A stretch of DNA of 64,000 nucleotides from Squalus acanthias (lineage: Eukaryota). The DNA lies in the NCBI GenBank assembly GCA_030390025.1, contig CM059432.1:41976001-42040000 (forward strand), written 5' to 3'. Numbering within the stretch: the first letter of the stretch is position 1; each line of letters begins with the position of its first letter. Positions 1 through 64,000 of this stretch are shown here, piece after piece. The position numbers were made by a program, and so were the translations under genes. The notes beneath the pieces were generated by a model that saw only the letters and a program-made list of their open reading frames with translations, had not been told where the DNA came from and searched no databases.

Positions 1-2492
1 AAATGCTTGGTGCAATGGCAGACCTGCCAGAGAGCCTCTTGTCACGGTCAAGGAGCATGGAGGAGTCCAACGGCTCCAACATTGCATGGAGCTTTGCGCG
101 GAGCTTAGAGCCCATGATTTCCAGGATGGAAGTGATGGGCAACTCTATTAGAACAATTGTGGATCCAACCATGATGCTGGGTGTGATGGGCGATGTCAAA
201 GCTTCCATTGCAACACAAGCGGAAGCAACCCAACGTTGCACTGGAATCTCAGACTGCTCTCATGCAGGCTCAGCTTGCTGCCACGCAAGCTCAGATTGTT
301 CTCATGCAGTCTCAGCTGGCTACCACACAAGCTCAGACTGATGCCATCGTGGCTGGGTTTACGAGTGTGAAAAGGGGCTTGCAGGGTCTCACAGCAGTTC
401 AGCAATCTGTGCTCCAACAGATGGCTAGGAATGCTGAAGCATCACCCCAGGGGAGTGGCAGTGGCTCTGTGGGGCAAGAACCTGCTGTCCCCTCTCAGGA
501 TGACAGGGGTGGCAGTCGTACTCCCACCCATGCCACTCCGCCAGTGTCCTTGCTGCTGTCTGTCAGCCAGCCCGGACTGCTGCCACCCATGCCAAGGTGG
601 TGCAGTCTACAGCTGGGCTTTCTGGGCCCAGAGTTGCTTGAGGTCATCCTGCAAGGCCATCTGCAGTCTCTCCCAGGGAAAATCAGTAGCCTTCCACCAG
701 CTATGCTGCAGCTCTTGGGGTAGCACTGCGTAGGAGCACCAGGATTGGTAAAGGAACACGAAAGACAGACACTAAGGGAATGGACAAAGGTGATTAGCTG
801 ACCTGGTTATGTAGTTTTGGATTGATTAATTTATGTTTGGAATGTTTGTTTTGTGGTGGCTCTCATTTCAGCTTTGTGCCCAAGAGGACGCTGTGTTGTT
901 CCGTGACAGCGGGATGGTAAGGTGGGGAAGTGTTGAGCAACGGGGATCTGGGGTTTCATTAAGGGGGAGACTGGATTCTGATGAGGTGCTCATGGACAGC
1001 CCGTTCGGAACAGGGATCTGCTGCTTGCCTCCTCCCTTCCTCCTCCTCCTCCTCGAGGTCGTCGCGGAACCCATGGTGGCAAGAGCTGCACCCTCATAAT
1101 GGCCAAGTTGTGGAAGATGCAGCAGATTTCCACGAAATGGGACACCTGCTCCGACGTGTACTGGAGAGCTCCTCCCGAGCAGTCAAGGCAGCGACACCAC
1201 TGCTTTCGCACCCCGATGGTCTGCTCGATGAGGTTCATCATAGCAGCATGGCTCTCATTGGTGAGGTTGCGGAGGGGAGTCATCAGCCAGGTGTAGAACA
1301 GATAGCCCTGGTTTCCAAACAGCCACCCTCACTTTCGACGTGGTGGCTGGAAGATTGCTGGCACACCGGACTGCTGCAGGAAGGCATCATGACTGCTGCC
1401 AGGATACCAGGCATTCACCATCATGATGTGCTGGGCATGGTTGTACACTAGCCGCACATTAAGTTTGTGGTAGCCTTTGAAGTTGCGGTACATCTCAGGA
1501 TTGATATGCGGTGCCCGCTAAGCCACTTGTGTGCAGTCGATGGCGCCCTGAGCCATGGGGAAGCCCGATATCCTGGCAAAGCCACTTGTACGCTCCTCCT
1601 GCTTCTCTCTGTTCAGAGAGAAGACAATTAAGTCCCTTCTCCTAGAGTACAGAGCCTCTGCGATCTCCTGGGCAGCGAATTGGGAGATGTTAGCTATGTC
1701 TCCTGCTCCAGACTGGAAGGATCAGGTGGCGAAAAAAATTGAGGGTCACGGTATCCTTGAGGGCCACTGGCAGTGCCAGCGTCGCTGTGCTCTGAAGGTG
1801 AAGGTCTGGTTCCAGGAGGTGGCAGAGTTCTGTGACCACCTCCTTGGTGAAGCGGAGCCTCCGAATACACTGCTCTTGGCTTAAGTGCAGGTAGAAATGC
1901 TCTCGAAAGACCCTAGGTGGGTAAGGCCTCCTGCCCCTCCTTCTCCTCCCTCTGCGAGCAGCTTGTTTTCTTTGCTGCCTCTGCTCCATCTCCCGGTCAT
2001 GTTCCAGTGCGAGGGGCACTCCAAGTAGAGCCCCCATGACTGGGAGCAATTTGTGTGAGCAGAACCCTTGAAATTAGAAGCAAGGTCTTCTCCACTCCAC
2101 TCCCCGTCACCTCACCAACTTTAAATAACTGTAGAAAGCTCCAAACAGTTGCACAAACTTACACAGAGCCAGTCGAAATCAAAAAGCAAGTCACCTGCAA
2201 GTTGTTGATAATCCCTCTAAATATCACTGGTGGGAGGTCCCTCATGCAACTGAATGCACAGTCAAGCGGTGACGTTCAAAATAGCAGGTCGTATGTCAAA
2301 TCAGCGTTGCACACTGATTGACGTCACGATCTGACTGATTAGCATTTTTCTGCCAAATGCAGGTAACGGCCGCGCTGCCGACCTGCCCAAAATGCCGGTC
2401 GCAGTGGGCCTCGCCGGAAGTGGCTGGAAGCGATGCAGCTGCCATTTTTTTGCCAAAATATCAGTCGCCGCTAAGGTGCCGAATTTCACGCC
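1..2492 (-). mobile_element. Degenerate Harbinger transposon (left end outside window), in CIBAR1 intron 4
   Basis: Disrupted transposase on minus (~950-2037; YPPRVFRE, FTKEVVTELCHLL, RCLDCSGGALQY); Myb-gene exon 3 homolog on plus (1-~797); terminus GAATTTCACGCC followed by TTA. Confidence 0.85.
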
Positions 2493-3207
2493 TTACATTT
2501 CTAACTGTTGGGAGAAAACACTGTACATGTGTGCATACAAACACAGAGTTTTCTTCTTGGCAGCACAGCTAGACATAAACAGGAGCTAAGCAAATATAAA
2601 CAAGGTTCCAACTGGCTGAAACCCTAACTGCAGTGATCAATGTCAATCTAGTAGCTGCAGTGTAAACTTGCCTTCAGTCATCACCAAGTCCTGGAAGAGG
2701 ACAGTTTTCAAGGAATCACAAGATCAATGTAACTACAGTGACCTTTAAAATCACAAAAAGCTATTTCTACTAGCGAAAAGAATGTTTAAAAGCCATTTGT
2801 GACTTTAATGGATGTGTGTATAAGAATATTGCTTAGTCTTAATCCTGATATTTTTGGGAATTAAAATTATGAATAAATATCGGAACAATTTTAGCCTAGA
2901 AATGTTTTTAAATTCCATTTAGGAAGTGGATTGAAGACAAGGTATGAGATCCTACGCAAGTTCAGTGTGCAATTTGTCACAACTGATTTTATTGCTAGAC
3001 CCACGCTGTGCAATTCTCAGAGCAAAACGGGCCTTCTTGTTCATGGGGAAAAGGCCACTCTCAGAATGCACTGGTGAAAGAAGAAATTATGCTTTAAAAG
3101 TCCAAATCTTAAAAGGCTCCTGAAATTATCCAGCAGGCCATAGTCATCCTGCTCACCACTTATGGTGCAACAGTGCTTTGTACAGACATATATACAACCA
3201 CTGTATA

Positions 3208-3217
3208 TTAAGGATAC
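3208..3217 (-). other. U12-type (minor spliceosome) 5' splice site
   Basis: GTATCCTTAA follows exon 4 directly and matches the RTATCCTT U12 donor consensus. Confidence 0.8.
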
Positions 3218-3319
3218 AACAATCTGTCGGTCAGAAGGGTTCCTCTGGCGCATTTTCTCCACGTGGGCAATTTGCTTTGATTCACGTTTTATAGCACCTA
3301 ACGCAACCTTGAGGTCTTC
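3218..3319 (-). CDS. CIBAR1: CIBAR1/FAM92A coding exon 4; downstream exons not found in window
   Basis: ttcacag|EDLKVALGAIKRESKQIAHVEKMRQRNPSDRQIV|gtatcctt, 102 nt; RQRNPSDRQ is typical of FAM92A. Confidence 0.92.
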
Positions 3320-3596
3320 CTGTGAAAGAGAGATTTAAAATATTAAACAAGTTGACAAGGGTAAGAGGTTGGCTAACACAAATATGAAATTTGAGGAGTT
3401 ATGTCTAGCACAGAACAATTTGCTTGACTCCAAATGCCAGGTTCAAAATTAAAGTTGCATTGTACATCTACAATCAGTTTCAAAAACAACATAGAATTTA
3501 TGTTTTTCTTTTTTTTTCCCACACACATTGATGGCTACCAGAGGCCAGGCTATAAATAACCTGTAAAATCAGTTTTCTTTATTACAATAATACATC

Positions 3597-3870
3597 AACA
3601 GCAACTTGCATTTATATAGCACCTTTAACACAGAAAAGCATCCAAAAGGCACTTCATGGAGGTGCAAGGGAAAAAATTGGACATAGAGCCAAAAGCTTGT
3701 TCAAAGGTTTAAGAAAGGTCTTAAAGGAAGACAGGGAAGTATAGGTTTTAGCAAGGGAATTCCAGACTGTGAGGCATAGGCAGCTAAAGGCAAGGCCACG
3801 AATGATGGGGCAAAGGGGGGGGGAAATGTACAAGAGGCCAGAGTTGGAGGAACAGAGACTGTACATGATT
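3597..3870 (-). mobile_element. L2 LINE 3' fragment
   Basis: caacttgcatttatatagcaccttt tail and RT C-terminal homology shared with the other L2 copies in the window. Confidence 0.7.
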
Positions 3871-6800
3871 AGTGGCACAAGGACGTGATCAAATAGAGCA
3901 TCCAAGGTGCTACTTGCACTTGTCTGGCATGCATCCTCTGATCCTCTTCCAAACCTGCTTTTAGAAAGGTATGACCATATGAATACTTATAGCTGGGCAC
4001 AAATAAGGACACAAACATTGATAAAAGATGCAGTACAGTTTTAAGTGGTTGTCAGGAAGGTTCCAAGAAACCTCCCCAATTTCCTTTGTCGAACAAGCCT
4101 AAAATGGTGCAGAGAGCTGCTACGATATACAGCTTTAATAGTAATGTACCTAACTGAGGGGAGTAGGCCTCTCTTGAAAGGCCTATTTGATACAGGCGCT
4201 GTTCAGGCTTCCAGATCACATTATGAGAAATAATAATTTGTTGCCCTTTAAATGAGCCTCATTCACAATCTGCGTGCAGGCTCCTATCACTCAAAATGCT
4301 TCCCAATTGGATTGTTGGCGTCAGATCTGATAATACATAGGTTTAGTGCCTGAAGCACTGTGGCGCCACAGGCACTTTCCATCACATGGTCACCTCCATT
4401 AGTAACCGTCTTTGTGTAAACCTAAATAATCATGTCAGACGATCTAATTTTCTCAAATCTAACACATTATGTTGTAAGGGTGGAAACATACGGTCAACTA
4501 TGTAATGTTAGGGCTCCATCTAGTAGCAGCATCAAGTAATGCAATAATATAATTTACATAAACATATAGGAGCACAAAAAGTATCAAGGATGAGAACTAC
4601 TGAGGCCACGGCTGTTCATTCCTCAGCTTTCTATAGGGAGAAAGTGGAAAACCAAAATTATTCCTATAATCCATGAAATTGCAATGCACAGCTAAAGTCA
4701 AACTGATATACAAAGTTAATATACTTCAACAGCTGATGATGGGCAAAAATTTCAAATGAGAATGGTGCTGCAGCATTTGACGAGTCCAGATAAACCATTT
4801 TTGAATGTTTTCAAATCAAATGCTCCCTTTTTCAAGAGATTAGCATACATGCCAATCGTCCATATTTCCCACTTGTGTCTGCTTGTCAGTGTTTTCTTAC
4901 AAACATCAACAACAACTTGCATTTATATAGCACTTTTAAAGTAGTAAAACATCCTAAGGTGCTTCACAGGAGCGTTATCAAACAAAATTTAACACAGAGC
5001 CACGTAGGGCTTTCTAGGGCAGACAAGCTAGGTTTTAAGGAGCGTCTTAAAGGGGTGGAAAAAAAAAAGAGGTAGAGAGGTTTAGGCAAGGAATTCCAGA
5101 GCTTAGGGCCAATGGCAGAGTGATTAAAATCGGGGATGCACAAGAGGCCAGAATTGGAGGAGTGCAGATATCCCGGAGGATTGTAGGGCTGGAGGAGGTT
5201 ACAGAGGTACGGAGGGGCAAAGCCATGGAGGGATTTGAAAACAAGGATGAGAATTTTAAAATCAAGGCGTTGCTTAACCGGGAGCCAATGTAGGCCAGCG
5301 AGCACAGGGGTGATGGATGAACAGGACTTGGTGCAAGTTAGGATACGGGCAGCAGAGTTTTGGATGAGCTTAAGTTTATGGAGGATGGAAGATGGGAGGC
5401 CGGCCAGGAGAGCATTGGAATAGTCAAGCCTAGAGGTAACAAAGGCATGGATGAGGGTTCCAGCAGCAGATAAGCTGAGGCGGGGGCGGAGTCAGAGAGG
5501 TGGAAATAGGTGGTCTTAGTGACGGCATGGATATGTGGTCGGAAGCACATCTTGGGGTCAAATATGACACCAAGGTTGCGAACAGTCTGGTTCAGCCTCA
5601 GTTGCTAGGGAGAGGGATGGAGTCGGTGGCTAGGGAACGGAGTTTGTGGCGGGGACCGAAGGTAATGGCTTCGGTCTTCCCAATATTTAGTTGGAGGAAA
5701 TTTCTGCTCATCCAGTACTGGATGTTGGACAAGCAGCGTGACAATTTAGAGGCAGTGGAGGGGTTGAGAGAGGTGGTGGTGAGGTAGATGTGAAACCTGA
5801 CGTTGTGTTTTCGGATGATGTCGCCCAGGTGCAGTATGTAGATAAGAAATAGGAAGGGGAGCCAAGGATGGATCGTTGGAAGAGAAGCCATTGAAGGTGA
5901 TTCTCTGGCTACGACTGGTTAGATAAGAATGGAACCAGGCGAATGCAGCCCCACCCAGCTGGACGACAGAGCAGAGGTGTTGGAGGAGGATGTCGTGGTC
6001 AACTGTGTCAAAAGCTGCAGACAGGTCGAGAAGGACGAGGGGGATAGTTTAACACGGTTACAGTCACCCATTTGTGACTTTGATAAGAGCCGTTTCGGTA
6101 CTGTGGCGGGGCAGAAACCTGATTGGAGGGATTCAAACATGGAGCTCAGGGAAAGGGAAGCAGCAGAGGCAGCTGAGCAGATGGTCTCAACCTTCGTGGC
6201 AAAGTCGTCCATGAGCTCCTCGCACTTGTTGGAGGTGAGGGTGTAGGAGGCAGGGGAGAGAGGTTTAAGAAAACGGTTTGCAGTAGAGAGAAGAAGCCGG
6301 GGGTTATCTTTGCATTCCAGAATGATCCTGGAACAGTGAGTAGTTTTGGCAGAAGGGAGCAGGACCCGATAGTGCTTTATATGGTCAAACCAGATCTGGT
6401 GATGAATGGCTAAACCATTTGCCCGCCATATACGTTCAAGTCTGCGTCCCCTGGACTTAAGGGAGCGAAGATGAGAGACGACCAGATTGAGAGAGAGTAA
6501 TGGTTTTAATGGGGACTAGGACATCAAAGGTGGAGGTGAGGGTGTTGTTGAGCAGATCGGTAGCTGCAGAAATGTAGTGGTGAATGGAGGGCCAAAGGCT
6601 AGACAGTTGGGATTTTGAAAGTGCAGTTGTAAGTGAATGTGGAGAGTTTTTTCCCCAGAGGCAGACACAAAAGTAGGGTTGGAAGAGGGAAGGGGGATGT
6701 GGTGGGGAGTGATACAAAGAAGTGATCAGAGCTGGCCTTATCTGTGATTGACACGATGGGCGTAGTGAGCCACGTGAGGTGGCAAGGTCAAGGGGTGGCT

Positions 6801-7345
6801 GTGGCTACGGGTAGGGTAGCTTATATGGAGGAAGAAATTAAGGGACGACAGAAGGGCGGTAAACTCAGGAGAGAAAGCACGATGAGCTGAGATGGATGTT
6901 GAAATCACCGAGGATGGGAAGTCGCTTGGTCCAGAAGCTGAGGGAGGAAAACAGAGAAGATATCTCAGTGAGAAACTTGGCTTGGAATTGGGTGGGCGAT
7001 AGAGAACAAGGATTTTAAATGAAAGGCGAGAGGGGTGGAACAAGGCGTGATGCTCGAAGGAGGAGAAGGTGCCAGAGGCATAGAGTAGGTAGACAGACCA
7101 AGGTGTGATTTGGTGATATGTGCCACACCGCCACTGCGGCAGTATGGGCGGGGCAAGTAGTGGAAGGTATAGCCAGGCAGGGAGGCTTCATTAAAGGGGA
7201 AGGTTACATCACCTTTCAGCCAGGTTTCCGTCAAGGCCAATCATCCACAATAAGCTATGATGCGGAGATGCCGGTGTTGGACTGGGGTGGACAAAAGTGA
7301 TAAGTCGCACAACACCAGGTTATAGTCCAACCGTTTTATTTGAAA

Positions 7346-7383
7346 TCACAAGCTTTCGGAGCTGCTGCTCCTTTGTCAGGTGA
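7346..7383 (-). ncRNA. Degenerate minimal hammerhead ribozyme
   Basis: TCAC-CTGACAA-A-GGAGC-agca-GCTCC-GAAAGCTT-GTGA; core G8 changed to A. The sister copy at 8245-8279 (+) has a 3-nt core deletion. Confidence 0.65.
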
Positions 7384-7658
7384 AGTGAAGAAATACAAAT
7401 CGGCACAGCATATATAGACAGAGAACAATGCCTGTGCAGAGTACAATGTCAGACGACTACAGTTAATCTTTCTGACTGTCTCTCTGCCGAGGTGTGATAA
7501 AAGGCAATCAGGTCAGTCAGGAAGACATTATATCAAAGACATAGCAAGATACAACTAAGACAATGAGGTGGGGTCACAGGGGGTCTAATGTGTCAGATGC
7601 TGCAGTCCGTATGGAAAACCAAAAACTTTAAACTTTTTACTTTTTTTACTGGAAATCA

Positions 7659-7750
7659 CAGTTACCTCCCAGTCGGGGAACACTTCAGCAGTTACCTCCC
7701 AGTCGGGGAACACTTCAGCAGTTACCTCCCAGTCGGGGAACACTTCAGCA
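7659..7750 (+). repeat. 30-bp tandem repeat x3
   Basis: cagttacctcccagtcggggaacacttcag repeated three times (SYLPVGEHFS). Confidence 0.95.
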
Positions 7751-10292
7751 GTCAAGAACATTCAGCCTCGGATCTTCGGGTAAGCGTTCTCCAAGGCAGC
7801 CTTCGAGACACACAATAACGCAAAATCATCGAGCAGAAACTGATAGCCAAGTTCCGCACCCATGAGGACGGCCTCAACCGGGATCTTGGGTTCATGTCAC
7901 GCTACATGTAACCCCACCTGACGTAGAGTCATCCAGACTCGAGTCGTCGTTGGCTTGTTCACAGATGTGATTTCCAGTAAAAAAAAAGTAAAAAGTTTAA
8001 AGTTTTTGGTTTTCCATACAGACTGCAGCATTTGACACATTAGACCCCCTGTGACCCCACCTCATTGTCTTAGTTGTATTTTGCTATGTCTTTGATATAA
8101 TGTCTTCCTGACTGACCCGATTGTCTCTCTGCCGAGGTGTGATAAAAGGCAGTCAGAAAGATTAATTGTAGTCGTCTGACATTGTACTCTGCACAGGCAT
8201 TGTTCTCTGTCTATAAATGCTGTGCCGATTTGTATTTCTTCACTTCACCTGAAGGAGCAGCCGCTCCGAAAGCTTGTGATTTCAAATAAAACGGTTGGAC
8301 TATAGCCTGGTGTTGTGCGACTTCTCACTTTTGTCCACAGTAAGCTGGCATGGATGGCAAGGGCTTTGTTCACAAGTGAACGAACATTCTGGAGGGAGAT
8401 GCGGAGAGGGGTGGTGATAGCTGATCCAGTGACAGAGTCCATAGGGTCAGCATTGGGAGGGGTGAGTAGCACAGGAAGGAGATAGGAAAGATTAGCCCCC
8501 CAGCGGGCGCGCTGGGCAGGAAGATCGGCAAGAGAGTAGGATGGGGCAGTTGGGGTTGCTGCTCATAAGGAGACAGCGAGACTCAATGGGCCCTTTGGAG
8601 GATGCCTAGAGAGGCACAGAGGGAAGCTGTAGGCTTATCTAAGAGGGAGTCAAGCCTGGGATGGAGGCAGTATAGTCGGAAGTTCGAGGAGTGCTGAAGG
8701 GTTAGGGTAGGGATTTGGGAGGGCAGAGTATCCAAGAGGGGAGAAATGAAAGGAGGCATGACGACAGAAGAGTGGGGTCTAGGAGGGGAGAAAATGAGAA
8801 AAGGGATTTAAAAACAGGATTTAAAGTTCCTATGCTGCACCCTGATCTTCCATTTATGCAGCTCAACTCATTTTTGTGTAAACTGAATGCTACTGATTTT
8901 TGCATGTACATTACCATCAAGTGGTCCCTATATTGCAAGTTTCAAATGTGAGGCACCCATCATGTAAGCTGTATTCTTTCTTGACAGTGTTACAGCAGTT
9001 TGCTGCCAGTGGCTCTAGAGATTGTGTGGGTTTGTTTTTATCTGCTTAATTTAAGAACATTTTTAATATAGGATACATATATTAATGGTAACTTAACATT
9101 GATGTAGGATAATTATCTGTGGGTTGAACAATTTAGACATCCCAGAGTAAAGTGTCATACTAATAGGTTGGAGAACAGGCTTCCTGGTTTCGCGTGGAGT
9201 TTGTCACCTCCCCTTGGAAGCAGCACATAGGTTTGGGGTATCTAGCCAAGTGTGGAGCAGGCGCCTCGATGAGGTCAACACTTCCAATGATGTTGTAAAT
9301 ACAAAAAAGGATATTTCCAGCAAAGCAGTTTGAAATGAAAGTGTTTTCAGTTAGGCCTTCCATTCTTACAAGTTATTAATGCCTTCTTAGTTGGGGCCCT
9401 GCATTTGAAAATAACACTACACTGTCTTTAAATCAGTAAAAGTTCCTGTTCCTGGGATGCCAATGCTGAAGTACTAAGTGTTTGATAAATTAGATATTCA
9501 CAGTGTTTCTATAAAGGCTTGAGAATCTGCTTCACTGGTGCTCAGTACAAATACAGAGATCACAGACTGTCACTGCTCTCTGCTTGTCGATGCCCAAGCA
9601 GCAGTCAGTGCAGTGGCTTTGCACTGAACTCTGTCTAATTCACAGCCAGACAGTGTTTCGGACCCAGTGTCCATTTGTCTGTAATTGACAAATTTCCCAT
9701 ACTCTTTCGTGGTTGTTCATGAGCCAACATTGTTCAGTTCTTCTGTGCGTGCCCTATTGGCCTCAGTAGGAAAGATTGTTGAAGAGAAATAGTTCCAGGA
9801 GTTTGGCTGGACTCTAACCAAAGCTTCTGGGAGATAAAAGCATTTGAGTTGTTAAAAGTATCACAGAACATAATTGAATTGCCAGTTAACAGTTAATAAA
9901 CCTCATACTCCCAGCTCACTCCAGCTCCCCACTCCCCAAGTTTGTTTGCACTTTCATATTCACATGCTTGAGATTGCCTTTCTGCTACCTGTGCACTCAC
10001 CAGGGCAGGGAAAGCACTGACAACTGACAGCGGCCAGTCTCAGACCCGCATTTTCAAAAATCCATTGTAAACTGACATCTCATGCAACATCCTTGAGAAT
10101 TACAGAGGAGGCACCCACTGTGGAACAAGCAGCAAAGCTGGTCACTGTCAACCATAATCACCCTCGCTAACTGTAATAGATCATTAAAATATATTTTGCT
10201 ATAATGCAATTAAAAATGCAAAATTGTAACGTAGTAATAAAATCATTCACTGACGTGTAAATCAGTGAAAAAAGTTATTGTAGTAAATTTGT

Positions 10293-10740
10293 CATGCAAG
10301 GGGCTTCAGTTATGTGGAGAAACTAGAGAAACTGGGATTGTTCTCCTTAGAGCAGAGAAGGTTAAGGGGAGATTTGATGGAGGTGTTCAAAATCATAAAG
10401 CGCTTTGATAGAGAAAATAAGAAACTGTCTCCAGTGGCAGAAAGGCCAGTAAACAGAAGACACAGAGTTAAGGTAATTGGCAAAAGAACATGAGGCAACA
10501 TGAGGATTTTTTTTTTTGGACAGCGAGTTGTTATGATCTGGAATGCACTACCAGAAAGGGTGGTGGAAGCAGATTCAATAATAACTTTCAAAAAGGAATT
10601 GGATAAATACTTCAAGGGGGTAAATTTACAGGGCTATGAGGAAAGAGCAAGGGAATGGGACTAATTGGATAGATCTTCCAAAGAGCCAGAACAGGCACGA
10701 TGGGCCAAATGGCCTCTTTCTGTGCTGTATCATTCTGAGA
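10293..10740 (+). mobile_element. CR1 LINE 3' fragment
   Basis: EKLEKLGLFSLEQRRLRGDL...WNALPERVVEA homology and CR1 3' UTR. Confidence 0.85.
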
Positions 10741-10979
10741 GTCTTTGAATATGTTCGTTTGTTCAATCCAGTATGATTAAAAACAACAATTTTAAAGTTT
10801 AGCTAACAAAAAGATTCTGGCACCATCAGTCCAGTCAGATTTTGAACGGAGCTATTTTTCTCTCCACTTAATGACCAGTAACCTGTCCAGCCATGGTTCA
10901 TAAGGCAATGATGAAGGAACATGAGAAGTTTAAAAGGGAATACTAAAGTAATTACAGCAGGAGTGCCAAATAAGAAACG

Positions 10980-11304
10980 TATATGAGAAAGACAGCATCA
11001 GGGCAGAAAGACAGGTTAGGGTCTCTTGCTCAAATAAGAGTTTTATATACTAACACACAGAGTATAAGAAATAAATTGATTGAATTAGATGCTTAAATAC
11101 AGCTTAGAGGGTATGACATGGTGGCCATTACTGAGACATGGCTAGAAGTTGGTCATGATTGAGAGTTAAATATTCCAGGTTATAAGGTTTTTAGAAAGGA
11201 TAGGAAAACTGGAAGAGGAAGAAGGGTAGCCTTATTGATTAAGGATACTATTACAACATTAGCAAGAGGATATAGGCAAAGGAAAGAAATCAGTGGAGAC
11301 TCTA
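10980..11304 (+). mobile_element. CR1 ORF2 endonuclease fragment
   Basis: YTNTQSIRNK...YDMVAITETWL...GYKVFRKDR homology with stops. Confidence 0.65.
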
Positions 11305-11305
11305 A

Positions 11306-13545
11306 GGGAACGGTAACATAGTGGTTATGTTACTGGACTAGTAATCCAGACTACTACCAATGATCAGGAGACGCGAGTTCAAATCCACGGCAGCTGTGGA
11401 ATTTAAATTCAGTTAATTAAATAATCTGGAATAAAAAACTAGTATCAGTAATGGTGACCATGAAACTACCGGATTGTCGTAAAAACCCATCTGGTTCACT
11501 AATGTCCTTAATATCTGCCGTCCTTACCTGGTCTGGCCTATGTGACTCCAGACCCACAGCAATGTGTTTGATTCTTAACTGCACTCTGAAATAGCCTAGC
11601 AAGCCACTCAGTTGTAACAAAGAAGCACCCGGCATCGCCCTAAGCACTGGCTTTGGACACGATAAAGGCATACCCAACCCAGTAGACCCTGCAAAGTCCT
11701 CCTCACGATCATCTAGGGGCTTGTGCCAAAAATTGGGAGAGCTGTCCCACACACTAGTCAAGCAACAGCCTGACATACTCACAGAATCATATCTTTCAGC
11801 CAATGTCACAGACTCCTCCATCACCATCTCTGGGTATGTCCTGTCCCACCGGCAGGACAGACCCACCAGAGGTGGCGGCACAGCGGTATACAATCGGGAA
11901 GGAGTGGCCCTGGGAGTCCTCAACATTGACTCCAGACCCCATGATGTCTCAAGGCTTCAGGTCAAAAATGGGCAAGGAAACCTTCTGCTGATTACCACCT
12001 ACCGCCCTCCTTCAGCAGATGAAACAGTGCTCCTCCATGTTGAACACCATTTGGAAGAAGCACTGAGGACAGCAAGGGCACAGAATGTACTCTGGGTGGG
12101 GGACTTCAATATCCATCACCAAGAGTAGCTCGGTAGCACCACTACTGACTGAGCTGCCCGAGTCCTGAAGGACATAGCTGCCAGATTGGCAATGCAGCAG
12201 GTGGTGAGAGAACCAATACTTGGGGAAAAACCTAGTTGACCTCGTCCTCACCAATCTACCTGTCGCAGATGCATCTGTCCATGACAGTATTGGTAGCAGT
12301 GACCACCGCACAGTCATTGTGGAGACGAAGTCCCGTCTTCACACTGAGGACACCCTCCATCGTGTTGTGTGGCACTACCACCGTGCTAAATGGGATAGAT
12401 TCAGAACAGATCCAGCAGCTCAAAACTGGGCATTCATGAGGTTCTGTGGGCCATCAGCAGCAGCAGAATTGTATTTCAACACAATTTGTAACCTCATGGC
12501 CAGGCACATCCCTCACTCTACCATTAACATCAAGCCAGGCGACAAACCCTGGTTCAATGAGGAGTGTAGAAGAGCATGCCAGGAGCAGCACCAGACGTAC
12601 CTAAAAATGAGGTGCCAATCTGGGGAAGCTGCAACACAAAACTACATGCATGCTAAACAACGGAAGCAGCATGCTATAGACAGAGCTAAGCGATCCCACA
12701 ACCAACGGATCAGATAAAAGATCAAAGCTCTGCAGTCCTGCCACATCCTGTTGTGAATGGTGCTGGACCATTAAACAACTGACAGGAGGAGGAGGCTCCA
12801 TGAACATTCCCATCCTCAATGATGGTGGATCCAAGCACGCAAGTGCAAAAGACAAGACTAAAGCGTTTGCAAACATCTTCAGGCAGAAGTGCCGAGTGGA
12901 TGATCCATCTCGGCCTCCTCCTGAGGTCCCCACCATCACAGAAGCCAGTCTTCAGCCAATTCGATTCACTCCAAGTGATATCAAGAAACAGCTGAGCACA
13001 CTGGATACAGCAAATGCTATGGGCCCCAACAACATTCCGACTGTCGTGTTGAAGACTTGTGCTCCAGAACTAGCCGCTCCTCTAGCTAAGCTGTTCCAGT
13101 ACAGCTACAACACTGGCATCTACCCGACAATGTGGAAAACTGCCCAGGTATGTCCTGTCCACAAAAAACAGGACAAATCCAATCCAGCCAATTACTGCCC
13201 CATCAGTCTACTTTCAATCATCAAGAAAAGTGATGGAAGATGTCATCAACAGCACTATCAAGCGGCACTTACTCACCAATAACCTGCTCACTGATGCTCA
13301 GTTTGGGTTCCGCCAGGACCACTCAGCTCCAGACCTCATTACAGCCTTGGTCTAAACATGGACAAAAGAGCTGAATTCCAGAGGTGAGCGGAGAGTGACT
13401 GCCCTTGACATCAAGGCAGCATTTGACCGAGTGTGGCATCAAGGAGCCCTCGTAAAATTTAAGACAATGGGAATCAAGGGGAAAACTCTCCACTGGCTGG
13501 AGTCATACCTAACACAAAGGAAGATGATTGTGGTTGTTGGAGGGC
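11306..13545 (+). mobile_element. CR1-group LINE with tRNA-like 5' head, no visible ORF1, 3'-truncated
   Basis: APE (ILTESYL, RQDRPTRGGG, VGDFN, SDH) and RT N-terminus (ANYCPISLLS, LDIKAAFDRVWH) with stops; A/B boxes at 11312-11386. Confidence 0.8.
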
Positions 13546-14276
13546 AATTATATAAAATCTACATGGTTGCAGTGTATGGGTTTCTCAATGAAAGCAACTG
13601 GTAAGTTGTACTGAAGTCTACACAATTACTTTATTTTGAGATTTAAACCATTTGTAGCCAAGGATAAAAGGCAGAATTGTAGTGAATTTCAAAATGCACC
13701 AAATTAAGCATTTAACATTTTTTACTGAGTGCGCATACACCCCTCTAAGAATAAGTCATGTGCCTTATATCGCTCTTTAGGCTTTCCTGTACTTAAGTTG
13801 AGTTTCATTTAAGGTAAATGAAGAAATGCTGAGTATACCTAGAACTCAAATGGCAATAAACTCAGTTTAATTTATAATACACATATATCTCGCCTCACTT
13901 TGAGTGTAATTACTTGTACTTGCCTGTCATATTTAGAGCTAATTTTGAGTTGTCAGCATTTCTGGGGCTGTCAGCTTTTTTGAAGCTGTTCAACTTTTGC
14001 TTATTTTCTAGCAACAAATTTGTCATGTAAATAAGATCAGTTGTTCAGTCCAGTATGGATTAGAGAGTTCAAAGACTAAACAAATTACTTTGTGAACATT
14101 GGACCAAAGTAATTTTTAGCCCCTGTGCAACTATGAAGTAAAAATACCAATTAAAAAAAAATGTAGCACAAACTCAAATGGATTTTAATGGTGCACATCT
14201 ATTTTAGTTCCGAAAATCCATTTTTAAAATGAGGTATATTAGCGCTCAGTTTTACAATGACAAAATGTTAGTAATT

Positions 14277-14725
14277 ACATAAGAACATAAGAAATAGGAG
14301 CAGGAGTAGGCCATTTGGCCCTTCAAGCCTGCTCCGCCATTCAATGAGATCATGGCTGATCTTCTGCCTCAACTCCATTCACCGGCCCTATCGCCATATC
14401 CCTTGATGCCCTTACTAGTCAGAAATCTATTGACTTCTGTTTTGAATATACCCAATGACTGAGCCTCCACAGCCCTCTGGGGTAGAGAATTCCAAAGATT
14501 CACCACCCTCTGTGTGAAGAAATTTCTTCTCATCTCAGTCCTGAATGGCCTACCCTTTATCCTGAGGCTGTGGCCCCTGGTTCTAGACTCCCCAGCCAAG
14601 GGAAACATTCTCCCAGCATCCACGCTATCAAGCACTGCAATTATTTTGTATGCTTCAATGAGATCCCCTCTCATTCTTCTGAATTCAAGAGAATACAGGC
14701 CTAGTTTACTCAATCTCTTCTCATA
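14277..14725 (-). mobile_element. CR1 3' fragment, same subfamily as 45611-48895
   Basis: Near-identical to 45611-46055; C-terminus ...KGIKGYGDRAGEWS; (cataagaa)n tail. Confidence 0.9.
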
Positions 14726-14807
14726 ATTGCGCATGAATGCAAAGTTACCATAGTAATTACAAAAAAATGTGCCTAATGCGTTTTTACTTTATTAAAGTGG
14801 AAAGTTA

Positions 14808-15793
14808 ATGATTTATATTATCGATTTAGACTTTGGAATCAAAAACACGATTTCTAAATTTGCGGATGACACCAATTTGGGGGGGTGGGGGGGGGAAGAG
14901 ATAGGCAATACTGAGGAGGACTGCAAAAAATTACAAGACGACATTAATAAACTTGCAGAATGGGCATATAATTGGAAAATGAATTTCAACACATAAATTT
15001 GAGGTATTACATTTTGGTAAGAAAAATAGGGAGGTCACATATTACTTGGAAAATACGAATCTAAATGGGGTACAAGAGCAAAGGGATCTCGGAGTACAAA
15101 TACATAAATCACTAAAAGTAGCGACACAGGTTAACAAGGCCATAAAAAAGCAAACCAAGCACGAGGGTTTATTTCTAGAGAGATTGAATTGATAGGAAGA
15201 GAAGTTATGCTAAACATGTATCAAACCTTGGTTAGACCACACTTGGGAGTACTGCATACAATTCTGGTCACCATATTATAAAAAAGATAGAGGCTCTGGA
15301 GAGGGTACAAAAAAGATTTACAAGGATGATACCAGAAATGCGAGGGTATACCCATCAGGAAAGGATGAACAGCCTGGGTCTCTTTTCTTTTGAACGCTGA
15401 GGGGTGGTCAAATAGAGGTCTTAAAATTATGAAAGGTTTTGATAGAGTAGATACAGTGAGAGTGTTTCCACTTGTGGGAAAGAACAAAACTAGAGGCCAT
15501 CAATATAAGATAGTCACCAAGAAATCAATAGGGAATTCAGAAGAAACTTCTTTACCCAGAGAGTGGTGAGAATGTAGAACTCACTACCATAGGGAGCGGT
15601 TGAAGTGAATAGTATAGATACATTTAAGGGGAGGCTAGATAAGCATATGAGGGAGAAGGGAATAGAGGGTTATGCTGATAAAGTTAGATAAGGAAAGACA
15701 GGAGGAGGCTCAAGTGGGGCATAAACGCCGGCATGAACTGGTTGGGCCGAATGTCCTGTTTCTGTGCTGTATATCCTATGTAATCCTATGTAA
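14808..15793 (+). mobile_element. 5'-truncated degenerate CR1
   Basis: ISKFADDT motif, downstream RT homology, (tcctatgtaa)n tail. Confidence 0.85.
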
Positions 15794-15822
15794 AGTGGCT
15801 CTCTGGCAGTACTAATCACCTA

Positions 15823-16237
15823 AGTGTCAGCCGTTGTGGGATTTAAGCACATAAATCTAGGCTGACACTCCAGTGCAGTGCTGAGGGAGTGCTGCACTGT
15901 TGGAGGTGCTGTCTTTCGGATGAGACGTTAAACTGAGGCCCTGTCTGCTCTCTCGGGTGGACGTAAAAGATCCCATGGCACTATTTCGAAGAGGAGCAGG
16001 GGAGTTATTTCCGGTGTCCTGGCCAATATTTATTCCTCAATCAACATCACCAAAAACAGATTATCTGGTCATTATCACATTGCTATTTGTGGGAGTTTGC
16101 TGTGCGCAGATTGGCTGCCGCATTTCCCACATTACAACAGTGACTACACTCCAAAAGTACTTCATTGGCTGTAAAGTGCTTTGAGACGTCCGGTGGTTGT
16201 GAAAGGCGCTATATAAATGCAAGTCTTTCTTTCTTTC
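15823..16237 (+). mobile_element. DeuSINE-type SINE (SacSINE1/AmnSINE1-like)
   Basis: Central domain (gtgcagtgctgagggagtgctgcac...gatcccatggcactattt) and L2-like tail gctatataaatgcaagtctttc. Confidence 0.75.
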
Positions 16238-16943
16238 ATTATTTTTTGAATTATCTTTGTTTGTGAAATCCTGTAAGCATCCACTTCAGATAGCCTTCTG
16301 CATATCTTCAGCAAATGTTGGATCCTCTTATTTTTGATCTGAGATGCAGTGGAACAAATACACTTTTTTTTTAAAGATTTGCAAAAATCTGTGCAATGAA
16401 TTAAAAGACTCCTGCAGCAGATGTGATGAAAGGGATTCACTACCTGATATCACTAGCAGATTTTCTCCATATATGCTAGAAAAGGGAACATAGAGGATGG
16501 GGTAGAAGTTGTTTAATCATGTTTCTGAACGTGTCAATTTTGTATTGAAATGACATTTCATCAGATATGTGAAGGAGCCACGAAGCAATCCAAGATTGGT
16601 GATATATATATATAAAAAAAACACTGTCTTGAGCATGCTTATGAAGTCTGATAAGAATCTGGTTTCAGTCCTTACAAGTTACTAAGTTGACAAATTATTG
16701 TTCATATAAATAGATAGTTTCAAAGTAAGGGAGTTAAAAAATGTTAAATGCAGGGAACTGAAATTAATCAAGTTTGCTTACAGAAAATGTAATTAGAACT
16801 TGTTATGCTCTAACACAACCACTCTTGTATTACATGTTGGAAAAAAAATCAACATTACAAATATACTGTTACTATAACATTTTTTGTGTACATACTTTAA
16901 AATCAACTCCGATTGTTCTTGCTACAATGCATGCTAGACTTAC

Positions 16944-17012
16944 CTTTTTTAGCTTGGTTATTGAACCGTATTTCTTCAAAGGTTCTACAACTTTAGCTTC
17001 TAGCCTTTCAAC
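16944..17012 (-). CDS. CIBAR1: CIBAR1/FAM92A coding exon 3
   Basis: tgcag|VERLEAKVVEPLKKYGSITKLKK|gtaagt, 69 nt, phase 0/0. Confidence 0.93.
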
Positions 17013-18424
17013 CTGCACAACCAAACAGCAAATTGTAAACTGCTAAGAACAGTAAGTGAAATGACAGTTATTAGAGGTAGTAGGCAATTTCACAGATAAG
17101 AGATCAGTGACTAGCAAAAGTAATTCACAGAATGTTGCTAGTATTTTGCCACGAAGGTAGTAATGAATTGTAAACAGCCATTATATATTTTTATTCTAAA
17201 CCCCTAAAATCATATTAGTTTGGGCAGTTCACCTCCAGTTATTCAACAAAACAATCACTCATTACTTTCTGCTACACATCCTGGAGATTCATTTGACTGA
17301 GTTAACTGTACCCACAGGTCAACAAAGATGAGCCTGTATGAGACCAATAACCATTCCAAAATTCACATTGCTACCTACTAACAAGTTCATTAAACACATT
17401 GCAATGCTCAGTGTAGCAAATGAAAATACATTTTAAAAATGTTAATGGAACTGATGGTTCATTCTCTGCGTCCTAGTTACTTCTTTTCAATATACTTTAA
17501 CCTGCAACCATTTTTCTAGCCAACTTGTGAAGCTGATACACTGTGATGAGGGAAGCATGTCTGATTTCTAACATTGATGTAATGGGATTGGTTTGTTTAA
17601 TTACTATACAAATAAAATTATATATAGATAAAAAAATTGCCGTTTAAACTGACAATTCAATCACACTGACAACAACGTAAGGAAGCAGACGTGCACCCAG
17701 GGTCCCCTTGGCTAGCTCATCCTAGAGGGCTCACTGCACTATGGAGGATAGGGTTAGATGAAGAGGGGTGGGAGGAGGCTCATGTGGAGCATAAAGGCCG
17801 GCATAAACCAGTTGGGCCGAATGGCCTGTTTCTGTGCTGTAAATTCTATGTATGTATTTCTAATCTAGGATTCTTAAATCATGTCTGGATACGAAAATGT
17901 AAATTATGAATATTTCAATTATTGGCATTACATTTTTCAGAGACAAAACATCTGGACAACATTCAGCAACAAATCTTTTTAGAAGGCCCTTAAGGTCAGC
18001 AGTATCAGGGCTAGGAATGGAACACAATCTACTTTTTGCACCTAGCTACTCTAGGTGAGGTATAGCATAGGTATGCTGGTGGAAAATGTTCTCTCAACAT
18101 TGGCCCAAAGTGCCTTAACCATTCCAACTTCAGTAGAGCACGCCCCAGTGCCCCATTTTCAGTTCCCACTTTTGCAATCCTTATGCCTCTCTGAGTGAGA
18201 CTGCCAGTTGGTGCTGAATCACGAACAGTTTGTTGCTTTGGAGTTACATCCACTAAGAACTTAGTTGAAAAACTGCTGGCAGAGAAAAGAGACTTTCATT
18301 CCATTATAGTGGACTTCATGTCAAATCCAAATCTCAGAAGTGAAAAGACAGTGTTGTAACATGATGTACTGATAAATGTAAAAATGTTGAGAATGCATTT
18401 AAACAAATAATTTTAGCTGCTCAC

Positions 18425-18659
18425 CTCTGCGTGTCGATAATCTTGAACTAAAGCATAGTGATCTGCAAAGCTACTCAAACCATATTTTAAATTAGGAGTT
18501 TCTGTATTTGCATACTCTCGGAGTTCTTTAACCAGGAGGTCAGACTTATCGCGTAGTCTTGCAGTTTTTCGTGCATAGGCTGCAAATAAGCTGCACAATT
18601 CACCAAAGTGTTTTTCCACATTTGCAACAGTATTCTGAATATATTTGGTTTGACTGTCC
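18425..18659 (-). CDS. CIBAR1: CIBAR1/FAM92A coding exon 2 (BAR domain)
   Basis: ttttcag|G GAC AGT CAA... encodes DSQTKYIQNTVANVEKHFGELCSLFAAYARKTARLRDKSDLLVKELREYANTETPNLKYGLSSFADHYALVQDYRHAE|gtgagc; FAM92 family signature, closer to FAM92A than FAM92B. Confidence 0.93.
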
Positions 18660-19367
18660 CTGAAAAAAAAGTGATTTTACTTTGAGTTCAAAGAAAATTA
18701 TGAAGCATTTATAGAATTAATTTAAATTGTCATAGAGGATCTCTTATGACAACAAACAAATGTAGTCTGTTGTGTGGAGTGATACGCATTTGTGATGTCT
18801 CCCGGTCAACTTGGCTTGTCCTTTTAGGGTCACTGCTCAAGTACTTACTGTGGAAATCCAGGTAATTGCAGAGTCTTCTAAATTAGTGAGGTGAGGGGGG
18901 AGGGGGAATTTAGAAGAAAGCAAATCAGGAGGGCCCCTTGCTCATTTTTTCCCCTCCTCCACAATGCCATCCAAGGTCAGTTTAGCAGTGATCAACTTTC
19001 TGTACCACACCATTTAGCATTGAGTCATCAGGGAAGCCCCAAACATTTTGGCCTGAATTTCCGCAGGGTTCTCCCGATCTCTTGCTCTAACTTTGGAAGA
19101 ACAACTAGAGAAATGGCGAAAATGGTTGCTATTAACTGTTTCTCCAGGGATGTCACAATCCCCCACGAGAGGACCTCCACAGAAATGTCAGGTTTTTCTT
19201 TCTTGTCTTATACAACATTAGATGTGTTGACTGCATCACCTTAGATCAGAAAATTGACTAAGTGTGTGAATAAACACAAATGGCCTTATTTGCTGTTTTT
19301 AAATTACCCTAGAAATTTATTAGGCCTAAAGCTACACTACGCAACATTGGGGAAAAGTGTTCATGTA

Positions 19368-20083
19368 GGGCCAAAAATTGCGGTTGGAGGCGTACCGCCG
19401 GAGTACGCCTTCGACCCACGAAAGAATTACCCACCTACCTGATGGCGGCGAGGGTGCAAAAACCTGCAGTCTGAGGATGTGAGGCGGAGGGCAGCGTAAT
19501 GGCCTATGGATCCCAGGGACGCAGGTGGTGAGGAAGCGTACCTGGGATCACATGGGCCTGGTCCAACAATCAGAAAGCAGAATTTGATTTTAATAATTTC
19601 CGAAGGGAATCCCGAAATCAGATCTAATTACAATTTACAGAATTGGAACTTAAATTGCAATTTGCTTCATTCCACCAACCTCACTAAAAATTTAATTTTT
19701 TTGATAATTTTCATCATTAAAACTGTAATCCGAGCCAATATTTGCAGAAACTCATTTGATACAGTGTATGTGTATAATTTCTGATATAAAAGTGGTTCAA
19801 TCATGCCTGAAAAAAAATCCCCTTACGCTGATGCAAACAGGCCCTGAACCTGTTTGCATCAACCGTAACATTTCCATGCGCAATTGCTGGCCAGTCGGTG
19901 GGCAAATAGCCCAACTCTGCACCAGCAATTGTTTTTTTGTGGCCCGCGCGGATGGCCTGTCAACGCATACATTGACAGACCGCAAGTTCTAGATTTCGCA
20001 CATGCGGAAATCCCGAACTTGCGGTGGATTTCAAAGGAGGTACTCTGAGAATACGCCACCATACCGACCGCAAAATCCGGACC
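19368..20083. mobile_element. Probable non-autonomous DNA transposon (Harbinger-like MITE)
   Basis: Imperfect TIRs GGGCCAAAAATTGCGGTTGG / CCGACCGCAAAATCCGGACC; TSD not clean. Confidence 0.55.
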
Positions 20084-20559
20084 ATGATAGCAACATCTGA
20101 CACCCAAGGTTACAACAACATTATGTATGTCTGACATAATTACATGAGCCCCCATTTGGGATGGGAAAGAGGTGACTATAACTATACCAGGCCCATTCAG
20201 GAAGGGTTCTAGACTATAACTACGCTCGTCCCCCTTCGCGGAGGATTGGTCTCACAATTTAACTACATGAGTAGGAGACCCTGCTTCCAGTGGGAAGTCT
20301 CGCTCACTGGAAGCCCGTTATCGGAAATCCTGGAGTGCTGTGCCCACGATTTCTGGCTATTAAAATGAATGGGCAGAAAATTCTGGGCACTGCGTTTCCG
20401 AATTTCTTACTTGCGCTCTAAGGGGCGAGGCTCCGTGTCGGAAACAGACATAAAATTACCCCCATAACCGGGTAGGGGGGTCTCAAATGATTGCCATATT
20501 AGGCACTTTATTGCTGCGCCCCCTTTGTAAACAAACTATTGCGTTTATTTATCTCTAAA

Positions 20560-20940
20560 CAGCATTTGGTATTGCAGGTTCCCGAACCCGCGAACCTACT
20601 CTGCAGCAGCAACAGCAGCAGCAGCAGGGAGACAAGGCCTTTTAATGGGGCCTCGCACTTTCCTATAGACGGAGACCGGGAACCAACCGGTCCGCGGCAC
20701 AGTGAGGGCAGTCTTTACCTGGCTCGCGTGTCCTGGTCACGGGCCTGGAACATGACGGCTCCCCCTTGCGAAGGTGCGAGGGGAAAGGAGGCCGGAACCC
20801 TGGCCGATCAGTCGGAGCCGCGACGAGCCTGCGCCATGGATCACCCGCTCAGCCAGTGAGGAGTCGCCCCGTTACCATAGCACCCGCCTCGCGCCCACCC
20901 AAGTCCCCGCCGACTGGAGCGCGTGCGGGGTACAGCTGGC
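20560..20940. promoter_or_regulatory. CpG island / CIBAR1 promoter with X-box-like motif
   Basis: GC- and CpG-dense non-repetitive segment around exon 1; GTTACCATAGCAC at 20871-20883. Confidence 0.7.
20719..20753 (-). CDS. CIBAR1: CIBAR1/FAM92A coding exon 1 (MFQARDQDTRA-R)
   Basis: ATG at 20753 (gtcATG) in a CpG-rich region; ends AG|gtaaag in phase 2, matching the phase-2 acceptor of exon 2; resembles fish FAM92A N-termini as I recall them. Confidence 0.8.
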
Positions 20941-21991
20941 ATTGCATGATCAAAAAGAATGCAAGCCACTGTAAACTCCTTATAAACTGCTGCAGTGGTG
21001 GAATGCAGCAAAATAGGTTACAGTTCTCAATCAGAATGACTGATGCTTCTGACAGGTCTTTAGATATATTTTATGCTTTCCACGAATATTGGGTGAATTG
21101 ACCTTATTTTGTAGAATTTAAGGTCCCAAATCATAATGTCAGCACTTTGCTGGTGAACTCTCTGTGGAATATGAATTGTTAAGAAGAGGAAAGAGGCTAC
21201 AGGACCCACATAATAAATCTGCTTTGATTGACATCCTATGTGACCGTGGGAAACTATCCCTCCTCCTCCTTCTCGACCTGTCTGCAGCCTTTGACATGGT
21301 TGACCACACCATCCTCCTCCAATGCCTCTCGTCCGTCATCGAGCTGGGTGGGACTGCCCTCGCCTGGTTCCATTCTTATCTATCCAGTCATAGACAGAGA
21401 ATAATCTGCAATTACTTTTCTTCCCGCTGCCACACGGTTACCTCTGGAGTCCCCCAAGAATCTATCCTTGCCCCCCTCCTATTTCTCATCTACATATTGC
21501 CCCTGGGCAACATTATCCAAAAACGCGTCATCAGTTTCCACATGTACGCTGATGACACCCAGCTCTACCTCACCACCACCTCTCTCGACTGCTCCACTGT
21601 CTCTAATTTGTCACACTGCTTGTCCAACATACAGTCCTGGATGAGCAGAAATTTCCTCCAACTAAATCTTGGGAAGACTGAAGCCATTGTCTTCGGTCCC
21701 CACCACAAACTCCGTTCCCTAGCCACCGACTCCATCCCTCTCCCTGGCAACTGTCTGAGGCTGAACCAGACCGTTCGCAACCTTGGTCTCGTATTTGACC
21801 CTGAGATGAGCTTCCAACCACATATCCACTCCATCACCAAGACCGCCTACTTCCACCTCCGTAACAGTGGCCGACTCCACTCCTACCTCAGCTTATCTAC
21901 TCCTGAAACCGTCATCCATGCCTTTGTTACCTCTAGACTTGTCTATTCCAATGAACTCCCGGCCGGCCTCCCATATTCCACCCTACATAAA

Positions 21992-23216
21992 CTGGAAATC
22001 CGAAATAACAACAGAAAACGCTGGAAAAACTCAGCAGGCGAGGCAGCATCCATGGAGAGAGAAACAGAGTTAACGTTTCAGGTCGAGACCTTTCGTCAGA
22101 ACTGGAAACAGCAGGAAATCCAATAGATTTAAGGCAAGGATAAAGCTGGGAAAAGTGGGAGGGGATGAAAGAACAAAAGGAGAGATTAAGAGACATTAAG
22201 AGACCTTAAGAGATATTCAAGGCAAGAGGTGGTGTTAATGTGATAGGTTAAGGCTAATAGAAGTGTGAAATGCACTGGCAGAATGAAGGACAGCTGCCAG
22301 CTTCTAGGAGGGAAAAAAAGGGGGGGGCAAACAAAAGGGTGGATGAAAAAATAAAATATAAATGTGATTGGGGCTGAGGTTATGATCTAAAATTGTTGAA
22401 CTCGATATTGAGTCCAGAGGGCTGTAGCGTGCCTAAACGAAAGATGAGGTGCTGTTCCTCGAGCTTACGCTGCGCTTCCGTGGAACAGTGTAATAGGCCG
22501 AGGACGGTGAGGTCAGAGTGGGAGTGAAGCGGTGAATTAAAGTGACAGGCGACCGGGAGCTCGGGGTCCCCCTTACGGACTGAACGGAGGTGTTCCGCAA
22601 TGTGGTCACCCAATCTGCGTTTGGTCTCCCCAATGTAGAGGAGACCACATCGTGAGCAGCGAATACAGTATACTAAATTGCAGGAAGTACAAGTAAATCG
22701 CTGTTTCACCTGGAAGGGGTGTTTGGGGCCCTGGACAGTGGGAAGAGGGGAGGTATAAGGGCATGTGTTGCATCTCCTGTGCTTGCACGAGAAGGTGCCG
22801 GGCGAAGGAGAAGGGGTGCTGGGGGTGGTAGAGGAGTGGACTAGGGTGTCGCGGAGGGAGCGGTCCCTGCGGAATGCTGAAAGGGGAGGTGAGGGGAAGA
22901 TGCGTTTGGTGGTGGGATCACGCTGGAGGTGGCGGAAATGGCGGAGGATGATCCGTTGAATGTGGAGGCTGGTAGGGTGAAAGGTGAGGACAAGGGGAAC
23001 TCTATCGTGGTTCCGGGAGGGAGGGGTGAGGGCAGAAGTGCGGGAGATAGAACGGACACGGTCGAGGGCCGTGTCGACCACGGTAGAGGGGAATCCTCGG
23101 TTGAGGAAAAAGGAAGACATGTCGGAAGCACTGGTATGGAAGGTGGCATCATCAGAGCAGATGCGGCGGAAACATTATTTCGGATTTCCAGCATCTGCAG
23201 TATTTTGCTATCGTAT
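21992..23216 (-). mobile_element. Penelope-like element, 5'-truncated with short inverted end
   Basis: ORF 22380-23120 with RT C-terminus, CxxC linker and GIY-YIG (VYCIRC...YIGETKRRL...HFN...GLN); ctggaaatccgaaataa at 21992 inverted at ~23174-23190. Confidence 0.9.
22068..22103 (-). ncRNA. Minimal type I hammerhead ribozyme, intact core
   Basis: AGTT-CTGACGA-A-AGGTC-tc-GACCT-GAAACGTT-AACT: stems I and II pair; stem III is a palindromic AACGTT; predicted GUU cleavage triplet. Confidence 0.8.
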
Positions 23217-23694
23217 AAGTTCATCTGAAACTCTGCTGCCTGTGTCCTGACTCGCACCAAGTCCTGTTCACCCATCACCCCTGTGCTCGCTGGCCTACAT
23301 TGGCTCCCAGTCTGGCAATGCCTCAATTTTAAAATTCTCACCCTTGTTTTCAATTCCCTCCATGACCTCGCCCTCCCTATTTCTGTAATCTCCTCCAGCC
23401 CTACAACCCTCTGAGATATTTGCGCTCCACCAATTCTGCTCTCATGCGCATCCCCGATTTTAATCGCTCCACCATTGGCGGCCGTGCCTTCTGCTGCCAA
23501 GACCCTGAGCGCTGGAATTCACTCCCTAAGCCTCTCCATCTCTCTACCGCTCTCTCCTACTTTAAGACGCTCCTTAAAACCTACCTTTTGTACAAGTTTT
23601 TGGTCATCTGTCCTAATATCTCCTTATGTGGCTCGGTGCAAATTTTGTTTGATAACGCTCCTGTGAAGTGCCTTGGGACGTTTTACTACATTAA

Positions 23695-26129
23695 GGGGGT
23701 GAAATTGGGCTTGGTAGCTCCTACTTCCTGGGCTCTACAAGGCCCCTTAAATGTCCAAAATGGCATCTGCAGCACGTGCACGCACACACTTCTGACAGGA
23801 CGGCATATTTGTAAAGGGGTTAGCGCGAACGCACCTAACATCCGCCGGCAGCATGACGTTGCTCATTTGACACGAGCGCTGCCATTTTGGAGCTCCACGC
23901 TCCAGCCTACGCCCTCTCTTAACGTTGCACAGCTGAACATGACGTTAAGCAGCAGGAAGGCCCCCACCCAGCCCCCCCCCCCCCCACCAGCACTATTTAA
24001 GGGGGTCATCAAGTACTTACAGGTTAGTTGCTGGTTTATTTCTTCTGACTGTTGCTGCAATTTTACGAGTTTTGGATGCTTCCTATAGTTGGTTAAAGTT
24101 TCACTAGTGTACCGGGAGTGGTGTGGCAGGTGCTGAAGTACATTTTTGGTCACTTAAATGCTTGTGAACAAACCAGTTGCTTCCAGACATGCGTGGTCTA
24201 GTAGGGCTTTCTCTTGGCATTGAGCATGACTGGGAGAATGAGCAGAGCAGGCCAAGCAGCTCGAAGAGGGAGGAGGAAAATGGGGAGAAGAGCTCTCAGC
24301 AGGAGGCCATATCTGCAGAGGGTTTTTAGGGAGCAGATCTGTAGGAGAACAGATTGCTGGAGTGCTGTGATGCCCTGGGAGCCCATTGCACACTGGTACC
24401 TAGAGCCATGATGGCAGCAGTCTGAGCTGCCACTGCAGCACTCAGACATTGGGTGGCTGCGGCTTGTGCTGCAATGGAAGCTGAAACATTGGCCATCAGA
24501 TGCTGCATCATATTTAGTTCCACAGGTGTGCTGCTGGAGGTAGCCACCCATTCCATGTTGGAAAGGATGGGCTCCAAGCTCTGCGCAAAGCCCTGTGCCA
24601 AGTTGGTGCCAGACTCCTCTATGCTCCTTGACATTGAACGCAGGCTTTCTGGCATGCTTTCCAGTGCGCCAAGCATTTGGGTGTGTACACCCATCAGCTT
24701 TCTGCTGTAGCCTGGCCCAACAAAGTCATCACCTGCCTGCAGCAGAACTATTGCTGATCCCACCCTCCAGCGAGCTAGCACCTGCGCTATCCTTCCCCCT
24801 GCCCTGACTGCAGCGCACTTATGCCCAGTGTCTCACCATGTGCAGATCCCTTCTCTATGCTATGGAAATTACACGCAGTGTCAGTATCTAAGCTGGTGGC
24901 TGTGACTATGAAATCGAGTGACAATGTGCCTTCATCTTCACTGTCTTCTTGCTCTTCCTCCACTGCCTGGGCAAATTGCAGTTCTTGGGAATCTGAAAGG
25001 AAAAAGGGACAAGGGTAGGGTTGTGATGAGGCTAGGAGAGGAGAAAGTAAGAAGTGCATGCTTACACCATCAGCAATTCTCAGTCAGAAGAGATTGTGGG
25101 ATGAGGGAGAAGTGAGATGAGAGAAGGAGGATTAGGTTTAGGAATACCCTCACCTTCAATCACTTCAGCCCCGCCAGTGGCCATGTCCTCAGCAATGGCG
25201 CTTCCCATAATGGCCAGCTCTGTCTCCTCCATGGGAGTTAGAACATGCAGGTGCGCCTCTCTCCCTCTGGTTTGTTCCTGCTGCCTCTGCTTGTGTGCCA
25301 CCTTCTCCTGTAAGAGAAAGGGAAGTGTGTCAGTGAGTGTCATGCAATCTGTTTGGGTGATGTGGCTGTCATGGATGAATAGCTGCCAGTATGTGCAAGC
25401 TGTGAGATGTGGGTTTGAGGCTTGCAACAGTGCTAAGTGTGAAGGGGGAGTTGAAGCATATGAATTTTAGGTATGAGTCCTGATTGATAGAAATTGTTGG
25501 TAGGTGAGTGATGGGGGTGTGGTGAATTGAGCAGCGGCTGAGGCTAGTGGTGCAGTTAGTAGGATATGACATTTGAAGATGCATTCACTGATCTTGACCC
25601 TTGTGTGAGATCAGTAAACTTCTTCCTGCACTGCAGCCATGTTCTTGGAGTTATACCCCGGCATTGATCTCCACGGTTATCTCTTGCCACTGCCTTCTGA
25701 GCAAGAGCCTAGAGGGCCTCCTGCCCCCTTCCTGAGGATACAACACATCTCTCCTCCGTTCCACCTCTTCAACCAAGACCTCCAGTGCAACGTTCGAAAA
25801 CCTTGGTTCTTGGTCTCTCCCATGGTCAGCCATTCTTCACTCTTTCCCAGGTCAGATTCACTTGTACAGTGACTCCCAGCACCTATTCCAGCCACAATGC
25901 ACCTCCCCTTTAAGAGGTATAGGCTAGCTTTAAGTAGTGCAGGCTAGCTTTAAGCACTGCTAGCCACTCACGATATTGGGTTCCCTGCTGAGGCATGCAG
26001 CCAATGAACAGCATCGGAGCACAGGCAGCATGAATTTGGTGAACTGCCTGCATTACACTGAAGCGGGTTAATCGTGCATCGCGATCCTTGTGCCCATTTT
26101 TGAGGGGGGGTCTAACCAATTTAACCCCC
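23695..26129. mobile_element. Internally deleted Harbinger
   Basis: TAA|GGGGGTGAAATTGG...CCAATTTAACCCCC|TAA; transposase N-terminal stub (+, to YLQRVFREQ ~24335); Myb pseudogene on minus (exon 1 from ~25833, exon 2 from 25307, exon 3 from 24992). Confidence 0.9.
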
Positions 26130-26177
26130 TAAAGGCACTGTATAAATGCAAGTTGTTGTGTTGTTGTTGCTTTCGCA

Positions 26178-26467
26178 GTTCACAAATATAAGATAATCAC
26201 TAATAAATCCAGTAAGGAATTCAGGAGAAACTTCTTTACCCAGAGAGTTGTTAGAATGTAGAACTTGCTACCACATGGAGTAGTTGAGGTGAATAGCATA
26301 GATGCATTTAAGCAGCAGCTAGATAAGGACATGAGGGAGAAAAGAATAGAAGGATATGCTGATAGGGTTAGATGAAGTAGGATGGTAGGAGGCTGGTGTG
26401 GAACATAAACACTGGCATAGACCAATTGGGCTGAATGGCCTGGTCTATCCTGTAAATTCCATGTAAA
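26178..26467 (+). mobile_element. CR1 3' fragment
   Basis: FRRNFFTQRVV homology and CR1 3' UTR. Confidence 0.75.
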
Positions 26468-26719
26468 TGACCATGCCACTAGCATAAATGTCACATATTT
26501 TAATCATTCAGCTGTGGAATGCACAAAGCTTAATCATAGTAGCCAACTACTCGCTTTCTGAGCGGGCATTGATTTATCGTGCGGTTATATACAGTTCTGC
26601 ACAGTTCGCGATTTTCTGGAGTTTCAACAGTTTGCAAGCTATATATAGTGCGCAATGTTTTGTGGGGGCATTAGTTGGTCCTTGAGGTTGCCAGGGAAAC
26701 AGGGGCTGGGATGTCTCAT

Positions 26720-26960
26720 ATTAGTCTTGGGTCAATGGTAGTACACTGACCAGAAGGCGGTGTGTTCAAGCCCCACTTCAGAAATGACCACACAATCTAA
26801 GATGCTGCAATGTTGAAGGTGCTGCCTTTTGCATGAGACATTAAAATAGAGGTCCCATCTTCATTCTCATGTGGACGTAAAACATCCCATGGCGCTTTTC
26901 AAAGAAGAGCAAGGGTGTTTTCCTAGTGTTCTGGCCAATATGAATGCTCCAGCCCCTCAC
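26720..26960 (+). mobile_element. Degenerate DeuSINE fragment
   Basis: gttcaagcccc box B and tggacgtaaaacatcccatggc similar to 15823-16237. Confidence 0.55.
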
Positions 26961-28929
26961 AGAAATAGATTTTGCATCAGCAAAGATTATTTCCTCTTCA
27001 AAAATTTCTAAATTCACCACTGTAAAAATTACACTTTTGTGTACTAGTTTTTTTTCTGTATGGAATACAGCTAATGAAATGTTAGGTATCGCTGAAGCGT
27101 AATCCACAATAGATTCAAGTCCTATTGCACTCCCATTGTCATACTTGTTTTCATATTTCATATTTCAGGCCATTGGGCTTTAGTTTTCATACTGAAACAA
27201 ATTGAATTATGGAATGTGATCATAAAACATTAATAAAAATCTTGAAATCCAATGGAACATGAAAGGAATTTAACTTATTCGGTTACCTTGAAGCGGTGGT
27301 TTTGGTGATAGGGCTTTGTTATGGGCTGGCTTTCAGTTTTATATTGGTTTTTGAGTTATCAGCTTTTTGGAGGCTGTTTCAACCTCTTTGAAGCAATCTG
27401 TCAGCTTTTCTGAGTTTTGTAAGTTGGCATGTATGCAAATTGGCCCAAAACATTGCAGTGCCTGTTTACAGATAGGAATATAAAGGTCTTATTAGATAAT
27501 GTGATCAAAATGTGTGATTTCATTTTGGACCCTGCTGCTTGCTTATTTATTCAAACCATAGTGAATGTTGTCAGCTTATTTTGCAATGATGTTTTCTCTT
27601 TGTATATGTGGTTTGTTTGTGACATGTAATGCCAAATCTATTTCTCCTAAATGATTTTGTATTGGAAGGAGTAAGTGTACTAATTGGTATCATGGGGGAG
27701 GGGGTGCAGAAGGCATTTACACTGTCCTCTGTAAAACCGGGCAGTTCCACACAGATATTCTGCATTGTGGTTCTGCAGCTGTTTTATTACTTTACCTTTT
27801 TAGTACACAAATGTAGCTCTCTCTCTCTCTCTTTCTCTGTCTTCCTGTCTCATGGGTAATTAAGCAAGGAAGTCGTTCAGGTGTAGTTTTGTTCAGCCAT
27901 GAGGTGGTTTCATTGAAGCTTGGCGAACAACCTCAAACGGCGTAAATTGACATTGGTAAATTGGCAAACAAATGGGTGTAAAATCAGGCATAACTTCCCA
28001 AAATCGGACAGAGAGTATTACGGATAGCTTATCCGCCAACAACTGTTTTCCACCCTGCCAGAGTTGGAAAATTGGCCCCACTAGATTTTTCAACAGTAGC
28101 TATAACTCCTTGTCCCAGTTGAAGAATTGAAGGTCTCAAGAGAGAGTAGAACTCAGTACCCAGAAAGAGGCAGGCCTGTATAGAAGAAACGTTTTGGAAG
28201 CATTTCTAATATTACAATGAATAATGCCCTTTTCTGAATTATGTAATTTGCAATGTATTTATTGTGGTATAAATTTAACTTTTATGTAATATACCTGGTA
28301 TGTGAAAAAAAAACTGTTTAAAGAAAATTGATTGAGCAAATTGGTTGTTTGATTTTTGAGGTACTTGTTTATTTGTGAATCGTAGCTTTTCTTATCTATC
28401 TAGCAAATTGAATTTGTCTTTGGTTGGGTTTACATTTAGTCAATGGAATTTTTAGGCCAATTAGCATGAGTGACTTGACAGATATTGTCTAGTTGAGCCA
28501 ATCATGACTTCTTGCCCTTATATGTGTGACACTTTTGAAGTGTGCCATTTTTATGGTGCTACTGATGTGCCCTAGATGGAACACTTAATTATATAGAAAA
28601 TAGAACAGAAATATAAGGGAGGAAATGTTGCATGCAGTAGTTGATTCATATGTGCTAATTTGTGGTGCTGATGATGCTTGCTTTATAGATGATCATATTT
28701 GAACAAAGGAATCTTGGGATTTTTACATTTGGTACCTATTATGCAGTCATATGTTCCAATCATTTGACCCCATTGAGAAAATACTGGAACATATTTGCAG
28801 AGACAGATCTAATACAAATTAAAATTAATTATTAAAAAAAAGTATGCTGTGTATATTTTTGCTGTTATAAAAACAGCACAATATGTCAGCAGTGCTTTCA
28901 TAATAGTGTTTATTTGTTAGGAAAAGTAT

Positions 28930-29435
28930 CAACTTAGCTCAGCTGGTACCACTTTTGAGTCTGAAGGTTGTGGATTCCAGTACTTGAATACATGGATTAG
29001 GCTGATATTCAATTGCAGGATTGAGGGATGCCATCCTTCAGATATTAACCTTCTGTCTGTGCCAGTTATTCAGATGTTAAAGATACCATGGCACTATTCA
29101 AAGAAAATTCCTAGGGAGTCATTTTGACTTTGTGCGGTAGGGTAAAATGAGTGATAGCAAATCGGCAGCCCAATTTGCTACCACCCATTTTAAACTGTCT
29201 CTCAAAGTCAAAATCCCCCCCCCCCCCCCCGCCCCTAGTATCCAGGCTAACATTCCACCCTCAACCAAAACAGATTAACTGGTCGTTCATCTCATTGCTA
29301 TTTATGGTGGTCTTACTATGTGCAAAATGTCTGCGGCTTTTGACAACATAACAGACACTGGATTTCAAAATAATTCATTGTATATGAAACACTTTATGAC
29401 AATTTTGAGAGGTGCTATATAAATGCAAGCTTTTC
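28930..29435 (+). mobile_element. Degenerate DeuSINE with internal insertion
   Basis: tagctcagctgg box A, ccatggcactattc, gctatataaatgcaagc tail. Confidence 0.55.
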
Positions 29436-30512
29436 TTAAACAGCAATAGCTGCAATCAACACCATGACCAAGAGATGGTGGTATTGTATTTACTAAAAGG
29501 CAGAGTTTGCAGGCATTCTCTGATTATTGAAATACTATGTATTAACATGATTTACTTTTGTATAAGGCAATTATTTTGGTATATATTGTAGGTATTTTAT
29601 CAGATAGGGTACTTCACCTAATATTTTTTAAAGGTATCTTTGTGATGAATCGGAGATCTATTTTGTTTCATTTCATAAAAGACTCTATAGGCTAAATCTG
29701 CAATCGCGGAGTCCCAGTGAGGAATCACACTTCTAAAAAAACTTGGGTCGGAGAATTAGGGCTAGAATGTTGTAACATTATCTCTGATCCACACGCCCAT
29801 TCGAGCACAACTTTTCTGCTGGGAGCAAGGGAATGTGGAATTAGCCCTTACATTTTTAATATTTCTTCATGAGAGCTGGTCCCTGTGATCACTTCAATTT
29901 TGTTACTGCTTTGACTTCATACGGGCTTGACAGGAGGATTATACACATTCTCTGGCTCATAGCTATGTAACTAGGATGTCTTTGAGTTCTTTTTCTTCAA
30001 CGATCTGTTTAATTGCATTTGTGGAAACTATGCATGGCTGTAGCTTAGATAGGAGGAGGATGCTTTCACAGGTTGCTATTACAGTAGGGTTGCCTGAAAC
30101 AGTCTGTTTCATCTGGTAATTAATTAGTCAAGGGATAAAAAACTAACAGGTAGCCTTTCATAGTCTCTCTGTCTATAAAGATGTAATTGTTTAAAAGACT
30201 TATTACCAGACTAGTAGAAGGAAACATTGCTATTTGTTGGGATTGCTGATCCAACATCTGAATCTATTACAGCAGGCATTTTATCCAGGATGCTGATTGA
30301 CAGCTCCATGCTCATAGTCTAACTACAACAACAATAACTTGCATTTATATAGTGCCTTTGATGTAGGAAAACGTCCCATGATGCATCATAGAAACGTAAT
30401 CGGACAAAGATTGATACCAAGCTAAAGAAGGAGATATTCCGAGGGGGTGACTAAAAGCTTATTTAAAGAAGTAGCTTTTACTGATGGCCTTAAAGAGAGG
30501 TGGCGAGGCTAT

Positions 30513-31255
30513 GGGCGAAAAATTGAGTTGCGCCCCCTTTGGGGTGCTAACTTCGCCGGGGCGCTAAAAGTAACGCCCCGGAAAAATTAGCGCCCCCCCA
30601 ACCGAAATTGAGTGGTAGCGCCCCAAGAGGGAAGCGGGTCGCTACTGGAAGCGCCCCGCCTCCCTCATGGGGCGCTGCGAGGGAATATCACGGTTCTACG
30701 TGCCGCGGTATTGCAGGCCTTCCTCCCCTTCTTAAAGGGGAGGGGCCTTGCGCAGCGCGACCCGGGGCCCAGCTGGGCCCCCGGGGATCGGGAGTGCCGG
30801 CAAAAGAGCCTGGCACTCAAGAGAAGTGCCGGGCTCATGGAGCGCAGCCGGCACTCCGCGGGGGTGCGGGTAAGGAGGCCGGGATCGGCAGTGGAGGCAG
30901 GTGCTGGCAGGCAGCCAGCAACAAAAATGGCTCCCGGCACCTCACCTTTAAATAGCGCCGCCCCGGCCGCAGGTAGGGCCCCCTGACCCTGTCGGACATA
31001 GCATCCGGCGGTAAGTCAGGGGGCGCTACCAAAGATTGTGGCCAGGACGCGAGCGGGGCGCTGTGCACGGCGATGACGTCATCACTGGCGGTGCAGCGCC
31101 GCGGGGTGCTAATAGTTAGCGCCGTCGCTAAGCTCCCACTGAATTTTCGCGGGAGACATTGGTGGCGCTGCGCCCAGGCGTGAGTTGCTTTGTGCCCCTG
31201 TTAGCGGCCTCTTAGAGTGCTAACGGGAGGCGCAAAGCAACCGAATTTTTCCCCC
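30513..31255. mobile_element. Harbinger-family MITE (743 bp)
   Basis: TAT|GGGCGAAAAATT...AATTTTTCCCCC|TAT; subterminal TTAGCGCC/GGCGCTAA motifs as in the 58480 element. Confidence 0.9.
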
Positions 31256-31874
31256 TATAGGTTTAGGAAGGGAATTCTAGAATTTAGGGCCTAGACGGCT
31301 GAAGGCACAACCACCAATGGTGGAGTGAAGGGAGTGGGGATGCGTAAGAGACCAGAGTTGGAGGATTGCAATGTTTTCGGAAGGTTGTAGGGCTGGAGGA
31401 GGTTACAGAGATAGGGAGGGGTAAGGCCATGGAGGGGTTTGTCAATGAGAATTTTAAATTTGAAGCATTGGTGGACCAAGAGCTGATGTAGGTCAGCGAG
31501 CACAGGGGTGATGGGTGAGCAGGACTTGGTGCTGGTTAGGATACGAGCAGCAGAGTTTTGGATGAGCTGAAGTTTATGGAGGGTGAAGGTGGGAGGCTGA
31601 CCAGAACAGCATTGGAAGTCAAGTTTGGAGGTAAGAAAATGCATGGATGAGGGTTTCGATAACAGATAGGCTGAAGCAGGGGCAGAGACGGGCACTGTTA
31701 CGGTGGTGGAAGTAAGCGATCTTTGTGATGAAGAGTTTATGGTCGGAAGCTCAGCTCAAGGTCAAATAGAATGCTAGGGTTGTGAACAGTCTGGTTCAGT
31801 CTGGGACAGTGATGGGGAGAGGGATTGAAACGGTGGCTAGGGAACGGAGTCTTTAGATGGTGGTCAAAGACAGT

Positions 31875-32324
31875 GGGCTGGATTTTGAATGACCCATGGA
31901 GTCGGGTTTGGAGGCGTGTGGGGGGTTAAATTTGCGGGGTCGGGGTTTCCGACCCCATCCCGACTCCATCCCGCCTCCACGCAATTTTGACATAATCAGT
32001 CGCGGGGTTCCCGATTCCGTCCCGCCTCCAAGAGGCGGGAGAGGCCATTAAAGCCCTTAACAAGCTCTAAATTGGCTCTGTAATGCGATTTTGAAACGCT
32101 GTAGCTAGTTTAACCCTCTTCTGACGTGAAGCACGCCTGGTGTAAAACACTCCAGTGAAACCTGGCGGGAGCACAAGTGGATAGCTGACTTTCGGCTGCA
32201 AGTGCACTATTACAACGGAGATGTGATGAAGGTGGTACTGGTGCTAGTATTAGGTCTGAACATTGCCTCTGCTGCTGCATTGAATGTCTTAAGAGACTGC
32301 CTGGGAGGACTTACTTGGCAAAAA

Positions 32325-32362
<38 letters not shown>

Positions 32363-32630
32363 TTCTGCATCCAGGTCCACTCACATCATAAGCCAGGCAA
32401 CCCCTCTCTCACCAACACTCTCTGAGACTAGGCAGTCAGTACTGATGACATCATCAGAGGCGGGTTTCAGACTGAAAACACTAATTAGTTCATGGGTTCC
32501 CACATGCTCCAATTTAATTGCCCAATTAAGTGAAAATTGCATCAGGCACCCACATTAATCTGGAGTTGGGGGGGAAACACGAAATGCGGATTACACGACC
32601 CCAACCCGACCCCAAGACAAAATCCAGCCC
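31875..32630. mobile_element. MITE with GGGCTGGATTTT TIRs (probably Harbinger)
   Basis: AGT|GGGCTGGATTTT...AAAATCCAGCCC|AAT inserted in L2. Confidence 0.85.
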
Positions 32631-33459
32631 AATGGCTTCCGTCTTCCCAATGTTTAATTGGAGACAATTGCAGCTCAACCAGGACCAGAAGTTGGACAAG
32701 CAGGCTGTCAACACAAAGATAGTGGAGGGGTTGAGAGAGGTAATGCTGAGATATAGCTGGGTGTTGTTAATGTACATGTGGAACCTCACGCGGCTTTGGA
32801 TGATATTGCCGAGGGCCAGCATGTACATGAGCAATAGGAGGGGGCCAACGATAGATCCTTGAGATACTCCAGAGGTAAAGGTGCAGTGGTGAGAAGAGAA
32901 GCCATTGCAGGAGGTTGGAATCATAGAATTATACAGCACAGAAGGAGGCCATTCGGCCCATCGTGCATGTGCCGGCTCTTTGAAAGAGCTATCCAATTAG
33001 TCCTACTACCCTGCTCTTTCCCCATAGCCCTGTAAAAAAAAGTTCCCTTCAAGTAATTATCCAATTCCCTTTTGAAAGTTACTATTGAGTTTGCTTCCAC
33101 CACCCTTTCAGGCAGTGCATTCCAGGTCACAACAACTCGCTACGTAAAATTAAAATTCCTCTTGTCGTCTCTGGTTCTTTTGCCTATCATCTTAAATATG
33201 TGTCATCTGATTACTGACCTATCTGCCACTGGAAACAGTGTCTCCTTATTTACTCTATTAAAACTCTTTATGATTTTGAACACCTCTATCAAATCTTCTC
33301 TTAACCTTCTCTGTTCTAAGGAGAACAACCCCAGCTTCTCCAGTCTCTCCACATAACTGAAGTTCTTCATCCCTGGTACCATTCTAGTAAATCTCTTCTG
33401 CACACTCTCTAAGTCCTTGACATCCTTCCTAAAGTGTGGTGCCTAGAATTGAACACTAT

Positions 33460-34217
33460 GGGCTGGATTTTGATACTGGGGCGGGTTGGGGTCGTGTCAT
33501 CCGCATTTCGTGTTATCCACCCACCTGCAATTGGATGTGGGAGATTGATGCAATTTTCACTTAATTGGGCAATTGAGTTCCAGCATGTGGGAACCCATGA
33601 ACCAATTAGTGGTTTCAGTCTGAAAGTCGCCACTGATGATGTCATCATTGCAGGTCAGAGACTGCCTGGTCTCAGAGATTGCCTGGCCTTTGCTGTGAGA
33701 GGACCTGGATGCAAAATGAGCAGCATCTCAGAGAGAGAGAGAGAATTTTTTTTGCAACCAAGTCCTCCCAGGCAGTCTCTGAAGACATTCAATGCAGTAG
33801 CATCAGAGGCGACTTTCAGACCTAATACTACTACTACCTTCATCACAATACTACTACTACCTTCATCACATCTCCGTTGTAATAGTGGACCTGCAGCTGA
33901 TAGTCAGCTATCCACTTGTACTCCCGCCAGGTTTCACTGGCGTGTTTCACATCAGGCGTACTTCACGTCGGAAAAGGGTTAAACTAGCTAAAACGTTTCA
34001 AAATGGTATTACAGAGCCAATTTAGAGCTTGTTAAGGGCTTTAATGGCCTCTCCCGCCTCTTGGAGGCGGGACGGAGTCGGGAACCCCGCGACCGATTTT
34101 GTCAAAATTGCGTGGAGGCGGAATGGAGGCGGAATGGGGTCAGGACCCCCGAATCTGCAACTTTAACCCCCCACATGCCTCCAAACCCGACTCTACGGGT
34201 CATTGAAAATCCAGCCC
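33460..34217. mobile_element. MITE, inverted sister copy of 31875-32630
   Basis: TAT|GGGCTGGATTTT...AAAATCCAGCCC|TAT. Confidence 0.9.
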
Positions 34218-34287
34218 TATATGCCATCTGAGGACTAACCAGTGTTTTATAAAGGTTTTGCATAACTTATTTGCTTTTGTACTCTAT

Positions 34288-35118
34288 GGGCTGGATTTTG
34301 AAGTTGGAGTCGGGTTGGGGTCGGGAATCACACATTCTGGCTTGTGAACCCGCCTCCATCGAGATGTGGCCAACCCACTGTATTTTCCCTTGATTGACCT
34401 TGTTGAGCCCGCCCAGTGGGCTCAGCAGGCCAATTAAAGGCCACCCGGCAACAGGTGACGTCACAGACTGACATTTCATCTGTCAAGAGCTTTTGACAGC
34501 TCTGTGAAGCTGTCAAACACTCACAATATGATTTCTATCTTCAGTCCTTCCTCTCAGGCTGAGTTAGAAATCATTCCAGCACAGAAAACAGAAGGCTGCA
34601 GTTTTTGATAGGTCCACAGCTTTCCTGCTTTCTGTGCCGGTGAGATTTCTAACTCCCGAGAACTGAAGGGCTGACACCTGCAGGAGGAAGTTAAGGTAAG
34701 TAAAACTTTTTCCAACACTTAGCACTTACCTTACACACTTACCTCTGCACACATGCACCCATCACTCACCTGCCCACCGGACATATCGACCCCTCCAACC
34801 CCTGCAGACCCACGGCCCGCCCCGATAACTTGGCGTGGTTGCCACCTGTCGGGAAGCCCACACTTTTCATTTTAAAATAGGGATTATGCAAAAAACTGCC
34901 TGTTAACTACCTGTTAACAGGCAGTTAATTGTCACTAATCCCTTCCCGCCTCGGGGAGTCGGGTCTCAGAGCAGGTCGGGTACCCGCCGCCAGAGAAACT
35001 GGCATGGAGGCGGGTTGGAGTCGGGATGGGGTCGGGACCCCCGAATCTGCAACTTTAACCCCCCCCCCCCCCCCCCCGCCTCCAAACCCGACTCCACGGG
35101 TCATTGAAAATCCAGCCC
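34288..35118. mobile_element. MITE with the same TIRs and a different interior
   Basis: TAT|GGGCTGGATTTT...AAAATCCAGCCC|CAT. Confidence 0.85.
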
Positions 35119-37429
35119 CATGCCTCTATTAATAAAACCAAGGATCCCATATGCTTCTTTAATTACCTTCTCAACATGTCCTGCTGCCTTCAAAGAATTG
35201 TGTACATACAGGTCTCCCTGTTCTGCACCCCCTTTAAAATTGTACCATTTAGTTTATATAGCCTCTCCCCATTCTTGCTACTAAAATGTATCACCTCACA
35301 CTTCTCTGCATTAAATTTCATCTGCCATGTGTCTGCTCATTCCCCCAGTCTGTCTATGTCTCCTTGAAGTCTGTTACTATCCTCATCATTATTTACTACA
35401 TTTTCAAGTTTTGAGTCATTTGCAAACTTTGAAATTATGCCCTGTATATCCAAGCCCAGGTCATTAATACATATCAAAAAGAGCAGTGGTCCTAATAGGG
35501 GACATCATTGTATACTTCCCTCCAGTCTGAAAAATAACCATTCATCACTACTTTCTGCTTTTTGCCCCTTAGCCAATTTCATATCCACGATGCCACTGTC
35601 CCTTTAATCCCATGGGCGTTAATTTTGCTTACAAGTCTATTATGTGGTACTTTTTCAAACGCCTTTTGAAAGTCCATATACACAACATCAACCGCACTAC
35701 CCTCATCTCCCGTTTCCGTTACTTCTGACTACAATTGGTTAAGCAAGACTGAAACTAAGCAGAGTCAGTCCCACACAGCTGAACAACAAAGGAGAGGCAT
35801 TGAAGGAGGATGGTGTGGTTGACCATGTCAAAAGCTGCAGAGAAGTCAAGAAGGATGGATTGTGCACCATGGTCACAGTCATAGAGGATGTCATTTGTGA
35901 CTTTGATTAGGGCCGTATCAGTGCTGTGGCAGGGGTGAAAACCTGATTAGTGACTTTCAAACATGAAGTTGTGGGAAAGATGAACTGATTTGGGAGGCAG
36001 TAGCACATTCAAGAGGAAAGGGAGGTTGGAGATGGGGCAGTAGTTCGCAAGGGTGAGTTTTTTGAGGAGGGACATGATAATGGCAGTTTTGAAAGAAATG
36101 GAGGAAAGTACCTGAGGAGAGGAAATCGTTTACAATGTTAGCTAGCATGGGGGCCAGGAAGGGAAGTTGAGTGGTCACCAGTTTAGTGGGAATAGGGTTG
36201 AGAGAGCAGGAGATGGGTCTCATGGACAAGATAAGATTGGAGAGGGCATGACATAGAAATATAAACTAGTTCCCTTTTCTTCTGTACTTTTGCTTGAGTG
36301 AAGGCATACTTTGGGCTTTACAAAGTTGTCTTTCTCACATAAAAATGTTTCATCAGAATGCAAGTTGTTTAAATAGGCACAGAGAACTACTAAAGTTTTA
36401 TTGACTTATACTGTTTTAAAAGGGACACCTGGGATTAGGTGAGGTATTATGATCTAGTGAAATCTCTTCTGTTTGCTTTTGCTTCTGTTTAATTTTACTT
36501 CTTAATAAACCTGATTTGCAGTTTATAGTCTGGGGTGTATGGTCTGTCAAAGTGTTATTAGTCCATCAATCATAGAGACCAGGACTGGGCATCTCTTGCT
36601 AATTTCCAGTGAGGCAAGGCATCTCTTGCTAATTTCTAATAAGGTTATCAGTAACATGAAGAGTTTAGTGGCCATGCTAACTCCCAGATTACTTCACACG
36701 TAAGATCATGTTTCAGGTTCATAGGAAGCATGGGCTTGCCTGTTTATGTGTTCCTTTGTGTTAGGTGCAAGAGGAAGCATCCGGACAGCATCCAAATCTA
36801 AACAAATTTTAAAAGTATTTTATCTCCATTCTCTTAATAGCCTGTTCTAACTATAAGGATTAGGAGGTGACTGTAAATGTTCGCTGCCAGGTGGAGCACC
36901 TAAGGTGATACCTCAGATGCAACTTCTGCCAAGATGACCTACCTGCTGTTGGCTAGGCACCTCTGCTGGTGCTATGACTGATGATTCACAGATTACCATC
37001 TAGGGAAAGCTAAAGTGCAAATGTCAGTTGAGACAAGGATGTAGACTTGAGTTGCCCAGCCTTTGGAGCAGCTGTTAAACGTCAAAAATTCACCCTTAGT
37101 TAAAAATAAGTCTGAGAAGTGCAAAATTCACTTAACAACATGTCTATTTTATGTAGATTTCAAGGCTCAACATTTGCTCTGCAGTTGTAGTAGAGGGGCA
37201 GGACTTCCAGCTGCCAGTGATGTGCATCACTGACCTTGCCAGAATTTGCAGTGTCAGCCCATCTGCATATTATGCAGCAGGCCACAGATGAGAGAATCCC
37301 ATGTGAAACGGGAGTAGAGTGCTTGGGGTGGGAGTCGGGGTGGGGAAGAATCTTGTTGCTGTACGATTTTAAAGGTTTGTGCAATTGCACTGATTTCTTA
37401 TTAGGGGATTTCTGTGCCTTTTCAAGGTG

Positions 37430-39260
37430 ACTTTCATATCGGTAGCTGGGTATAAGAATGTCAGCTACTTCCAGACGTGGGAGAGCATTCCCAGCCAGTT
37501 CACCATCAACTAGGAGACCAAAGCAGTGAGCCCGGAACTCCTTCAATGCAGACCTCCAGATCCTGATGTATGAAATGCACACGGTGAGAGCAATAGCTGG
37601 GCTCACAGGGAAGAAAGCCTGTAAATGATGTTTTCCGAGCAATGTACGGAGAGGTGGCAATAGGCACTGAATGTCTCCTCCCTTACTCCCTAGGACACCT
37701 GACCTGATGCGGGCAGAAATCATGAGAAACGAACTGCCACTGTCCCCTTTTCAGTTGGGCACCATGGGACCGCCACCACCCCCACCCCCCCTCCCCCTTC
37801 CCCCCTCCCCCACCCAACACAAATCATCCTGACATTTTAAATGGAATGATGTCTTCATGCACAGCACACCAGCCAATGGCCCTCTAACTCTTCCACCTAC
37901 ATGTGGACACCCCCTCACTAGCCTTACTTACATGTAGCCCTTTACAACTCCATCTTCTCCTGTGACACGGTCCTTCCAGCACTCTTCTGTTACATCGGCT
38001 GTCTGCTACCACCTGGGAGAAATCCTACTAATGCTTGCCTTCAGTTAATGCAGTGAATCTCATTCCAGCAAAAACTTGTTCATAATGCCCAGGAGAGGTA
38101 TGCCACCAACAGGGGAATCTTGGACATCAGAGATATGATGGCATACGAAGAGCGGCTGCTGTAGTGGCACTCCACCTTGACTCTGGGAGACGACGAGGTT
38201 GGTACAGCATTTTCAAGAACCCAACTAGCAGAAAACTTTTAGAGCTGTCTCTATCTCGTCACTCATTCTGGGCACAGCACACCAATTCTTTGCTCATTTC
38301 CTACTCTTCCACAGATCAGTCACTGCAACAGAGGGAAGGGGGAAGGTGAGGGGAACAGGAGGAGGAAGACGAGGGAATAAGCTATCTGTTGGTGGACTTT
38401 GATGATGAAGAGGAAGATGATGCTGTGCCTGCCCCATCTGCTTCTCTCCCTCCCAAGATTGATTTCATTCACTTCATCACATGCTTTCTGTGCTGCTAAC
38501 CAGCCTGGAGCCTTTCACCTCAAGATAGTAGGGTTGTGGAACAATGCACCAGGTAATTCACAGAGCTTGAGGGAACCAGCGTAGTGGGGAGTGGATGAGT
38601 GCTCTTGTTCCCTAGCAGAGGCTATGGAGAAAGTTTCCCTTGACTGCAGAGCTCGGGGTCTCAAACCTATGTGTAGGCAGACGATAGGGGTCACAGCAGA
38701 GTCCATTGCCTCCATATGCAGCAAGAGCAGGGAAACTTTTTCCTCATTGTAGATATAAAAGGAGCATGTGGCAGGTTCATTGCAGTCTGTGACCATTTCC
38801 GTCCCCCATAGAAATCACCTAGCGCATTCTATTTGGAAGCACAAACTGTAGCCCTGGGCGACATGCTCGTGAGAGAGAGAGAGCCCTACATCCTTGGGGC
38901 TAACTTACAGGAAACACTCTTTCAGGCAAACAGAATGTGATGGAAACCATTACATCTGCCATTCCACTGATCAGTTGAACCTAGGATAAGTAACAGTAGC
39001 ATAGTGGACCGACAGTGGACTTGATGCAGCTGACTTTCAGGACAGCAGAACCTGCTAGGCCTGTGGCCTAGACTCTCAGAGGCCGACACAAAAATGTTGC
39101 CCACCACAGGTCCTTCCCAGGAGTTAGCTGACATAACACAAGGGCCATCTCAGTCCTATGAGGCTCTTGTTCTAATTCAGCAGCCAACCATCTCTTACAG
39201 CACTAGCCCCCATGTGGCACCTAGAAGAAGCACCAAGGTAGGTCACAGGAAAGCACTTCT
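37430..39260 (+). pseudogene. Old relic of a Harbinger Myb-like gene
   Basis: Decayed similarity to exon 1 (~37510-37720), exon 2 (KLVHNAQERYATNRG...YEER ~38070-38155), an acidic stretch and a terminal PRRSTKVG. Confidence 0.45.
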
Positions 39261-39467
39261 CCATTTCCTATGCAAAATGGGCTCTGGTTGGAATTCTCAC
39301 CGGCAGGAGGGGGTCCACTGCTGCAGCATTGGAAGAGACGGTCGAGTTTTTAAAAGGGGTGGAAGAGCCTCAAAGAGGATTCTGAAAATTCTTTTTAGGC
39401 TTCAACCGATATCAAAGCCTAAAATGGACAGACCTGATGCTTAAGAATTCTTGGGGCCCTGGGCTCC

Positions 39468-40430
39468 AAGAACATAAGAATTAGGAGCAGGAGTAGGCCA
39501 TACAGCCCCTCGAGCCATTCAATAAGATCATGGCTGATGCAATGTCATGAACAGGTACAGAAAATAATCAAAAACGCTACTGGAATGCTGGCCTTTATAT
39601 CTGGAGGACTAGAATACAAGGGGGTAGAAGTTATGCTGCAGCTACACAAAACTCTGGTTAGACCACACCTGGAGCACTGTGAGCAGTTCTGGGCACCACA
39701 CCTTAGGAAGGACATATTGGCCTTGGAGGGAGTGCAGCGTAGGTTTACCAGAATTATACCCGGACTCCAAGGGTTAAGTTACGAGGAGAGATTACACAAA
39801 TTAGGGTTGTAATCTCTCAAATTTAGAAGGTTAAGGGGTGATCTGATCGAAGTTTTCAAGATATTAAGGGGAACAGATAGGGTAGATAGAGAGAAACTAT
39901 TTCCGCTGGTTGGGGATTCTAGGACTAGGGGGCATAGTCTAAAAATTAGAGCCAGAGTTTTGAGAAGTGAAATTAGGAAACACTTCTACACACAAAGGGT
40001 GGTAGAAGTTTGGAACTCTTTTCTGCAAACAGCAATTGATGCTAGATCAATTGTTAATTTTAAATCTGAAATTGATAGCTTTTTGTTAACCAAAGGCATT
40101 AAGGATTAAGGGATATGGGCCAAAGGCGGGTATATGGAGTTAGGTCGCAGATCAGCCATGATCTCATTGAATGGCGGAACAGGATCGAGGGGCTGAATGG
40201 CCTACTCCTGTTCCTATGTTCCTATCTTTGACCTCAACTCCACTTTCCTGCCCGATCCCCATATCCTTTGATTCCCATAGAGTCCAAAAATCTGTCTATC
40301 TCAGCCTTGAATATACTCAATGACTGAGCATCCACAGCCTTTGGGGCAGAGATTTCCAAAGATTCACAACCCTCTGAGTGAAGAAATTCCTCCTCATCTT
40401 AGTCTTAAAAGGCCGACCCCTTATCCTGAA
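39468..40430. mobile_element. Minus-strand CR1 3' end interrupted by a plus-strand CR1 (39536-40224)
   Basis: Tail aagaacataagaa at 39468; inner copy LVRPHLEHCEQFWAP with gttcctat tail; host resumes at ctttgacctcaactcc. Confidence 0.85.
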
Positions 40431-41000
40431 GAACGTTTTTGGCACCTCCGCACACCCCTCTGGTGCATTGAAGCACAAATGTGTAGTAAAATGCATGAGA
40501 ACTTAGGCTCATAGAATGTCTACACACTGTATTAATAATGGAAGAGTTAGGGAGGATGGTCCCAAGCATAGTTGAAGGTTTTGAAATTTGGGAAACAAAG
40601 CCAGGCTGAGGCATTTGGGGAGAAAGCATATTAAAAACAATGGGCTAGAAATTCATTATAACCAAGGAATGGACGGTGCCAGTAGAAAAGTTGGAGAATT
40701 CGCTCCAGGCGCTAACGCTTTAGACTGCACGCAAAATTCATGCTCACTGCTCAAAAAAATGATTGGAGTCCTAATTCAAGTCTTCAAGCCCAAGCTCATT
40801 GGCATCACACTCAAAAGGTGGACCAATATCAGGTGCAGTCTAATCGCAAGCCATGATTGTCACAAGCTTTTTTCAGTACTTAAAGGGGAACTTCACTGTT
40901 GCTGCAGAACCTCATTCTCAGCATTGCTGGCTGTGCAGCTGCCTCAGCAAGCAAAAGCAGGACAAGGAGAAGGAGCCGGAGGACTGAACCAGGTGTACGC

Positions 41001-42860
41001 ATGGCAGATCCACACCCCAGGAAGAGAGCCTGCAGATTCTGTGATGAAGCACTGGAGGCTTTGGTTTTCGCTGTGGAGGGATGGAGGGCGGTGCTGTACC
41101 CGGCAAGTGGCTGGAGGCCCTCGCCACAAGTCTTCCGCACCATGTGGAGGGAGGTAGCCCAGCAGGTCTCGGGCAGCACTGTGGTCCCCAGAACCCACAC
41201 ACAGCGCAGGAAGAAATTTAACGACCTCACTCAGGTGGTCAGTGTGACTGCATGCTTCAACAAATGCTACATACCACCACCTGAACCACACTCTTCACAC
41301 ACTGCCCAAAGCACCACAGCCCCCGCACTCACCCACCAACAATCTCTACCGACCAACACTCACACCCACATCTCACACCTTGCACACAATGACAGCTATT
41401 CAACTATGGGAGGCACATCACCCAAACACACACTTTCCTTTCTCTTGCAGGCCAAGGTGTTTCACAACAGGAGGGAGCAGGAGTGCACACGTGGAAGACA
41501 ATCCGACACCCAACGACTGTCTGAGCTAGAGACTCGAATGCTGCAGATTATTGGGCAGCAGGTTGACCCCCTTGGGGACAACAATGGTATGTTCATCCCT
41601 ACTCCTTCTTCTCACATCCCACTTCCCCCTCACCCCACAAGCGTTTCGCAGTTTCCAGCTAATCATGCTGTATGCGTGCATTTCGCCCTTCCTGCCCCCC
41701 CTCCCCTCACCTTAACCTGACTCTTGTGCCTTTATGCTTTCAGATAATGAGCAAGCACCTGAACAGCCTGTCCCTGAGGGCACTGTGGAGAGCGAGGCGG
41801 GAGAAGAGGAGGAGGAAGAACACACTGCGTCACTGCATATCTCACCCGCAGGCACCAGCTCAGATACTGGCACTACGCGTTCTTTAGAGGCTAGTATAGT
41901 AGCGGGATCTGCGCAGGGTGAGGCACCGGGGACAAGTTGGCTGCAGCAAGGCCAGGGGGAAAAGGTAGCTCAGGGGCCAGCTCCCCGGAGGGCGAGTTCA
42001 CATGTGAGTTCTGCTGCACAGGACTCAGATGAGGACCTTGATGGGGAGGCGTTTAGAAGAAGGGTGAAGGGCATGCCCACGTAGATGATAGATGCAATGG
42101 CAAGGGTGCCCGAGAGCCTCTTGGCAATGGTAAGGAGTGTAGAGGTGTCCGCCTCCAACATTGCACAAAGCTCTGCGCACCCCATGGAACCCATCATTTC
42201 CAGTCTGGAAAGGATGGTAGATTCCCTGAGAGACCGTGGCGACCCAGACCTGATGCCGCGTGTGATGGCAATCTGGCAGCTTCCATTGCAGCTCAGGCGG
42301 AAGCAATGCAACGTCTTAGTTCTGTAATGCAGTCTATGCTTGGTGGCATCCAATCTTAGACTGCTCTCATGCAGTCTCAGCTTGATGCTATGCAATCTCT
42401 GACTGCTGCCATTGTGGCTGGGCCTACCACCGTCGACCGGGGCTTTCAATGTGTCGCAACAGGCCAGCAATCTGTGCTCCAACAGATTGCTAGGGATGCT
42501 GAGGTGCTGCCCCAGGGGCGTGGCAGTGGGTCAGTGGAGCAGGAACCTGCTGTCTTCTCTCAGGATGACAGCATTCCTGCTCCCACCACTGCCACTCCAC
42601 CATTGCCCTTGTCGCTGCCTGTCATCTAACCAGCCCAGACTGCTGCCGCACATGCTGAGGTGGTGCAGTCTACAGCCGGGCCTTCCAGGCCCAGAGCTGG
42701 TCGAGGGTGTCCTGCAAGGCCATCTGAAGTCTCCTGCACGGACACTCAGCAGCCTTCCACCAGCCCTGCTGCAGCCAATGGGCCAACACTTCGTAGGAGC
42801 ACTAGAATAGGCAAAGGCACAGTAACAAGAGGCACTAAGGGATTGCAAAAGGGTGAATAG
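41001..42860 (+). pseudogene. Harbinger Myb/SANT gene, 3 exons (41001-41243, 41451-41586, 41744-42860), disrupted
   Basis: RFCDEALEALVFAV...WREVAQQV...RKKFNDL; GT-AG sites in phases 0 and 1; TAG at 42082 and later frameshifts. Confidence 0.85.
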
Positions 42861-43685
42861 TTAATATTTTTGGTGTAAATATGTGTTCACTGATTTTGGA
42901 TAAATTTATGAATTCACTTACCATTCTTTTGTGGTGTCTGTCATTTCAGCTTTGCGGTGTGAAACGGCCTGCGAGAGGGATGGGATGATGGGGATGTGGT
43001 GAGCAACGGGGGTGTGGGCTTTAAGTCATCCTGGTGTGAGGCTGGAGGTCTGTTTGGAGAAGGTGGCAGAATTCTGTGACCACCTCTTTGGTGAGGTGGA
43101 ACCATCTAATACACTGCTTCTCACTTCATTGAAGATAGGATAAGTGCTCTTGGAATACCCTCGGAGGGTAAGGCCTCCTGGTGAGAGCCCTGATGTCCCT
43201 CCTCATCTCTCTGCACACATGTTCCTGTCATTCTCGCTGCCTATGTTCCCTCCGCTGTAGATCCTGGACGGCGAGGTGGCATGCCAGTACAGCCCCCATT
43301 AATGTTACCAAGTGTAGCAGTTTGATTTTTTGAAGAATAAATGTAGCTACTTTTTAGTTGCCGCAACACTCCTGATACAAAAGAACCTTGAAATTACTGA
43401 ATCAAACTGTTGGAGTATGTGAAACTGAGAAGAAACCACTGAAACTGCACTAACCTGACAGCGAGTCATTAGTGATGATCCCTTTAAATAACATCCTAGG
43501 AGCCGGCTTCCTGGTGCTTCACGCCAGCTCTCCCTGTTGGGGTTTACTCCAGGCGCTAAGGTAGCTGGCGACAATCAATTTAGCAGACCGGGCGGTCAGT
43601 GAGCGTTGCATACTCACTGATGTCATGATCTACCTGGCGTTGACGTTCCCGGTGATAACTCTTACCAGCGGCGCTACGGGGGGCG

Positions 43686-44570
43686 GTTGATACTGAAGAA
43701 GGAAGCTGCAGACTGCAGGAAGATATCAATAAATTGGTCAGGTGGGCAGAACAGTGGCAAATGGAATTCAATCCGGAAAAGTGTGAGGTAATGCATTTGG
43801 GGAGGGCTAACAAGGAAAGGGAATACACATTAGATGGTAGGACACTGAGTAGTGTAGAGGAATAAAGGGAGCTTGGAGTGCATGTCCACAGATCCCTGAA
43901 GGTAGCAGGCCAGGTAGATAAGGTGGTTAAGAAGGCATACGGAATGCTTGCCTTTATAAGTCGTGGCATAGAATACAAGAGCAGGGGGGTTATGCTTCAA
44001 CTGTATAAAACACTAGTTAGGCCTCAGCTAGAGTACTGCGTGCAGTTCTGGTCACCACATTACAGGAAAGATGTGATTGCACTAGAGAGGGTACAGAGGA
44101 GATTTACAAGGATGTTGTCGGGAGTAGAGAATCTTAGCTATGAGGAAAGACTGGATAGGCTGGGTTTGTTTTCCTTGGAACAGAGGAGGCTGAGGTGTCT
44201 AAAATTATGAGGGGCCTAGATAAAGTGGATAGAAAGGACCTATTTCCCTTAGCAGAGGGGTCAAAAACCAGGGGGCACAGATTTAAAGTAATTGGTAGAA
44301 GGTTTAGAGGGGATTTGAGGGGAAATTTCTTCACCCAGAGGGTTATGGGGGTCTGGAACTCACTGCCTGAAAGGGTGGTAGAGGCAGAAACCCTAACCAC
44401 ATTTAAAAAGTACTTGGATGTGCACTTGGGATGCTGTAACCTGCAGGGCTACGGACCAAGAGCTGGGAAGTGGGATTAGGCTGGATAGCTCTTTGTTGGC
44501 CGGCGCGGACACGATTGCCGAAATGGCCTCCTTCCGTGCTGTAACTTTCTATGATTCTATGATTCTATGA
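43686..44570 (+). mobile_element. 5'-truncated CR1
   Basis: LVRPQLEYCVQFWSP; (attctatg)n tail. Confidence 0.9.
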
Positions 44571-44949
44571 TTTGGTGTGCGGAGCTGGATTCGCCTCGCC
44601 CCAGCGATACTGCTCTCGCGCCCCTTTAGCGCCATCTGCTGGCGCTAACGGGAGGTGCTAAGGTTACGAATTTTTCCCCCAATAAGTTAAAATAATTTCA
44701 AAAGTGACTGTAATTTGCAGCATATCTCTAAAAGAATGATGCTAAACTGGGTTCATTTTTGTTCTTAGTAATCCTTTTCCAGTGGAAAAAAACTTGATTT
44801 TCTGTGCTCCAAGTGATGATCAGCTTCTGAACAACACTCCACATAGCGTTTCTTTTGGCCACATCCACAATAACACCATATAATTTCCTTCAGGTGAAAG
44901 TATCTGAACTGGTGCCGAGAAGCTAAGAACCAATTGATACAGGAAGTGA

Positions 44950-47900
44950 GTTGGAAGGGATTGGGACAGAGGAGGTCTCTGGAGAAACTCATGGGTGGGC
45001 TGCAGATTGCCATCTCTCTCCCATCATCATCCTCCACGTGCTCATCATAGTTGATAAGAAGGTAGTTGGGTCTCTGTTCCTCTTCCTCCTCCTCATTATC
45101 TTCATCTTCCTCCTCCTGTGCCCTTTGTTGTTATGGTAGAGCAGCAGGAAAGAAGAGTAGAAGTTAAGAATGCTTGAGCATTATTCTCTGGTGATTAAGG
45201 AGCCAAAGAAAGGAGTGGGAGGTTATAAATGTGTGGTGCTTGATAGGGATGACAAGATGACAGTGTAGATGTTCAATCACTCTCTGGCAAAAGCAATATG
45301 GAGCCAACTTCACCATCTCCTACTGCAAAAGCAGAGTTCCTTCCTATGAGCTCCATGGCCTTCTCCTCATAGGATAAAGGGTTAAAGGTTCCAATGCCCC
45401 CTCCGGTGGCTTGATTTGGTGGTCATTGCATACCATTTTCTCATGCAAGAAAATTCAGTATGAGGGGAAGTTTAGCATTTGAGGAGTGTGCCAAGTAGCA
45501 TGGGGGAACTAAAAAAATGTGGGGATAGTAGCCTGGAAGTGGAGGAAGAGGTTTTAGGATTGCGGTTGTAAGTAATTGCATTTAATGTGGCTGGATAGCC
45601 ATAGTGAAAGATAAGAACATAAGAAATAGGAGCAGGAGTAGGCCATTCGGCCCTTCGAGCCTGCTCCGCCATTCAATGAGATCATGGCTGATCTTCTGCC
45701 TCAACTCCATTCACCGGCCCTATCGCCATATCCCTTGATGCCCTTACTAGTCAGAAATCTATCGACTTCTGTTTTGAATATACCCAATGACTGAGCCTCC
45801 ACAGCCCTCTGGGGTAGAGAATTCCAAAGATTCACCACCCTCTGTGTGAAGAAATTTCTTCTCATCTCAGTCCTGAATGGCCTACCCTTTATCCTGAGGC
45901 TGTGGCCCCTGATTCTAGACTCCCCAGCCAAGGAAAACATTCTCCCAGCATCCACCCTATCAAGCCCTGTAATAATTTTGTATGCTTCAATGAGATCCCC
46001 TCTCATTCTTCTGAATTCAAGAGAATACAGGCCTAGTTTACTCAATCTCTTCTCATACGACAGTCCTGCCATCCCAGGAATCAATCTCGTGAACCTTCGT
46101 TGCACTCCCTCTATGGCAAGTATATCCTTCCTTAGGTAAGGAGACCAAAATTGTACACAGTACTCCAGGTGTGGTCTCACCAAGGCCCTATATAATTGGA
46201 GCAAGACTTCTTTACTCCTGTACTCAAATCCTCTTGTAATGAAGACCAGCATACCATTTGCCTTCCTAATGGCTTGCTGCACCTGCGCATTTACTTTCAG
46301 TGACTCATGTACAAGGACACCCAGGTCCCTTTGAGCGCCTGCATTCCCCAATCTTTCACCATTTAGGAAATACTCTGCCTTTCTGTTTTTTCGACCAAAG
46401 TGGATAACTTCACATTTATCCACATTATATTCCACCTGCCATGTTCTCGCCCACTCACTGAGCCTGTCGAGATCCCCCTGAAGCCTCTTCACATCCTCTT
46501 CACAACTGACACTGCCACCTAGCTTTGTATCATCAGCAAATTTGGAAATGTTACATTTAGTCCCCTCATCCAAATCATTGATATAGATTGTGAATAGCTG
46601 GGGCCCAAGCACCGATCCTTGCAGCACCCCACTAGTCACAGCCTGCCATCCTGAAAAAGACCTGTTTATCCCTACTGTTTGTTTTCTGTCTATTAACCAA
46701 TTTTCAATCCATGCTAGTATATTACCCCCAATTCCATGCGCCCTAATTTTGTTCACCAACCTCTTGTGTGGGACCTTATCGAAGGCCTTCTGAAAATCCA
46801 GATACACCACATCTACCGGTTCCCCTTTGTCTACTCCACTAGTTACATCCTCAAAGAACTCCAATAGGTTTGTCAAACAGGATTTCCCTTTCATAAATCC
46901 ACGTTGACTCTGCCCAATCTTACTATTAGTTTCTAAGTGCCTAGTTATTGCATCCTTTATAATAGATTCCAGCAGTTTTCCAACTACTGATGTGAGGCTC
47001 CCCGTTTTCTCTCTCCCTCCTTTCTTAAATAGCGGGATTACATTTGCTATCCTCCAATCTGCAGGAATCGTTCCAGAATCTATAGAATTTTGGAAGATGA
47101 CAACCAATGCGTCCACTATCCCAATGGCCACCTCTTTCAAAACCCTAGGATGTAGGTCATCCGGTCCTTGGGATTTATCGACTTTTAGTCCCATTAATTT
47201 TGCTAGTACTGTTTTTTTACTAATAATAATTTCTTTAAGTTCCTCATTCTCGCCACACCCTTGGTTTTCTTGTATTTCTGGGAGGTTTTTTGTGTCTTCC
47301 TCCGTGAAGACAGAAACAAAGTATTTATTTAATCTCTCTGCCATTTCCTCATTCCCCATTATAAATTCTCCCGTCTCTGACTGTAAAGGACCTACATTTA
47401 CCATCGCCAGTCTTTTCCTTTTCACATACCTATAGAAGCTTTTACAATCCGTTTTTATATTTTTCGCTAGTTTGTGCTCATATTCCATTTTCCCTTTCTT
47501 TATCAATTTCTTGGTCCCCCTTTGCTGATTTCTAAAAAGATCCCAATCCTCAGGCTGACCGCTTTTTCTGGCAACTTTATAAGCTTCCTCCTTTGACTTA
47601 ATACTAGCTTTAATTTCTTTTGTTAGCCATGGTTGGATCACTTTTCCTTTTGGGTTTTTATGCCCTAGAGGAATATATGTTTGTTGCAAATTATGCATTA
47701 TTTCCTTGAATGTTAGCCATTGTATGTCCACCTTCATACCTTTTAGTGTAGTCTCCCAATCTACCTTCTTCATGGCCAACTTGTCCCTCATACCCTTGTA
47801 ATTTCCTCTGTTTAGATTGAAGACCTTAGTTTCAGATTGGACTACATCACTCTCAAACTTCATGTAAAATTCAATCATATTATGGTCACTTGTCCCTAAA

Positions 47901-49235
47901 GGCCCCTTTACCACAAGATTATTGATTAGCCCTTTCTCATTACACAGTACCAGATCCAGAATAGCCTGTTCCCTGGTTGGTTCCTCCACATACTGATCCA
48001 GGAAACCATCTCGCATGCATTCCAAGAATTCATCCTCCACACCATTAGTGGTAATTTGATTTGCCCAGTCAACATGTAGATTAAAGTCCCCATGATTACC
48101 ATATTGCCCTTGTGACATGCACTTCTAATTTCTTGATTGATACTGTGCCCTACATTACCACTACTGTTTGGTGGCCTATACACAACTCCCACCAATGTTT
48201 TCCTCCCTTTGCTGTTTCTTAGCTCCACCCAAACTGATTCTAGTTCTACATCACAATCTGCCGAGCCAAGATCTTTTATCTCTACCGTACCGATCTCATC
48301 CCTTATTAACAGTGCTACGCCACCTCTTTTTCTTTTTTGTCTGTCCTTCCTAAATGTTGAGTACCCTGGAACATTCAGTTCCCAGCTTTGGTTACCCTGC
48401 AACCATGTCTCTGTAATGGCAATTACATCATACCCATTTACTTCTATTTGTGCAATTAATTCATCCACCTTGTTGCGAATGCTACGTGCATTTAGATAAA
48501 GTGCCTTCAACTTTGCCTGTTTAATATTTTTCTGCACTTTGACCCTCTTTACTGTTGGCCTTTGTTTCTGCTCCCTACTAGTTTTGCTGACTACTTTTCT
48601 AACTTGCACTTCCAGCTTTGTTTCTCTCCATTCTAGGCCCACACTTAGGTTCCCAGCCCCCTGACAAACTAATTTAAATCCTTCCCAACAGCACTAGCAA
48701 ACCCCCCTGTGAGGATATTGGTCCCGGTTCAGCTGAGGTGTAATCCGTCCAGCTTGTACAGGTCACACCTTCCCCAGAATCAGTCCCAATGCCTCAGGAA
48801 TTTAAATCCCTCCCTCCTACACCATCTCTCCAGCCACACGTTCATCTGGTCTATTCTATTTCTGCTCTCGCTAGCACGTGGCACTGGGAGTAATGCCAAG
48901 TTAGAGCCCCCCTTAACCAGAGTGCTTTGTGAAGGATTAGTTGTACAAGTGTTGCTTTAAGAGGGTGAAGAGTATGCTGGTGTCCAGGGTGGCCAAGGAA
49001 TAAAAGGAACAGTGTGATACCTTGCCTGCCCTGGTGAGGTGAGGTGGTTGAACCTTTTATGACACTGCCCTACAGTCCTGGGGGTGAGGTAATTGGCACT
49101 CATTGCTAGTGCCACCTCCCTCCTGCTGGCATGGACCCCCAGGTATCTGTGCCTTCTTATTTTAATCTCCTCCAGGAGGGCTTTGAGGTCAGAGTCAGAA
49201 AAGTTCTGGGTTCTTCTTCCCTGGATTGGTGCCAT
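44950..49235 (-). pseudogene. Old Harbinger Myb-gene relic split by a CR1
   Basis: Exon 1 ~49025-49235 (NFSDSDLKALLEEI...PRTVGQCHKRFNHL); exon 2 ~45300-45445 (ATGGG...LSYEEKAMELIG); acidic exon 3 start ~45140. Confidence 0.65.
45611..48895 (-). mobile_element. Young CR1 with near-complete ORF2 (APE + RT)
   Basis: ORFs 47926-48642 and 45701-48118 join by one frameshift; YLDFQKAFDKVPH, FADDTKL; end of ORF1 at ~48670-48895. Confidence 0.95.
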
Positions 49236-49694
49236 GCCCTGTGTCTTGTCTAGCTGTTTGGTGCATATCGTCCTAATGTAGACATATTCTTGAAAAGTAT
49301 GATAAAAACAGATAGAAAGATAGGAGCAGGAGTCGGCCATTTGGCCCCTCGAGCCTGCTCCGCCATTCAATGCGATCATGGCTGATCATCCAAATTCAGT
49401 ACCCTGTCCCTGCTTTCTCCCCATATCCCTTGATCCCTTAGCCTTAAGAAATATATCTAACTCCTTCTTGAATATATTTAATGAATTGGCCTCAACTGCC
49501 TTCTGTGGTAGAGAATTCCACAGGTTCACCACTCTCTGGGTGAAGAAATTCCTCCTCATCTCAGTCCTAAATGGCTTACCCCTTATCCTTAGACTGTGAC
49601 CCCTGGTTCAGGACTCCCCCGCCATCGGGAACAGCCTTCCTGCATCTAGTCTGTCTAGTCCTGTTAGAATTTTACAAGTTTCAGTGAGATCCCC

Positions 49695-49837
49695 TAAAGG
49701 GATCAAGGGATATGGGGAGAAAGCAGGGACAGGGTTCTGAATTTGGATGATCAGCCAAGATTGCATTGAATGGTGGAGCAGGCTAGAGGGGCCAAATGGC
49801 CTACTCCTACTCCTATCTTCTATGTTTCTATGTTTCT
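49695..49837 (+). mobile_element. Short CR1 3' end inserted in opposite orientation within its own subfamily
   Basis: Reverse complement of ~49305-49440 with several substitutions. Confidence 0.8.
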
Positions 49838-51634
49838 ATTCTTCTAAACTCTAGCGAATATAAGCCTAATCGACCCAATCTCTCTTCATACGTCATTCCT
49901 GCCATCGCAGGTATCAGTCTGGTGAATCTTCGCTGCACTCCCTCCATGGCAAGAACATCCTTCCTCAGATAAGGCGACCAAAACTGCACACAATACTCAA
50001 GGACACCATCTTCCATTCATAAGTCTCACAGCATGGCTGAGAGACTTATGAATCTTACACCCCCCCAAAATAACAGCTAAACCTCAATTAAATTTAAAAA
50101 AAAACCCATCACATTAATAAAATAAGTATAGTTAATTAAATTAACCATTTTAAATAAAAAATTAAATTTTTGAAAAAATTTAAAATCTTTTAAAAAGTTA
50201 TAAAAATAAACTTACCTGTCTTTAAAGTCTATAAAAAAGATATACCTGTAAAAAAAAGTTAAAAAAAATACTTAATTCACTACTTACCTTCTTAAAAGCG
50301 GGTCTTACTCCTCCTTTTTACATTTCCAAAATCTTCAGTACTTACCTGCGCGTCCAAAGCATGAAGTGCACAGCGTGCGCGCAGCCTGTAGCGCGCACGC
50401 GATGCACTCCGGCCCCGCCCCCTTTTCGGAAGAGCAATTGCCGGTTTTCAGCGCATGCGCAGGGCATGCAGAAAACCGGCAATTGGAGTGGGAATACGCG
50501 AGTGTGGTCTCACCAAGGCCCTGTACAACTGCAGCAAGACATCCTTGCTCCTGTACTTGAATCCTCTCGCTATGAAGGCCAACATACCATTTGCCTTCTT
50601 AACCGCCTGCTGCACCTGCATGCTAACCTTCAGCGACTGGTGCACAAGGACACCCAGGTCTCGTTGCACTTCCCCTTTTCCCAATCTATTGCCATTCAGA
50701 TAATAATCTGCCTTCCTGTTTTTGCCACCAAAGTGGATAACCTCACATTTATCCACATTATACTGCATCTGCCATGCATCTGCCCAATCACCCAACCTGT
50801 CCAAATCATACTGCAGTTTCTCTGCATCCTCCTCACAGCACACACTCCCACCCAGCTTTGTGTCGTCTGCAAACTTGGAGATATTACATCTCGTTCCCTC
50901 GTCTAGATCATTAATATATATATTGTGAATAACTGGGGTCCTAGCACCGATCCCTGCGGTACCCCACTAGTCACTGCCTGCCACTCGGAAAAAGATGCAT
51001 TTATTCCAACTCTTTGCTTCCTGTCTGCCAACCAGTTTTCTATCCAATTCAGTACCTTACCCCCAATCCCATATGCTTTAACTTTGCACACTAATCTCTT
51101 ATGCGGGACCTTATCGAAAGCCTTCTGAAAGTCCAAATACACCACATCCACTGGTTCTCCCTTATCTATTCTACCAGTTACATCCTCAAAAAATTCCAGT
51201 AGATTAGTCAAGCATGATTTACCTTTTTAAATCCATGTTGACTTTGTCCGATCCTGTCACTGTTTTCAAAGTGCTCAGCTATTACATCTTTTAAAATGGA
51301 CTCTAGCATTTTCCCCACTAGCAATGTCAGGCTTACCGGTCTATAATTCCCCATTTTCTCTCTTCCACCTTTTTTAAATAGTAGGGTTACATTAGCTACT
51401 CTCCAATCCATGGGAACTGTTTCAGAGTCTATAGAATTTTGGAAGATGACCAGCAATGCATCTACTATTTCTAGGGCCACTTCCTTAAGTACCCTAGGAT
51501 GTAGATTATCAGGCCCTGGGGATGTATCGGCCTTCAATCCCATCAATTTCCCTAACACCATTTCCCTACAAATATTGATTTCATTCAGTTCCTCCCTCTC
51601 ATTAGACCCTATGTTCCCCAACATCTCTGGGAGT

Positions 51635-52925
51635 TGTAGGGGGTAGGTTCGTGGGGGTCAGGTTCACCTCTGACTCAGTGAGTGGTTCGAATCGCTCCCA
51701 CGCCCCTGGTTCTAGATCTTGGACTTATTTGGGGGTTGTGAACAAAGGTGCAGTAGACAACAGGTTTTGATGAAAGAATTTTGACTTTTATTAAAGAAAA
51801 AGGTAACAAACTTAAAACACACTTAATGCTTAAACACAGGTTGGGGAACACACGGTGCAGGCGAGGGAGAAATACAATATACAAAAACCCTTATCCCTCC
51901 CAAATCCCATTGCCTAGCTAGGGTTGATTCCAGAAGATCAGGGATAATGCTCACCAAATGACAGTTCTTGACAGTTGAGAGTTAGGGTTTAGAGTCTTTT
52001 GAGTAAAAGGTTTCGTAAGGCCCTTGTTGCCGCGAGGTGTCCGATGGTCACTGAGGCGGTCGCTCTGGTCTCTTGAACTGCTGGCCTTCTTTGTTGTACT
52101 TCTTTCTGTTGAACTCTGCCTCTGTTTAAACTGTCTTCTTCCGAGCTATGGAACTGCTTTCTTGCAAAACTGTGGAACTCCTTGCTGCTTCTTCCTTGCT
52201 TCTCCTGAACTCTGTAACTCCAGCCCTGACTTCTGCTGAAAACAGGCTTTTCGATTGAACTGCAGAACTGCCTTCTGTTGAACTTGAACTGTTGTTACTG
52301 CTTTTCTTGTTGAACTGCTTGATGGGCCTTCAATTATACTAAATTGAAGTGGCCTTATCAAAACCAAATCAAATCCCAGTCATTGTAAGACCTCGTTAAC
52401 AGTAACGACTTTACTAGCGTGTTAACTGGTTTTGTAAATGTGTGAAGTGGTTTTCAGGATAGCTCCATCCTGTCGATCTGTTGTTTAATCGGAGTTTGAA
52501 TTGTCCTCATGTTTTGGGTTTCTTGACTGGGACCTAGGACTTTGATCGAATATTTGCTTTATGCATGTCGTTAATGGGTCCTGTAAACGGTTTGATGGGA
52601 CCTGTTGGTTTGGGTGGGACTGTCTCCTCCTAGGGTCTATTGTCAAAATGTTAGTGTGTGCTGGGGCTTTGAGTGAGGTCATTCCGGTTACCCAGACATT
52701 GCAATTAACTGCAATACCCAAACTGCTTTTGCAGAGGTCGACCCCAACTTCCTTCGCAGCCTTTTCTCCCTTCACAGGCCCAGACATGTTTTTAAAATGC
52801 CAACACTTGGTTTTTGGTCTTAAAGTCTCTTAGGTTAGGCCCAAATGCATTTTTATCACTCTGAGGTAGTTCCAAAGTCCTTTTTCCTTAGGTTTTGGGG
52901 ATCTGCAAATTTTGGAAACCTTACA
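51635..52925 (-). mobile_element. Solo LTR (1291 bp)
   Basis: GAGT|TGTAGG...CCTTACA|GAGT 4-bp TSD; CR1 ORF2 resumes exactly; AATAAA on minus at ~51787-51792. Confidence 0.85.
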
Positions 52926-54132
52926 GAGTTTATTTGTGTCCTCCTTTGTGAAGACAGAACCAAAGTATGTATTTAATTGGTCTGCCATTTCTTTGTTCCC
53001 CATTATAAATTCCCCTGATTCTGACTGCAAGGGACCTACGCTTGACTTCACCAATCTTTTTCTCTTCACATATCTATCGAAGCTTTTACAGTCAGTTTTT
53101 ATGTTCCCTGAAAGCTTACTCTCATACTCTATTTTTCCCCTCTTAATTAATCCCTTTGTCCTCCTTTGCTGAATCCTAAACTGCTCCCAATCCTCAGGTT
53201 TGCTGCTTTTTCTGGCCAATTTATATGTCTTCTCCTTGGATCTTATGCTATCCCTAATTTCCCTTGTTAGCCACGGTTGAGTCACCTTTTTTGTTTTATT
53301 TTTATGCCAAACAGGGATGAACAAATTCTGTAGTTCATCCATGCGATCTTTAAATATTTGCCATTGCCTATCCACCGTCAACCCTTTAAGTAACATTCCT
53401 CAATCCATCCTAGCCAACTCGCGCCTCATACCATCGTAGTTTCCATTATTTAAATTCAGTACCCTAGTCTCTGAGTCAACTACTACTTCACTCTCCATCT
53501 TAATGAAGAATTCTATCATATTATGATCGCTCCTCCCCAAGAGGCTTCGCACAACAAAATTGCTAATTAATCCTTTCTCATTACATAATACCCAGTCTAA
53601 GATAGCCTGATCTCTAGTTGGTTCCTCAACATACTGATCCAGGAAACCATCCCATATACACTCTAGGAATTCCTCTTCCACAGTATTGTTACTAATTTGG
53701 TTAGCCCAATCTATATGTAGATTAAAGTCACCCATGATAACTGCTGTGCCCTTATTGCATGCGTCTCTAATTTCCCGTTTAATGCCATCCCCAACCTCAG
53801 CATTACTGTTTGGGGGTCTGTATACAACTCCCACTAACATTTTCTTCCCCTTGGTATTTCTGAGCTCTACCCATACAGATTCCACATCATCAGAGCTAAT
53901 ATCCTTCCTTACTATTGTGTTAATCTCCTCTTTAACCAGCAATGCTACCCCACCTCCTTTTCCTTTTTGCCTGTCCTTCCTGAATATTGAATACCCCTGG
54001 ATGTTGAATTCCCAGCCTTGGTCACCCTGGAGCCATGTCTCCGTAATCCCAATTATATCATATCCATTTACATCTATTTGCGCAGCTACTTCATCCACCT
54101 TATTACAAATGCTCCTCGCATTAAGACACAAA

Positions 54133-54703
54133 GCTCTTCCTGTCTTTTATTGTTGGTGGCATTTTTGAACTACGCATTCTGAGAGAGAGAGGGCGAGACT
54201 TCTGGAGAGATTCAACGTTGTGTGAAGGAGTTTTGGGTACTGAGCAGCACTTTGCAGGTTCATTTTGATTTGCCATTCCTTGTATCGATTTAGCAGAGAC
54301 TGTGGGAGCTGCACTCTGAGCTCTTTGCCTGGTACTCTCCATTGTTCTTTCCAGCACATTTGATGTGCAAGTCTCTCCAGGCCGAGATTCAAGGCTGCAA
54401 TGAACAGGATGTGGATGGAAAGCAAGATTAACCATCCCCTTTAAGAACTGGCCCGTGCCATTGTGTGTGTGTTCCATTGCTGACTGACATTACATGAGCT
54501 TCGCCACCGCTCTGAGTTAGCGCCTCACTCCTTGGCCTTTGCGCCTTAAGACAGGTGTGCAGCGCCTGATTTAGCGCTCCACTCACCTCCCGGGGCGGTA
54601 AAAGTGAAGTTTCCAGTCAGTGCCGATAATTAGCGCCAGGCACTAATATTTGCGTCCAGACGATATTTGCGCCCCAAATGGGGCGCGACCTAATTTTTAC
54701 CCC
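54133..54703. mobile_element. One-end-deleted copy of the 62922-63814 Harbinger MITE
   Basis: Near-identical reverse complement of 62922-63491; ends AATTTTTACCCC|AAA, with AAA also at 54130-54132. Confidence 0.92.
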
Positions 54704-54891
54704 AAAGCCTTCAGGCTTGTTTTTTTTAACACTCTTAGACCTTTTAGAATTATTGTTTACTGTGGCCATGTTTGATTTGCACACTTGATTTCTTTGACTT
54801 CCACTTTTGCTTTTCTCCTTCCTGTCTTTTGCTTCTATCCTTGCTTCCCTTTCCTCTGTCTCCCTGCACAGGTTCCCAACTCCCTGCCATT

Positions 54892-55842
54892 TTAGTTTAA
54901 ACCCTCCCCAACAGCACTAGCAAACACTCCCCCTAGGACATCAGTCCCGGTCCTGCCCAGGTGCAAACCGTTCAGTTTGTACTGGTCCCACCTCCCCCAG
55001 AACCGGTTCCAATGTCCCAGGAATTTGAATCCCTCCCCTTTGCACCATTCTTCTAGCCACGTATTCATCTGAAATATCCTTCTATTTCTACTCTGACTAG
55101 CACATGGCACTGGTAGCAATCCTGAGATTACTACCTTTGAGATCCTATTTTTTAATTTACCTCCTAACTCCCTATATTCAGCTTTTAGGACCTCATCCCG
55201 TTTTTTACCTATATCGTTGGTACCTCTATGCACCACGACAACTGGCTGTTCACCCTCCCCCTCCAGAATGCCCTGCAGCTGCTCCGAGACATCCTTGACC
55301 CTTGCACCAGGGAGGCAACATACCATCCTGGAGTCTCGTTTGCGGCCGCAGAAACACCTATCTATTCCCCTTACAATAGAATCCCCTATCAATATAGCTC
55401 TCCCGCTCTTTTTCCTCCCGTCCTGTGCAGCAGAACCACCCATGGTGCCAGGAAGTTGGTTGCTGCTGCCTTCCCCCGATAAGCCGTCCTCCTCAACAAT
55501 ATCCAAAGCGGTATATCTGTTTGAGAGGGGGATGGCCACAGGGGACCCCTGCACTACCTGCCTGCGCCTACTACTCTGCCTGGTGGTCACCCATTCCCTT
55601 CCTGCCTGTGCAGCCTTTACCTGCGGTGTGACCAACTCATTAAACATGATATTCACGATGTCCTGAGCATTGCGAATGCTCCAGTATGTATCCATTCGCA
55701 GCTCCAGCGCCGCAATGCGGTTTGCCAATAGCTGCAGCTGGATACACTTCCCGCACACATGGTCGTCAGGGACACAGGAAGTGTCCCTGATTTCCCACAT
55801 AGTGCAGGAGGAGCATGCCACGGGGCCGAGCTGTGCTGCCAT
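54892..55842 (-). CDS. CR1 ORF1: zinc finger/leucine zipper plus SGNH esterase
   Basis: CSSCTMW...CGKC, heptad LLANRIAALEL, LSNRY, LIGDSIVR, CLPGA, GTND, GLHL; open 316 aa. Confidence 0.9.
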   Translation of the reverse strand: MAAQLGPVACSSCTMWEIRDTSCVPDDHVCGKCIQLQLLANRIAALELRMDTYWSIRNAQDIVNIMFNELVTPQVKAAQAGREWVTTRQSSRRRQVVQGSPVAIPLSNRYTALDIVEEDGLSGEGSSNQLPGTMGGSAAQDGRKKSGRAILIGDSIVRGIDRCFCGRKRDSRMVCCLPGARVKDVSEQLQGILEGEGEQPVVVVHRGTNDIGKKRDEVLKAEYRELGGKLKNRISKVVISGLLPVPCASQSRNRRIFQMNTWLEEWCKGEGFKFLGHWNRFWGRWDQYKLNGLHLGRTGTDVLGGVFASAVGEGLN

Positions 55843-56153
55843 GACTTACCCTTTAATTAATTTAAATCAAATTAAATCAAATCAATACCACAAATTACAC
55901 TACAATTAAATGATATAGTCAAGGCCCCTCCTCTTAGCACTCCCCGCTACACAACTGAGACCGTAGAAACTATAACCACAAAATTAAGACCTTCTAAACT
56001 TTATAAACTATTAACCTTAACTGTCAAACTATAGAGTAGTATAAATACTCACCTGGCCGTACTCACCCAATCAGCTGCTTCCTCTTGCCCGCATCACTTT
56101 TTGAATCTTGACATGGTTCTGGAACGCCGCCGCCGGTCTGCGAGATTGGTAAG

Positions 56154-56433
56154 CCTCTGAAAAAAGCCCGCGAAAGTGAGTTTAAATACTCACTGTACCG
56201 TCACTCTCTCCGCTCGCGACACCGGCCTCTGAAAAAAGCCCGCGAAAGTGAGTTTAAATACTCACTGTACCGCCGCTCTCTGCTCATCCCGACACCGGCC
56301 TCTGAAAAAAGCCCGCAAAAGTGAGTTTAAATACTCACTGTACCGTCACTCTCTCCGCTCGCGACACCGGCCTCTGAAAAAAGCCCGCGAAAGTGAGTTT
56401 AAATACTCACTGTACCGTCGCTCTCTCCGCTCC
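56154..56433 (-). repeat. 72-73-bp tandem monomers x~4 in the CR1 5' UTR
   Basis: Units start at 56154, 56226, 56299 and 56371. Confidence 0.95.
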
Positions 56434-56611
56434 CAACACTGGTGAAGTTATCAAGTGAATGAGCCAAGCACTGTTCCTTCCTTACCTTGTGTTATTTTTC
56501 AGTAGTCTTCTGTTGAAGTGTGCAGGTAGAACTGTCTTTTCACAGGCTGCACTTTAGAGTGAACACCAACGTCTACTCCAATGAGTATGCAAATGAGCTT
56601 ACCCACAAACT

Positions 56612-58479
56612 CTTAGGAGATCAAAGAGGGGCCATGAAATAACACCGGCGAGCAAAATAAAGGAAAATCCTAAGATGTTTTATAAGTATATTAAGGGTAA
56701 GAGGATAACTAGGGAAAAAATAGGGCCCATTAGGGACAAAAGTGGCAATCTGTGTGTGGAGCCGGAAGATGTAGGTGGGGTTCTAAATGAATTTTTTGCA
56801 TCTGTTTTCACTATGGAGAAGGACGATGCAGACATAAAATTAGGGCAGGGAGACTGTGATATACTCGAACATTTTAACATCGAGAGGGAGGAGGTATTGG
56901 CGGTTTTAGCAGGTCTGAAAATGGATAAATCCCCAGGTCCGGACGAAATGTATCCCAGGCTGCTGTGTGAGGCAAAGGAGGAGATTGCGGGGGCTCTAAC
57001 ACATATATTCAGAACCTCTCTGGCCACAGGGGATGTGCCAGAGGACTGGAGAACCGCTAATGTAGTACCATTATTCAAGAAAGGGAGTAGGGAAAAACCG
57101 GGTAACTACAGGCCAGTGAGCCTAACATCAGTGGTAGGAAAATTATTGGAAAAAATTCTGAGGGACAAAATCAGTCTCCACTTGGAGAAGCAAGGATTAA
57201 TCAGGGTTAGCCAACATGGCTTTGTCAAGGGAAGATCATGTCTGACTAATTTGATTGAATTTTTTCAGGGGGTGACTAGGTGTGTGGGTGAGGGTAACGC
57301 AGTGGATGTGGTATACAGTAAGGCCTTCGATAAAGTCCCGCACAGGAAACTGGTCAAGAAGGTAAGAGCCCATGGAATCCAGGGTGCCTTGGCACATTGG
57401 ATACAAAACTGGCTCAGTGGCAGAAGGCAGAGGGTGGTGGTCGAAGGTTGTTTTTGTGACTGGAAGCCTGTGGCCAGTGGGTTACCACAGGGATCGGTGC
57501 TGGGTCCCTTGCTGTTTGTGGTCTACATTAACGACTTGGATATGAATGTAAAAGGTATGATCAGTAAGTTCGCGGATGATACAAAAATTGGTAGGGTGGT
57601 AAATAGCGAGGAGGGTAGCCTCAGTCTGCAGGACGATATAGATGGGTTGGTCAGATGGGCGGAACAGTGGCAAATGGAACTTAATCCGGAAAAGTGCGAG
57701 GTGATGCACTTTGGAGGGACTAACAAGGCAAGGGAATACACAATGAATGGTAAGACCCTAGGCAAGACGGAGGGTCAGAGGGATCTTGGTGTGCAAGTAT
57801 ACAAATCCCTGAAGGCGGCGGAACAGGTGGATAAGGTGGTAAAAAAGGCATATGGGATACTTGCATTCATTAGCCGAGGCATAGAATATAAGAGCAAGGA
57901 GGTTATGATGGAGCTGTATAAAACACTGGTTAGGCCACATCTGGAATACTGTGTGCAGTTCTGGTCACCACACTACAGGAAGGATGTGATCGCTTTGGAG
58001 AGGGTGCAGAGGAGATTCACCAGAATGTTACCCGGGATGGAGTGCTTCAGCTATGAAGAGAGACTGGGCAGATTGGGTTTGTTTTCCTTGGAGCAGAGGA
58101 GGCTGAGGGGGACATGATTGAGGTGTACAAAATTATGAGGGGCATAGATAGGATGGATACTAAGGAGCTTTTTCCCTTAGTAGAGGGGTCTATAACAAGG
58201 GGGCATAGATTCAAGGTAAAGGGCGGGAGGGTTAGAAGGGATTTGAGAAAGAACTTTTTCACCCAGAGGGTGGTTGGAGTCTGGAACTCACTGCCTGAAA
58301 GGGTTGTGGAGGCAGGAACCCTCACAACATTCAAGAAGCATTTGGATGAGCACTTGAAATGCCATAGCATACAAGGCTACGGACCAAATGCTGGAATATG
58401 GGATTAGATTAGACAGGGCTTGATGGCCGGCGCGGACACGATGGGCCGAAGGGCCTCTATCCGTGCTGTATAACTCTAT
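56612..58479 (+). mobile_element. 5'-truncated young CR1; tail continues at 62911-62921 and 63815-63830
   Basis: RT ORF 56675-58117 plus frameshifted 58114-58407; (ACTCTATG)n tail. Confidence 0.95.
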
Positions 58480-58651
58480 GGGGTAAAAATTCAGTTGGTT
58501 GCGCCTCCCGTTAGCGCCTTAAATGGGCGCTAATGGGGCGTTAAGGCGCTAACGCCCGGGCGCAGCGCTGTTTGCGCCGCTCGAGAACTTAACTTGAGAT
58601 TGTGCGGCGGCGCTAAAACTTACCGCTGCGACCACCTGCGCGCGCAGATTG

Positions 58652-58797
58652 TGACGTCATTCCGTGGTGCAACGCCCTTGGGGCGCCCCGGAGCGGAAAT
58701 TGAGTGGCGCCCCCTGCCTTACCGCCTGGCGCTTCCAACGACCGGAAGACTGGAACGTTATCAATCGGTGTGGGGCTGGGGGGGGGCGCTATTTAAA
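58652..58797 (+). promoter_or_regulatory. Putative transposase promoter: CRE plus TATA
   Basis: TGACGTCA at 58652-58659 and TATTTAAA at 58790-58797; possible 5' UTR intron 58917-58987. Confidence 0.55.
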
Positions 58798-58992
58798 GGG
58801 GGCCTCTTCCTGTCTTTTTCTGTGGTCGACATTTATGCACCACTCGTTCTGAGAGAGAGAGAGAGATTCGGAGAGAGAGAGAGAGAGACTTCTACATTGA
58901 CTCAACGCTTTGTGAGGTAGTTTTGCCTAGTTCATCCTAACTTTGCTGCTACTTTCGTTGCTGTACCTCATTACTTTTCTGGCAAAGAGAAT

Positions 58993-60153
58993 ATGGGGGC
59001 TGCAATGATTGGGGGCGTCGTCCTGCTCCAGCTCAATCGGAGGAGAGTGAGACGCAGACAGAGAGTGGCAATGATGGCCAGACGGAGGAGGCCCATCAGG
59101 CGCATGTACAGGAGAGCTTACCCTCCCAGGGTATATCGTGAACAGCTCTCCTACATCCACATGTCCGAGGAGCTGTGTTTGCGAAGGCTGCGATTCAGCA
59201 AGGAGGTGGTCACTGAGCTCTGCCACCTGCTGCAGCCAGATCTGCAGCCTCAGCTGAGGTCCAGGACGTCTCTGTCGGTGGCAGTGAAGGTCACAGTGGC
59301 TTTGAACTTCTACGCCACTGGCTCATTCCAAGCTGCTGTTGGGGACCTCGCCAATATCTCCCAGTTTGCGGTGCATCGCTGCATCCGGCAGGTCACCAAT
59401 GCCCTCTTCACAAGGAGACGAGACTTCATCTCCTTCCCTATGACCCCAGACAAGCAGCATGACCGTGCTATGGGCTTTGCGAGGGTAGCGGGCTTCCCCA
59501 TGGTGCAGGGCGCCATTGACTGCACGCATGTGGCTTTGCGTGCTCCGCGAGAGAATGCAGAGGAGTTCCGGAACAGAAAGGGGTTCCATTCCTTGAATGT
59601 GCAGTTGGTCTGTGACCACAGACAGGTGATTCTCGTTGTCAATGCCCACTATCCGGGCAGCTGCCACGATGCTTTCATCCTGCGCCAGAGTACTGTGGCA
59701 GAAATTTTCGAGGCACCGCATCAGCCAGTTGGTTGGCTTCTGGGGGACAAGGGGTACGCATTGAGCACCTGGCTGATGACACCGCTCCGTGCACCAAACA
59801 CCCCTGCTGAGCTGCGGTACCAGGAAAGCCAACAAGCAACGAGGAACATTATTGAGCGCACAATCGGCGTGCTCAAACAACGATTCCGCTGTCTGGACCA
59901 TTCCGGAGGAGCCCTGCAGTACTCGCCTGAGCAAGTTTCCAAATTCGTAGTGGTGTGCTGCATGTTGCACAACATGGCAATCCTCAGGACGCAGCCAATG
60001 CCACCAGGCCTTGCAGCACCACAAGAGGAGGAGGAGGAAGAGGAGGAACAGGCCGAGGACGATGATCAGCAGCAGCACCAAGGCAGGAGGGCGGCCCACA
60101 ATGGTCAAACTGCAAGGGCCGTCCGTCAACGACTAATAGCAAGCCGCTTCTAG
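58993..60153 (+). CDS. Harbinger DDE transposase (HARBI1-like), 386 aa, intact
   Basis: GAIDCTHV, NRKGFHSLNVQLVCD, PGSCHD, LLGDKGY, RNIIERTIGVLKQRFRCL, CCMLHN. Confidence 0.96.
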   Translation: MGAAMIGGVVLLQLNRRRVRRRQRVAMMARRRRPIRRMYRRAYPPRVYREQLSYIHMSEELCLRRLRFSKEVVTELCHLLQPDLQPQLRSRTSLSVAVKVTVALNFYATGSFQAAVGDLANISQFAVHRCIRQVTNALFTRRRDFISFPMTPDKQHDRAMGFARVAGFPMVQGAIDCTHVALRAPRENAEEFRNRKGFHSLNVQLVCDHRQVILVVNAHYPGSCHDAFILRQSTVAEIFEAPHQPVGWLLGDKGYALSTWLMTPLRAPNTPAELRYQESQQATRNIIERTIGVLKQRFRCLDHSGGALQYSPEQVSKFVVVCCMLHNMAILRTQPMPPGLAAPQEEEEEEEEQAEDDDQQQHQGRRAAHNGQTARAVRQRLIASRF

Positions 60154-60447
60154 GGCCCCTGCCAGTGCAACAAACACGAATCAACCCAGCACGCAACCCC
60201 TAAGCCGGCCAAGGCACCAATAATTCCAACCACCAGCCATGTATATTTTGAATACAGAAACTTATTTATTGTACAAACTCTGTGTGTGTCAATTCCTCAT
60301 GACAAACTCATAGAAATAAACACAAAAAAACAGTCAATAACATAACTGGTTCTCACAACCTGGAGATAATGTCCAAAACACTAAACAAAAGTTGGGCCAT
60401 GAACCTCAGCCTTTAATTATAAAATGACCAGCATTTTGGCACACCTC

Positions 60448-62553
60448 CTACTTTTTGCCCTTCGAGGGTGATCTCCTTCCCTTGCGCACTTCCCCCCTTC
60501 TAACCCTACTGCTCCTCCGTAATGGGACCTCAGTGGCTGCAGCAAGGCTGGTGGAAGGCTGCTGCTTGTCAGACCCTGACACTGCAGATGCCCCTGAAGG
60601 ACGGCCTCGACCACTTCTGGGCCTGGAGGGCCCGGCTGCAGACTGCACCAACTCTGCATGGGCGGCAGCAGTCTGTCCTACAGGCGGTGGCAAGTGCAGT
60701 GGAGAAGTGACAGTGTTGGCAGCAGGAATGCTGTCATCGTGAGAGAGGACAGCAACTCCCTGCTCGCCCGACACACTGGCACTCCCACGGGGCAGCACTT
60801 CAGCATCCGGAGCAATTTGCCGGAGAACAGATTGCTGGCCTGCTGCGGCGCGGTGACAGCCCCGGGGACATGTGCACGAACCATCGAGGATGGCAGCAGT
60901 CAGTGCTCGCGTGGCCTCAATCTGAGTCTGCATGAGAGCAGGCTCAGATGGGTTCCTGGCAGCCAGTGACTGAATTGCAGCAGTAAGCTTTAGTGTGGCA
61001 TCCGCCTGTGCTACAGCGAAGTGCTCCACACTCCTTGCCAGTGCCTCAATGCATTCGGGCACCCTTCCCACTGCACCCATGAGCTCAGTGTGCATGCCCA
61101 CCGCCTGGCTGTTCATTTCTGCAATCAGCCGCTCCTCCTCTGCGTCCATTGCATTAGGAGTGTCTGGCATACTCTCCCTCTGGGGAGAAGGCTCCCGTTC
61201 TTCCCTCCCCCCCCCATGGCGTTGCTGCAGCCCGCTGGGTCCTGGAACTTCACCATCATCAGCCCCTTCCCCCCTGCTCCCCCGTTCTTCCCTCCCCCCC
61301 CCCATGGCGTTGCTGCAGCCCGCTGGGTCCTGGAACTTCACCATCATCAGCCCCTTCCCCCCTGCTCCCCCGTTCTTCCCTCCCCCCCCAATGGCGTTGC
61401 TGCAGCCCGCTGGGTCCTGGAACTTCACCATCATCAGCCCCTTCCCCCCTGCTCCCCTCCGGGGAAGGCGTGTTCCCAGTGTGGCCATGGGCTTCCTCGG
61501 GAGAGGGTGGCACTGATGCTCCGGCTTCCTCTTCCTCCTCAGCTGCAGCATCACTCCCAGTGGCAGCTTCAGGGACCATCTCCTCAGCTGGTGAATCACC
61601 ATCTGAAAGCAGGGAGGTACAAGAGTGGCTTTAGCGTGAGGACAGGGTGGCAGTAAGGGAGGAATAAGTGCAGCGAGTTAGCAAGTTGGAGTGAAAGTGT
61701 CAAAGGCTGGTATTGTGAGGGACAAGTGGAAGGACAGAGGACAAAAAGGTGATGACCTTACCATTGCTGTCCACAACGGGGTCGGCGTCTCCAGTGGCGA
61801 CGGGACCGATCACCCGGCTTGCCACAATCCTGTGGACGCGCTCCTCCAGATCGCTGAGGGGTTGCAGCTGAAGCCGCCCTCCACCCGTCCGTTGCTGCTG
61901 TCTCCGATTATGAGCCAGCTTAGCCTGCAAGAAAAAGGACAGCATCTGAGTCAATATACAGCCATGGTCTTGCCTGATGTGCCTCCCATAGGTGAATAGC
62001 CCTTACAATATGCAGCCATGGTCTTGCCTGATGTGCCTCCCATAGGTGAATAGCCCTTACAATATGCAGCCATGGTCTTGCCTGATGTGCCTCCCATAGG
62101 TGAATAGCCCTTACAATATGCAGCCATGGTCTTGCCTGATGTGCCTCCCATAGGTGAATAGCCCTTACTGTATGCAAAGTGTGGAATGTGTGTGTGTGTT
62201 TGATGAAAGGGCCATAGGTGTTGCATGAGTGTTGTGCATTGGGGTTTTAAGACCCTCTGGCCATAGAGTGAGGTTGAGATGGAGGGATGGAGAGGTATTG
62301 AGAAAAAGCCACTCACCCTGACGACCCGAGTGAGGTCGTTGAACTTTTTGCGGCACTGGACATGGGTCCTGGGCACCATGCTCCTGGAGGAGACGCTCTG
62401 AGCCACCTCCCTCCACACTCTTCTGAACTCGCGTGGCAAAGGCCTCCTGCCACTCTCCGGGAACAGCATGCATCGTCTGCGCTCCACTGCGTCAACCAGA
62501 GCATCCAAGGCCCGCTCGGTGAAGCGATGAGCGCGTTCTCTCACCCTTTCCAT
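60448..62553 (-). CDS. Harbinger Myb/SANT-like protein, join(62553-62317, 61924-61762, 61602-60448); one +1 homopolymer frameshift
   Basis: RFTERALDALVDAV...WREVAQSV...QCRKKFNDL; AGG|gtgagt, gcag|GCT, G|gtaagg, tcag|AT; about 517 aa if the extra C at ~61294-61303 is removed. Confidence 0.88.
61194..61457 (-). repeat. 87-bp coding tandem repeat x3
   Basis: Units start at 61194, 61281 and 61369; encode REERGSRGEGADDGEVPGPSGLQQRHGGG. Confidence 0.95.
61952..62168 (-). repeat. 54-bp tandem repeat x4 in Myb intron 1
   Basis: Units start at 61952, 62006, 62060 and 62114. Confidence 0.95.
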
Positions 62554-62921
62554 GCTTGGCAGCAAAATGGATTACAGGTCTCTCCAGGCTGAGATTCAAG
62601 GCTGCAATGAGCAGGGTGTGGCTGGGGAGCAAGTGGCCCCCCCCGCTTTAAGAAGTGTCCGGCGCCAGTGTGTCTGTGTTCCCTCGCTAACTGGCAGCAG
62701 CTGCGCTGCGCTTGTGCGCTGAGGTAGCGCCTCACTCCTAGGCCTTTGCGCCTTAAGAGAGGTGTGCAGCGCCTAATTTAGCGCTCCACTCACCTCCCGG
62801 GGCGGTAAAAGTGAAGTTTCCTGTCAGTGCCGATAATTAGCGCCAGGCGCTAATATTTGCGCGCGGACGATATTTGCGCCCCAAATGGGGCGCGACCTAA
62901 TTTCTACCCCTATGACTCTAT

Positions 62922-63814
62922 GGGGGAAAAATTAGGTCGCGCCCCATTTGGGGCGCAAATATCGTCTGGACGCAAATATTAGCGCCTGGCGCTAATTATC
63001 GGCACTGACTGGAAACTTCACTTTTACCGCCCCGGGAGGTGAGTGGAGCGCTAAATCAGGCGCTGCACACCTGTCTTAAGGCACAAAGGCCAAGGAGTGA
63101 GGCGCTACCTCAGAGCGCTGGCGAAGCTCATGTAATGTCAGTCAGCAATGGAACACACACACAATGGCACGGGCCAGTTCTTAAAGGGGATGGTTAATCT
63201 TGCTTTCCATCCACATCCTGTTCATTGCAGCCTTGAATCTCGGCCTGGAGAGACTTGCACATCAAATGTGCTGGAAAGAACAATGGAGAGTACCAGGCAA
63301 AGAGCTCAGAGTGCAGCTCCCACAGTCTCTGCTAAATCGATACAAGGAATGGCAAATCAAAATGAACCTGCAAAGTGCTGCTCAGTACCCAAAACTCCTT
63401 CACACAACGTTGAATCTCTCCAGAAGTCTCTCCCTCTCGCTCTCAGAATGCGTAGTTCAAAAATGCCACCAACAATAAAAGACAGGAAGAGGCCCCCTTT
63501 AAATAGCGCCCCCCCCAGCCCCACAGCGATTGATAGCGTTCCAGTCTTCTGGTCGTTGGATGCGCCAGGCGGTAAGGCAGGGGGCGCCACTCAATTTCTG
63601 CTCCGGGGCGCCACAAGGGCGTTGCACCATGGAATGACGTCACAATCTGCGCGCGCAGGTGGTCGCAGCGGTAAAGTTTAGCGCCGCCGCACAATCTCTA
63701 GTTAAGTTCCCGAGCGGCGCAAACATCGCTGCGCCCGGGCGTTAGTGGCTTTGCGCCCCATTAGCGCCCTCTTAAGGCGCTAACGGGAGGCGCAACCAAC
63801 TGAATTTTTACCCC
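62922..63814. mobile_element. Non-autonomous Harbinger (893 bp), inverted relative to 58480-62910
   Basis: TAT|GGGGGAAAAATTAGG...AATTTTTACCCC|TAT; both ends closely match the adjacent element. Confidence 0.95.
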
Positions 63815-64000
63815 TATGACTCTATAACTACTTCTCCAGACACCAGTGGGCGCAAACCTTTTTTCATTGGTGTAACAGTGGTGCAACTCACTGCATGGAA
63901 ATTCAACCCCATGATGTTTAGTGATAGAAACTGTGAACATAAGATTGTGTTACATTGATCGCATTGGAGGATGACAGGAAGGCACAGATAAGATCCAAGT

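Follow-up and report, generated by a model that had tools for sequence, protein, structure and literature searches.

The DNA analysed here, referred to as the window, is a stretch of 64,000 nucleotides from Squalus acanthias (contig CM059432.1, positions 41,976,001 to 42,040,000). It contains a Harbinger DNA transposon of 4,431 bp (58480..62910), within which a transposase gene and a Myb gene are convergent. The features of the element and its flanks, in window coordinates, are as follows.

56597..58476, plus strand: host LINE (RVT_1 ORF at 56597-58117), whose 3' tail microsatellite took both insertions
58477..58479: TAT target-site duplication on the left, lying within the LINE's 8-bp microsatellite tail
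58480..58494, plus strand: left terminal inverted repeat, 12 of 15 bases matching the right end
58480..58800: left subterminal region, with six AGCGCC motifs and a TATA-like sequence at 58790-58797
58993..60153, plus strand: transposase, single exon, 386 aa, intact, with a DDE domain and no stops
60265..60320: polyadenylation-signal hexamers in convergent orientation, at 60265 on the minus strand and at 60315 on the plus strand
60448..61602, minus strand: coding part of Myb exon 3, comprising the acidic linker, the helical module and the tail; carries a frameshift in this copy
60451..60813, minus strand: tail predicted to be disordered; contains GRGRP (60612-60598) and LRRSSR (60522-60505) and has a basic end
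60814..61152, minus strand: predicted helical module, residues 16-128 of a 249-aa piece
61194..61457: three tandem copies of an 87/88-bp unit, of which the 88-bp one puts the gene out of frame, with a premature stop at 61259-61261
61762..61924, minus strand: Myb exon 2, TGGG helix, 163 nt, phase 1
61952..62176: tandem array (54 bp x 4.2) in Myb intron 1
62317..62553, minus strand: Myb exon 1, Myb/SANT-like domain with a Myb_DNA-bind_5 match, phase 0
62600..62910: right subterminal region, with four AGCGCC motifs and the right terminal inverted repeat at 62896-62910
62911..62913: right target-site duplication TAT
62922..63814, minus strand: 893-bp non-autonomous sister element (MITE), inverted, 86-91% alike to the two ends of the Harbinger

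Ends, transposase and classification

The inverted repeats at the termini (TIRs) and the TAT target-site duplication (TSD) of the original prediction were both found at the ends 58480 and 62910: TAT stands on both flanks, and the TIRs are short, start with GGGG and match at 12 of 15 terminal bases. The six AGCGCC motifs of the left subterminal region compare with a mean of 0.68 in shuffled sequence (six or more reached in none of 1000 shuffles), and the four of the right with a mean of 0.64 (four reached in 4 of 1000); these motifs are candidate Myb-binding sites.

The transposase matches DDE_Tnp_4 in Pfam (PF13359; E=3e-38, 131 bits, cut-off 24.8) and carries an acidic triad formed by D176 in GAID, D252 in GD and E288 in ER; the intact transposase that had been predicted is confirmed. 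Its dN/dS is 0.22, an estimate of a kind inflated by decayed copies and misalignment. Since the polyadenylation hexamers at 60265 and 60315 are convergent, the 3' ends of the transposase and Myb genes would overlap. A PDB sequence search with the transposase returned no match, and a metagenome scan for its relatives gave 595 pattern matches, none of which was confirmed.

The element belongs to the PIF/Harbinger (PHIS) superfamily and is of the two-ORF Myb type. It combines a DDE transposase of the HARBI1/DDE_Tnp_4 type, a Myb/SANT second ORF, short TIRs, a length of about 4 kb and a 3-bp TSD, the published PHIS characters used here being short TIRs beginning with G or A and a length of about 4 kb (PMC4482050, section 5). 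The predicted pairing of a Harbinger with a Myb partner is supported. All five paired elements in the window have 3-bp TSDs (TAT, TAT, TAT, AAT and TAA); a partner for a sixth left end (19368) was sought within the window and not found. TAT does not fit the 5'-TWA-3' of the narrow PIF/Harbinger group of Han et al. (2015), which one of the five elements fits, and the present element is not placed in that group. Nor does TAT fit NuwaI (CWG), NuwaII (TNA in C..G context) or Pangu (ANT) of the same authors; the AAT of the element at 40642-44680 fits Pangu (one of five).

The Myb partner gene and its frameshift

Exon 1 of the Myb gene matches Myb_DNA-bind_5 in Pfam (PF13873; E=1e-9, 38.3 bits, cut-off 21.7). 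At the joint of exons 2 and 3 (61602/61762), 159 nt with GT-AG on the minus strand are skipped. The splicing of exon 3 to exon 2, proposed beforehand as a check, occurs in three of three putative RNA runs (depths 367, 264 and 622) and not in the DNA run, the RNA label being a guess and no run being recorded as RNA. Of the predicted three-exon gene, the exons and this splice thus stand, but the frame is broken in copy 58480..62910.

The middle unit of the triplication has a run of ten C, compared with nine in the other two; apart from this, likeness between the units is 98%. The Myb frame shifts at the 88-bp unit, and therefore the spliced ORF as assembled ends at 247 aa, before the helix and C-terminal module; an autonomous element would have both ORFs intact. 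Transcribed sister copies have one 87/88-bp unit, in frame. A read-contig loose end in X19 (255 nt; also in X17) agrees with 61178-61207 in 28 of 30 bases without loss of frame, and therefore has a single linker unit. An intact Myb protein of the family would be about 459 aa long.

We regard it as rather doubtful that the frameshift is an assembly error in the C run, which would leave this copy fully autonomous with a linker two units longer. The break does consist of one base in a homopolymer of 9-10 bases, between units that are otherwise so alike; however, the triplication is missing from the listed loose ends of both RNA and DNA contigs, which, with 59 others lying outside that list, show single-unit forms instead, and the copy also bears near-private substitutions (61691 and 61847) and a second array. 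The description of the element as possibly recently active can be kept in sequence terms only, because the Myb ORF is broken and mutation rates in sharks are very low.

The predicted C-terminal helices and tail

All of the motifs predicted for the C-terminal part (acidic linker, heptad helix, QQSVLxQIAxDAE block, GRGRP and LRRSxR) are present, in 60451-61197. AlphaFold places helices at residues 4-70 and 75-117 (mean pLDDT 80). For the 249-aa piece, block pLDDT values are 83-97 over residues 21-100. The fraction of large hydrophobics in helix 1 is 0.50 at heptad positions a/d versus 0.19 elsewhere. Past the acidic linker, long amphipathic helices are predicted, which probably make up a coiled coil. 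The module matched no Pfam family, and Foldseek with the helix model gave no match at E<=0.001. A profile search of PDB gave weak matches to coiled-coil chains, the best being a designed helical barrel (E=2.5e-4), and the first ESM Atlas matches, which serve as leads only, scored 0.82 and 0.77, a plant trihelix cluster at 0.77 being given no weight as evidence. The helix is around 47 residues shorter than in relatives, a loss which shows that it tolerates large change.

The module had been called conserved, but clear selection at the protein level was not found: all nine dN/dS estimates lie below 1 (0.42-0.84) and two of the nine intervals exclude 1. Myb exon 1 gave 0.18. These values were built on tblastn pieces and are inflated by decayed copies and misalignment; because the pieces cross frameshifts, a test on nucleotide alignments was preferred. 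Protein-level selection on the module appears weak in these sequences.

The tail was modelled without secondary structure and matched no Pfam family, AT-hook included, at E<=10. A strict AT-hook pattern (RGRP core with basic flanks) was found in none of 19 sequences, and the proposed AT-hook-like character of GRGRP is thus reduced to the RGRP core. In the eight sequences that cover the site, RGRP is intact in three, decayed in three and lost in two. Both of its CpG-bearing Arg codons are kept in Harbinger 58480..62910 and decayed in dead copies, and RGRP is, as judged from these sequences, ancestral. Six Myb models (P0009, P0013-P0016 and P0001) have kept the helix but have none of the tail.

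The tail also shows an oddity, namely equal conservation at all three codon positions. In three of three pairs compared over 102 tail codons, positions 1+2 are just as alike as position 3 (identity, for example, of 163/204 versus 80/102; Fisher p 0.69-0.88); the transposase codons, by contrast, show the usual drop at position 3 (p=9e-11). Possibly, though we hold it only tentatively, it is the DNA or RNA of the tail that is kept constant, the exon harbouring a cis element, or else old conversion among families made the tail uniform, with the peptide nearly free; this can co-exist with the reading that we prefer below. Besides the codon pattern, it would account for third positions that are more alike in the tail than in exon 1 (80/102 versus 37/74, p=1e-4), for a likeness to Harbinger 58480..62910 that falls to about 0.43 past the Myb stop and is near shuffle level in intron 2, and for folding z-scores of -1.3 to -3.1. 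However, these comparisons involve three copies, two of them decayed, and with CpG-prone sites left out the contrast loses its significance (p=0.24, few sites). The stop position is common to relatives, and the MITE does not have the tail region, which is therefore dispensable in cis for mobility. Conserved RNA structure was rejected for want of covariation support (RNAalifold term unfavourable, +4.37), and the tail region has no Rfam match. A recent tail swap is ruled out, since the trees of the helix N-terminal part and the tail agree (98/97 and 95/89).

A wider proposal, which we consider unlikely, is that 300-450 nt of Myb exon 3 in elasmobranch Harbingers, over the disordered RGRP tail, are preserved at the level of nucleic acid rather than of protein, either because a cis element is embedded there or because old families have converted the tract repeatedly, and that the exon-2 acceptor of the family picks up exons of the host as well, giving rise in sharks to chimeric host genes and to host genes with several Mybs.

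Relatives and proposed role of the Myb partner

Parts of the module turn up in diverged copies elsewhere in the window, at 1-797, at about 24340-25820 and at 41019-42860; the exon 2 of the 41k copy (136 nt) and that of the 24k copy (154 nt) are in phase 0/1, in agreement with the predicted recurrence of module parts and exon phases. Nine of 11 phmmer matches are shark gene models, from Pristiophorus (five), Heptranchias (two) and Heterodontus (two); the other two were dropped, P0005 as a bacterial-type repeat protein and P0012 as a presumed one. The whole layout is present in P0002, and P0001, a protein from a ray, was picked up by a leave-one-out profile (34.6 bits, E=7e-4, database size 1e9). 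Among RefSeq models, three shark genera have the C-terminal module and a ray gives a weak match, and none of the searches run gave module matches outside elasmobranchs. In word-index searches, whose sensitivity is limited, the C-terminal piece matched none of 8000 candidates, exon 1 one of 158, and alignment A2 six of 7996, all Pristiophorus. The family is abundant: about 55% of one DNA run gave 3,074 contigs, of which 708 are at least 99% alike. These data support a large, transcribed family and a helical, spliced C-terminal region common to elasmobranch families.

The shark RefSeq models P0002, P0003, P0006 and P0009 share the module with 30-43% identity in the helical part and 41-56% in the tail. 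Unlike the present element, the models have a helix about 47 aa longer, several are without a tail or fused to host exons, and they are named 'uncharacterized' or 'myb-related transcription factor, partner of profilin-like' rather than as transposon proteins.

The C-terminal part had not been recognised from described families, but by-eye comparison indicates that its layout is already published in zebrafish and coelacanth Harbingers. Zebrafish Harbinger-3_DR (Harbinger3_DR; S1/S2 of PMC9179366) likewise has two ORFs, with transposase motifs that, as in the coelacanth Harbingers, look similar by eye, and a partner in which Myb and TGGG helix are followed by an acidic linker and a C-terminal heptad helix; that partner, however, is about 220 aa long and ends at the helix, whereas in the shark family the protein would reach about 459 aa, its helix being longer and its tail 120 aa long. 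Coelacanth Harbinger-1_LC, -3_LC and -4_LC (S2 of PMC9179366) share, again by eye, Myb, TGGG helix, long linker, long heptad helix and a low-complexity tail. Harbinger-1_LC and -3_LC have terminal RGRGR/RGRP basic motifs as in the shark tail (by eye, no alignment), the GRGRPRGRP end of -3_LC being more canonical than that of the shark element. Other Harbinger Myb partners, namely plant HDP2 and ALP2, rice Ping ORF1 and vertebrate NAIF1, bind the transposase or its derivative through the C-terminal half (HDP2 aa 151-259, ALP2 aa 171-261, Ping ORF1 aa 292-465). No sequence similarity to the shark module was found, and HDP2, ALP2 and NAIF1 are domesticated. ALP2 has a predicted C-terminal coiled coil, which lies outside the blocks that it shares with plant Harbinger Mybs (Velanis et al.). 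Zebrafish transposase needs its partner for nuclear import, according to secondary accounts of Sinzelle et al. (2008), and in yeast transposase localisation is unaltered by Ping ORF1.

The reading that we prefer, with a probability of roughly 0.68, is that of an elasmobranch Harbinger whose transposase is intact and whose Myb helper is frameshifted; in intact members the predicted C-terminal helices likely dock the transposase, and the basic tail is likely a nuclear import signal, import being the known job of Harbinger partners. The mechanism starts from what is observed, namely two convergent genes, with exon 2 spliced to exon 3 and a single-unit, in-frame linker in transcribed copies. The Myb domain would bind the repeated (T)AGCGCC at both ends, and long amphipathic helices, which probably make a coiled coil, are predicted after the acidic linker. 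By analogy with HDP2, ALP2, Ping ORF1 and NAIF1, the C-terminal half would bind the N-terminal half of the transposase via the exon-2 or exon-3 helix. The RR-rich end would give nuclear import of transposase and partner, RGRP may add a weak, dispensable minor-groove contact, and insertion leaves 3-bp A/T-rich duplications, as its footprints show. Copy 58480..62910 would supply transposase only and, like the adjoining MITE, would need a Myb partner in trans.

A rival reading, which follows the original prediction, is that the module gives this clade new functions, self-oligomerisation via the helix and chromatin tethering or target choice via the AT-hook-like motif. The absence of a Pfam family, the long heptad-type helix, the weak coiled-coil profile matches in PDB (best E=2.5e-4), the ancestral RGRP with its Arg codons kept here, and two insertions in one microsatellite, which hint at target preference, are compatible with this. 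We nevertheless find it quite unlikely, tethering being weakly supported: the strict AT-hook pattern failed throughout (0/19), RGRP is intact in 3/8, decayed in 3/8 and lost in 2/8, six Myb models keep the helix without the tail, and the tail has no codon-position signature. Even if true, it would not be clade-specific, since similar tails are published for coelacanth. It is very improbable that exon 3 past the linker is no part of the working protein and the module is drifting sequence: seven of nine dN/dS intervals include or touch 1, but transcripts are spliced and in frame, the frame is open in gene models of three shark genera and a ray, the helical model is confident and all nine point estimates are below 1.

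Elasmobranch Harbingers seem little described; we found passing mentions only in the literature, and no Harbinger was detected in elephant shark. The present element matters modestly, and a new mechanism is not shown. The shark family, being abundant, transcribed and spliced with an intact transposase, lends itself to mapping which of the C-terminal helices docks the transposase in a vertebrate partner, and many 'uncharacterized' and 'MYPOP-like' shark gene models are explained as transposon-derived. The adjoining MITE is flanked by a TAT duplication of its own, which lies in the microsatellite unit that follows. Rfam miRNA matches at 62872-62960 are below gathering scores and reflect a palindrome.

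Layout of the Myb partner

By-eye comparison of sequences indicates that the shark Myb partner has the usual Harbinger partner layout, in shark-specific sequence. The original prediction had not recognised this layout from described families, and it is matched, by eye, by zebrafish and coelacanth Harbinger partners (PMC9179366). According to Supplementary Data S2 of PMC9179366, zebrafish Harbinger-3_DR carries a Myb domain, a TGGG helix (encoded by exon 2 in the shark gene), an acidic linker and a terminal heptad helix, and coelacanth Harbinger-1_LC and -3_LC also have a long helix of heptad type, a tail of low complexity and a terminal RGRGR or RGRP. The shark partner appears to share all four features of the former, and the long helix and the tail with an RGRP core of the latter; several other S2 entries likewise finish with heptad-like helical segments.

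In HDP2 (PMC5339849), ALP2 and Ping ORF1 (both PMC7282668), the partner contacts the transposase through its C-terminal part; PMC7282668 refers to NAIF1 as well, and gives a coiled-coil prediction for the ALP2 C-terminus. According to secondary accounts, the zebrafish partner imports the transposase; Ping ORF1 showed no transposase import in yeast (PMC9392472, PMC2836001). Harbinger functions are supplied in trans (PMC13668399), and Harbinger expansion and expression have been described in a newt (PMC5741667). Elasmobranch Harbingers receive only passing mentions in the literature found (PMC12498223). A literature search found no paper on Harbinger with AT-hook, Myb and coiled coil, and main texts may therefore have passed over the motif; Repbase and Dfam may already describe such tails.

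Myb gene and its transcripts

Exons of the Myb gene
62553-62317, minus strand, exon 1
61924-61762, minus strand, exon 2
61602, minus strand, start of exon 3

The intron phases are 0 and 1, and the exon 2 phases recur, as had been claimed, in the diverged copies near 41 and 24 kb. The description of the element as near-intact holds for the transposase (58993-60153), which is an open frame with a DDE_Tnp_4 match and the acidic triad kept, but not for the Myb gene, in which a previously unmentioned frameshift ends the spliced ORF of the assembled copy at 247 aa. Exon 3 carries an 87/88-bp unit three times, with a run of ten C in the middle unit against nine in the outer two, so that the C-terminal module (predicted helices, 60814-61152; predicted disordered tail, 60451-60813) is out of frame. 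A single-unit protein would have about 459 aa.

Reads from four of 24 runs were mapped on 61370-61951 (582 bases, picked to exclude arrays); three are putative RNA runs from two studies and two organism codes, their RNA status being guessed, and the fourth is DNA. A single joint that leaves out 159 bases and has minus-strand GT-AG ends occurred in all three putative RNA runs (depth 367, 264 and 622; shorter side 18-24 bases) and was not seen in the DNA run over this interval. Exon 2 is therefore spliced to exon 3, the junction on which the original prediction depended. Contigs spanning the unspliced intron occur at depth similar to that of spliced ones. A 255-base loose end in read set X19 goes on, after the first unit, into sequence that agrees with 61178-61207 at 28/30 bases and is three bases shorter, so that the frame is kept; a shorter loose end in read set X17 has the same continuation. 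Transcribed family members thus have one unit. The predicted feature is real, with better support at the transcript level than sequence alone had allowed.

At the exon-2 acceptor (61924-61927), some putative RNA contigs pass from the element into foreign sequence, and two protein-search hits are chimaeric: P0004, a PML-like RING/B-box/coiled-coil protein joined to exons 2-3, and P0011, a VSIG1-like protein joined to part of the module. The acceptor may trap host transcripts.

Relatives, selection and predicted structure of the module

A phmmer search of 1.84 billion representatives gave 11 hits, nine of them shark gene models (Pristiophorus 5, Heptranchias 2, Heterodontus 2); the other two, unrelated repeat proteins, were discarded. 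The single chain of P0002, from Pristiophorus, contains Myb, TGGG helix, acidic linker, helix and tail, and a ray protein (P0001) matches the leave-one-out helix profile weakly (34.6 bits). To judge by these relatives, a shark is the most likely source of the window. The helix of the element is about 47 residues shorter than that of its relatives. P0009 and P0013-P0016 retain the helix but lack the tail, and in three of these models the helix follows three Myb units. The Pristiophorus models P0013-P0017 and P0009 show two or three tandem Myb units, one helical module and no tail; they may represent a domesticated cluster or tandem copies that were merged. The module lies outside every Pfam family, and searches of limited sensitivity found no relatives outside elasmobranchs.

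Protein-level selection on the module is weak: among window copies the nine dN/dS estimates (0.42-0.84) all lie below 1, yet the interval excludes 1 for just two of them; Myb exon 1 gave 0.18 and the transposase 0.22, all values being biased upward by decay of dead copies and misalignment. In a nucleotide alignment the transposase shows a codon-position signature (p=9e-11), whereas for none of the three pairs is one seen in the tail (Fisher p 0.69-0.88). Third positions are alike at 80/102 in the tail versus 37/74 in exon 1 (p=1e-4); the contrast of tail and transposase has p=0.003 overall and is not significant at CpG-free sites. Across three copies, conservation of the tail (60502-60813) is the same at every codon position, and a conserved RNA structure has no covariation support there. 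Helix-start and tail trees each place the element with the Pristiophorus P0002 group, and their agreement makes a recent tail swap unlikely.

AlphaFold predicted two long helices for the module (mean pLDDT 80), with modest heptad bias; when the tail was included, residues 129-249 had low confidence and lacked secondary structure. Foldseek and PDB profile searches with the helix returned only generic coiled coils. The CpG decay pattern indicates that the RGRP core is ancestral, and it is intact in three of the eight sequences covering the site; the AT-hook-like character proposed for it failed the AT-hook tests.

Insertion site, family size and activity

The element spans 58480-62910 with the predicted TAT at each flank and short TIRs (12/15 bases matching). 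It has PIF/Harbinger superfamily features and lacks the narrow-group TWA duplication, following PMC4482050. Both ends are rich in AGCGCC (6 vs 0.68 and 4 vs 0.64; 1000 shuffles each), a motif that is absent from the 3,571 internal bases and is the obvious candidate Myb site. Polyadenylation hexamers are convergent at 60265-60320, so that transposase and Myb transcripts would overlap at their 3' ends.

Harbinger pieces recognised in the window (about 15.2 kb, 24%)
1-2100
23695-26129
30513-31255
40642-44680
54134-54703
58480-63814

Weaker Myb remnants
49038-49214
38072-38158
45294-45413

All five paired elements have 3-bp duplications (TAT, TAT, TAT, AAT, TAA); one further left end in the window has no partner end. 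The truncated MITE copy at 54134-54703 is identical to 62922-63491 at 563/570 bases. With about 55% of the letters of the DNA run used, 3,074 family contigs were obtained, of which 708 are alike at 99% or above, and the family is therefore large. Its intact transposase, its spliced transcripts and the abundance of near-identical copies suggest that the family is young, but at the measured shark mutation rate of 7e-10 per generation (PMC10587355) even 0.5% divergence corresponds to millions of generations. Between 0.43 and 0.88 of words are present in twenty runs of seven organism codes (two rows unlabelled), and of the 31-base words of 58900-62600 a share of 0.53 or more is found in runs of seven codes; close relatives, slow divergence or horizontal spread could each account for this.

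The element is inserted in the tail of a LINE (RVT_1), an 8-bp microsatellite. Eleven bases beyond it, the following microsatellite unit holds a non-autonomous sister of 893 bp in inverted orientation, flanked by a TAT duplication of its own. Two insertions took successive TAT sites of this tail (58469-58479, 62911-62921, 63815-63828), for which local hopping or a local preference for targets may be responsible. Together with the inverted sister, the element's right end makes a palindrome (62575-63257; 336-bp arms, 87%; 11-nt spacer) whose transcript, if there is one, would fold into a long hairpin directed at the Myb promoter region. A 72-bp x 4 tandem array (56153-56439) lies upstream of the LINE, which has a 506-aa open reverse-transcriptase frame (56597-58117).
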